A stretch of 32,000 bases of DNA. Source: Fibrobacter succinogenes subsp. succinogenes S85. GTDB lineage: Bacteria > Fibrobacterota > Fibrobacteria > Fibrobacterales > Fibrobacteraceae. Below are positions 1-32,000 of this stretch, in pieces. The notes below the pieces were generated by a model. That model saw nothing but the letters and a program-made list of their open reading frames with translations, ran no database searches and was not told the origin of the DNA. The stretch is from positions 690,001 through 722,000 of the forward strand of contig NC_017448.1 of NCBI RefSeq assembly GCF_000146505.1, given 5' to 3'. The first letter of the stretch is position 1. The number at the start of each line of letters is the position of its first letter. Position numbers and translations under genes: made by a program.

Positions 1-375
1 ACACCTACATTCTGCAGGATCACCTTCAAAATTGATTTTTAGCGTATCAAGTACACGTTGGTTATTGAATACAATGTTTTCATAACCGCAAGTTCCAGCC
101 ATGTCCGGAATAACCACATGATATCCCGCATCGTCGGTAACCAAATAGGCTTTTGGATTTTCCACAGCCGTTTTCTTCAGGGCATCATTATATGAATAGT
201 CGAAACAACCCTTAAACGCGACAGATATATTGCGTGTGGAATCCAACGCGACTCCACCCCCTTGACCAGCGCCACCCCCAGCAGGCGGAACGGCAGCCGT
301 CACCGGATCATCACTACAGGCAACAAACATCAGTGCGGCAAACGCAGTGCAAGCAACAAACGAAAGCTTTTTCAT
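1..375 (-). CDS. putative lipoprotein, partial (C-terminus lies beyond the window edge)
   Basis: My own translation of the minus strand is open from ATG (375-373) to position 1 with no stop codon. The N-terminus MKKLSFVACTAFAALMFVAC/SDD is a signal peptide plus lipobox Cys. An AGGAGA SD (complement of 381-386) lies 5 nt upstream. It is absent from the ORF track only because it has no stop in the window. Confidence 0.6.
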   Translation of the reverse strand, partial: MKKLSFVACTAFAALMFVACSDDPVTAAVPPAGGGAGQGGGVALDSTRNISVAFKGCFDYSYNDALKKTAVENPKAYLVTDDAGYHVVIPDMAGTCGYENIVFNNQRVLDTLKINFEGDPAECRC

Positions 376-602
376 AATTTTCTCCTTTTAGGAAACCACC
401 AAGTTTTCTCATTCACAATATAACCATCCTGTTTTGCAAAGTCAATATTTCACGCAACAAAATATTTAAATTTTTAATATTTTAAACGTTTTTATAAAAA
501 ATTCCACAAAATAATTTTCTATATGCAACAAAGCGTTTGATATAGCGAAACACGGCTCCACCCCCTAGCCACCCGCCACTAAATTGCTAAATTTGGGGTA
601 CT

Positions 603-1487
603 ATGAGCTTAAAATTCGAAACCCCCATTACCGAAGTTCCGCTGTTCCACCAGGGTAAAGTACGTGACATGTACGACCTCGGCGACAGCTTCCTGATGGT
701 CGCTAGCGACCGTCTTTCCGCATTTGACGTGGTTCTCCCGACCCCGATTCCGGGCAAGGGCAAGATCCTGAACCAGCTTTCCCTTTTCTGGTTCAAGCAC
801 CTTGGCATGAAGAACCACCTCATCACCGCCGACGTGAATGAATATCCGGCAGTGCTCAAGAAGCACGCCGATTACCTCCGCGGCCGTTCCATGATCGTGA
901 AGAAGGCTAACCGCCATTCCGTGGAATGCATCGTGCGCGGATACATCGTCGGTTCTGGCTGGAAGGACTATCAGAAGACCGGCAAGATCTGCGGTCACGT
1001 TCTCCCGGAAGGTCTCCAGCTCTGCCAGAAGCTCGAAAAGCCGCTCTACACGCCGAGCACCAAGCCCGACGTTGGCCACGACGAAAACATCAGCTTCGAA
1101 CAGACTTTCGATATCGTTGGCGAAAAGGTCGCAACGACTCTCCGCGATATGTCCCTTGACATCTACACGAAGGCTCGCGACTACGCAGCCTCCAAGGGCA
1201 TCATCCTCGCCGACACCAAGTTCGAATTCGGTGAAATCGATGGCGAAACCATCCTCATCGACGAAGTGCTCACTCCGGATTCCAGCCGCTACTGGCCGGC
1301 AGACAAGTACCAGGTTGGCAAGAACCAGGAAAGCTTCGACAAGCAGTACGTCCGTGACTGGCTCGAAACTCTCGACTGGGGCAAGACCTACCCGGGTCCG
1401 GAAATTCCGCCTGAAGTCGTGAAGAACACGCTCGCCAAGTACGAAGAAATCTTCGTGCGCCTCACCGGCAAGCAGCCTGAATTGTAA
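603..1487 (+). CDS. purC: phosphoribosylaminoimidazole-succinocarboxamide (SAICAR) synthase
   Basis: The 294-aa ORF has GKVRDMY...ASDRLSAFD...ADTKFEFG motifs and a length typical of PurC. It is followed by a hairpin plus T-run. Confidence 0.93.
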   Translation: MSLKFETPITEVPLFHQGKVRDMYDLGDSFLMVASDRLSAFDVVLPTPIPGKGKILNQLSLFWFKHLGMKNHLITADVNEYPAVLKKHADYLRGRSMIVKKANRHSVECIVRGYIVGSGWKDYQKTGKICGHVLPEGLQLCQKLEKPLYTPSTKPDVGHDENISFEQTFDIVGEKVATTLRDMSLDIYTKARDYAASKGIILADTKFEFGEIDGETILIDEVLTPDSSRYWPADKYQVGKNQESFDKQYVRDWLETLDWGKTYPGPEIPPEVVKNTLAKYEEIFVRLTGKQPEL

Positions 1488-1508
1488 GAGACAAGTCTAT
1501 TTGCAAAA

Positions 1509-1538
1509 CGCGCAGACCTTCGGGCCTGCGTTTTTTTT
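1509..1538. terminator. rho-independent terminator between convergent purC and phosphatase genes
   Basis: The sequence cgcagacc-TTCG-ggcctgcg forms a stem with one mismatch and a UUCG-type loop, followed by T8 (1531-1538). A-rich sequence on the other side could serve the minus-strand gene. Confidence 0.7.
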
Positions 1539-1540
1539 AA

Positions 1541-2350
1541 TTATTCTAGGTAGTATTCCCGAAGCGCATCGATGGTCGCGGTGGGCACATGCATCCGCTG
1601 CGTGATGAAATTCAATAGCGAACCGTATTCCGCATTGATGCGTTTGAGCGGAATTTCTAAATACTCGCGCTTGACACTTACCAAGAAATGTAGAATGTCG
1701 AGCTGTTCGTCCGTCATTCCCGATTCACGACCTTTAGCAGTCATCGCCTCTAGCGGCTTGCGGTACGAGTTTTCGGATTCCGCATAATCATCTAAAATAG
1801 CGTTATCATCAGCACCGAGAGCGGCAAGCATCAAGGCTGAGCAAAAACCACAGCGGTCCTTGCCCGAAGTGCAATGCCACAAAACAGGCGCACCCTTTTG
1901 CGCACGAACCGTTTCAAAGACTTTCGCATACTGCGAGCTCGCATAATCGCTATCCACAAAGTAATTATAGAGTTTGTCCTTTAACGTATTTGCAATCGGA
2001 TGGCGGGCAATGCCAAAAAGGAATTCCATAAAGTCCACGCCCGTCGCAGGCACCACCTGGTCCTTGTTGAAAGCATCGCCATGCATGGAATCATCCAAAA
2101 CAGGAATCAAAGCGGAATCCATCCCATCAAGGAGCTTGTCCGGCTTTTGCATGTATTCAAAGTCGGAACGCAAATCAATCACCAGATGAACGCCAAAATC
2201 ATCACGCAGACGGTGCAAATCATGTTCCGTCGCTTTGGATAAATTGCTACTGCGAAAGAGCAAATTGTGCTTGACATGGGAACCGCCCGCAGGAATCCCG
2301 CCGAGCTGTCGCGCGTTATCAATCGATTCAAACTTTAAAACATTAGCCAT
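1541..2350 (-). CDS. protein-tyrosine/dual-specificity phosphatase family protein (CX5R)
   Basis: The 269-aa ORF has the active-site loop HCTSGKDRCG (C-x5-R P-loop). An AAGGGGAG SD lies upstream of the ATG at 2350. Confidence 0.75.
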   Translation of the reverse strand: MANVLKFESIDNARQLGGIPAGGSHVKHNLLFRSSNLSKATEHDLHRLRDDFGVHLVIDLRSDFEYMQKPDKLLDGMDSALIPVLDDSMHGDAFNKDQVVPATGVDFMEFLFGIARHPIANTLKDKLYNYFVDSDYASSQYAKVFETVRAQKGAPVLWHCTSGKDRCGFCSALMLAALGADDNAILDDYAESENSYRKPLEAMTAKGRESGMTDEQLDILHFLVSVKREYLEIPLKRINAEYGSLLNFITQRMHVPTATIDALREYYLE

Positions 2351-2376
2351 AAGCTCCCCTTCTTACCGCTCTAAAA

Positions 2377-3063
2377 TTATTTCTTTACGATTCTCAGAAC
2401 GCCCTGTTTGTTGAATTCAGGGGCATCCTTGGAGAAGAGCGTCTTCGTTTCTTGACGGAGCGTGTAGCGTTCGCCCTCGCCCCAGTCAATGACACTTCCA
2501 GACTTTGCCGGAACGCCATCACCAAACAAGCTATCTGCCGCCATCAAGAGAGCCTCTTCCGGGTCTTCAATCGTATTCGAGATGCACAAGTCCGGCAACG
2601 TAAACACAGCCAAACCAAGCGTATAAAGCGAGTCACCCGAATCAAGGATGTTAATCCACGGGTCCATCGGATAATCGCAATCGCCGAACTGTTCTTCAAA
2701 AGCCTTCGCAGTCCAGGCCGTGCCAGACTGTTGCATATAAACGCCCGCGGCCTTTGCGTTGAGGACCTTCAAAATGGCGGAATTCACCATTTCAACATCG
2801 TCCATCGTCTTGACATTTCCAAGCAAGAACAAGAGAGACTTGTGATCGACAATCGCCTTTTCTTCTTCTGCGGAAAGTTCATCACGTTCCTTAAAAATTT
2901 CCAAGAGGTCGGCTGATGCGCCCTGACGCACAACATTGAACTGCACGCTGCAACCAGGAATCATCAACGTCTTAGTATCAGCATTTACCTGAACCGTTTC
3001 GGTAATGGCAAACGGTTCATTGACCGCAACGGGAATCGGGAAAGCTAAAACGAACTGGTTCAT
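2377..3063 (-). CDS. hypothetical cytoplasmic protein, last gene of the glycosyltransferase operon
   Basis: The 228-aa ORF has no signal peptide. Its ATG overlaps the stop of the upstream glycosyltransferase (ATGA at 3060-3063), indicating translational coupling. I cannot name a motif for it. Confidence 0.6.
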   Translation of the reverse strand: MNQFVLAFPIPVAVNEPFAITETVQVNADTKTLMIPGCSVQFNVVRQGASADLLEIFKERDELSAEEEKAIVDHKSLLFLLGNVKTMDDVEMVNSAILKVLNAKAAGVYMQQSGTAWTAKAFEEQFGDCDYPMDPWINILDSGDSLYTLGLAVFTLPDLCISNTIEDPEEALLMAADSLFGDGVPAKSGSVIDWGEGERYTLRQETKTLFSKDAPEFNKQGVLRIVKK

Positions 3064-4301
3064 ATCAACCTCTCTTTAAATTTTCGAACAACATCTTCAA
3101 CCGCATCGTGAAGCAAATTTTGCTTTTCGACCTTCGGCATTTTCACGGACTTTTCGAAAGCGCTTGTGAGCGTTTCGGCAGAGAGTTCATCCGCCGGAAT
3201 TTCAACGGCATAGCCCGCCTTCGACAAATCGTGAGCGAGGACAATCTGTTCAAACTGTCCTGGCGTCGGTACAAAGATACATTTTGCGCCAAGTTCCGCC
3301 ATGTCCATCACCGTGCTGTAACCGCCTCGGCTCACCACAAAATCGGCTCGTTTCACAGCTTCTGCAAAATCGTTCGTCGCCAAATGCGTATGGAACTCGA
3401 TATTTCCTTCAGTCCACGTTTTTTGCTCCGCCGAAGGCTTCCCGAGAATCATCATGTGGCGCCCAGGAATCTGCGCCAATGCATCACGCAGCTGCTGTTC
3501 GAACTGCGTACGTGCAGGCTCCACCCCCGATACAACCGCCACGACCTTGTAGTTTGCGCGCATTTCAAAAGAGTGGTTTCCAGAAGTACGCTTTTCAGGA
3601 GCAGCGTCCCATTCTACATTCGCCGAGTGCGCCATAAACTCCGACATGCTCATCAAGTCCACCTCTCGTTCGAGGTCGACCGGCGCCGGCGCATTCCCAA
3701 GCGCGTTTCCATCATTCCCCATCTCCGAGAATCTCGAAAGCGTCCCGACGAAACGCATCGGCTTATCGCCTGGCGTCGCGCCCGAATGCGAAAGCGAGCC
3801 CGCATAGCCTGGATAAATTTCCAAATCCGGCACCCAGACTTCATCGAACTTGCGCATGATGTTCGCATGCCACATCACGCCAATGCGTTCAAACGCAGCA
3901 AAAGCCCGCGGGAACGCAATCCTGCGTTGGTGCGTCATGTAAATGCTAAGCGCCTTCTTGGAATAAAATGCGAATCGGTTGTCCGAAAACAGCACATCGT
4001 AGCCGTGGCGTTTTACCATCTCTTCGGCAAAGTGGTGTTCGTAACGCATCACGGCATTCAGGTGCATGCTGTTCTTGAGCAGCCAAAGCGCCATGTTGTA
4101 GCCGTGCTTCGGGTAGACAATGTTGTAGCTCGGCGCCAAGCGCTGTCGCAAATCCGGGAATACTTCACGGAAAAAATTGGCGTTCGCCTTGACTACCGCC
4201 AGTTCCACCTCGGCACCCGCCCGCAAGAATTCGCGGACAACAGGCACGCAACGAGTCGCATGCCCAAGTCCCCAATCAAGCGGCGCTACAAGGACTTTCA
4301 C
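3060..4301 (-). CDS. GT-B fold glycosyltransferase (MurG/UDP-glycosyltransferase-like)
   Basis: The 413-aa ORF starts VLVAPLDWGLGHATRC (Gly-rich loop plus His). The C-terminal half has SRGGYSTVMDMAELG, typical of GT1/GT28-like enzymes. Its GTG start overlaps the upstream stop (GTGA 4298-4301). Confidence 0.75.
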   Translation of the reverse strand: MKVLVAPLDWGLGHATRCVPVVREFLRAGAEVELAVVKANANFFREVFPDLRQRLAPSYNIVYPKHGYNMALWLLKNSMHLNAVMRYEHHFAEEMVKRHGYDVLFSDNRFAFYSKKALSIYMTHQRRIAFPRAFAAFERIGVMWHANIMRKFDEVWVPDLEIYPGYAGSLSHSGATPGDKPMRFVGTLSRFSEMGNDGNALGNAPAPVDLEREVDLMSMSEFMAHSANVEWDAAPEKRTSGNHSFEMRANYKVVAVVSGVEPARTQFEQQLRDALAQIPGRHMMILGKPSAEQKTWTEGNIEFHTHLATNDFAEAVKRADFVVSRGGYSTVMDMAELGAKCIFVPTPGQFEQIVLAHDLSKAGYAVEIPADELSAETLTSAFEKSVKMPKVEKQNLLHDAVEDVVRKFKERLI

Positions 4302-6838
4302 TTTTCAGCCTCAAGCCAGGCATGAGCCCAGTCGCCGTGGTCGCAGTCCTTGTCGTTGCCCATCAACACGCGCAAATTAATCGACTTTGCGCCCTTGATA
4401 TTGAGTCTCAGGCGTTCCTTGTCTGTCGTATAAAGTTTCTTGGAATGGTAAATTTCACGACCATCCGCTTCAACGGCAAAGTAGGCTCCATCGCCACAGG
4501 CACTTTCGTCATCAAGGCCAATGACCACGTTCAGCCAATCGTAACCGCGAGAAAGCGGGAATTCAATCGCCGAATTGGCATGACTACCGATACCATAGCG
4601 GAACGGTTCACCGTCAATCGTAATCTTGTGATGATCCACAGTCTCGTTCATCTGCGGTTCGCCCCATTCCTGGAAGAACTTGCCCATCTTGAGCTTCGAG
4701 AGGAGCGCCACATTTTCACCCTCGACAAAGAAGTCGCGGTACGTCACAAGCGTATCTTCGTCCGGCATGTAGCAGCTCAGCACAACGCGGTTCAAGCCCG
4801 CACGAATCTTGGCAGAATCGAGTTGCAGCGTGTCAGCGCTTTGCGACACGAGCATTTCGCCCTGGTCCTTGTCGTTCACCTTGTAATCGCAGGCAATCGA
4901 TTCCGGGAAGCGCTTGTTCACGACAATCATGCCGTTCGTTTCTTCGCTCACCATGAAGTTCTGCGCATAATGCGACACACCCTTCTTCGAGATAATCTTG
5001 TAAATAGCAAGGCCATAACCGAAAAGACGGGCTTCCATCAGCACGCGTTCGTTCTTGTAATCGCTCAGGATATCATCAATCTGGTCGGTCGTCTTGAAGC
5101 CCACCACACGGCTATTGCGATTCACCTTGCCGTAGCCATCCTGGCCGCGCACAAGATAAATATTGCCTCCAGACTTTTGCATCCATTCAGCAAACTTTTC
5201 GGTGCTCCAGCTCTTAAAGGAACTTTCGCTAAACGAAGTATGGCCCGATGCCAGCATCTGCCACGGTCTTGCGTAAATGAACACGGAATTCTTCGGATAC
5301 TTCGCCAGTTCCGTATTCAAGAAGTCTTCTTCGGCCAAGAGCTTGTTCTTGTAATAGAGCATGTTCGCCTTGTAGCTCGGGGCATGGTAAAGCATGAGCC
5401 CGATAGACAAAAGGCAAGCAAACCCCGCCACAATCTTTGCAGCAGCATCGCTCTTCATCTTCGTCGTAAACACGAGTGCATCGTAAAGGCCGAGCGCCAT
5501 CAAGAGCGCAAACAGCGGGAGCGCCACAAGCACATAGCGCTGGTTGATATCAATCGTAAACGTTCCAGACACGTTCAGGAGAATCACAAAAATCTGCACG
5601 CAGAACGTGATGCCCAAGATAAATCCGCGCACGTAACGGCGAGAGTAAATCATGCGGAACAGGAGCCAAACCGTTGCCAAAAGCAAAATCACGGTAAACG
5701 TCGTGTAGAACGGATTTTCCATGATACCGCCAAAAGCAGAATCCGGCTTGAGATTCATCATGACTTCGATGTTCGTCTTGAGGTTGAACCACAAGTTTTC
5801 AAAAGAGTGCGCCGCATGCGTACCACCCTGGAAGTCGTACCCACGATAAGCAGCCATCGTGTTGATCGAAGGCCAGCTCACTGCAATCACCGACGCCACA
5901 AAGGCTGGCAAACGGTACGGCTTTTCAAGGAAGTAACGGTAATAGTAAAGCGCAAACGGGATAAACGCAAATACAGTTTCCTGGCGGGTCTGCGCAAAGA
6001 ATCCAAGCAGCGGAACCGTCAAGAGGAAATGCTTCCACGTGACCTTGTTCGTCGGCACAAACGCGTACCACGCCATAAGCACTGCAAGCAAGAGGATGTA
6101 GAGGACTTCGGTCGATGCGGAGCGCGACTGCAACAGGTAAATCGGCATGCCGCCCAAGAACGCCGTCGCCGCAAGCGCAAGCTTATCGCTCTTGAACCAC
6201 TTGCTAAGCGCAAGGAAGAACGCAATCAAGCTCAAGATGTAGAACGGATAGTTCACCATCAGCGCAGAATCGCGATTCGGTTCCATGAAGTTGAACACAA
6301 GCGAATAGACAAAGCCTAGCGCCTTGCCCTTGAAGTTGTTCACTTCGGTCTTGCAATCGAGAACGCCATCTGTCCAGACGCCTTCGTTACAGACACCGCC
6401 CGTGTGCTGGAAATACATCTGGAGGCCCATCGATTCCCAGCTCGTCTCGTCACTCAAGACACGGTGCGTATTGCCGATGTTCCCGAAAATGAACACCGAG
6501 AACACGATGAGCAAAAGGGCTAGCCCACAAAAGCTCTTGCCACTCGGCAAGAACCCGCGCACATGTTTAGCCACAAACGGAGCATTGACAACAACACCCG
6601 CCACGAGCAACAGGAACGTGGCAAGAATCGAGTAATACCCCCACTGGATATCCCAATGGCGCGCATACGGCACGGATAAATTGTTAAAGATAAGGAAAGC
6701 AGCCACGAGCACGAACATCGTAACCGCCAACATGATATTCTGAGGTTTATCCCAATGAAGGGAATTCTTCCATTCCATAAAGGACTGACGCAAAGACTTA
6801 GACTTTACACCGTCCCTTCCTAACGTTTCTTTTTTCAT
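4298..6838 (-). CDS. GT-C (PMT/ArnT-like) integral-membrane glycosyltransferase fused to a C-terminal NPCBM-like carbohydrate-binding domain
   Basis: The 846-aa ORF has about 500 N-terminal residues with 10 or more hydrophobic helices. It carries a DE motif in the first loop (VLSDETSWE), as in GT39/GT83 enzymes. The last ~150 aa (GIGSHANSAIEFPL...VIGLDDESACGDG...DHGDWAHAWLE) fit the NPCBM/NEW2 pattern. Confidence 0.7.
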   Translation of the reverse strand: MKKETLGRDGVKSKSLRQSFMEWKNSLHWDKPQNIMLAVTMFVLVAAFLIFNNLSVPYARHWDIQWGYYSILATFLLLVAGVVVNAPFVAKHVRGFLPSGKSFCGLALLLIVFSVFIFGNIGNTHRVLSDETSWESMGLQMYFQHTGGVCNEGVWTDGVLDCKTEVNNFKGKALGFVYSLVFNFMEPNRDSALMVNYPFYILSLIAFFLALSKWFKSDKLALAATAFLGGMPIYLLQSRSASTEVLYILLLAVLMAWYAFVPTNKVTWKHFLLTVPLLGFFAQTRQETVFAFIPFALYYYRYFLEKPYRLPAFVASVIAVSWPSINTMAAYRGYDFQGGTHAAHSFENLWFNLKTNIEVMMNLKPDSAFGGIMENPFYTTFTVILLLATVWLLFRMIYSRRYVRGFILGITFCVQIFVILLNVSGTFTIDINQRYVLVALPLFALLMALGLYDALVFTTKMKSDAAAKIVAGFACLLSIGLMLYHAPSYKANMLYYKNKLLAEEDFLNTELAKYPKNSVFIYARPWQMLASGHTSFSESSFKSWSTEKFAEWMQKSGGNIYLVRGQDGYGKVNRNSRVVGFKTTDQIDDILSDYKNERVLMEARLFGYGLAIYKIISKKGVSHYAQNFMVSEETNGMIVVNKRFPESIACDYKVNDKDQGEMLVSQSADTLQLDSAKIRAGLNRVVLSCYMPDEDTLVTYRDFFVEGENVALLSKLKMGKFFQEWGEPQMNETVDHHKITIDGEPFRYGIGSHANSAIEFPLSRGYDWLNVVIGLDDESACGDGAYFAVEADGREIYHSKKLYTTDKERLRLNIKGAKSINLRVLMGNDKDCDHGDWAHAWLEAEK

Positions 6839-7043
6839 AGTGCGTTAAATATAACTTTTATACGCAAAGACCGAACACGACAAGGAGAATTTTAGACCAA
6901 AACACCCTACGAGAAGCCTATATGCAACAGATGCAACAAAATCTTTTCGGCACATGGGATTTATCGCCTTTTTGGAGCATTTTCGGACTTATTTTGTATA
7001 TATTTATAGGAGTGTGAGCCCCATAGGGCGTGAGGAGTTAAAA

Positions 7044-7694
7044 ATGTTTTACAAACATTGGAAAAAGATTTCACTTGCACTTACCGGATTTTTCTGGGCC
7101 AGTTGCGATAGCGGCACAACCACGGAACCTCCTCTTTATGGAGCCCCTCCACAATATTCCAGAAGTTCAGAAATACAAAACTCAAGCTCCAGCAGCGAAG
7201 ATAAAATATCAAGCAGTTCCGAACCATTGCCTATGCCCGCCTACGGCGTGCCGCAAATGGATTGCGAAGTCACCTCCGAAAGCGATTTAACGGTCACTTG
7301 CGAAAACGGATATACCTGCACAGCCAAAACAGATACAGTCCATGTTTCCGCCCCTGCATGTGAAACATTTAACGGCACAACAATATGCCCCGCTTACGGT
7401 GTAGACGCAGATGTCTTTATAAAAAAATACGAATGCAACGACGGCTTCACCTACGACGATACAGAATTCAAAAAAATCTACAAGACGCTTTCCTGCACAT
7501 TTAAAGGCAGCGAAATTGAAAACACAGTTCCTCCAAAAGCATATCACGACTATGAATGCAATGATGGGGCTTTCTGTTATTCCGAACAAGGAACTGAAAA
7601 AACAACCTTCAATTGCATCGACACACAAGGCAACGAAATAACTTACACCGAAGACGAATTTAAAGCAATGTACAATGTAAAGGAACCAGAATGA
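7044..7694 (+). CDS. Cys-rich lipoprotein, paralog A of the radical-SAM-associated trio
   Basis: I chose the internal ATG at 7044 with a GAGGAG SD at 7032-7037. The track ORF begins at 6954 but has no signal peptide there. The leader MFYKHWKKISLALTGFFWASC is followed by a Ser-rich linker, 10 Cys, YGAP/YGVP/YGVD motifs and two ECNDG modules. Confidence 0.8.
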   Translation: MFYKHWKKISLALTGFFWASCDSGTTTEPPLYGAPPQYSRSSEIQNSSSSSEDKISSSSEPLPMPAYGVPQMDCEVTSESDLTVTCENGYTCTAKTDTVHVSAPACETFNGTTICPAYGVDADVFIKKYECNDGFTYDDTEFKKIYKTLSCTFKGSEIENTVPPKAYHDYECNDGAFCYSEQGTEKTTFNCIDTQGNEITYTEDEFKAMYNVKEPE

Positions 7695-8545
7695 ACATTC
7701 GTAAGCATTGGAAAAATCTTTTACTCACGACCACCGCCTTTTTCTGGGCGGGGTGTAATGGCGATAGCGTCACGGAATCAGGTTGCCCATGCTACAACGG
7801 TTCTGGGATAAGTTCCGAAGCATCAAGTTCCAGCGAAAGCGTTGAGAGCTCTAGTTCTAGCGAAGCCGTTGCATCATCAAGTTCCGAGTCGGCAAGCTCC
7901 AGTAGCGCAAACGGATCCAGTTCCAGCGAAGTGACATGCGCGCCAGGTGATTCGCTCGTATCGTATTACCCGCCGAGCTATTCAGCCGATATTGCCAAGA
8001 TGAACGCTGAAGAAAAAGCAAAGCACGCAAGCGTTAGCAAAATCGACAGCATTTCAAATACATTGCAAACGGTTCCGCAATGTCTCGCCGATTTGCGCCA
8101 GGAACTCAACATGTTTGTTGCGCTATACGGCGCCCCGATGAAGTTCAACAAAAACGAAGTTTGCAGCGATGGCACCACCCGCCCCACACAGGAATACCTT
8201 GATTACCTGAAAATGAAAGAGGAATGGGAAAGGAACAAACCCGCACTTGACGCAGAATGCCAAAAGATTTACGAAGACAAGTTGAAAGAAATCGAGCAGA
8301 CCATCAAAGAATGCATTGCAACATCAAACCCCAACACGGATTTGACCGTTTGCGATTTTGACGCCATGTGCCCCGAATACGGTGTAGATTCAAAATGCAC
8401 TTACAAATACACCTGCAATGACGGAGTCACCTGCCGCAGAACCGAAGGCGAAACCAATATGGTTTGCACCGACAAGCAAGGCGAAAAAACAACCTACACA
8501 AAAAAAGATTTCGACAAGAAATATTACACCAAAGAAAATTATTAG
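7691..8545 (+). CDS. Cys-rich lipoprotein, paralog B (long Ser/Glu-rich linker)
   Basis: The ATG overlaps the stop of A (ATGA 7691-7694). The leader is MNIRKHWKNLLLTTTAFFWAGC. A ~45-aa Ser/Glu low-complexity linker follows. The C-terminus has a CPEYGVD...YTCNDGVTC...TDKQGEKTTYTKKDF module homologous to the C-terminus of A. Confidence 0.85.
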   Translation: MNIRKHWKNLLLTTTAFFWAGCNGDSVTESGCPCYNGSGISSEASSSSESVESSSSSEAVASSSSESASSSSANGSSSSEVTCAPGDSLVSYYPPSYSADIAKMNAEEKAKHASVSKIDSISNTLQTVPQCLADLRQELNMFVALYGAPMKFNKNEVCSDGTTRPTQEYLDYLKMKEEWERNKPALDAECQKIYEDKLKEIEQTIKECIATSNPNTDLTVCDFDAMCPEYGVDSKCTYKYTCNDGVTCRRTEGETNMVCTDKQGEKTTYTKKDFDKKYYTKENY

Positions 8546-8560
8546 TTTTACCACCTAATC

Positions 8561-8965
8561 ATGTTATACAAACACTGGAAAAAATTTTTTCTTTCGGTAC
8601 TCGCACTTTTCTGGAGCGGGTGTGAAAACGAGGACGACGCAGTCGCTAGTTATGGATGTTTCCCGACCCAATGCTACAACACTACGGCCACAAACGATTT
8701 AGGAGAAGTCTTTGATATCATCGAATGCGATGATGGATACAAATACCTAAGACAATCGGGGATTTATTACGAACATCCAGAATTGCAAGAAAAATTACCT
8801 GAGGGCGTTGAAGCAATAACTCCTCCAGCAGGTTCTTGTGGAGCAAGTAACTGCACAAACAAAGGTCCTGATTACTGCTACAAGGAATCTAAAAAAACAT
8901 TAGAAGGTACGACGCAAGAATACGAAGTTTGCGTCCCCTCCATCGACTGCCCTGAGAAACACTAA
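8561..8965 (+). CDS. Cys-rich lipoprotein, paralog C (short form)
   Basis: The 134-aa ORF has the leader MLYKHWKKFFLSVLALFWSGC, a YGCFP motif 11 aa after the lipobox Cys, an ECDDG module and 8 further Cys. Confidence 0.8.
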   Translation: MLYKHWKKFFLSVLALFWSGCENEDDAVASYGCFPTQCYNTTATNDLGEVFDIIECDDGYKYLRQSGIYYEHPELQEKLPEGVEAITPPAGSCGASNCTNKGPDYCYKESKKTLEGTTQEYEVCVPSIDCPEKH

Positions 8966-8986
8966 CCTTTTCTACCACCTATTATT

Positions 8987-10063
8987 ATGCAACTTTCGCT
9001 TAAAAAGAAACTCGCTCTCGAAGCTTATCGTCTTTACCGCCACAACGAAATCAAGGCACACCCGCTCACATACTTTTTCTGGGAATGCACACTCCGCTGC
9101 AACTTGCACTGTTTGCACTGCGGTAGCGACTGCGTCAAGGACGCCATCCCCGATATGCCCCGCGAAGACTTTATGGCCGTGCTCGACAAGCTCACCCCGC
9201 ACATTGACCCGAAGCACTTTATCGTGGTGATTACCGGCGGCGAACCGCTCATGCGCCCGGACCTCGAAGAATGTGGCCAAGAAATCAAGAAGCGCGGCTA
9301 CCCCTGGGGCATGGTCACGAACGGTCTTGCAATGACTCCCGAGCGCTACACGCGCCTTTTGAACGCAGGGCTCCGCTCGCTCACCATCAGCCTCGATGGT
9401 CTCGAAGCAAGCCACAACCATTTCCGTGGCGACCCGCATAGTTTTGAACGAGCCCTCCGCGCCATCGACATGGCGGCCCACACGCAAGGACTCACCTTCG
9501 ACGTGATGACCTGTGTGAACCGCGAAAACCTCAAGGAACTCCCGAAAATCTTGGACATGCTTTTGAAAATCGGTGTGAAGCGCTGGCGCGTTGCGACCGT
9601 ATTCCCCAAAGGCCGCGCCAAGGACAATCCGCTGTTCCAACTTACGAACCAGGAATTCCGCCAAGTGTTCGACTTTATCCGCGAAGTAAAATCGATGAAC
9701 GTCATCAACGTGAATTACGGCTGCGAAGGATTCCTCGGCAGCTACGAGAAAGACGCACGCAATTACCCGTTCTTCTGCCGCGCAGGCGTAAACGTCTCTT
9801 CCGTGCTCTGCGACGGAAGTATCTCGGCTTGCCCGAGCTTGCGCGGCGACTACATCCAAGGAAACATCTACAAGGACGACATTTGGGACGTGTGGCAGAA
9901 CCGCTACCAAGTGATGCGCGACCGCAGTTGGGCAAAAATCGGCGACTGCAAGACCTGCAAGTACTGGCGCTACTGCGAAGGCTCCAGCCTGCACCTCAGA
10001 GACGAGAAAACAAAAGAGCTCGCCTACTGCCATGTGCAGCGATTAGAGGCTGCTGGGGCATAA
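8987..10063 (+). CDS. radical SAM enzyme with SPASM/twitch-type C-terminal Cys cluster
   Basis: The 358-aa ORF has CNLHCLHC (C-x3-C-x2-C), GGEPLM and TNG motifs. The C-terminus has CRAG-x9-C...C and CKTCKYWRYC (C-x2-C-x5-C). It lies 21 nt after lipoprotein C. Confidence 0.88.
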   Translation: MQLSLKKKLALEAYRLYRHNEIKAHPLTYFFWECTLRCNLHCLHCGSDCVKDAIPDMPREDFMAVLDKLTPHIDPKHFIVVITGGEPLMRPDLEECGQEIKKRGYPWGMVTNGLAMTPERYTRLLNAGLRSLTISLDGLEASHNHFRGDPHSFERALRAIDMAAHTQGLTFDVMTCVNRENLKELPKILDMLLKIGVKRWRVATVFPKGRAKDNPLFQLTNQEFRQVFDFIREVKSMNVINVNYGCEGFLGSYEKDARNYPFFCRAGVNVSSVLCDGSISACPSLRGDYIQGNIYKDDIWDVWQNRYQVMRDRSWAKIGDCKTCKYWRYCEGSSLHLRDEKTKELAYCHVQRLEAAGA

Positions 10064-10102
10064 TATTACAATGTCTCCCCGTCCCCATAACCAATAAAAA
10101 CA

Positions 10103-10135
10103 AAAGACGCCCGATCCAAAGAACCGAGCGTCTTT
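10103..10135. terminator. bidirectional hairpin between convergent genes
   Basis: aaagacgc (10103-10110) pairs with gcgtcttt (10128-10135). It is A-rich upstream and T-containing downstream. It sits between the radical SAM stop (10063) and the minus-strand lipoprotein stop (10157). Confidence 0.5.
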
Positions 10136-10156
10136 CAATTTCAAACGTATTCCGAA

Positions 10157-11059
10157 TTACTTGGCTTCGAAATAGTAAGTCTGGAGAGTCTTTCCGTCCT
10201 GGGAGAGCTGGATAATCTGCTTGCCCTTCGGGAGGTTGCCAGAAATCTTGTAGAGGTTTTCAGCAACGTATTCGACCTTGAGATCGGTTGCCTTGTCCTT
10301 GACCGGGAACACGCCCTTCGTTTCGCCTGCGCCAAAGCCCTTGCAGTCCTTGTGAGAAGCGATCGGAGCGACGACAGCCGGATAGGTCTTAGCAGTGATT
10401 GCGGTAGACACGGAAGAAGAGTTGTGGTAGAACACTTCGAGTTTGCCTTCGACGACTCGCGGATCCGGGAGGTTCGTCACAGCAGCTGCGACCTGAGCGA
10501 CCGGAGCGGCCTTCCTAGCCTTCTTGCCCTTCTTGCCTTTCTTCTTGACACCAATCTTTTCAGCAAGGCTTGCCTTTGCATCACCAGCCTGCTGCTGCGG
10601 CATAGTCAAGCGGTAACCAGCAATGGATTCATCGCAGTTCGTGGAGTAGACAACCCACTTGTTATCGATCTTGAGCGGGCCTTCCGGAGTACCCTGGTAC
10701 AGACCCGGATCAACCTGGGCGCTGTAAATGTAAAGAATGAGAGAAGCGTTCGGATTCTGTTCCGTCGTTTCAATCTTCATACGGGTCTTCACGTACTTGG
10801 AACGACCTGCATAAACTCTATAAGCGCCAACCGGAACCTTGACGAACTTGAACTTGCCCTTGCGGAGTTCCTGGTTGAATTCGTACTTCTTGGAAAGAGT
10901 GGTGTAAATCGTGGAGTCCATACCGACGGTCGGCATTTCCAACGGCTTGTTGGTGAAAGCATCACGAACTTCACCTTCGATGGTACCAGTCTTACCGTTA
11001 TCGCAACCAGTCATAGCAAGAGCGATGATGGCAGCGGCACAAATGCTAAGTTTTTTCAT
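10157..11059 (-). CDS. lipoprotein with N-terminal carboxypeptidase-regulatory-like fold and a Lys-rich insert
   Basis: The 300-aa ORF has the signal/lipobox MKKLSICAAAIIALAMTGC. The segment GTIEGEVRDAFTNKPL resembles the start of a CarboxypepD_reg-like beta-sandwich. It has an internal KKKGKKGKKARKAAP tract and a GAGGAC SD upstream. Confidence 0.7.
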   Translation of the reverse strand: MKKLSICAAAIIALAMTGCDNGKTGTIEGEVRDAFTNKPLEMPTVGMDSTIYTTLSKKYEFNQELRKGKFKFVKVPVGAYRVYAGRSKYVKTRMKIETTEQNPNASLILYIYSAQVDPGLYQGTPEGPLKIDNKWVVYSTNCDESIAGYRLTMPQQQAGDAKASLAEKIGVKKKGKKGKKARKAAPVAQVAAAVTNLPDPRVVEGKLEVFYHNSSSVSTAITAKTYPAVVAPIASHKDCKGFGAGETKGVFPVKDKATDLKVEYVAENLYKISGNLPKGKQIIQLSQDGKTLQTYYFEAK

Positions 11060-11079
11060 TTTGCGTCCTCAGGGTTAAA

Positions 11080-11109
11080 TAAGAGAAAAGCCTCCCTAGT
11101 TAGGGAGGC
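11080..11109 (-). terminator. rho-independent terminator after L31
   Basis: A perfect 9-bp stem gcctcccta/tagggaggc (11090-11109) is followed on the minus strand by TTTTCTCTT. Confidence 0.7.
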
Positions 11110-11126
11110 CCCAAAATTTAAGAAGA

Positions 11127-11399
11127 TTAAGCTTCTTCTTCAGCCTTGACCGGAGCAGCCTTGCGAGTCTTACGCTTTGCAGAGGTGATGTTAGCACCGC
11201 CGCCATAGCGCTTGTTGAAGCTGTCGATACGGCCAGCCGTATCCACGCGATGCTGCTTGCCCGTCCAGAACGGATGGGTATCAGCAGTGATTTCCAAGGA
11301 AATCACGTTATATTCAACACCATCGATAGTCTTCTTTTCGGCGGAAGACTTCGTGGAGCGGGTGATGTATTCTTTACCCGTATTCGCATCGACGAACAC
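11127..11399 (-). CDS. rpmE: 50S ribosomal protein L31, Cys-less type B. Coordinates run from the first canonical start (GTG), but homology continues upstream to 11432.
   Basis: The motifs ITRST...HPFWTGKQ...VDTAGRIDSFNKRYG are L31 hallmarks. No CxxC pairs are present, so it is type B. Upstream in-frame codons encode KEGIHPNYQPV (the L31 N-terminus), but no start codon sits at the expected place (see findings). Confidence 0.8.
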   Translation of the reverse strand: MFVDANTGKEYITRSTKSSAEKKTIDGVEYNVISLEITADTHPFWTGKQHRVDTAGRIDSFNKRYGGGANITSAKRKTRKAAPVKAEEEA

Positions 11400-11532
11400 G
11401 ACCGGTTGATAATTAGGGTGGATACCTTCTTTATTATAAAACTTCCTGTGAAGTAATTGTTGAGAGCCTAAAATTTAGTTGTTTTTTAGGATTTTGGCAA
11501 GTTGCAACCTCATTTTTAGTATTTTTTATAGC

Positions 11533-12117
11533 ATGAAATCTTTATTGTTGCTCAGTTCTTTGCTTTTGATTGCCTGTGGAAACGACCACCCGACTGCCAA
11601 AATTGTCGAGGTGAACAAGCGCATGGTGCTCGAAGAATGGCCTGACAGCAACTACATCGCCTCGCTGGACTCCATTTTGAAGCTCGAACCGGTCAAAAAA
11701 GGCAAAGATACCGCCGACGTGAGCCTCAAGATGAACGCATTCAAGGCGCCGACATTCAAGCTCCCGCCGTCCGTCACCGGGAAGAGCACTAGCCGCAAAT
11801 CCGGGCTGAGCAAACCGCCGAAACAGGTCAAGCAAGCTGCAGAAGCCTCCAAGCCGAGCAACAACGCAGAAAATTTCGTCGCCAAGTTCTCGAACGCGCT
11901 CTCCGCCTTGCAGTCCGACCCCTCGAACAAGGGTCTTTACAAGGTCGTTACCGCTAACGACGGCGAAGACCTGTTCAAGCTCCTCCGCAGAACGTATGGC
12001 GCAGGCACACAGAACCTCCCCCGCTTCTACGTGCTTTCGGCCCTCCAGTCCGTGAACCCGGGCGTCATGCTCGAGCACCTCAACGCCGGCGACAAAGTCC
12101 GCGTTCCGCGACTATAG
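11533..12117 (+). CDS. lipoprotein with C-terminal LysM-like domain
   Basis: I chose the internal ATG at 11533, which gives MKSLLLLSSLLLIAC (signal plus lipobox). The C-terminal YKVVTANDGEDLFKLLRRTYG...LNAGDKVRVP fits the LysM pattern. The track ORF start at 11479 adds a non-signal extension. Confidence 0.7.
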   Translation: MKSLLLLSSLLLIACGNDHPTAKIVEVNKRMVLEEWPDSNYIASLDSILKLEPVKKGKDTADVSLKMNAFKAPTFKLPPSVTGKSTSRKSGLSKPPKQVKQAAEASKPSNNAENFVAKFSNALSALQSDPSNKGLYKVVTANDGEDLFKLLRRTYGAGTQNLPRFYVLSALQSVNPGVMLEHLNAGDKVRVPRL

Positions 12118-12199
12118 TTTTGCTTTTTTCAAAAGCATTTTTCTAGAACAGCGTCTTCACACCGAAACCTAGCACACCGTCTAGGTAATCGCACATATT
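12118..12199. repeat. diverged direct repeat of 12361-12442 (3' end plus downstream hairpin of the Omp85-family gene)
   Basis: By-eye alignment shows about 82 nt at about 85-88% identity, offset by exactly 243 bp. It includes the hairpin gctttt-ttc-aaaagc. Confidence 0.85.
12143..12199 (-). pseudogene. orphan 3' fragment of an Omp85-family gene (encodes ...NMCDYLDGVLGFGVKTLF*)
   Basis: Minus-strand translation gives the identical last 16 residues of the intact gene ending at 12386. The frame is closed by a TAG at 12233-12235, and there is no start or N-terminal part. Confidence 0.75.
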
Positions 12200-12385
12200 G
12201 GATGCAATTATTATTGCTGTTAGTGAGATGTTCTATAAAAAAGAACCGAATGATTAACAGAGTGAGAACATAGCGTCGGCCAAGGATGGGGAGGGTGCAG
12301 GGAGGGGCCCGTGCGGCCTTCGCAACTCCGAGCTGGGGCCCCGCCCGCATGACGTACTTTTTTTGCTTTTTTCAAAAGCTTTTTT

Positions 12386-13771
12386 CTAGAACAGCGTCTT
12401 CACACCAAAGCCAAGCACACCGTCCAAATAATCGCACCCATTGCGGAGCGCATAGTAAATGCTAAAGCTCCAGGACTTGCGGTACTGCGTAAACCCGATA
12501 CCATAATCGTGTTCACTAGCCCACCCGTGGAACGGCTTCATCCGCCTATAAAGCCCCGGCTGGAAGAAAAGCTCAATCGACAAATCGTAGCCATCCTGCC
12601 ATAAGAACGCGGCCTGCGAAAAACCGTACGCCCGCGTCCGCATAAAACCATACATCATCCCCTTGAACGAGTTGATGCCTCCCAGACTAAACAAGTCCTC
12701 ACGCGCAAACGCACCACCCGACGGGAGCATAGCGCCAGCCGCCGCTGAATACCGCACAATAAAGTTCTTCCACAGCGGCAAATAATACACAAGCGACGAC
12801 TGCAGACGCAAATAGCTATCGAGTGAATCCGGGCGATCCATCATCCACGCAAGCGACAAATCCACCGACATTCCGCTTCGAGGCAAAACGCTCCGGTCAA
12901 ACGAAATGTATGAAAGTTCCAGCGTTGAACTTTTCTCGTCATTGCCAATGCCCACAAACGCAGCAACATCAAAGCTAAAGCCAATGTTCCGCGACACGCC
13001 CAGTTCCAGCCGCGAATTGCGTGACAGCGAATCGTCCTCAAAGAATCCTCGCACAACGACATCCCATGACGTTCCAAAGATAAACCGTTCGCGATACAAG
13101 CCTTCCAACCGGCGGGAATCACTCTGCGAATAGCCTTCCATCTGCAAATCGCGCCCAGTCCCCAAGATGTTGTACAAGTCAAGATTGATCTTACCTTCCC
13201 AGACATTATCATCGCTCGAATACGTGAGGAAACCTTCCGCCGCAGAAATCGGGACCGCCCGCATGGAATACGCCGGTATAATGCGGTTGCGCACCGGATC
13301 GCGGAACAAGCGCACATCGGCGGTCTTCTCGTAATAGCCCAATCGCGCCATCTTGCGTTCAGAACGTTCCAAATCCGAAAGCGAAACTTTTCCACCAAGT
13401 TCAAGCCCCGTCAAACGCGCAAAGACATCGACATCGGTCGCCCCGGAATCAAGATTTTCCGGTCTTGCCCACACCCATGCGCTACCACGTACAAACTCGC
13501 AACGCATGACGCCAGCACTGTCCACAGCCACCTGCAATTTTGCCCCAAGGAATCCCTTATCCTCGTAATACCGCAACAATTTCTGTTTTGCGCCACGCCA
13601 GGAATCACAAGGCGCCCCGACAACATCATTCATCGAGAGTTCTTCAAATTCGCTATGGTCACCCACCCATTCCACACGCACAATACGGCATTCTGAGGCA
13701 CAGCACAAAACCGCACCCAACAAGAGTACCGCCACAACGCAGAACAAAGTATTTTGCCACCACAACTTCAT
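12386..13771 (-). CDS. Omp85/BamA-family outer-membrane protein (POTRA plus surface-antigen barrel)
   Basis: The 461-aa ORF has a signal peptide. A POTRA-like N-terminal part (YYEDKGFLGAKL) is followed by the barrel start NLDLYNILGTGRDL typical of D15/Omp85 proteins. The C-terminal residue is Phe. The start lies 1 nt after the upstream stop. Confidence 0.75.
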   Translation of the reverse strand: MKLWWQNTLFCVVAVLLLGAVLCCASECRIVRVEWVGDHSEFEELSMNDVVGAPCDSWRGAKQKLLRYYEDKGFLGAKLQVAVDSAGVMRCEFVRGSAWVWARPENLDSGATDVDVFARLTGLELGGKVSLSDLERSERKMARLGYYEKTADVRLFRDPVRNRIIPAYSMRAVPISAAEGFLTYSSDDNVWEGKINLDLYNILGTGRDLQMEGYSQSDSRRLEGLYRERFIFGTSWDVVVRGFFEDDSLSRNSRLELGVSRNIGFSFDVAAFVGIGNDEKSSTLELSYISFDRSVLPRSGMSVDLSLAWMMDRPDSLDSYLRLQSSLVYYLPLWKNFIVRYSAAAGAMLPSGGAFAREDLFSLGGINSFKGMMYGFMRTRAYGFSQAAFLWQDGYDLSIELFFQPGLYRRMKPFHGWASEHDYGIGFTQYRKSWSFSIYYALRNGCDYLDGVLGFGVKTLF

Positions 13772-13772
13772 A

Positions 13773-16667
13773 CTAGAAAAACGCCTTCGCCTCGCTCGTC
13801 AGTTTTTGGAACACGTTTTCCTCGGCATCGCCGAAGCGTAAAATATACCGGAGCGAAAACGACAAGAAATGGTTCACCTCCACCGACACCATCGTCTCAA
13901 GCCTGTACGTCACCCCATTACCAAAACCGGACATCATCTGGTATGGGATAGCACCTTCATGCGTATCCATCTGGATTGAAGCAAACGAAACATGCGCATC
14001 GACAACGCCCTCTTTCTCATAACCGACACGGAGTTCCTCTTCCCAGAGATGTGCCCCAAAAGATTCTTCCATATCATCTTCGCCAGAGCCTTCCCTGTAG
14101 CGCACACGCGGCGAGAGGCTAAAGCCTGCCGGCAATTTCCAAGTGTATCGGCCCGTAATTTCCCAGATATTCCAGTCCAGTTTTTGTAGCGCCGTCAAAT
14201 GAACTTTTTCAAAAGTGTTATCGACACCCACGTAATGACTCTCATTTATATTAAAACTGGCTCTAAGACTATGGTCAAACATGTCCTGGAAATAACCGAT
14301 CGAAGACATCTTCTTTTCATAGCTCGCACTCGGATTGTACGATGCCGAGATTCCCGACGGATGGTCCCACGCAAGGCTAGCATCCCACGAAACCGTTCCC
14401 GCCGTCATGCGACGCAACGCCGCCGAATAAACCGGAGGGAAATAAATCTTCTCGCCCGTCGTATCCTCGGCTTCGGAATGGTACGATGCACTCAACGTGA
14501 TATCGCGCAGCAACCCCTGATTAACGCCAAGCGAAACGCCCGGATTCCATTCCAGTGAAGCTTCAAAAGATGCATTCGACGAAAGTACAGCCCCTACAGA
14601 ATCGTTACGGCCCATGCCTTCATAGACAAAATCACCATTATCCACGCCCTCGATAAACGTTCCCGTAAGGCTATCGTAACGCACATCGCCCGTTCCCTTC
14701 GCCACCGCCTTGTAAATCGCCGTATAAGTCTGCTCCGATGTCATCCCGAAACGGTAAGCAATCGAGCCCTGCACACCCATATCGTCATCACCAAAATTTG
14801 TCGTCAAGTCCCCCACCCAGGAATCCGAAGCGCCCAGCGAATCCGTCACCGCATGGGAATATTGCAACAAGTGCGACAGACTGAAGTTATGGAAATTAGC
14901 CTCTGCCGACTGCGTCCACGTCACAAGATTCACGGAATCGCGCCAACCCTCGCGACGAGAAAGCCCATCCGCGCGATCCGTCAAATCGTGTTTGCGCACG
15001 GTGAGCGTCCCGACCGATTCCTTCACGTTCCACAAGTCATCGTTCAAAGTCGCCCCAACGGCAGTCTTTGCATAACCACGCTCCGACTTATACCCCAACG
15101 AATCGCGCACAGAATAGCGCACATCGCCACTGCCAAACGGCCTAAAGAATCCACGCAAGAATTCCGAGGAGAACGTTCCCTGATAACGCTTCTGTTCCAC
15201 CTCTTGCGCACTTGAAACATACGAAGCCGTAAATTCGCTTTTCGCGTCCAGACCGCGATGCACAAGCGACAACTGCGATCGCGAAGAATTCCAGCGTTCA
15301 TCATCGCCACGACGGTATCCCCACTTCGCTGTACCAAACCAGTCCTTGCCCAAGCGGATACGGAGCGCAAGTTCATCATAGCGCAAATCGCCACTCAGTT
15401 TTGCACTGTCCAAATCCCACTCGTTACGGAGCGCATACGCATCCCAATCCCTATCGCGCCCGCCAAATTCAGATATCGCAAAACCTTCCTGAACGTAATT
15501 GCCATAGACCGAAAGCGCAACCGGGAACGTATTCATGTTCTGCGTTGAGTCCGTCGTCACATACCACCTAAACGCACGACCACTCGGCCCACCAACATTT
15601 TTTGAGACCGTATTGGAATCCATGCGATTTAAGCCCAGTTCCACATCGGCGTAAAAACGGTGTTCCGCCTGCAAGCGAAGACGAGCCCCCAAGCGTTCCG
15701 ACATTTTTGGGCGGTGCAAATCCTGATTCAGCGAATCCTTCAATTCCCCGCCACGGTCATTTTTCAAACGTTCATAATCCGCACTGTCTAGCGTACTTTT
15801 ACGCATGCGGTCCACATCATTTTCCAAGTGGAATCCGGACACGTCAAAGAAAACATTTTCAAAACGCAGACTTCCACGAGCCGCGTACATCGTGTAAATA
15901 TCGTCATTCAAGTACGCATCGTATTCCACAAAAACTTCATCATCTGAGCCAGGGATAATCCCGTTCTTAAAGTCCAAAAGGCCACCGGCATAATTCACCT
16001 CGTAATCACGATTACGCACAAGTTCTACGCCATTCAACCAAACTCGTTCGGAATTCGGTACAACAGAAACAAACGATCCCGATTCATCCAGATGGTATCC
16101 ATCGCGCTGTCCCTGCACACCGCTAAACGAGCGCGAATAACGAGTCACCTCGTCCGTACCCCATGCCCCGCTCACCTCGGAACCGCGATAACGCAACGTC
16201 GCCATAGCCCCTAGCGTTGAACGGCTGAACGACGTAAACGCCATGGAATTATCGGTCCACGTAAAATCTCCCAAGTGAAGCATCGCATACGGAGACTCCA
16301 CACGGAAATAAATCTGGTCCACATCCTGGAGAGTTGCGGTTGTCTGGTCTCCCGCCTTGCGGTCCACATCAGACAAAAGAGCATCAATATAAACGCTATC
16401 GGCAAGGCGCCCCTGAATTGAGAGCCGCAGTTCCTGATCAACCTGCGTACCGCCATCGCCCACAGTCACCTGCATCGTCTTGTAACCGTGCGTTTCAATT
16501 TCTGCACGCGAAGAATCTTCAGCCTGCGCGCTATTCAAAGCTGCGCCCGGCGCATTTTCCAAAGCATTTTTTGCAAGAATTGAAGGATCCCAAACCGGGA
16601 GCGAATCCACATCCAAAGCAAAGGCTAAGCTGGCAAACAGCAGGCCCAGACAAGGAATAGACCGCAT
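13773..16667 (-). CDS. large predicted outer-membrane beta-barrel protein, function unknown
   Basis: The 964-aa ORF has the signal peptide MRSIPCLGLLFASLAFA. Alternating-hydrophobicity, Gly/Tyr/Ser/Asp-rich segments run throughout. The C-terminal ...EAKAFF is an OMP beta-signal with terminal Phe. Confidence 0.65.
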   Translation of the reverse strand: MRSIPCLGLLFASLAFALDVDSLPVWDPSILAKNALENAPGAALNSAQAEDSSRAEIETHGYKTMQVTVGDGGTQVDQELRLSIQGRLADSVYIDALLSDVDRKAGDQTTATLQDVDQIYFRVESPYAMLHLGDFTWTDNSMAFTSFSRSTLGAMATLRYRGSEVSGAWGTDEVTRYSRSFSGVQGQRDGYHLDESGSFVSVVPNSERVWLNGVELVRNRDYEVNYAGGLLDFKNGIIPGSDDEVFVEYDAYLNDDIYTMYAARGSLRFENVFFDVSGFHLENDVDRMRKSTLDSADYERLKNDRGGELKDSLNQDLHRPKMSERLGARLRLQAEHRFYADVELGLNRMDSNTVSKNVGGPSGRAFRWYVTTDSTQNMNTFPVALSVYGNYVQEGFAISEFGGRDRDWDAYALRNEWDLDSAKLSGDLRYDELALRIRLGKDWFGTAKWGYRRGDDERWNSSRSQLSLVHRGLDAKSEFTASYVSSAQEVEQKRYQGTFSSEFLRGFFRPFGSGDVRYSVRDSLGYKSERGYAKTAVGATLNDDLWNVKESVGTLTVRKHDLTDRADGLSRREGWRDSVNLVTWTQSAEANFHNFSLSHLLQYSHAVTDSLGASDSWVGDLTTNFGDDDMGVQGSIAYRFGMTSEQTYTAIYKAVAKGTGDVRYDSLTGTFIEGVDNGDFVYEGMGRNDSVGAVLSSNASFEASLEWNPGVSLGVNQGLLRDITLSASYHSEAEDTTGEKIYFPPVYSAALRRMTAGTVSWDASLAWDHPSGISASYNPSASYEKKMSSIGYFQDMFDHSLRASFNINESHYVGVDNTFEKVHLTALQKLDWNIWEITGRYTWKLPAGFSLSPRVRYREGSGEDDMEESFGAHLWEEELRVGYEKEGVVDAHVSFASIQMDTHEGAIPYQMMSGFGNGVTYRLETMVSVEVNHFLSFSLRYILRFGDAEENVFQKLTSEAKAFF

Positions 16668-16673
16668 ACAAAA

Positions 16674-17147
16674 CTACCGGGAAGGCGTCACCACGCGAAA
16701 CTGCCTACTGGCAAGCAACTTGCGACCCGCCACCAAATCGACACTCCATTCGCCAAGTTCGACCAGGTCCGAAGCGAGCATCGAGCTACACACATCGCCT
16801 GTGAGGTTGCAAGTTTCAACAAATATCGTATCAATTCCCAAGAACCAGATATGGACAAGGGTGTCTTCCTGGTAACGTGCAGAATTTGTAATAGACGAAA
16901 AAACGTAAAGTCTCGTGTTCTCTTCGAACACGCTATCGGAACCAAATGGTTCCCCATTCACAATGTGGCGGCAGACAACGCTATTTGCCGGAGAAAGTTC
17001 AATGTCGGAATTATCCGTAAAGTTGACTTCGTCATCGATGAAGAACATGACAAATCGGTGTACAAAGAAACCAAGAAAGACGACTATCGCCAAGACAGTC
17101 GTCTTACGCAAATTTCTCAGTGGCGGAAACTTGCCTGCCACAAGCAC
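16674..17147 (-). CDS. single-pass membrane-anchored small protein (periplasmic domain, possibly DUF2914-like)
   Basis: The 157-aa ORF has one N-terminal TM helix (TTVLAIVVFLGFFVHRFVMFFI). The start is GTG at 17147, or GTG at 17141, which has better spacing to the TAGGAG. It begins 3 nt after the mglB stop. The domain assignment is from memory only. Confidence 0.6.
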   Translation of the reverse strand: MLVAGKFPPLRNLRKTTVLAIVVFLGFFVHRFVMFFIDDEVNFTDNSDIELSPANSVVCRHIVNGEPFGSDSVFEENTRLYVFSSITNSARYQEDTLVHIWFLGIDTIFVETCNLTGDVCSSMLASDLVELGEWSVDLVAGRKLLASRQFRVVTPSR

Positions 17148-17150
17148 CTC

Positions 17151-17576
17151 CTAGCGAACGAGACTGCTCGTATTCTGCGTGAACGCAGGAACGGCGTCCT
17201 CTAGCTTTTCAACCAGCAAACGGTTAAAGTCGTCAATGCGGTTCGGGAGCCTGCCCCCGTTAAACACCTGCACAAGCAGGAGCGACCTGTCCACAGGAGA
17301 AATATAAACGGAACGGTTCTCGCCCGTAAAAGAAACGGACTGGAACTTTTCGCCACCGAGCATCACGCCAATCTGGCGCGAGGAATCAAATGCAGCGATA
17401 CTCAATACCGCAAGAGGAGTAGCATCGAGATCAGAGCCGAGGGAACCGACTTCCGCAATGATATTTCCATCGCGATGGCAAAGAACAACATATTCGCACT
17501 TGACACTTGCCTGATAAGCAGACATCAAGCGACGCACTTTGTTAGCATCATCAGAATAAATTGTATAATCGCTCAT
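17151..17576 (-). CDS. mglB: Roadblock/LC7-family protein (MglB-like GAP partner)
   Basis: I chose the ATG at 17576 (MSDYTIY...), giving about 141 aa with a Roadblock/LC7-like pattern. It begins 24 nt downstream of mglA. The track start at 17588 is TTG. Confidence 0.7.
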   Translation of the reverse strand: MSDYTIYSDDANKVRRLMSAYQASVKCEYVVLCHRDGNIIAEVGSLGSDLDATPLAVLSIAAFDSSRQIGVMLGGEKFQSVSFTGENRSVYISPVDRSLLLVQVFNGGRLPNRIDDFNRLLVEKLEDAVPAFTQNTSSLVR

Positions 17577-17600
17577 ATAACACCACAAACATTTATAAAA

Positions 17601-18542
17601 CTATTTGTCTTTCGGCTTGTACGGACGCAAGACAATTTCATCGTCATCCGTCTGCGTCGGTTTTTCTACAGCCCGGCCAAAGGTCGGCATTCTAGGAACG
17701 GCAGTCGCCACACGCGGGCGAGCAAACGGCGAAGACATGGCACCCTTCTGGAACAAGCCAGAACCGGCACCGCCGGAGTTCGACATATTAGCCTGCGGTT
17801 TTGCGGCAAACGACGGCATGCGGAACGGGGAGGTCGGCTGCTGCGGAGCGGCAGATTCGTTCTGCGGTTTGCCCGCATCGGCATTTTGAGCCGGAGCATC
17901 ACTTGCAGTCGGAGCTGCTGCGGCAGCATTTACAGCGGCCTTACGCAAGAACCCCTGTTTGACGTTAAACTTTTCAATCACCAACATAGCGATCGTCTTA
18001 AGCGTTGTCACGACGCCCTTACCGTTATGGGCTGTCGCCGGGAAGAACTGGATTTTCTTGTCTGGATTGAGCATTTCATTCATCTCATCCAGAGTAAAGA
18101 CGTTGTCCATATCGCGCTTGTTGTACTGCAACACGAATGGGATATCGTCCAAGTTCATGCCATAGTCCTGCAAGTTTTGGCGCAGGTTCTGGAGGCTTTC
18201 CAAGTTTTCGGCCTGACGGGAACGTTGGGAGTCCGCTACAAAGACAATCCCATCGACACCGCGAAGAACGAGCTTACGCGTACTGTTGTAGTAAACCTGA
18301 CCAGGAACGGTATAAAGCTGGAAGCGGGTCTTAAAACCCTTGATGTCGCCCAAGTTCAAAGGCAAAAAGTCAAAGAACAAGGTTCTATCACCTTCTGTAG
18401 CAAGCGAGACCATGTCCGTTCGCTTGTCTTGGGGCATTTTCTGATGGATAACCTGAAGATTTGTGGTTTTACCACTTAAACCAGGACCATAATAAACGAC
18501 CTTACAACTAATTTCTCTTGTAGCAAAATTAATAGACGACAT
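17601..18542 (-). CDS. mglA: MglA-type Ras-like GTPase with a ~120-aa low-complexity C-terminal extension
   Basis: I chose the ATG at 18542 with an AAGGAA SD. The N-terminal ~195 aa align by eye almost continuously with Myxococcus MglA. Shared elements are MSxINxxxREIxCKxVYYGPGLxGKTTNL, DRTLFFDFLP, GFKTRFxLYTVPGQV, VFVADSQ and QYNKRD. The tail is Ala/Pro/Gln-rich. Confidence 0.88.
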   Translation of the reverse strand: MSSINFATREISCKVVYYGPGLSGKTTNLQVIHQKMPQDKRTDMVSLATEGDRTLFFDFLPLNLGDIKGFKTRFQLYTVPGQVYYNSTRKLVLRGVDGIVFVADSQRSRQAENLESLQNLRQNLQDYGMNLDDIPFVLQYNKRDMDNVFTLDEMNEMLNPDKKIQFFPATAHNGKGVVTTLKTIAMLVIEKFNVKQGFLRKAAVNAAAAAPTASDAPAQNADAGKPQNESAAPQQPTSPFRMPSFAAKPQANMSNSGGAGSGLFQKGAMSSPFARPRVATAVPRMPTFGRAVEKPTQTDDDEIVLRPYKPKDK

Positions 18543-18710
18543 TATAATTCCTTGAAACCCAGTACTTAATCTAGTAAAAAAGTTCATTAAACCAAAAAGA
18601 ATTTTTTGATTTTTGCCCTTTTTTAATCAAAATCACAATTTTTTCGTCTACAAGCAGAGGAAATATCCCCCAAGAAACCACCTGCCGTATTTCTTTCAAA
18701 AGTTCAGGAT

Positions 18711-18744
18711 AACAAAACAGACCGATACACAATAGTATATCGGT
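18711..18744 (-). terminator. rho-independent terminator of rpsT
   Basis: The stem accgata (18721-18727) / tatcggt (18738-18744) is followed on the minus strand by CTGTTTTGTT. Confidence 0.6.
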
Positions 18745-18775
18745 TCATTTTGCTTAAAATCTTTTAGGATTCTAA

Positions 18776-19036
18776 TTAAGCGAGGCCGTTGATGACCTTA
18801 GCAACCTTGGCCTTGTAGTTGGCAGCACGGTTGGCGCAGAAACCAGCGCGGTGAGAAACGGCAGCCTTATCGAGCATGCTGAAGAGCTTCGGCATTTCTT
18901 CGAGGGCAGCAGCTTTCGTAGCAGCAGTGCGGATAACCTTGAGGCTGGCACGGATAGCGCTACGAGTGGAACGGTTCATTGCGTTGGCCTTTTCGGCCTG
19001 GAGCAAACGCTTTTTGCAAGACTTGTGTTGAGGCAC
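18776..19036 (-). CDS. rpsT: 30S ribosomal protein S20
   Basis: The 86-aa basic protein begins (M)PQHKSCKKRLLQAEKANAMNRS and ends ...AANYKAKVAKVINGLA, typical of S20. It has a GTG start with a GGAGAA SD 7 nt upstream. Confidence 0.9.
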   Translation of the reverse strand: MPQHKSCKKRLLQAEKANAMNRSTRSAIRASLKVIRTAATKAAALEEMPKLFSMLDKAAVSHRAGFCANRAANYKAKVAKVINGLA

Positions 19037-19216
19037 CTTAAATTCTCCGGGTGAAAACCTACTTAAAAAATGTTAGCACAAAGATAGTAAAAGTTTAAAA
19101 GTTGTCAAGGGGGATTTTAGACGAGAGGTGAGAGACGAAAGACGAGAGATTAAAGCATTTCGTCATCTTGGAGGGAGCGCATGCGACCGATAGGATCCAG
19201 TGAAGTTTTAGTTGGC

Positions 19217-19248
19217 AGAACTTAGCCCGCTTCGCTCTTAGAACTTAG
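19217..19248. repeat. two inverted partial copies of the heptamer repeat (AGAACTTAG, TTAGAACTTAG)
   Basis: 19217-19225 and 19238-19248 are reverse complements of CTAAGTTCT(AA), found in the tandem array 26 nt downstream. Confidence 0.8.
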
Positions 19249-19273
19249 TTTTTTTCTTTTAGAGAGAAGAGAT

Positions 19274-19334
<61 letters not shown>

Positions 19335-19336
<2 letters not shown>

Positions 19337-19340
19337 TATT
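19335..19340 (+). promoter_or_regulatory. -10-like TATATT exactly 7 nt upstream of ATG (leaderless-type promoter candidate)
   Basis: The arrangement is TATATT-tacccgc-ATG with no SD. The same layout occurs at 21395-21380 (minus) and 24786-24801. Confidence 0.4.
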
Positions 19341-19347
19341 TACCCGC

Positions 19348-20433
19348 ATGATTCCGTTTATCAATGTACGTGCACAGCGCGAAGCCTATTTATCCGAATT
19401 TAAGCAAGCCGAACAAGAAGTCCTCGACAGCGGCTGTTTTATCGGAGGGCCGCAAGTCCAAGCGCTAGAAACGGAACTTGCAGAATTCACAGGCGCAAAG
19501 CACGCCATCACCTGCGGTAGTGGAACGGACGCTTTAACAATCGCCCTCCTCGCCCTTGGGCTTGAACCGGAAGACGAAGTCATCGTCCCAGACTTTACCT
19601 TTATCGCCCCCGCCGAATGTGTGATGCGCCTCGGAGGCATCCCGAAATTTGCAGATATCGACGCAGAAACGCTCCAGATCAGCGTAGAAAGCATTGAATC
19701 GTTGATTGGCGAAAAAACGCGCGGGATTATCGCGGTCAACTTGTTCGGGCAGTGCGCCCCGTATGCGGAAATCCGGAAATGCGCCCGCGCAAACAACCTT
19801 TGGCTGATCGAAGATTCCGCTCAGGCGTTCGGGGCCATGCAAAACGGAGTCCCCGCTTGCACGTTCGGCGACATTTCCATCACGAGCTTTTACCCAGCCA
19901 AGCCGCTTGGCTGCTACGGCGACGGCGGAGCGCTCTTCACCGCAAACGATGAACTCGCGAAAAAAATCCGTCTCATCGCAAACCACGGCAGCCAACAGCG
20001 ATACATTCACGAAATCTGTGGCATGAACAGCAGACTAGACGCCCTCCAGGCAGCAGTCCTTCGTGTGAAGCTTCGCCATTTCAAGGACGAGCTCAAGAAG
20101 CGCAGCGAGAACGCAAGCAAATACAACGAATTTTTCAATGCTGTTCCGGGAATCGCGCCGCAAAAAATCGCAGTCGGCAACACGAGCACATATGCGCAAT
20201 ACACTGTATTAGCGGATGACCGCCCTGCATTCCTAAAGCAACTAGAAAACGCCGGAGTTCCGTACTGCATCCACTACCCACAGCCTTTGCACACGCAACC
20301 ATGCTTTAAGGGACTCAATCAAGGGATCGGAAACGGCAATGCCATTGAGGCCTGCCAAAAAGTCGTAAGCCTCCCCATGTGCGCCTTTACAGATGTGGAT
20401 GAGATTATCGCGAGACTTAAGAAAGTAATGTAG
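19348..20433 (+). CDS. DegT/DnrJ/EryC1/StrS-family PLP-dependent sugar aminotransferase
   Basis: The 361-aa ORF has GxFIGGPQV, TCGSGTDAL, EDSAQAFG and SFYPAKPLGCYGDGGA (PLP-Lys) motifs. Confidence 0.88.
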   Translation: MIPFINVRAQREAYLSEFKQAEQEVLDSGCFIGGPQVQALETELAEFTGAKHAITCGSGTDALTIALLALGLEPEDEVIVPDFTFIAPAECVMRLGGIPKFADIDAETLQISVESIESLIGEKTRGIIAVNLFGQCAPYAEIRKCARANNLWLIEDSAQAFGAMQNGVPACTFGDISITSFYPAKPLGCYGDGGALFTANDELAKKIRLIANHGSQQRYIHEICGMNSRLDALQAAVLRVKLRHFKDELKKRSENASKYNEFFNAVPGIAPQKIAVGNTSTYAQYTVLADDRPAFLKQLENAGVPYCIHYPQPLHTQPCFKGLNQGIGNGNAIEACQKVVSLPMCAFTDVDEIIARLKKVM

Positions 20434-20536
20434 GTATGAGCACGGGCCTACGGCCCTTTCAGGTATGAGGTATGGGCGATTGCTCATAGCGAAGCGACCC
20501 CAAAGGGGCTTTGCCCCGACCCCATAGCCCACAGCC

Positions 20537-21382
20537 CTACAACACAAACTTCTCGATAACTTCGGTGATTCCGGAGTGGTTATTGTCGTGCTCGGTCACG
20601 TAATTGGCGACAGCCTTTGCCGCCGGTGACGCATTCGCCATAGCCACCCCAACACCAGCCGCTTCGATCATCGGGCAATCATTTTCTTCATCGCCCACGG
20701 CAATCGTATTTTCAATCGGCTCGTGATAGAAGTCTGCCATATAGCGCACAGCAGCACCTTTGTTCGAAAGCATGTGCGAGAACTCAAGCATTTCAGGCTT
20801 GCTAAACACATCAAACAGCTTGCCCGCCGTGATAGTCCGCATCTCGGCACGGAAATCCACGAGGCTCGAATGTTCAAACGGCGTAATCACGTTCACCTTG
20901 ATAGGCGGCTTGACCACCACATTGATAGGACCGTCATTGCAATTAACCCCACCATAATAATTGCGGATGTCATCTACAACAACATAATCCATTTTCATCA
21001 AGCGGCAATACGTCTTGAGCTGTTCCGTCTCATATTCCGAGACCACCAAATCGCCCGCATACGTATGCGCATGCATTCCGCGCTTGTGAGCCTCGTCCAT
21101 GATGAACTTTACCTGATCCACAGCGATGCGGCGTGTCAAAATCGGCTGTTCGGTTCCGCAGTCGTAGATGAGACCGCCATTAAAGCTCACCAGAAAATAT
21201 CCCGGCTTTAAGAAGCCGTACTTTTCGGCAATGTGCTTTACACTTGTGAGCGGTCGCCCCGTCGTCATCACGAACTTGTGACCAGCCCCGATCATCGCCT
21301 GGATTGAAGCCATGTCCGCCTGGCTAATATTCTTCTCGTCATCGAGGAGCGTGCCGTCTAAATCAGTAAATAAAAGTTTCAT
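20537..21382 (-). CDS. Cof-type HAD-IIB phosphatase
   Basis: MKLLFTDLDGTLL (DxDxT), TGRP and GDEENDCPM motifs are present. I prefer the ATG at 21382 over the GTG at 21385. Confidence 0.85.
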   Translation of the reverse strand: MKLLFTDLDGTLLDDEKNISQADMASIQAMIGAGHKFVMTTGRPLTSVKHIAEKYGFLKPGYFLVSFNGGLIYDCGTEQPILTRRIAVDQVKFIMDEAHKRGMHAHTYAGDLVVSEYETEQLKTYCRLMKMDYVVVDDIRNYYGGVNCNDGPINVVVKPPIKVNVITPFEHSSLVDFRAEMRTITAGKLFDVFSKPEMLEFSHMLSNKGAAVRYMADFYHEPIENTIAVGDEENDCPMIEAAGVGVAMANASPAAKAVANYVTEHDNNHSGITEVIEKFVL

Positions 21383-21389
21383 CACGGCA

Positions 21390-21395
21390 AATATA
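21390..21395 (-). promoter_or_regulatory. -10-like TATATT 7 nt upstream of ATG (leaderless-type promoter candidate)
   Basis: The minus strand reads TTCTATATT-tgccgtg-ATG. It shares the 10-mer TTCTATATTT with the aminotransferase upstream region. Confidence 0.4.
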
Positions 21396-21457
21396 GAAAG
21401 TCCGTCTAGCCAATCCGAAATATTTATTTACATTTTTCAAAAAAGAAGGAAAGCCTT

Positions 21458-22408
21458 ATGCAAATTGACGACTTATTGAAAGAAGCTAAAAGCGTTGCCA
21501 TTTTTGGACACGTACGCCCCGACGGTGACTGCGTGGGTTCTACGCTTGGTCTTTACAACTATATCTGCGACAACTATCCGACCATGAAAACTCGCATTTT
21601 CTTGGAACGGTTTCCCGAGAACTACAAGATTCTCTCCAATTCCAACGAAATTAATGAATTTTACAACGACGAGTTTGGTTCGTTTGATTTAGCATTCCTT
21701 TTGGATTCCTCCACATTCGATCGCGTCGGCGCGAACGGAGAATGCTGCATCAAGGCAGCTAAAAAGACTTGCAACATCGACCACCACGTCAGCAATCCGC
21801 TAAACCTCTGCGACGTCAATTACGTAGATGCAAAGGCAAGTTCCGCATGTGAAGTTCTCTACTTTTTATTGGACCCGAATAAAGTCAGCAAGGCCACCGC
21901 AGAATGTTTGTACCTCGGCATCGTACACGACACAGGCGCCTTCAAGTTCAGCAGCACCGGTCACAAGACGATGATGGTCATTGGTGATTTGCTCGAAAAG
22001 GGCATTGATTTCACCCGCATCATCAACGAGACGTACTACACGAGAACGTACACCCAGACACTCGTAACAGGCTATGTGATGATGAGCAGCAAACTAGCCC
22101 TCGACGGAAAAGTCGTCTACAGCTACATCACACCCGAGGACATGGACCGCTATTCCGTAACTCCGGTTGAACTCAGCAGCGTCATCGACACCTTGCGCGA
22201 AGTCACCGGCACTGAAGTCGCCATATTCCTCTATCCAGTCAACGGCGATTACAAAATCAGCCTGCGCAGCAATTACGTTGTCGATGTCAACAAAGTTGCA
22301 GGAGTTTTTGGCGGAGGCGGCCACGTCCGCGCCGCAGGCGCAAGTTCCAAGGACTCGCCCGAAGAGACAATTGCAAAGCTATTGAAAGTTATCCAGGAAC
22401 AACTTTAG
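21458..22408 (+). CDS. nrnA: DHH/DHHA1-family phosphoesterase (NrnA-like oligoribonuclease/pAp phosphatase)
   Basis: The 316-aa ORF has HVRPDGD, DHH (NIDHHVSN) and GGGGHVRAAGA motifs. A GAAGGAAAG SD lies upstream. Confidence 0.8.
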   Translation: MQIDDLLKEAKSVAIFGHVRPDGDCVGSTLGLYNYICDNYPTMKTRIFLERFPENYKILSNSNEINEFYNDEFGSFDLAFLLDSSTFDRVGANGECCIKAAKKTCNIDHHVSNPLNLCDVNYVDAKASSACEVLYFLLDPNKVSKATAECLYLGIVHDTGAFKFSSTGHKTMMVIGDLLEKGIDFTRIINETYYTRTYTQTLVTGYVMMSSKLALDGKVVYSYITPEDMDRYSVTPVELSSVIDTLREVTGTEVAIFLYPVNGDYKISLRSNYVVDVNKVAGVFGGGGHVRAAGASSKDSPEETIAKLLKVIQEQL

Positions 22409-23025
22409 ACAAAAAATAGCGCGACAGCCAAGAAGACGAAGACCGCACCGCTGAACCAGTTCAGATTGCGGTTCGCCTTCGGCGATGTCAAAAGGAACTT
22501 CTTGACAGTCCCTGCTAAAAGCGCAATGCACCCAAATACAATCATTGTCGCTAAAATAAATTCACCGCCGAAAATAGCCATCTGCAAGCTCGGGTGAATC
22601 GGACGCTCCAAGCGCACCGCCGGCGGAATCAGCGAAAGCACAAAAAGAATCACCTTCGGATTCGTGAGATTCATGATAATGCCACGCATGTAAAGGCTAC
22701 GCGCACTTGTCATTCCCGGCTCCGACCGGGAATCTCCATTCATCTGAACAACGCCGGCTTTCACCCCGAAACTCTTGTACGCGAGATAGAGCAGATATGC
22801 CGCGCCGAGGCACTGGATGACAAAAAACGCCGTCGGGCTAGCCGCAATCAACGCCGAAACGCCCGCCACAAGCAGACAGGTATGAATAGCAATTCCTGTG
22901 CAAAGCCCAAGGATAATGCAAAAACCGAGACGCGCCCCATAGGTAGCGCTCTGGGCAAGCACAAAAAGGTTATCTGGTCCAGGAGCGATCCCAATGACAA
23001 GCGCGGCAATGAAAAATTCAAGCAT
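22405..23025 (-). CDS. LysE/RhtB-family amino-acid exporter
   Basis: The 206-aa ORF is a multi-pass membrane protein. The N-terminal IAPGPDNLFVL motif is typical of the LysE superfamily. Its stop overlaps the stop of the convergent nrnA. Confidence 0.8.
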   Translation of the reverse strand: MLEFFIAALVIGIAPGPDNLFVLAQSATYGARLGFCIILGLCTGIAIHTCLLVAGVSALIAASPTAFFVIQCLGAAYLLYLAYKSFGVKAGVVQMNGDSRSEPGMTSARSLYMRGIIMNLTNPKVILFVLSLIPPAVRLERPIHPSLQMAIFGGEFILATMIVFGCIALLAGTVKKFLLTSPKANRNLNWFSGAVFVFLAVALFFV

Positions 23026-23405
23026 TACAGTTTACTCAAGAAAGCGTCCACGTCGAGGTCCGCAAGGTCTTTTTGCAACGCGTCAAGTTCATCATCCGTA
23101 ATCACAGTGTGATTTTGCTCACGTTCGTCGGCACGTGCATTCGAGACATCGACAAGCTTTTTGAGTGCATTGGCGACCTCGCCCACCGTGCCATCCTGAC
23201 GCATCACGACATTCAAAACCTTCGAAAGTTTTTCACGCAATTTCGAGAACTCTTCGCGGTCTAGCTCAGATATTTCCCCATGATAGCACATCAAGGGGGT
23301 CTGGCACCTAGCACACGGAAACACCATCATATTAGAGAAGTCTCCGTCTATCTGGACCTTAAATTTCGTTCCGCAATGCGGGCATTCGATATCCATTTCA
23401 CTCAT
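23025..23405 (-). CDS. zinc-ribbon protein (CPHC...CARC), function unknown
   Basis: I chose the ATG at 23405 (MSEMDIECPHCGTKFKV...). It has two CxxC pairs and an acidic helical C-terminus. Its stop overlaps the LysE start (TAATG). Confidence 0.6.
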   Translation of the reverse strand: MSEMDIECPHCGTKFKVQIDGDFSNMMVFPCARCQTPLMCYHGEISELDREEFSKLREKLSKVLNVVMRQDGTVGEVANALKKLVDVSNARADEREQNHTVITDDELDALQKDLADLDVDAFLSKL

Positions 23406-23527
23406 ATACCATAATGTAGAATTTTTTACAATTCCTAGCCAAATACAGCAACAATATTTTATCTTTACACAGTCCAACTCGTTTTGTGCTCTCACTATAT
23501 TTTTCCCTATTACCTAAAACCTAAACT

Positions 23528-24676
23528 ATGCTTTGCCACTGGCTATATCAAACAACAAACATTGACCTTTTTGACGGTCGTCTGTTCCGTGCGGGTGTTG
23601 CCGCCATGCTTTCCATCATCCTGGTGCTCTTCTTCATGCCGAAGTACATACGCTTCTTGCAGAGATTGGACGCCACGAGCGATTTCGACAAGGACGGAAA
23701 GACAAAATCGCCTCCGATTATGGGCGGCCTTCTCCTCGTGATTGTCGTTGAAATTGTTTCACTGCTCGTTTGCCAGATGAACGGCTACACCATCTCGACT
23801 CTCGTGATTTTGGCACTGTTCAGCGCCGTGGGCGCCACCGACGATATGGCCAAGGTCCGTGCAAAGCGCCTCGTGAACCAAGGCAAGCTCAAAGCCGCCG
23901 AATACATGGACAAGGCGGACGGCATTTCCAGCTCTCTTAGACTTTTCCTCTACTTCTTGTTTAGCTTTGTCGTTGCCGTTTTCTGCTACAAGTTCATTCC
24001 CGAACTCAAGGGCGATTTGACCATTCCGTTCTGCCCGATTGACGTATTCCAGATCCACCTCCCCAACTGGATTTTCGTTGCCTTCATGACGTTTGTCATC
24101 GCAGCTTCTGCTAACGGAACGAACTTCACGGACGGTCTCGACAGCCTCGTTTCTGTACCGATTCTTACCAGCATGGTGTTCGTTGGACTCGTCGCTTACG
24201 TGAGCGGAAACTTCATCTTTAGCCAGTACTTGAGCGTTCCGTACCTCCCCGGTTGCGACGAACTCTTCCCACTCGCCACCGCCATCGCAGGCGCTTTGCT
24301 CGCCTACTTGTGGTTTAACAGTCCTCCGGCAGAAATCTACATGGGTGATGCCGGCTCCGTCGGCTTCGGTGCAGCAATCGGCATCATGTTCATTCTCGTG
24401 CAGGCAGGGCTTTTCCTCCCCATCGTTTGCATTATCATCATCGCCGAAGCTTGCTCTGTTTTGATGCAAATTACATGGTTCAAGATTACCAAGAGAACGA
24501 CCGGCACCGGCAAGCGCATTTTCCTTTGCGCCCCGCTCCACCACCACTACCAAAAGAAATGGGATGGCCGCTTCCCGAGCAAGCCGCTCATGAACTCCAA
24601 GATTGTGTGGCGCATGCACCTCGTGAGCATCTTCGCCCTCATCTTCAGCATGGTCGTATTCTTCGGTATTAGGTAG
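23528..24676 (+). CDS. mraY: phospho-N-acetylmuramoyl-pentapeptide transferase (MraY family)
   Basis: The 382-aa ORF has PPIMGG, ATDDMAKV, NGTNFTDGLDSL, MGDAGSVGFG and RIFLCAPLHHHYQKKW, which correspond to MraY signature blocks. Confidence 0.85.
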   Translation: MLCHWLYQTTNIDLFDGRLFRAGVAAMLSIILVLFFMPKYIRFLQRLDATSDFDKDGKTKSPPIMGGLLLVIVVEIVSLLVCQMNGYTISTLVILALFSAVGATDDMAKVRAKRLVNQGKLKAAEYMDKADGISSSLRLFLYFLFSFVVAVFCYKFIPELKGDLTIPFCPIDVFQIHLPNWIFVAFMTFVIAASANGTNFTDGLDSLVSVPILTSMVFVGLVAYVSGNFIFSQYLSVPYLPGCDELFPLATAIAGALLAYLWFNSPPAEIYMGDAGSVGFGAAIGIMFILVQAGLFLPIVCIIIIAEACSVLMQITWFKITKRTTGTGKRIFLCAPLHHHYQKKWDGRFPSKPLMNSKIVWRMHLVSIFALIFSMVVFFGIR

Positions 24677-24752
24677 TATGCGGCTTCGCCGCAGTTACTA
24701 GTTATCAGTTAATAGTTACTAGTCAAGCCCCACCGCAAATACAGAACTTGTT

Positions 24753-24785
24753 ATGCCCGCCACCGAGCGGGCATCTCCTTTTTAT
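24753..24785 (+). terminator. hairpin plus T-tract, copy 1 of a repeated 38-nt element
   Basis: The stem-loop atgcccgc-caccga-gcgggcat (8-bp stem) is followed by CTCCTTTTTAT. It lies 77 nt after the mraY stop. Confidence 0.7.
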
Positions 24786-24791
24786 TATATT
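24786..24791 (+). promoter_or_regulatory. -10-like TATATT 7 nt upstream of ATG (leaderless-type promoter candidate)
   Basis: The arrangement is TATATT-acatcgc-ATG(24799) with no SD. It directly follows the terminator T-tract. Confidence 0.35.
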
Positions 24792-24798
24792 ACATCGC

Positions 24799-26136
24799 AT
24801 GAATATCATCGAAACTTTGAACGCCGCAGGTCAGCAAGAACTGGCCCAACATTTGGAATCTTTGACGGGTGATGCCCGCGCAAATTTGGAACGCGATATT
24901 TTGAGCCAGGACTGGCAAGAACTCAAGGCTCTCCACGCCGAAAAGTCCGCAGCCAACTTGAGCGATAACGTTTCCGCCGACCTCACTCCAATGCCGTGGA
25001 AACTCGCGACCGACGATCTCCGTTATGATTTTTGGAAAGAAACAGGTGAAATTCTCCTCGGTCAAGGCAAAGTTGCCGCATTCCTCGTAGCAGGCGGTCA
25101 AGGTTCTCGTCTCGGTTTCGATGGTCCGAAGGGCATGTTCGATATCGGTCTCCCAAGCCACAAAAGTTTGTTCCAATTGCAGGCCGAACGCTTGCGCAAC
25201 TTGGGCGCCCGCGTTGGTCACGCCATCCCGTGGTGCATCATGACGAGTCCATTGAACCACGAAGCGACGGTCAACTTTTTCAGCGAAAACAACTTCTTTG
25301 GTTTAAACCGCGAAGATATCCGATTCTTCCAGCAGGGAACGATTTGCGCTCTCACCGCAGACGGCAAGGCTGTCCGCGACGGCGAAGACCATTTGGCTCT
25401 CGTACCCGATGGAAATGGCGGTTGCTTCCGCGCTCTCGCCCAGAGCGGCACGCTCGCCTGGCTTGTAGAACGCGGCGTGCAGTACGTGTTCCTCTACAGC
25501 GTCGATAACGCCCTTTGCCGCATTTGCGATCCGGCATTCATTGGCGCGCTCGCCGAAAAAGGCACAATCCTCAGCGCCTCGAAGGTCGTCCACAAGGCTG
25601 GTCCGAACGAAAAAGTCGGCATTTTCGCCTTCCAGAACAAGAAGCCAGGCGTTGTCGAATACAGCGACCTTCCGGAAAACTTCCGCGACATGACGAATGC
25701 TGACGGTTCCCTCACATTCGACGGCGGCAACATCGCGATTCACTTGTTTAAAATCAGCGGACTCCGCAAGTTGCAGACTAGCAAGCTCCCGTGGCACACC
25801 GCACGCAAAACTGTTTGTGGCATTGAAAAGTGCTTCAAGTTCGAACAGTTCCTCTTTGACGCATTCCCGCAGCTCGGTTCCATGCTCCCGTTCGGCGTCG
25901 TGCGCGAAGAAGAATTCAGCCCGGTCAAGAATGCCGAAGGCAACGATTCTCCAAAGACGGCTCGCATCATGATTGGCAAGCTCCACCGCGAATGGCTCCG
26001 CAAGGCACATGTGAAAATCGACGAAAAGAAGTTGTACGAGATTTCGCCGACCATTAGCTACGCAGGCGAAGGTCTCAAGCAGAGCGTCTTTGACCGCGAA
26101 CTCGGCAGAAACATCCTGGAATTTGACGAGGATTAG
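24799..26136 (+). CDS. UDP-N-acetylhexosamine/UDP-sugar pyrophosphorylase (eukaryotic UAP1-type UDPGP family)
   Basis: I chose the ATG at 24799. The track ORF from 24748 reads through the terminator hairpin. The motifs LVAGGQGSRLG, PDGNGG and the overall length fit the UDPGP family. Confidence 0.8.
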   Translation: MNIIETLNAAGQQELAQHLESLTGDARANLERDILSQDWQELKALHAEKSAANLSDNVSADLTPMPWKLATDDLRYDFWKETGEILLGQGKVAAFLVAGGQGSRLGFDGPKGMFDIGLPSHKSLFQLQAERLRNLGARVGHAIPWCIMTSPLNHEATVNFFSENNFFGLNREDIRFFQQGTICALTADGKAVRDGEDHLALVPDGNGGCFRALAQSGTLAWLVERGVQYVFLYSVDNALCRICDPAFIGALAEKGTILSASKVVHKAGPNEKVGIFAFQNKKPGVVEYSDLPENFRDMTNADGSLTFDGGNIAIHLFKISGLRKLQTSKLPWHTARKTVCGIEKCFKFEQFLFDAFPQLGSMLPFGVVREEEFSPVKNAEGNDSPKTARIMIGKLHREWLRKAHVKIDEKKLYEISPTISYAGEGLKQSVFDRELGRNILEFDED

Positions 26137-26189
26137 CGCCTTCGGCGCAGTAGACCGTAGGAAATAGGCGGAAGGAAGTAGGATTTGTC

Positions 26190-26221
26190 ATGCCCGCCGC
26201 CGAGCGGGCATTTCCTTTTTA
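26190..26221 (+). terminator. hairpin plus T-tract, copy 2 of the repeated 38-nt element
   Basis: The stem-loop atgcccgc-cgccga-gcgggcat is followed by TTCCTTTTTAT. It has 35/38 identity with 24748-24785. Confidence 0.7.
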
Positions 26222-26227
26222 TAGCGA

Positions 26228-27175
26228 ATGCACAGAATAAAAGTCATAACGTACAAGTTCCTAATCTACATTCTGCTGCGTTTGCCGGATGCGTTTTACG
26301 CAGTTCTTTTTGCTATCGTTTTCCCGGTTTACAAAGCTTTGCACAAGAAACGCGCCTACGGGCGCGTCGAAAAGCACTTGGCAACCGCAAAGAAATACGA
26401 GGCAAGAGAAAGCGACGGCACCAACAAGATGCAGCGCAATGTGAAAAGCCCGAGCCCAAACGCGATTGCAAAGATAAATGCGCGCGACACATTCAAAGGC
26501 ATTTTCTGGAATGCGCTCGAATCCTACCGCGGACTCGCACATATCAAAAGCGTTGAAAAGCGAATCGTGTACGAAAACGAACACATCATTCGCGATGCCA
26601 TCGCAGATTGTGCAAAAACTAACGCCCCCATCGCAGGCATCAGCATCCACCAAGGTGCCTTCGAGCTTTTGCACCGCGCACTCTGCCGCTACAGCGAACA
26701 CGTACACCTCATTACAGATTCCGTCGGCGACATCGCATTCCGCGAAGTCCTCAAAGACCTCCGCAGCGACCCGCACCTGACCGAATATCATCCCGATGAA
26801 ACAGGTTGCCTTATCCGCGAACTATTCCACACTAAAGGCATTCTCGCGATGGTCATCGACCAAGGCAAGCACACCAAAGGGAACACGGTCTCGCTATTCG
26901 GTCGCCCAAGTACGCTCTACTTGCGCCTCCCGCAAAAAATAAACGAGATGGGAGCAGGAATCGTCACATTCCGCACATGGAGCGAAAAGAAGCGCATCGT
27001 CATCCGCTTCGAAAAATATTACCCGCCAAAGTACGACGAAAGCTTCGGGAATGCAGAAAATGCCGCGTCATCAGAAAGCGCGCTCGTCACAAAAATCGCA
27101 CGCGAAGTTGAAACGTGGATTGCCGAGCACCCCGAACAGTGGAGCTGGAATTACCACGGGAACTTCATTGGCTAG
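26228..27175 (+). CDS. lipid A biosynthesis (LpxL/HtrB-like) lysophospholipid acyltransferase family protein
   Basis: The 315-aa ORF has an N-terminal membrane anchor, an HQGAFE (H-x4-E/D) catalytic-type motif and a length typical of the LpxL/LpxM family. Confidence 0.6.
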   Translation: MHRIKVITYKFLIYILLRLPDAFYAVLFAIVFPVYKALHKKRAYGRVEKHLATAKKYEARESDGTNKMQRNVKSPSPNAIAKINARDTFKGIFWNALESYRGLAHIKSVEKRIVYENEHIIRDAIADCAKTNAPIAGISIHQGAFELLHRALCRYSEHVHLITDSVGDIAFREVLKDLRSDPHLTEYHPDETGCLIRELFHTKGILAMVIDQGKHTKGNTVSLFGRPSTLYLRLPQKINEMGAGIVTFRTWSEKKRIVIRFEKYYPPKYDESFGNAENAASSESALVTKIAREVETWIAEHPEQWSWNYHGNFIG

Positions 27176-27236
27176 TAGCCATTTCAACAAATTTGAAGTT
27201 GCATTTTTTATATTTCGCAAAAAAGAAGGAAAAACA

Positions 27237-27692
27237 ATGCCTTTAAATGCAGATGAAGAATTTCAATTAGAGTGGATCAAGAACCACCAAATGGAAGACA
27301 AGGACGAACTTGCCGAAATCCAGGCCGAGGCTGAAGCCGAAGCAAGACCGCAACGCGCCACCCGTGGCAAGAAAATGCGCCGCAATCCCGCCGCCTGGGA
27401 AATGCCGAACCCCGAAGATGAAATCGACCTTCACGGCCTCACCTCCGAAGAAGCAGCCGAAGCCGTCGAGCGCCGCATCGACGACCTCCTCATCGCAGGT
27501 CTCAGCGTTCTGCGCGTGATTCACGGCGGTGGCAACCCGGAATACGGCAACGTCAAGCGCATCATCGACCGCAAAGTGCGCTCCGAATGGAAAAATCGAG
27601 TCGTTTTCTACAAGGTTGAACCCGACAACGCCGGTTCCAGCATCATGAAAATCGGCAAGCCTCGCCCGCAAGTTACAAAAAAGAAGAAATAA
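27237..27692 (+). CDS. Smr (small MutS-related) domain protein
   Basis: I chose the ATG at 27237 with a GAAGGA SD at 27224-27229. The Smr core is DLHGLTSEEAAEAVERRI...LRVIHGGG. The longer track ORF (27051) overlaps the preceding gene. Confidence 0.8.
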   Translation: MPLNADEEFQLEWIKNHQMEDKDELAEIQAEAEAEARPQRATRGKKMRRNPAAWEMPNPEDEIDLHGLTSEEAAEAVERRIDDLLIAGLSVLRVIHGGGNPEYGNVKRIIDRKVRSEWKNRVVFYKVEPDNAGSSIMKIGKPRPQVTKKKK

Positions 27693-27726
27693 TGAAAAAA
27701 ATTTCACTTTTTTTGCCCTTACCCCT

Positions 27727-27754
27727 TTAAAAGTGAAACGAAATTAACTATAAT
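27727..27754 (+). promoter_or_regulatory. candidate sigma70-type promoter for tRNA-Pro (TTAAAA-16 nt-TATAAT)
   Basis: The hexamers lie at 27727-27732 and 27749-27754, about 40 nt upstream of the tRNA. Confidence 0.3.
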
Positions 27755-27793
27755 TGTGCGCGTCAACGACGAAGCGTCAAGACAAAAACAAAA

Positions 27794-27867
27794 CGGAATA
27801 TAGCTCAGCCTGGTAGAGCGCTTGCTTCGGGAGCAAGAGGTCGTGAGTTCGAATCTCGCTATTCCGA
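27794..27867 (+). tRNA. tRNA-Pro (anticodon CGG)
   Basis: I folded the cloverleaf by hand. The acceptor is CGGAATA/TATTCCG and the D arm is GCTC..GAGC. The anticodon stem CTTGC/GCAAG carries the loop TTCGGGA (CGG, G37). The T arm GTGAG-TTCGAAT-CTCGC follows, with discriminator A. No CCA is encoded. Confidence 0.9.
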
Positions 27868-27879
27868 CTAAAACAAAAA

Positions 27880-27910
27880 AAAGACTCCTTTACGGAGTCT
27901 TTTTTTGTTT
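27880..27910 (+). terminator. rho-independent terminator after tRNA-Pro
   Basis: The stem agactcc (27882-27888) / ggagtct (27894-27900) is followed by TTTTTTGTTTT. Confidence 0.8.
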
Positions 27911-27944
27911 TATACTGATATTCCGAGAGATGAGAACTCACGAA

Positions 27945-28049
27945 GTGAGTTCGAGTAGCAGCGAGGCGAGCGTCGCAGCGGCAAGCAAGCTTGCCGATAT
28001 GACCGAGCCGAAGCAGCGGACGCCGTAGGCGTCCATCTCGCTATTCCGA
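27945..28049 (+). repeat. split copy of the last 25 nt of tRNA-Pro (10 nt + 80-nt insert + 15 nt)
   Basis: gtgagttcga (27945-27954) and atctcgctattccga (28035-28049) together equal tRNA positions 27843-27867. Confidence 0.8.
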
Positions 28050-28074
28050 TAATCCACGAAGGGTAAAAATTGAA

Positions 28075-28105
28075 ACGAAGTGAGCATTTTGTCTAATCTC
28101 GCTAT
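28075..28105 (+). repeat. second degenerate tRNA-Pro T-arm/acceptor fragment
   Basis: This fragment is acgaagtgag-cattttgtct-aatctcgctat. Both gtgag and the 11-mer aatctcgctat match the tRNA. The acgaagtgag prefix is shared with 27940-27949. Confidence 0.6.
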
Positions 28106-29004
28106 AAATTCTTTCCGCACCCAAATCGTCTTTCCGGATTCGGGCAATGATCTTCATGACCATCGGGCCAAACCCAAACTTCATCTGCAAACGGACATGA
28201 TTCGCACTTACCGCCAACAGCGCAAAGATCTACGCTATCACTAAAAAACAGACTTCCTTCATGCTTCACACTCAAAGCAGAATACACTCCCGACCGAAAC
28301 TCATTGCGCAAAGATTCTAGCTGCGCATCATCTAGCGCATACATTTCACGGAGCTCTTGCGAAGAGACGCTCAACACAACCACTTTATTCCACTTGATTC
28401 TGTCAATTCCAATCGCAGAAGCCCATGACACAATCTCCGGCACTTCGTGCAAATTCTTTTTATGCAGCGTCACTTGCAGCGATACCGTCGCGCATCTCGC
28501 ATTCTCACGCAGTCTATCGCGCACCCGAACCAACTTTTCAACGTTCGCTTTCCAACCGTCAAACTGTTCCGAAGCCAAATAGCTTACTTTGATATCGCGG
28601 CACGAACGCAATAGCACGCCCATCGCGTCTTCGCTCCCCCACTTTCCAGGGAACGTCCCATTCGTCGTGAGGTTCAACGGAATTCCAAGCGCCCTGCACA
28701 ACTCCAGCAGTTCGTCAAAATGCGAATAGAGTAATGGCTCCCCCATTGTCGAAGGAATTACTTCTCGCAGCAAGCGTTTACCCGAAGCATCTCGTTCGGC
28801 GGCATACTTTTCAACCGCCGCACGAGCAATTTCAAAATTCATCTCGCCCATGCCGAACGCGCAGCGGCCCCTATTATTATCCGGCGGGCGTTCCCCGTTA
28901 CAATTAGACTCGCCACAATTAAGCAAAGCCCGCTGGTTCAAAAAACACAGCGGACAATGCAAATTGCAAGCGTCAGGATTTGTAAGAAGCGTAATGCGAC
29001 GCAT
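28102..29004 (-). CDS. radical SAM protein with Cys-rich insert and C-terminal auxiliary Cys motif
   Basis: The 300-aa ORF has CNLHCPLC (C-x3-C-x2-C), MGEPLL and LTTNGT motifs. The C-terminus has C-x5-C-x2-C...C...C. A ~35-aa insert with 4 extra Cys directly follows the SAM cluster. Confidence 0.8.
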   Translation of the reverse strand: MRRITLLTNPDACNLHCPLCFLNQRALLNCGESNCNGERPPDNNRGRCAFGMGEMNFEIARAAVEKYAAERDASGKRLLREVIPSTMGEPLLYSHFDELLELCRALGIPLNLTTNGTFPGKWGSEDAMGVLLRSCRDIKVSYLASEQFDGWKANVEKLVRVRDRLRENARCATVSLQVTLHKKNLHEVPEIVSWASAIGIDRIKWNKVVVLSVSSQELREMYALDDAQLESLRNEFRSGVYSALSVKHEGSLFFSDSVDLCAVGGKCESCPFADEVWVWPDGHEDHCPNPERRFGCGKNL

Positions 29005-29016
29005 TTTCAGCGCGCC

Positions 29017-29883
29017 TTACTCCCTATGTTCTCTAAGGTACTTAATCGCAGCAAGTCCCGCAATAGCGCCTTCGCCCACAGCTACAGCCACCTGGAGAGT
29101 GCCACCCGTGCAGTCGCCTGCAGCAAAGAGACCCGGAACTGTTGTCTGGAAATCCTTATCGAGCACGAGCTTTCCAGCATCGAACGCAGCGCCAGCTTTC
29201 AAAGCCAAATCAGTTGCATTCGCGCTACCCATAGCGACGAACATGCCGTCAAAATTGGCTTCAAGGCCATCGTCAAACTTCACGCCTTCAAATTGCCCAG
29301 CGCCCTTGAGCCCCGTAATCTTACGGGTTTCAATCTTCACGCTTTCAGGGAATTTCGCTGTGAGCTCAGCACCGTTCGTCAAGAGTGTTACGCTGTTGAC
29401 TACAGACAAAAGTTCAGTCGCTTCATGCAACGCATACTCGCCCGAGCCAAGCACAGCCACATCCTTTTTACGATAAAAGAATGCATCGCAAACAGCGCAA
29501 TAACTCACGCCGTGGCCTTCCATTTCGGCCATTCCTGGGAGCGGGGTCTTCTTGCGGGCAGAGCCTGTTGCCATCAAGCAAACCTTGCCGCGATACGTAC
29601 CATTCAAGCCCGTCGCGACAAACCCAAAACCGTCAAACATGAGGTCCGTTACCTCATCGTCCACGATTTGCGCACCAAGAGCAATTGCCTGTTTCTTACC
29701 GACTTCGGCAAGTTCAGCTCCCGTGAGTGGTTTTTCAAGACCAAAATAATTTTCAATTTTGTGGGCCTTTGCAAGCGCGCCTACATCCTTACCCACAAGC
29801 TGAACCTCAAGTCCAGCACGAAGACCATAAAGGGCAGCCGAGACACCGGCCGGTCCATGCCCCAAAATCAATATATCAGCCAT
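29017..29883 (-). CDS. thioredoxin-reductase-like FAD-dependent pyridine nucleotide-disulfide oxidoreductase
   Basis: The 288-aa ORF has GHGPAG (FAD GxGxxG), a redox CAVC in YCAVCDAFFYR, a second GSGEYA dinucleotide motif and GLFAAGDC. Confidence 0.8.
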   Translation of the reverse strand: MADILILGHGPAGVSAALYGLRAGLEVQLVGKDVGALAKAHKIENYFGLEKPLTGAELAEVGKKQAIALGAQIVDDEVTDLMFDGFGFVATGLNGTYRGKVCLMATGSARKKTPLPGMAEMEGHGVSYCAVCDAFFYRKKDVAVLGSGEYALHEATELLSVVNSVTLLTNGAELTAKFPESVKIETRKITGLKGAGQFEGVKFDDGLEANFDGMFVAMGSANATDLALKAGAAFDAGKLVLDKDFQTTVPGLFAAGDCTGGTLQVAVAVGEGAIAGLAAIKYLREHRE

Positions 29884-29937
29884 AATAACCTCAACACTAA
29901 TATACGATTTTATTTATTTTAAAACACGTAATAATTA

Positions 29938-31074
29938 ATGATTTTGGATACCAGGACGATGTTGCAACGCTACCCGACGCGAGATTTATTTGTTGAAGCT
30001 GGATATGGTCCCAATTTTGCGGACCAGCTTATTCAGAATGCCTATAGCAAACTTTTTGAGGGCGATCCGATCGACGAGCGCATCTACTTTGAAGCGTCCG
30101 ACGACATGGCATACATCATCGACATTGGGCACGACGACATCCGTTCTGAAGGCATGAGCTATGGCATGTTCATTGCCGCGCTGACCGACCACGAAGTCAC
30201 GTTCGACAAGCTCTGGAACTTTTCCAAGCGTTTTGTCCGCAACAACGATGGTCCGCACAAAGGATATTTTTCATGGCAAGTCAACACGACCGACTTTTCC
30301 ATGATGGACCCAGGCGCAGCTCCTGATAGCGAAGAATACTTTGCAGCAGCCCTCCTTATCGCCGCAAAGAGATTCAACCGCGAAGACCTCCTCAACGATG
30401 CCAAAGAGCTCATCCATGATATCAAGTACAAACCGCAGAACGAACTTGTAGGCCCGATTATCGATCCGGAACGCAAGCTCATCAAGTTCTCCCCCGTTCT
30501 CGGCAACGACTTTACCGACCCAAGTTACCACACAATGGCATTCTACCGCATGTTCGCCGAAGCAACAGGCGATGAATCCTGGCTTGAAGTCGCACAGGCG
30601 AGCATTGAATTTTTGCAGAAGGCGGCCCACCCGGTCACCGGTCTTTGCGCTGACTATGCCGAATACGACGGCACACCAAAGGCCATGCCTTGGTTCCCCG
30701 AAAGCAACAACTTTAGCGGAGACGCATGGCGCGTTGCGCTCAACTTGAGCCTCGACTATGCCATCTTCCACGGACACGAAAGCGAAAAAGAAATCTGCGA
30801 ACGCATCTTGCACTTCTTCCAGAACTGCACACCGTACCTCTCCGACTACTCCGTCGACGGAGGTCCGTATCCGCATCAAGGCAGAAACGCGACGCCAGGG
30901 CTTATCGCCATGAACGCAGCAGCCACGCAAGTGCTCCCGGTCGATGACCCGCGCATTACGCCGTTTGTCAGGCGCCTTGCAGCGCTCTCCGTGCCCTATC
31001 GTTTTTGGCGCTACTATGACGGGATGTTGTACTTAATCGGATTACTCGCCACCGCGGGAAAAATCACACTCTAA
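29938..31074 (+). CDS. glycoside hydrolase family 8, Rex-like (reducing-end xylose-releasing exo-oligoxylanase type), no signal peptide
   Basis: The 378-aa ORF aligns by eye along its length with Bacillus halodurans Rex8A, as I recall that sequence. Matching blocks are IRSEGMSYGM, GYFSW, APDSEEYFA, KLIKFSP, DPSYH, YDGTP, GLIAMNA and YYDGMLYL. Confidence 0.8.
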   Translation: MILDTRTMLQRYPTRDLFVEAGYGPNFADQLIQNAYSKLFEGDPIDERIYFEASDDMAYIIDIGHDDIRSEGMSYGMFIAALTDHEVTFDKLWNFSKRFVRNNDGPHKGYFSWQVNTTDFSMMDPGAAPDSEEYFAAALLIAAKRFNREDLLNDAKELIHDIKYKPQNELVGPIIDPERKLIKFSPVLGNDFTDPSYHTMAFYRMFAEATGDESWLEVAQASIEFLQKAAHPVTGLCADYAEYDGTPKAMPWFPESNNFSGDAWRVALNLSLDYAIFHGHESEKEICERILHFFQNCTPYLSDYSVDGGPYPHQGRNATPGLIAMNAAATQVLPVDDPRITPFVRRLAALSVPYRFWRYYDGMLYLIGLLATAGKITL

Positions 31075-31084
31075 GGAGGATCGT

Positions 31085-31999
31085 ATGAAACTACCTGCCA
31101 TCTTATTCATTGCGGCAAGCTCTATTGCTTTTACCGCCTGCGACGATGTTCGTGTTGAAAAATACCCAAACGGGAACGTCCGCTTCGAAGCCACCTACGT
31201 CAACGACAAGAAGGAAGGCATCGAAAAGGAATACTACGATGACGGTACGCTCAAGCGAGAATCCAATTACGTGAATGACCGCCGAGAAGGTGTGACCAAG
31301 GAATACTACAAAGACGGCACACTCCAATCTGAACTCCCGTACGTGAACGGCTACGTCGAAGGAACTGTTATCCGTTACCACAAGAACGGCAAGGTTGCAA
31401 CAAAGGCTGAATACAAGCAAAATAAGCAAGTTGCCTTCGGCGAAACATACAACGAAGACGGAACCCCCGCCACAAGCGGAAGCTACAAGGATCCGCGTGA
31501 CGGCATCTCCTATGAATGGATTGTCATTGGCGACCAGCTCTGGACTGCAGAAAACATGAACTTCGCTACCGCTTCCGGTGCAATTTGTTCACAATGCAAC
31601 CACTGGGGACGCCTCTACGACTTCCAAAACGCACAAAAAGCTTGCCTCGAAGGATTCCATATGCCGAGCAAGGCCGAATGGCAAAAGCTCCTGAAAGTCG
31701 CCGGTAAAAAGCCGGGTGTCGCTCTCAAGGCTGGCTACGGCTGGGATCCAATCAAGCCGGAATCCCCGATTTTCGGAAACGGCAAGGATGAACTCGGATT
31801 TGGCGCAAAGGCTGGCGGCGCACACTTTGCCAAGAGCGATGTCGCTATAAAGGACCGCAAGTTTGATGAAGCCGGTAAAAAGGCATACTTCTGGACAAGA
31901 GAAGGAGACGTCCTCGTATTCTTCCACGACAAGGATATCGCCAAATTCGAAAAGTTCAATCCCGAATTCGGCGCAAGCCTCCGCTGCTTGAAAGACTAA
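31085..31999 (+). CDS. lipoprotein with MORN-variant (YwqK-like) repeats and a Fibrobacter succinogenes major paralogous (FISUMP-like) domain
   Basis: The signal/lipobox is MKLPAILFIAASSIAFTAC. Four Y-x-N/D-G-x-h-x-x-E-x-x-Y-x-N-x-x-x-E-G repeats follow. After them comes WTAENMNF...GRLYDF..A...C..GFHMPSKAEWQKLL, which matches the TIGR02145-type pattern from memory. Confidence 0.8.
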   Translation: MKLPAILFIAASSIAFTACDDVRVEKYPNGNVRFEATYVNDKKEGIEKEYYDDGTLKRESNYVNDRREGVTKEYYKDGTLQSELPYVNGYVEGTVIRYHKNGKVATKAEYKQNKQVAFGETYNEDGTPATSGSYKDPRDGISYEWIVIGDQLWTAENMNFATASGAICSQCNHWGRLYDFQNAQKACLEGFHMPSKAEWQKLLKVAGKKPGVALKAGYGWDPIKPESPIFGNGKDELGFGAKAGGAHFAKSDVAIKDRKFDEAGKKAYFWTREGDVLVFFHDKDIAKFEKFNPEFGASLRCLKD

Positions 32000-32000
32000 C

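Follow-up and report, generated by a model that had tools for sequence, protein, structure and literature searches.

The question raised by this locus is what a radical SAM (rSAM)/SPASM enzyme may do to the lipoproteins encoded directly upstream of it, and upon which residues it would act. The locus lies in a 32,000-nucleotide stretch of the Fibrobacter succinogenes subsp. succinogenes S85 genome (contig NC_017448.1, positions 690,001 to 722,000), referred to below as the window; all coordinates are those of the window. An earlier note, made from the sequence alone, had proposed three Cys-rich lipoproteins as substrates of the enzyme.

Organization of the operon

Four tightly packed open reading frames are present on the same strand, as had been claimed, three lipoprotein precursor genes being followed by the gene of the enzyme. 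The first of them starts with the ATG at 7044 and is preceded by a GAGGAG ribosome binding site. The ATGA overlap coupling A and B (7691-7694), the 15-nt gap between B and C and the 21-nt gap between C and the rSAM gene were all observed.

7044..7694, + strand: lipoprotein precursor A, 216 aa, 11 Cys, three XYG sites (ORF)
7691..8545, + strand: lipoprotein precursor B, 284 aa, 14 Cys, two XYG sites (ORF, orthologue alignment)
8561..8965, + strand: lipoprotein precursor C, 134 aa, 9 Cys, one XYG site (ORF)
8987..10063, + strand: radical SAM/SPASM enzyme of the TIGR04133 family, predicted maturase, 358 aa (ORF, TIGR04133 match)

Apart from the rSAM gene, no gene for a maturase, a protease or a transporter lies in the operon, which fits leader removal and export through the general lipoprotein pathway. 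No small RRE-like gene (Y protein) was found in it either.

Each precursor begins with a lipoprotein-type signal peptide, which would at the same time be its leader.

7044..7106, + strand: leader of A, MFYKHWKKISLALTGFFWASC, lipobox Cys21 at 7104-7106
7691..7756, + strand: leader of B, MNIRKHWKNLLLTTTAFFWAGC, Cys22 at 7754-7756
8561..8623, + strand: leader of C, MLYKHWKKFFLSVLALFWSGC, Cys21 at 8621-8623

The leaders end in ...FFWA[SG]C, which is of the lipoprotein type both by inspection and by a cross-phylum leader profile, while their n-region has the unusual, family-specific form Y-K-H-W-K-K. In case of A, the leader residues M1, Y3, W6, K7, L11, F17, W18 and C21 were invariant among 52 homologues. 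The cross-phylum profile, for which only leaders from outside Fibrobacter together with the first XYG were used, matched A (E=4e-4) and C (E=7e-4), and these two ranked first among 405 window segments. Other lipoproteins encoded in the same DNA carry ordinary leaders, and the leader of A-C is specific to this family.

The mature lipoproteins

The Cys content given before (8-13 each) corresponds to the mature parts, where 10, 13 and 8 Cys were counted in A, B and C, respectively, or 11, 14 and 9 together with the lipobox Cys. The (E/T)-C-(N/D)-D-G module described earlier was also found. The designation of the three proteins as paralogues holds in part: A and B have a C-terminal module in common (A 151-214 and B 221-282, BLASTP E=2e-8, 38% identity over 64 aa) and the leader occurs in all three, but C has only this leader in common with the others.

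7494..7685, + strand: Cys-rich C-terminal module of A, common to B (BLASTP)
8351..8536, + strand: Cys-rich C-terminal module of B, common to A (BLASTP)

In other strains, larger lipoproteins contain the mature module of C as their C-terminal domain. A matched no family of Pfam or NCBIfam, and the 710 cluster representatives among its homologues are all unnamed. In Fibrobacter the Cys positions form a conserved framework of the kind usual in disulfide-bonded extracytoplasmic modules. The AF2 model of A was weak (mean pLDDT 64), and residues 18-69 were modelled as disordered (pLDDT<50).

The enzyme and its family

The enzyme belongs to TIGR04133 (rSAM_w_lipo): it scored 628.2 bits against a cutoff of 425 (E=3.1e-189), over model positions 1-350 of 350. 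The Pfam models Radical_SAM (78.8 bits) and SPASM (32.3 bits) were also matched, and the motifs listed previously could be located, CNLHCLHC at residues 38-45, FFCRAG...C, and C321-x2-C324-x5-C330.

9098..9121, + strand: CX3CX2C radical-SAM cluster motif (C38, C42, C45), invariant in 14 cross-phylum family members
9722..10030, + strand: SPASM region with Cys 246, 264, 282, 321, 324, 330 and 348, all seven invariant in the 14 members

Neither a signal peptide nor an RRE domain was found in the enzyme by sequence or Pfam. Its identity to the orthologues of Bacteroidales, Paludibacter and Marinimicrobia was 57-60%, more than is usual among peptide maturases.

The suggestion that the lipoproteins might belong to the companion family TIGR04134 (lipo_with_rSAM) was not borne out, A, B and C giving no match at E<=1 (model cutoff 39.8 bits), while the Bacteroidales and Paludibacter neighbours used as positive control scored 80.6-108.9 bits. 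The TIGR04133 + TIGR04134 rSAM/lipoprotein system is nevertheless among the closest known systems, with the same enzyme family and putative lipoproteins encoded upstream on the same strand, and its proteins resemble A-C in leader architecture and in the XYG which follows the lipobox. The TIGR04134 proteins are about 150 aa long, usually with a single EYG, one or two Cys and a weak CarboxypepD_reg/Ig-like signal, whereas the Fibrobacter partners are modular, Cys-rich proteins of 98-490 aa with up to eight XYG, in arrays of one to six or more.

Pairing of the enzyme with XYG lipoproteins

The genome scan gave at least 594 confirmed relatives. In 76 of the relatives' loci the upstream DNA reached 600 nt or more; they cover Fibrobacter, Bacteroidales, Paludibacter and Marinimicrobia, and 75 of them carried lipoprotein genes upstream of the enzyme. 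The co-occurrence proposed as a check in the earlier note is thus supported, and the adjacency is near-universal. One to six same-strand, leader-bearing XYG lipoprotein genes were present upstream per locus, the median gap to the rSAM gene being 23 nt, and such genes were also found in all 14 of the non-Fibrobacter loci examined. When the search was started from homologues of A, a 358-aa rSAM/SPASM gene was found in each of three cases, with the lipoprotein gene zero to two genes upstream of it. The presence of three putative substrates, considered earlier as a special expansion, is not exceptional, as Fibrobacter loci hold one to six or more cassettes.

The lipoproteins at these loci have hypervariable, fast-evolving mature regions, and across phyla the mature sequences are unrelated: they comprise the TIGR04134 Ig-like proteins, peptides of 60-80 aa ending in ...PEYGVVPMYGVP... 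and the Fibrobacter Cys-rich modules. Besides the leader, [P/A]-X-Y-G-[V/I]-[P] is the sole feature that the partners have in common. The YG motif singled out by the earlier note is the conserved element across phyla and exceeds chance, and all six copies claimed were found in A, B and C.

7134..7142, + strand: XYG site A1 (PP-LYG-AP), residues 31-33, predicted modification site (motif, homologue alignment)
7239..7247, + strand: XYG site A2 (MP-AYG-VP), residues 66-68 (motif, homologue alignment)
7392..7400, + strand: XYG site A3 (CP-AYG-VD), residues 117-119, Cys-framed loop (homologue alignment)
8123..8131, + strand: XYG site B1 (VA-LYG-AP), residues 145-147 (orthologue alignment)
8375..8383, + strand: XYG site B2 (CP-EYG-VD), residues 229-231 (orthologue alignment)
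8648..8656, + strand: XYG site C1 (VA-SYG-CF), residues 30-32 (orthologue alignment)

In the 52 homologues of A, Y32 and G33 of site A1 as well as P65, Y67, G68 and V69 of site A2 were near-invariant, and both sites fall within the segment modelled as disordered. At site A3, Y118 and G119 were invariant and P116 near-invariant, X being A, L or D; the AF2 model places this site in an exposed loop between strands 112-114 and 122-131. FVALYGAP of site B1 was invariant in 6 orthologues, MCP-x-YG of site B2 was invariant with X = E, V or L, and at site C1 the YG was invariant in 5 orthologues with X = S, M, G or E.

The 167 related lipoproteins contain 423 YG pairs versus 99.6 expected from composition (approx. 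4-fold); per 100 aa they have 1.17, while 407 further ORFs from these loci have 0.30. YG.P was enriched 10.6-fold, [PA].YG[VIAC] occurred 305 times versus zero for the FG and WG versions, and P.YG.P was counted 62 times versus zero for P.YA.P and 4 for P.YS.P. Phe, Trp, Ala or Ser in place of the Y or G of the motif are almost absent. The residue following YG varies (V 204, I 47, P 42, C 36, A 33 and others), and X is frequently acidic or basic (E, D, K).

Likely chemistry at the XYG sites

Certain rSAM/SPASM enzymes, the spliceases, excise tyramine (-135 Da) at XYG and leave alpha-keto-beta-amino acids; their spliceotide products inhibit proteases and may have a flanking disulfide, and the two-component spliceases have a leader helix instead of a Y protein (PMC11414181, PMC11626197, PMC9811515, PMC10533398). 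The signature of the spliceases is a Tyr strictly followed by Gly (PMC11414181, PMC9811515), and the natural splice tags are PIRP-(L/M)-YG-LPI and AVAA-M-YG-VVFPG (PMC10533398). XYG in such a context is the published splicease target, and tyramine excision, a reaction aimed exactly at X-Y-G and absent from the earlier note, seems the most likely mechanism here. We give somewhat better than even chances to the locus being a two-component splicease-like system, with the signal peptide of the lipoproteins serving also as leader.

The known spliceotide systems (PlpX/PlpY, PcpX, RhaX/RasX, RcsX) likewise have an rSAM/SPASM enzyme beside precursors with one or several X-Y-G in a [P/A]-X-YG-[V/L]-[P/V] context, with variable cores, a conserved leader and Cys flanking the sites, and the two-component ones have no Y protein, as would apply here. 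Unlike spliceotides, the precursors here are full lipoproteins with a Sec/SPII-type signal peptide as the leader, while the spliceotide precursors have Nif11/NHLP-type leaders cut by PCAT. Tyramine loss is a property of the spliceotides and a prediction for the present system.

The sequence of the enzyme does not single out the spliceases or the PlpX family. TIGR04103, which we take to be the family of PlpX, scored 140.2 bits over the whole length of the enzyme and did not reach its cutoff of 725; it was among the top three non-self NCBIfam matches of the enzyme and of all 14 family members, tied (140) with the AhbD heme synthase (135) and TIGR04053 (139). In a review PlpX is assigned to IPR026482. 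The TIGR04103 model represents the cyanobacterial type only, the other published types having no model in the libraries used, and thus the low score leaves room for a splicease of another type. The acidic or basic X in many sites counts against the splicing reading, as does the DYG site that stayed unmodified in one characterised splicease (PMC11626197). The high identity of the enzyme across phyla, uncommon in peptide maturases, is a further point against it. At site A3, rearranging the backbone of a folded, beta-rich module might also be structurally costly.

The strongest competitor, which we regard as fairly unlikely, is that the XYG sites are modified by some other Tyr/Gly-directed radical chemistry, such as a triceptide-like C-C cyclophane from Tyr to residue+2, a C-O or C-C crosslink, beta-hydroxylation, epimerisation or the formation of a Tyr-derived redox cofactor (PQQ, mycofactocin). 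rSAM/SPASM enzymes are capable of all these reactions, models of mycofactocin, PqqE and WgkB also score against the enzyme, and the adjacency and motif conservation would fit any XYG-directed reaction. Triceptide systems, in particular, are similar in that repeated short aromatic motifs are typical of their precursors, encoded beside an rSAM/SPASM enzyme. However, cyclophanes conserve the third residue and accept Trp or Phe, while here the invariant pair is Y-G, both of its neighbours vary, and F or W never substitutes for the Tyr; a triceptide assignment, with a conserved third residue and W, F, Y or H as the aromatic one, was rejected on this ground. The Gly after Tyr is as strict as in the splicease signature (PMC11414181, PMC9811515), and the flanks match the published splice tags almost residue for residue (PMC10533398).

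There is only a slight chance that the lipoproteins are not substrates at all and that the enzyme makes a small molecule or cofactor (an AhbD- or NirJ-like heme/tetrapyrrole) which they bind, transport or need. The AhbD, NirJ and TIGR04053 models score level with those of peptide maturases, and the enzyme, which has no RRE domain, is as conserved as housekeeping enzymes are. On the other hand, no other pathway genes are nearby, and the partners have no common fold across phyla but only the leader and XYG. Genes that are translationally coupled or about 20 nt apart, with a cassette number that varies next to a constant enzyme, are moreover typical of precursor-maturase pairs.

The thioether (sactionine/ranthionine-type) or other Cys-using crosslinks proposed in the earlier note seem highly improbable, and as the conserved chemistry they are already largely refuted. 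The enzymes with 57-60% identity often have partners (Paludibacter, Marinimicrobia, Bacteroidales, Phocaeicola; 62-161 aa) in which the lipobox Cys is the only one, and the Fibrobacter Cys framework looks disulfide-bonded. In favour of the idea, A, B and C hold 8-13 mature Cys, several XYG sites are Cys-flanked (CPAYGV, MCPEYGV, SYGCF), and SPASM enzymes include sactipeptide and ranthipeptide synthases, with the StsB and PapB models matching weakly. A sactipeptide or ranthipeptide assignment, which calls for a conserved donor Cys in the substrates, was rejected on account of the lipobox-only partners.

Proposed maturation pathway

In the splicing model A, B and C would be precursors, each with a lipoprotein signal peptide that would serve as recognition or activating leader. 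Before export, the one to three [P/A]-X-Tyr-Gly-[V/A/C]-[P/D] sites of each precursor would be worked on by the cytoplasmic TIGR04133 enzyme, which would cut out the tyrosine side chain and leave reactive keto-amide residues. Sec would then export the proteins in this modified and as yet unfolded state, after which the leader would be cut off by signal peptidase II, the lipobox Cys lipidated and the Cys-rich modules disulfide-bonded. The product would be a membrane-anchored, probably surface-exposed protein with electrophilic ketoamide warheads, and its probable role would be the inhibition of external Ser or Cys proteases; the rapid turnover of the cassettes may mirror changing targets.

Among the closest known systems, anSME (the anaerobic sulfatase-maturing enzyme) and QhpD are cytoplasmic rSAM/SPASM enzymes with no RRE, which modify a short motif in a signal peptide-bearing protein before export; anSME converts Cys or Ser to formylglycine in C/S-x-P-x-R and QhpD forms Cys-Asp/Glu thioethers. 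The present enzyme is alike in having no RRE and in its predicted cytoplasmic location, but their target motifs are not conserved in the lipoproteins described here.

As a more tentative extension, which we hold to be possible rather than probable, the lipoprotein pathway could serve the TIGR04133 lineages (Fibrobacter, Bacteroidota, Marinimicrobia) as a RiPP-like back end, the signal peptide acting as maturase leader and signal peptidase II as leader protease, and the lipid-anchored alpha-keto-beta-amino-acid proteins could form a hypervariable, rapidly reshuffled surface coat of protease inhibitors. In that case tyramine splicing would for the first time have a native role tied to the cell.

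Spliceotides and the rSAM spliceases were reportedly described by Morinaka in Science in 2018. In Scott et al. 2022 (Chem) all UniProt rSAM-SPASM proteins are reported to have been screened for YG-rich neighbours, with 939 predicted systems in 189 genera, and the TIGR04133 family was likely covered there. This large, strongly conserved family of gut, rumen and environmental FCB-group bacteria is now tied to a single strict motif, X-Y-G, i.e. to defined residues for a predicted -135 Da loss. As of a 2022 review the final spliceotide products in native hosts were still elusive (PMC9811515). If tyramine splicing is true here, its products would be proteins anchored by lipid and armed with beta-amino-acid ketoamide warheads of ribosomal origin, and a major cellulose degrader of the rumen would seem to have a layer of defence against proteases. 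The leader and enzyme pairs could then also be of use in protein engineering, with export and lipidation built in.

Base composition and downstream hairpin

The lipoprotein genes are more AT-rich than the rSAM gene, as had been noticed before, with GC of 0.43, 0.47 and 0.43 in A, B and C versus 0.56, and GC3 of 0.42, 0.54 and 0.41 versus 0.72. Between the end of the operon and the convergent gene a hairpin was detected, which is likely a terminator shared by the two.

10101..10137, no strand assigned: hairpin with a 17-bp stem and T-run

The operon and its enzyme

When the open reading frames of the window were read, four same-strand genes were found where the earlier note had placed an operon of three lipoproteins (A, B and C) and a radical SAM (rSAM) enzyme:

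7044-7694, + strand: lipoprotein A, 216 aa; the ATG at 7044, preceded by GAGGAG, was taken as start
7691-8545, + strand: lipoprotein B, 284 aa; ATGA overlap with A
8561-8965, + strand: lipoprotein C, 134 aa; 15-nt gap after B
8987-10063, + strand: rSAM gene, 358 aa; 21-nt gap after C

The CNLHCLHC motif and the Cys motifs near the C-terminus were confirmed, as were all six YG motifs, the numbers of Cys residues and the (E/T)C(N/D)DG module. The AT-richness of the lipoprotein genes was confirmed too: GC3 was 0.42, 0.54 and 0.41 in A, B and C vs 0.72 in the rSAM gene, the GC content of the remaining window being 0.505. The contrast in codon usage inside this one operon is sharp (GC3 0.41-0.54 in 7044-8965, 0.72 in 8987-10063). 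The description of the lipoproteins as three paralogues holds for A and B, which have a common C-terminal Cys-rich module (E=2e-8), while C has only the leader and a YG site in common with them. Inspection of the gene content of the operon revealed no gene for a Y/RRE protein, a protease or a transporter. The promoter scan was uninformative, since it gave fewer matches than the shuffled control.

In the NCBIfam HMM search the rSAM enzyme was a full-length match to TIGR04133 (rSAM_w_lipo; 628 bits vs a cutoff of 425), and it also matched the Pfam Radical_SAM and SPASM models; the JGI annotation of the Fibrobacter enzyme already carries the rSAM/lipoprotein system label. A, B and C gave only noise against Pfam and NCBIfam, and no family was matched. 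The membership in TIGR04134 (lipo_with_rSAM) that the earlier note had raised as a question was not borne out, though the same model, as positive control, gave 80-109 bits for proteins encoded next to orthologous enzymes in Bacteroidales and Paludibacter. Judged by these searches, the enzyme belongs to the known, uncharacterised rSAM/lipoprotein system, and it is paired here with proteins of another family.

Orthologues in Paludibacter, Bacteroidales, Phocaeicola, Marinimicrobia and deep Fibrobacterota are 57-60% identical to the enzyme, and about 90 columns are invariant in the alignment across those lineages, an unusually high conservation. The Fibrobacter succinogenes and Fibrobacter sp. 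MAG loci carry the same enzyme (97% identity). Several Fibrobacter genomes have both enzyme paralogues, approx. 97% and 82% identical to the window enzyme (e.g. the numbered loci L007/L042, L019/L047 and L021/L052). A second TIGR04133 locus (L084, L086, L088, L089), whose enzyme is the approx. 82% identical paralogue, lies between the trp operon and relA/nuo, unlike the window position; its cassette number is 1 or 3 depending on the strain, with constant flanking genes.

An exhaustive search of representatives placed sub-cutoff TIGR04133-like proteins in a halo at 30-43% identity; the gene neighbourhoods inspected for four of them were short or gave no information. In two metagenomic proteins, P0143 (833 aa) and P0158 (736 aa), a pair of complete rSAM/SPASM modules lies in tandem: the module at the C-terminus is TIGR04133-like (327-336 bits), and the one at the N-terminus resembles AhbD, mycofactocin or PqqE maturases. 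In the TIGR04133-like P0160 (560 aa) the C-terminus is extended by about 220 aa that include HSHPGELDAMMSTPD, which by eye looks like a JAMM/MPN metalloprotease motif and is a candidate only; Pfam gave no match for the extension.

Co-occurrence of enzyme and lipoproteins

Scanning a single genome per species gave at least 594 confirmed relatives, of which the best 79 loci were examined. The adjacency of lipoprotein and rSAM genes noticed in the window proved general among these: of the 76 loci whose upstream DNA spans 600 nt or more, 75 have upstream same-strand, leader-bearing lipoprotein ORFs with at least one YG, the Fibrobacter loci being non-independent samples. The single exception, L065, carries no more than a 41-aa ORF made of a leader. 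The same pairing was seen in all 14 non-Fibrobacter loci. By automated count there are one to six lipoprotein ORFs per locus, the last of them separated from the rSAM gene by a median of 23 nt, and 15 loci have additional family members downstream. The reverse look-up agreed: three homologues of A on long contigs were examined, and each sits zero to two genes 5' of a 358-aa rSAM/SPASM gene, all three at the second locus between trp and relA/nuo. In total 710 homologous cluster representatives of A were found, none of them named.

Diversity of the partners

The partners carry a leader of the type M-F-Y-K-H-W-K-K-...-F-F-W-A-S-C in Fibrobacter, M-K-K-x3-K-[LF]-[FY]-D-K-[LIV]-...-C in Bacteroidales and Paludibacter, and M-K-[KR]-L-Y-K-x-W-...-G-[AS]-x-C in Marinimicrobia. 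When a profile built from non-Fibrobacter N-termini alone was run on the 405 stop-to-stop segments of the window, A and C came out on top (E=4e-4 and E=7e-4, respectively); ordinary lipoproteins of the same DNA lack the family n-region, e.g. MKKLSICAAAIIALAMTGC (10157-11059, - strand).

The mature regions are unrelated between lineages. Fibrobacter partners consist of Ser-rich linkers and shuffled Cys-rich modules, some partners (at L079, L061 and L071) of proline-rich xYGxP repeats, TIGR04134 proteins show a weak CarboxypepD_reg/Ig-like signal, and some partners are peptides of 60-80 aa, e.g. ...SCEEPEPMPEYGVVPMYGVPSTT. Between strains with 97% identical enzymes the lipoproteins are only 44-87% identical, with reshuffled modules, and the mature module of C recurs elsewhere as the C-terminal domain of larger proteins.

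The smallest partners (60-83 aa), found 5' of TIGR04133 genes in Paludibacter-like, Bacteroidales and Marinimicrobia genomes, have a leader, ...P-E-Y-G-V-V-P-[M/L]-Y-G-V-P... and a short tail, and would serve as minimal model substrates:

L092, ~3290-3480, + strand: small partner, absent from the gene calls of the source annotation
L070, 2600-2788: small partner
L073, 4351-4539: small partner
L078, 4360-4551: small partner
L072, 4745-4978: small partner
L069, 2956-3183: small partner

A lipoprotein at L042 (3779-4783; also L043 and L044) contains about four tandem 'GMIAPKYGV(V/L)MSSSSK' units and resembles a multi-core RiPP precursor. In one lineage the leader of the partners (L091, 1858-2598 and 2752-3501) is divergent and YG occurs once; these partners also match a T9SS C-terminal sorting domain weakly, below the threshold (Por_Secre_tail, 17 bits), which hints that some partners may take a different export route. 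At L080 (2328-2534) a lipoprotein (MRRRTKRWLSALALPVFLALASC...) of Asp-rich 'NDDDATG' repeats comes after a sub-cutoff TIGR04133-like enzyme; YG is absent from the sequenced part of this lipoprotein, the contig ending within its gene.

The X-Tyr-Gly site

The element common to all lineages is [I/A/V]-[V/C/A]-[P/A]-X-Y-G-[V/I/P/C/A]-[P/V/D], with an X-Tyr-Gly (XYG) core. In 167 partner proteins YG was observed 423 times vs 99.6 expected, making it the most enriched dipeptide outside the leader; its density was 1.17 per 100 aa vs 0.30 in 407 other ORFs of the same loci, and that of YG.P was 10.6-fold the density in those ORFs. Both Tyr and Gly are strictly kept: the pattern [PA].YG[VIAC] occurred 305 times and its FG and WG versions not once, while P.YG.P (62 cases) compares with none of P.YA.P and four of P.YS.P. 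In orthologue alignments YG is invariant and the preceding residue varies (CP-E/V/L-YG in B, S/M/G/E-YG in C); X is most commonly L, followed by K, E, D, A and V. When 52 homologues of A were aligned (mean column identity 27%), invariance was confined to the leader, the Cys framework and Y118-G119, with Y32-G33 and P65-x-Y67-G68-V69 near-invariant.

The AlphaFold2 model of A is of moderate quality (pLDDT 64), and Foldseek retrieved nothing meaningful for it from the PDB (best E=0.06, TM<0.2). Of its three XYG sites, two fall within residues 18-69, a disordered linker, and one within a beta-rich module, in a loop; as modelled, this arrangement is compatible with access by an enzyme working on an unfolded chain.

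Proposed modification

XYG is the published target of rSAM/SPASM spliceases (PMC11414181, PMC9811515), which excise tyramine and leave alpha-keto-beta-amino acids. The natural splice tags of PlpA, PIRP-(L/M)-YG-LPI and AVAA-M-YG-VVFPG (PMC10533398), have the same [P/A]-X-YG-[V/L]-[P/V] context as the partners described here. Non-cyanobacterial splicease systems have two components, enzyme and precursor, and an alpha-helix of the leader replaces the Y protein (PMC11414181). The window operon, with one rSAM/SPASM enzyme, no Y/RRE gene, several precursors, a conserved leader and variable XYG cores, follows the same logic, and tyramine excision is proposed on this ground; overall we consider it the best explanation and somewhat favour it. 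Tyramine (-135 Da) would be excised in the cytoplasm at L31, A66 and A117 of A, at L145 and E229 of B and at S30 of C, with Sec export and the processing of the lipoprotein as later steps. In this scheme the signal peptide would double as leader and be removed by signal peptidase II.

We infer this chemistry from the substrate motif and not from the enzyme sequence. One of the top non-self NCBIfam matches of the enzyme is TIGR04103, taken here as the model that underlies PlpX's IPR026482; it ties with AhbD and TIGR04053, so this ranking does not discriminate splicease kinship. For both reasons another Tyr/Gly-directed chemistry at XYG stays as a real rival, though a less probable one. The PDB contains no splicease structure, and the best matches of the enzyme there were BlsE, PqqE and SkfB.

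The Cys-based crosslinks considered in the earlier note are excluded as the conserved reaction of the enzyme, since in many partners of orthologous enzymes the lipobox Cys is the sole Cys. In the Fibrobacter partners the Cys residues form a conserved framework, as seen in the homologue alignment of A, and are more likely to form disulfides after export; in one spliceotide a disulfide between both core-peptide Cys residues was inferred (PMC11626197). A lipoprotein sorting signal or linker motif was rejected as a reading of XYG, since there are up to eight sites per protein, distant from the N-terminus and within Cys-framed loops.

Spliceotide products inhibit Ser and Cys proteases, for which the ketoamide is needed (PMC11626197). 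Protease inhibition may be the function of the modified lipoproteins as well, and the surface their probable location.

Relation to previous work

As an uncharacterised system, the TIGR04133/TIGR04134 pair is a long-standing annotation; knowledge of spliceases dates from 2018. In the screen of Scott et al. 2022 all UniProt rSAM-SPASM proteins were reportedly checked for YG-rich neighbours, giving 939 predicted systems in 189 genera and 27 validated pairs (PMC10533398). Very probably this screen picked up the TIGR04133 family. The literature searched, to which Scott et al. 2022 did not belong, contained no link of TIGR04133, lipoproteins or Fibrobacter with splicing and no mention of TIGR04133, and the spliceotide papers searched did not mention lipoproteins. 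Its sole mention of TIGR04134, in a T9SS review, was set aside as an apparent slip for another accession. What appears particular to this locus type is that the lipoprotein partners lie outside TIGR04134 and are modular, Cys-rich and hypervariable, that arrays of one to six or more cassettes occur at two loci, that the codon usage of the lipoprotein genes contrasts sharply with that of the enzyme gene and, by implication, that the lipoprotein signal peptide would also be used as leader.

Other features of the window

Further features of the window are as follows:

10101-10137: hairpin, 17-bp stem and T-run, between the rSAM gene and the convergent lipoprotein gene (10157-11059, - strand); probably a bidirectional terminator
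4298-6838, - strand: 846-aa polytopic membrane protein, divergent from the operon, with a C-terminal NPCBM/NEW2 domain (90.7 bits)
3060-4301: glycosyltransferase gene, preceding that of the membrane protein
28102-29004, - strand: second, unrelated radical-SAM-like ORF, 300 aa; Pfam Radical_SAM 27.5 bits, slightly below the gathering cutoff
17601-18587, - strand: 328-aa ORF

No link of the NPCBM/NEW2 protein to the cassette was found. The 328-aa ORF gave weak small-GTPase (Arf/Ras/Gtr1) matches and probably encodes a bacterial Ras-like GTPase.

Follow-up and report, generated by a model that had tools for sequence, protein, structure and literature searches.

The genes FSU_0634 to FSU_0630 of Fibrobacter succinogenes S85 form a conserved, co-expressed Fibrobacterota operon that joins an MglA/MglB switch to a module of three envelope proteins, an arrangement for which we found no prior description. 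Of the Ras-like polarity switches in bacteria, MglA/MglB has been studied best, and its outputs are known almost solely from Myxococcus, where the effector genes are scattered over the genome; in the operon described here, a switch with a distinctive tail and a defined envelope trio have their wiring written into a single operon. To our knowledge neither the non-motile, cellulose-degrading Fibrobacter host nor the rest of its phylum glides. The reading that we favor, with a probability of roughly 45%, is that the envelope trio is autonomous and that, in those lineages in which it is linked to MglA, it is placed or activated by MglA-GTP by way of a membrane anchor.

The five genes follow one another on the minus strand of the window (the whole stretch of DNA that was analysed, 32,000 nucleotides), and the ORF list bears out both the coordinates and the intergenic gaps given in the initial annotation: 24, 3, 6 and 1 nt, proceeding from mglA through mglB, p157 (the gene of a 157-aa protein) and p964 (964 aa) to omp85. 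By exact-sequence look-up, FSU_0634 is MglA, FSU_0631 is p964 and FSU_0630 is the Omp85-like protein. The mglA ORF spans 17601-18587, within which the start at 18542 (MSSINF...) agrees with the N-termini of homologues; the ATG of mglB at 17576 fits the MSDF/YxIY start of MglB homologues, and p157 begins with GTG. A terminator-like hairpin past rpsT (ORF at 18776-19036, upstream of mglA) is the upstream boundary of the operon. This hairpin was the sole exception in a scan for sigma-70 promoters and terminators that otherwise did not exceed shuffled sequences, and an Rfam scan of 11000-19500 returned no RNA family. The features are as follows, in window coordinates:

18721-18744, minus strand: terminator-like hairpin past rpsT, a 10-pair stem followed by a T-run
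17970-18542, minus strand: G domain of MglA, residues 1-191, with P-loop, Arg53, Thr78, Gln82 and NKRD
17604-17969, minus strand: C-terminal tail of MglA, residues 192-313, low-complexity, Ala/Pro/Gln-rich
17604-17648, minus strand: terminal motif of the MglA tail, DDDEIVLRPYKPKDK, from the orthologue alignment
17151-17576, minus strand: MglB, 141 aa, a divergent Roadblock/LC7 protein (PF03259)
16674-17147, minus strand: p157, bitopic inner-membrane protein (alignment; AlphaFold pLDDT 83)
17031-17105, minus strand: transmembrane helix of p157, residues 15-39
16689-16985, minus strand: periplasmic Ig-like β-sandwich of p157, residues 55-153
13773-16667, minus strand: p964 (FSU_0631), 964 aa, signal peptide, predicted giant all-β outer-membrane barrel (AlphaFold)
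15918-16079, minus strand: insert domain of p964, residues 197-250, resembling one segment of SprA (TIGR04189)
12386-13771, minus strand: FSU_0630, short Omp85-family protein of 461 aa with signal peptide (PF01103)

Judged by its motifs, MglA looks like a Group 1 bacterial Ras-like GTPase whose catalytic residues are intact. Residues 1-191 match Thermus thermophilus MglA (3t12) with an E-value of 1.4e-73, the structures of M. xanthus MglA come next at 2e-71, and identity to solved MglA structures is ~60%; Pfam Arf, Gtr1_RagA and Ras are matched as well. All of the residues on which the initial annotation had based its description of a catalytically intact protein are found in the 3t12 alignment, namely the P-loop GPGLSGKTT (19-27), the intrinsic Arg in EGDR53TLFF, the catalytic Gln in YT78VPGQ82, and YNKRD, and the Group 1 hallmark is present in that Thr78 replaces the Asp of the DxxGQ motif. 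MglB is more divergent. It scores 25.1 bits against Pfam Roadblock/LC7 (PF03259, cutoff 23) and 25.9 bits against the NCBIfam MglB equivalog, below the cutoff of 200; all 8 of its 8 PDB matches are MglB, the best with a weak E-value of 0.0018. The gene adjoins mglA directly downstream, and this pairing is kept in all loci.

The G domain of MglA is followed by a disordered tail of ~120 aa with repeated SPF and RMP(S/T)F motifs. Every MglA orthologue has such a tail, giving total lengths of 294-351 aa as against ~195 aa in classical MglA. In the family consensus of its terminal motif, E-I-(E/V)-L-(R/K)-P-Y-(V/I/K)-P-K comes directly after an acidic patch, giving (D/E)-E-I-x-L-R-P-Y-x-P-K in short; the core is unchanged in all loci aligned, L066 included, and is present also in L068 and L072. 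The initial annotation had overlooked this motif. When metagenomes were scanned with a DNA pattern for it, 71 MglA genes were recovered with the same operon behind all of them; within that scan the motif is confined to MglA genes of the five-gene operon. From these alignments and matches, the conserved C-terminal motif is the most diagnostic feature of the operon.

The AlphaFold model of p157, a transmembrane helix plus an Ig-like domain, bears out its earlier description as a membrane anchor. A short basic N-terminus (PPLRNLRKTT) precedes the predicted helix, a disordered linker separates helix and Ig-like domain, and the alignment of the latter contains three conserved Cys and a GEWSVDL motif. 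The best fold match is the Leptospira protein 6oe6 (TM-score 0.58-0.70 target-normalised, 0.49-0.51 p157-normalised), and the other top match is Ig-like PA1606 (3n6y). A Pfam search of p157 gave no family; its own family comprises 153 members, all Fibrobacter-like. The initial annotation had gone further and called the envelope proteins a trans-envelope set. The predicted anchoring of p157 agrees with that, but a cytoplasmic part of ~14 residues and a single Ig-like domain of ~100 aa do not by themselves make p157 a bridge across the envelope.

Gene-neighbourhood comparison places the operon well outside this strain, as expected if the operon claim of the initial annotation was right. The five-gene order and its tight spacing recur in 60/60 species-level Fibrobacterota genome loci, with p964 identity down to 40%, and the block is also present in six deeper lineages, where identity is down to 23-31% (L061, L063, L066, L067, L068 and L072). 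Among metagenome contigs with enough DNA behind a motif-bearing mglA, mglB follows in 64/64, p157 in 60/60, p964 in 51/51 and omp85 in 26/26. We encountered no exception to the order in >130 loci, while the flanks varied: rpsT and degT are absent upstream of the block in L011, L012, L018, L042, L043 and L054, and its downstream neighbours vary as well, indicating that the five genes move as a unit. Conversely, a number of deep lineages keep the upstream M50-rpsT-mglA synteny, and the block could therefore owe some of its conservation to synteny of the surrounding chromosome in general.

In other Fibrobacterota the barrel/Omp85 pair, in some cases together with the anchor, is found without the switch. 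A Fibrobacterales MAG (L069) carries p157-like, barrel and Omp85 genes with no MglA/MglB, and in L070 and L065, also Fibrobacterota, envelope genes are likewise found without them; the switch is therefore a layer added to an envelope module that stands on its own. The claim that a GTPase switch is hard-wired to an envelope set thus survives as a conserved, co-expressed block, but not in the sense that MglA/MglB is obligatory. The L069 version of p157 retains the basic motif ahead of the transmembrane helix, and this motif is therefore not specific to MglA.

In published RNA-seq data (Neumann 2018; PMC6204037, Table S2) the five genes share one constitutive cluster, and their pairwise expression correlations are all positive (r 0.48-0.91), in agreement with the proposed operon; expression of rpsT is anticorrelated with that of the five genes. 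Between mglA and omp85 the mRNA level declines ~25-fold (rlog 11.4 versus 6.8), an excess that would suit a regulator acting also on other targets of greater abundance. At the protein level, an envelope proteome (PMC6851124) contained MglA, and a membrane proteome (PMC4619616) two p964 peptides. Searches of article main texts for FSU_0630 to FSU_0634 found no mention, and supplements gave expression and peptide-level detection alone.

These observations bear directly on a simpler explanation, which we consider possible, if on the unlikely side: the five genes are co-transcribed from a shared constitutive promoter without any physical coupling of their products, MglA/MglB regulating, for example, type IV pili or the Glt/Agl-like core complex encoded elsewhere, while the trio serves independently as a housekeeping unit of the outer membrane. 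The occurrence of the envelope pair or trio without MglA/MglB is consistent with this, as are constitutive expression at very unequal stoichiometry and a genomic context of housekeeping character (rpsT and an M50-like peptidase in the operon context; LptD, Maf and RodZ-like genes as neighbours in L067 and L068). Known MglA effectors are cytoplasmic, and the Group B glt/agl genes that F. succinogenes possesses (PMC3169522) are plausible MglA targets. However, co-transcription by itself does not readily account for an order that is unbroken in all of those loci while flanks change and p964 identity falls to 23%, nor for a tail motif confined to MglA genes of this operon, and gaps of 1-6 nt suggest translational coupling.

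According to its AlphaFold model, p964 is probably a transmembrane β-barrel, with a predicted ~44 long β-strands (pLDDT 86.5, pTM 0.75). In a Foldseek comparison with solved structures, all top matches are outer-membrane barrels, with probability ~1.0 and TM-scores no higher than 0.25; the initial assignment of the 964-aa protein as a large outer-membrane barrel is thus supported by an all-β model that matches such barrels alone. The protein ends in the β-signal FQKLTSEAKAFF (...KAFF), and an aromatic C-terminal β-signal is common to the whole family (ending FQKLSxEAKAYF), which numbers 776 representatives at 50% identity. Sequence-profile searches of the PDB with p964 found no relative, and Pfam recognised no family in p964 or in nine of its distant relatives. 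The p964 insert matches positions 600-652 of the TIGR04189 profile with an E-value of 1.9e-4 and 18.7 bits (family cutoff 200), and 13 of 34 diverse family members match region 602-686 of the same profile, the best with an E-value of 4.5e-10.

The assignment of the last gene to the Omp85 family, made in the initial annotation, is confirmed by a match of FSU_0630 to PF01103 (Bac_surface_Ag) at 41.1 bits (cutoff 24). Its score against POTRA PF07244 is 20.2 bits, slightly below the cutoff of 21.3, and the alignment with its relatives contains a conserved POTRA-like segment, GF(P/L)xA. The barrel has a conserved L6-like motif, LGGxxSFKG(M/Y), altered from VRGF/Y, and the C-terminus is a conserved aromatic β-signal ending ...KTLF. 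A PDB sequence search with FSU_0630 gave nothing meaningful, and its NCBI name is 'BamA/TamA family outer membrane protein'. We rejected BamA itself as its identity, given a score of 53 bits against TIGR03303 (cutoff 297), a length of 461 aa and the SFKG(M/Y) form of the L6-like motif. By its profile matches and motifs, FSU_0630 is a BamA paralogue. Its gene adjoins the barrel gene in all Fibrobacterota contexts examined. A dedicated Omp85 paralogue can now be assigned to the p964 family.

Such strict adjacency would also be expected if FSU_0630 were a dedicated insertase, and MglA/MglB with p157 merely marked the site or time of insertion (pole or septum), leaving the finished barrel independent of the switch. 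The Omp85 transcript is less abundant than that of the barrel, as would suit a catalyst, FSU_0630 retains a POTRA-like domain and an L6-like motif, and giant barrels are demanding BAM substrates (compare the elaborations of BAM in Bacteroidota, PMC12611786). We nevertheless judge this spatial control of insertion improbable: a cytoplasmic GTPase directing outer-membrane protein insertion has no known precedent, the barrel relatives in flavobacteria, L071 and L073 have no adjacent Omp85 gene, and the L6 motif reads SFKG instead of VRGF/Y. Two-partner (type Vb) secretion, with p964 as a TpsA-like passenger, secreted or surface-displayed, exported by a TpsB-like FSU_0630, is suggested by the pairing of a gene for a large signal-peptide protein with one for an Omp85-family protein that is short and has few POTRA domains, but is very improbable, since FSU_0630 matches PF01103 and the BamA model with no ShlB/FhaC-type or POTRA_2 match, and p964 has neither a TPS domain nor a β-helix, is modelled as long antiparallel strands matching transmembrane barrels alone, and belongs to a family that ends in a conserved aromatic β-signal.

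In the reading that we prefer, an autonomous trio under MglA-GTP control, the three envelope proteins would constitute an outer-membrane device in their own right. The Omp85 paralogue would serve the giant barrel either as an assembly factor dedicated to it or as a stable partner, and the Ig-like domain of p157 may touch the periplasmic face of the barrel/Omp85 complex. MglA-GTP would be kept at the membrane by its tail motifs, by the basic N-terminus of p157, or by both, and could set the place (a pole or a site of substrate contact) or the time at which the device assembles or acts; MglB would stimulate GTP hydrolysis and so reset MglA. Adhesion, gliding-like movement, vesiculation and secretion, the roles named in the initial annotation, would be candidate functions. 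Several observations count against the scheme: p157 has only ~14 cytoplasmic residues and keeps its basic motif in the MglA-less L069, the mRNA level falls steeply from mglA to omp85, envelope genes of other lineages do without the switch, and the upstream synteny may explain some of the conservation. By analogy, the logic would be that of MglA-controlled focal-adhesion assembly in Myxococcus, with envelope parts that are not homologous.

A more ambitious version of this scheme strikes us as unlikely, though its consequences are worth stating. Here the operon would encode a GTPase-gated trans-envelope machine in which the tail of MglA-GTP docks on p157 and controls the position or opening of a >40-strand barrel assembled by its own Omp85 paralogue, and which serves as the outer-membrane platform and regulator otherwise missing from a Glt/Agl-like core complex in Fibrobacter. 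If true, the barrel would exceed in size every single-chain outer-membrane barrel known so far, and a non-flagellated cellulose degrader would gain a focal-adhesion-like or export device at the contact between cell and substrate. The operon itself offers a compact system in which to study how a small GTPase of the cytoplasm communicates with the outer membrane, and a first context for a large family of giant outer-membrane proteins that lacks annotation and is absent from Pfam. For rumen biology, it draws attention to five genes of the main cellulolytic bacterium, envelope and regulatory, that are expressed constitutively and have so far stood outside models of cellulose adhesion and degradation.

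The linkage of MglA/MglB to these envelope genes was put forward as undescribed, and we came upon no description of it in the searchable literature; two surveys report other pictures. Neighbourhoods of Group 1 MglA are variable according to Wuichet 2015, and Fremgen 2010 enters the Fibrobacter MglA as lacking an MglB partner, a table entry to which the mglB adjacent to FSU_0634 is contrary.

Several known systems share individual features with this operon. SprA/Sov, the 36-strand outer-membrane translocon of the T9SS, is like p964 a giant single-chain β-barrel limited to the FCB superphylum, has one 50-85-residue insert domain in common with it (TIGR04189 positions 602-686), and gives the best, albeit poor, TM-score to p964 among solved structures (0.25). 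We rejected p964 as a SprA/Sov orthologue because the match is limited to that one segment and there is no PDB sequence match to SprA; p964 is also less than half the length of SprA (~2300 aa), and its partners are an Omp85 paralogue and an Ig-like anchor, whereas those of SprA are PorV, Plug, PPI and SprE. TamA/TamB, and BamA with dedicated substrates, likewise combine a BamA/TamA-type Omp85 protein with an inner-membrane-anchored periplasmic protein in an operon. However, no TamB-like (DUF490/AsmA) match exists in this operon, for which reason identity with TAM was rejected, and p157, with 157 aa and an Ig-like domain, is unlike TamB far too small to span the periplasm. In contrast to TAM and BAM modules, moreover, FSU_0630 is short, with one or two POTRA-like domains and an altered L6, and the third partner is a giant barrel. 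The Flavobacterium relatives of p964 are probably not subunits of the Bacteroidota BAM (PMC12611786) either, which, judged by its kinds of subunits, includes no giant barrel: BamG is a 14-strand FadL-type barrel, and BamH, BamM and BamP are lipoproteins or periplasmic proteins.

On the side of the switch, SofG, an MglA paralogue of M. xanthus, resembles the Fibrobacter MglA in having a G domain with long extensions, although those of SofG are both N- and C-terminal, and Fremgen 2010 groups the two as 'MglA2'. By the figures in the same paper, however, the Fibrobacter G domain is much nearer to classical MglA (119/192 identities to M. xanthus MglA, printed as 58%, versus 44% for M. xanthus MglA2), and its tail motif and operon context are unrelated to SofG. 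The actinobacterial conservon CvnA-D (Wuichet 2015) is an earlier case in which operon structure ties an MglA/MglB pair to a membrane protein, but there the MglA is of Group 2, the partner is a membrane histidine kinase, and the host is monoderm, with no outer-membrane components. A further parallel is MglA/MglB of M. xanthus (also of Bdellovibrio and Thermus), with the same Group 1 type of MglA and an adjacent Roadblock-type MglB. In M. xanthus, MglA-GTP recruits and activates envelope-spanning motility machines (for example PMC4508894 and PMC11135422). The control that we propose would follow the logic by which MglA governs the Agl-Glt focal-adhesion machine and type IV pili there, that of a cytoplasmic GTPase governing a trans-envelope device. 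By family profiles, the Fibrobacter envelope proteins match nothing named in Pfam or NCBIfam except Omp85, and these profiles identify none of them with the Glt or Agl proteins or with parts of the pilus. Unlike in M. xanthus, mglA and mglB of Fibrobacter precede three envelope genes within one operon, and their MglA bears a disordered tail of 100-150 aa that ends in a conserved motif of its own.

In Fibrobacter succinogenes S85 a conserved, expressed operon encodes an intact MglA/MglB switch, whose MglA carries a lineage-specific, motif-bearing tail, along with three envelope proteins: an Ig-like anchor of the inner membrane, a giant β-protein of the outer membrane and a dedicated Omp85 paralogue. 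The ORF listing bears out the five minus-strand genes of the initial annotation, with gaps of 24, 3, 6 and 1 nt, and exact protein matches are FSU_0634 (MglA), a 'putative mglB protein', FSU_0631 and FSU_0630 of S85 (alternative locus tags of the five genes, Fisuc_0227 to Fisuc_0223).

Genes and features of the locus
18776-19036: rpsT, upstream of the operon
18721-18744: terminator-like hairpin after rpsT
17601-18542, minus strand: mglA
17151-17576, minus strand: mglB
16674-17147, minus strand: p157 (157-aa protein)
13773-16667, minus strand: p964 (964-aa giant barrel protein)
12386-13771, minus strand: omp85 (short Omp85-family protein)
11479-12117: convergent gene downstream of the operon, ending at 12117

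The starts first assigned to mglA (18542) and mglB (17576) agree with homologues. The mglA ORF (17601-18587) has a possible ATG 15 codons earlier at 18587 (MNFFTRLSTGFQGII-); the start at 18542 is likely from sequence comparison, because homologues all begin at MSSINF. A 334-aa ORF overlapping mglA on the opposite strand (17475-18479) is probably spurious. Beyond the operon, an 83-nt direct repeat (12118-12200 and 12361-12443; 89% identity, spacing 243 nt) places one copy over the final ~19 codons, stop and ~25 nt past the Omp85-like gene and the other immediately past the stop of the convergent gene, the two being separated by ~160 nt that include GC-rich sequence; the arrangement resembles either a small insertion accompanied by duplication of a segment or the decayed remnant of a copied gene end. 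Separately, and with no relation to the operon, an 846-aa protein (4298-6838, minus strand) whose C-terminal domain is NPCBM/NEW2 adjoins a glycosyltransferase (3060-4301) and two family-less proteins.

Residues 1-191 of MglA align over their full length to solved MglA structures of T. thermophilus and M. xanthus (E 1e-73 to 2e-71), and the P-loop, Arg53, Thr78, Gln82 and NKRD are all present, in keeping with the catalytically intact GTPase first proposed. Classical MglA (~195 aa) has no counterpart of the low-complexity tail formed by residues 192-313. The mglB product is a divergent Roadblock/LC7 protein, above the Pfam cutoff and far below that of the NCBIfam MglB model; every match in a PDB search is MglB, with weak E-values. 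Fremgen et al. (2010) entered the 313-aa F. succinogenes MglA as 'MglA2' without an MglB partner; contrary to that entry a partner does exist, because the adjacent gene encodes it.

The tail of every cluster MglA, including those of the most distant lineages, is variable and disordered and closes with an acidic patch and then E-I-(E/V)-L-(R/K)-P-Y-(V/I/K)-P-K. Scanning metagenomes, mostly rumen Fibrobacter, with a DNA pattern for ELRPY(V/I)PKK returned 80 loci, 71 of them matching where an MglA gene ends; where enough downstream DNA was available, mglB followed in 64/64, p157 in 60/60, p964 in 51/51 and omp85 in 26/26. Six loci matched none of the five genes and were taken as chance matches. 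Within this rumen-Fibrobacter-dominated sample the motif serves as a diagnostic mark of the operon.

With each species represented by a single genome, a pattern scan located 60 loci, every one in Fibrobacter, Fibrobacteraceae or Fibrobacteria. Contig permitting, the gene order proposed for a conservation check is kept in all 60, as are the very short gaps, even where identity falls to 40% for p964 and 33% for Omp85. The flanks are variable: several clades lack the upstream rpsT and degT, and downstream genes vary. S85 retains rpsT, followed upstream by a divergently oriented DegT-type aminotransferase; at the deep-lineage loci L061, L063, L067, L068 and L072 an M50-like peptidase gene and then rpsT precede mglA, and other Fibrobacter clades have neither rpsT nor degT within 6 kb. 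Two contigs of MAG RGIG8275 (L040 and L049) each carry the five-gene cluster, at 53-56% identity to the S85 barrel, which may reflect a bin of mixed strains or a genuine second copy.

Searching 1.84 billion representatives with HMMER yielded 776 p964 relatives, 345 at E <= 1e-10, all sharing the C-terminal signal and none with a Pfam family. Among thirteen distant relatives whose genomic context was examined, six lineages keep the whole cluster at 23-31% identity (L061, L063/L064, L066, L067, L068 and L072); the 420-aa product of the final L072 gene is missed by the Omp85 profile and has a β-signal-like end (...GVSNKF). An extra small gene separates the p157-like and giant barrel genes at L068:5544-6011 (155 aa) and L072:5696-6019 (107 aa), the two without detectable relation (BLASTP E 0.047). 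The Fibrobacterales MAG locus L069 has p157-like, barrel and Omp85 genes without MglA/MglB, and only the barrel/Omp85 pair occurs at L070, which groups with Fibrobacterota, and L065, from a soil-metagenome contig. Since these lineages hold the pair or trio without the switch, the pair is the ancestral unit, to which MglA/MglB was added across much of Fibrobacterota. The ~1130-aa Flavobacterium relatives, like two further relatives, either stand alone or lie on contigs too short for neighbours. Flavobacteriia carry relatives of this size singly, with neither Omp85 nor MglA close by, and annotation calls them merely hypothetical or 'outer membrane beta-barrel'; in Flavobacterium magnum (L062; CP028811.1, locus 8001-11399) the gene that follows encodes 59 aa and matches PID_CTERM weakly.

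p964 carries a signal peptide, and its C-terminal β-signal is aromatic and conserved; Pfam and PDB sequence searches returned no family and no sequence relative. Its AlphaFold model (55-sequence alignment; pLDDT 86.5, pTM 0.75) has ~44 predicted long β-strands. Because Foldseek matches exclusively outer-membrane barrels (SusC, BtuB, LptD, SlpA, SprA), with high probability and TM-scores <=0.25, the predicted fold looks barrel-like, in a size class unlike any solved architecture. The large barrel first proposed thus stands as an all-β model resembling outer-membrane barrels, a single closed barrel and the strand number being predictions only. An insert at residues 197-250 resembles one segment of the T9SS translocon SprA, and 13/34 diverse family members match SprA profile region 602-686; the likeness is a small domain in common, and SprA orthology was rejected.

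The TM anchor assigned to p157 reappears in its AlphaFold model (pLDDT 83), in which a short basic N-terminus, a TM helix (15-39) and a disordered linker precede an Ig-like β-sandwich (55-153) with a GEWSVDL motif and three conserved cysteines. No Pfam or NCBIfam family was found; the closest folds are an uncharacterised Leptospira protein and Ig-like PA1606, and all 153 family members are Fibrobacter-like. The last gene scores above cutoff for PF01103, just below for POTRA and far below for the BamA model; its 461-aa product, in which the L6 motif takes the conserved variant form LGGxxSFKG(M/Y), is a BamA/TamA-type paralogue. BamA itself was rejected on model score, length and L6 variant, and TpsB was also rejected.

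Across 14 chemostat conditions (Neumann et al. 2018; PMC6204037, Table S2) all five genes fall in constitutive 'cluster 1'; tested for uncorrelated expression, they correlate pairwise at 0.48-0.91, and rpsT is anticorrelated with them. Mean rlog from mglA to omp85 is 11.4, 9.5, 8.0, 8.2 and 6.8. mRNA is ~4-fold lower in mglB than in mglA, across a 24-nt gap without obvious hairpin, and ~25-fold lower in the last gene than in mglA, with attenuation, processing or differential stability as candidate causes. The single transcript initially proposed is compatible with these data, with attenuation, short of proof. MglA is present in the envelope proteome at a level unchanged between cellulose and glucose (PMC6851124), and p964 is represented by two low-scoring peptides in the membrane proteome (PMC4619616).

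We give a probability of roughly 45% to the reading that p157, p964 and the Omp85 paralogue form an autonomous outer-membrane device whose place or time of assembly or activity is set by MglA-GTP and reset by MglB. The Omp85 paralogue would be insertase or partner for the giant barrel, p157 would contact the device's periplasmic face, and MglA-GTP would be tethered via its tail and/or p157. It is rather unlikely, as the main rival holds, that the switch has its targets elsewhere (pili, a Glt/Agl-like core) and has only a promoter in common with an unrelated housekeeping outer-membrane unit; such a Glt/Agl-like core was found in F. succinogenes by Luciano et al. (2011). The other genes of the 32,000-nt window serve housekeeping and cell-envelope biosynthesis, and none is related to motility. 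That the switch merely marks the barrel insertion site is less probable still, and two-partner secretion is disfavoured.

Our literature search found no description of an MglA/MglB-envelope operon linkage, and FSU_0630 to FSU_0634 appeared in table entries only; neighbourhoods of Group 1 MglA are highly variable (Wuichet and Søgaard-Andersen 2015). Among known systems, the one nearest in logic is the Agl-Glt focal adhesion machinery under the control of MglA. Because the Fibrobacter envelope proteins match no named Pfam/NCBIfam family besides Omp85, none is recognisable by such matches as a Glt, Agl or pilus part, and the operon would represent an envelope device controlled by a small GTPase and based on a giant-barrel family that is uncharacterised.
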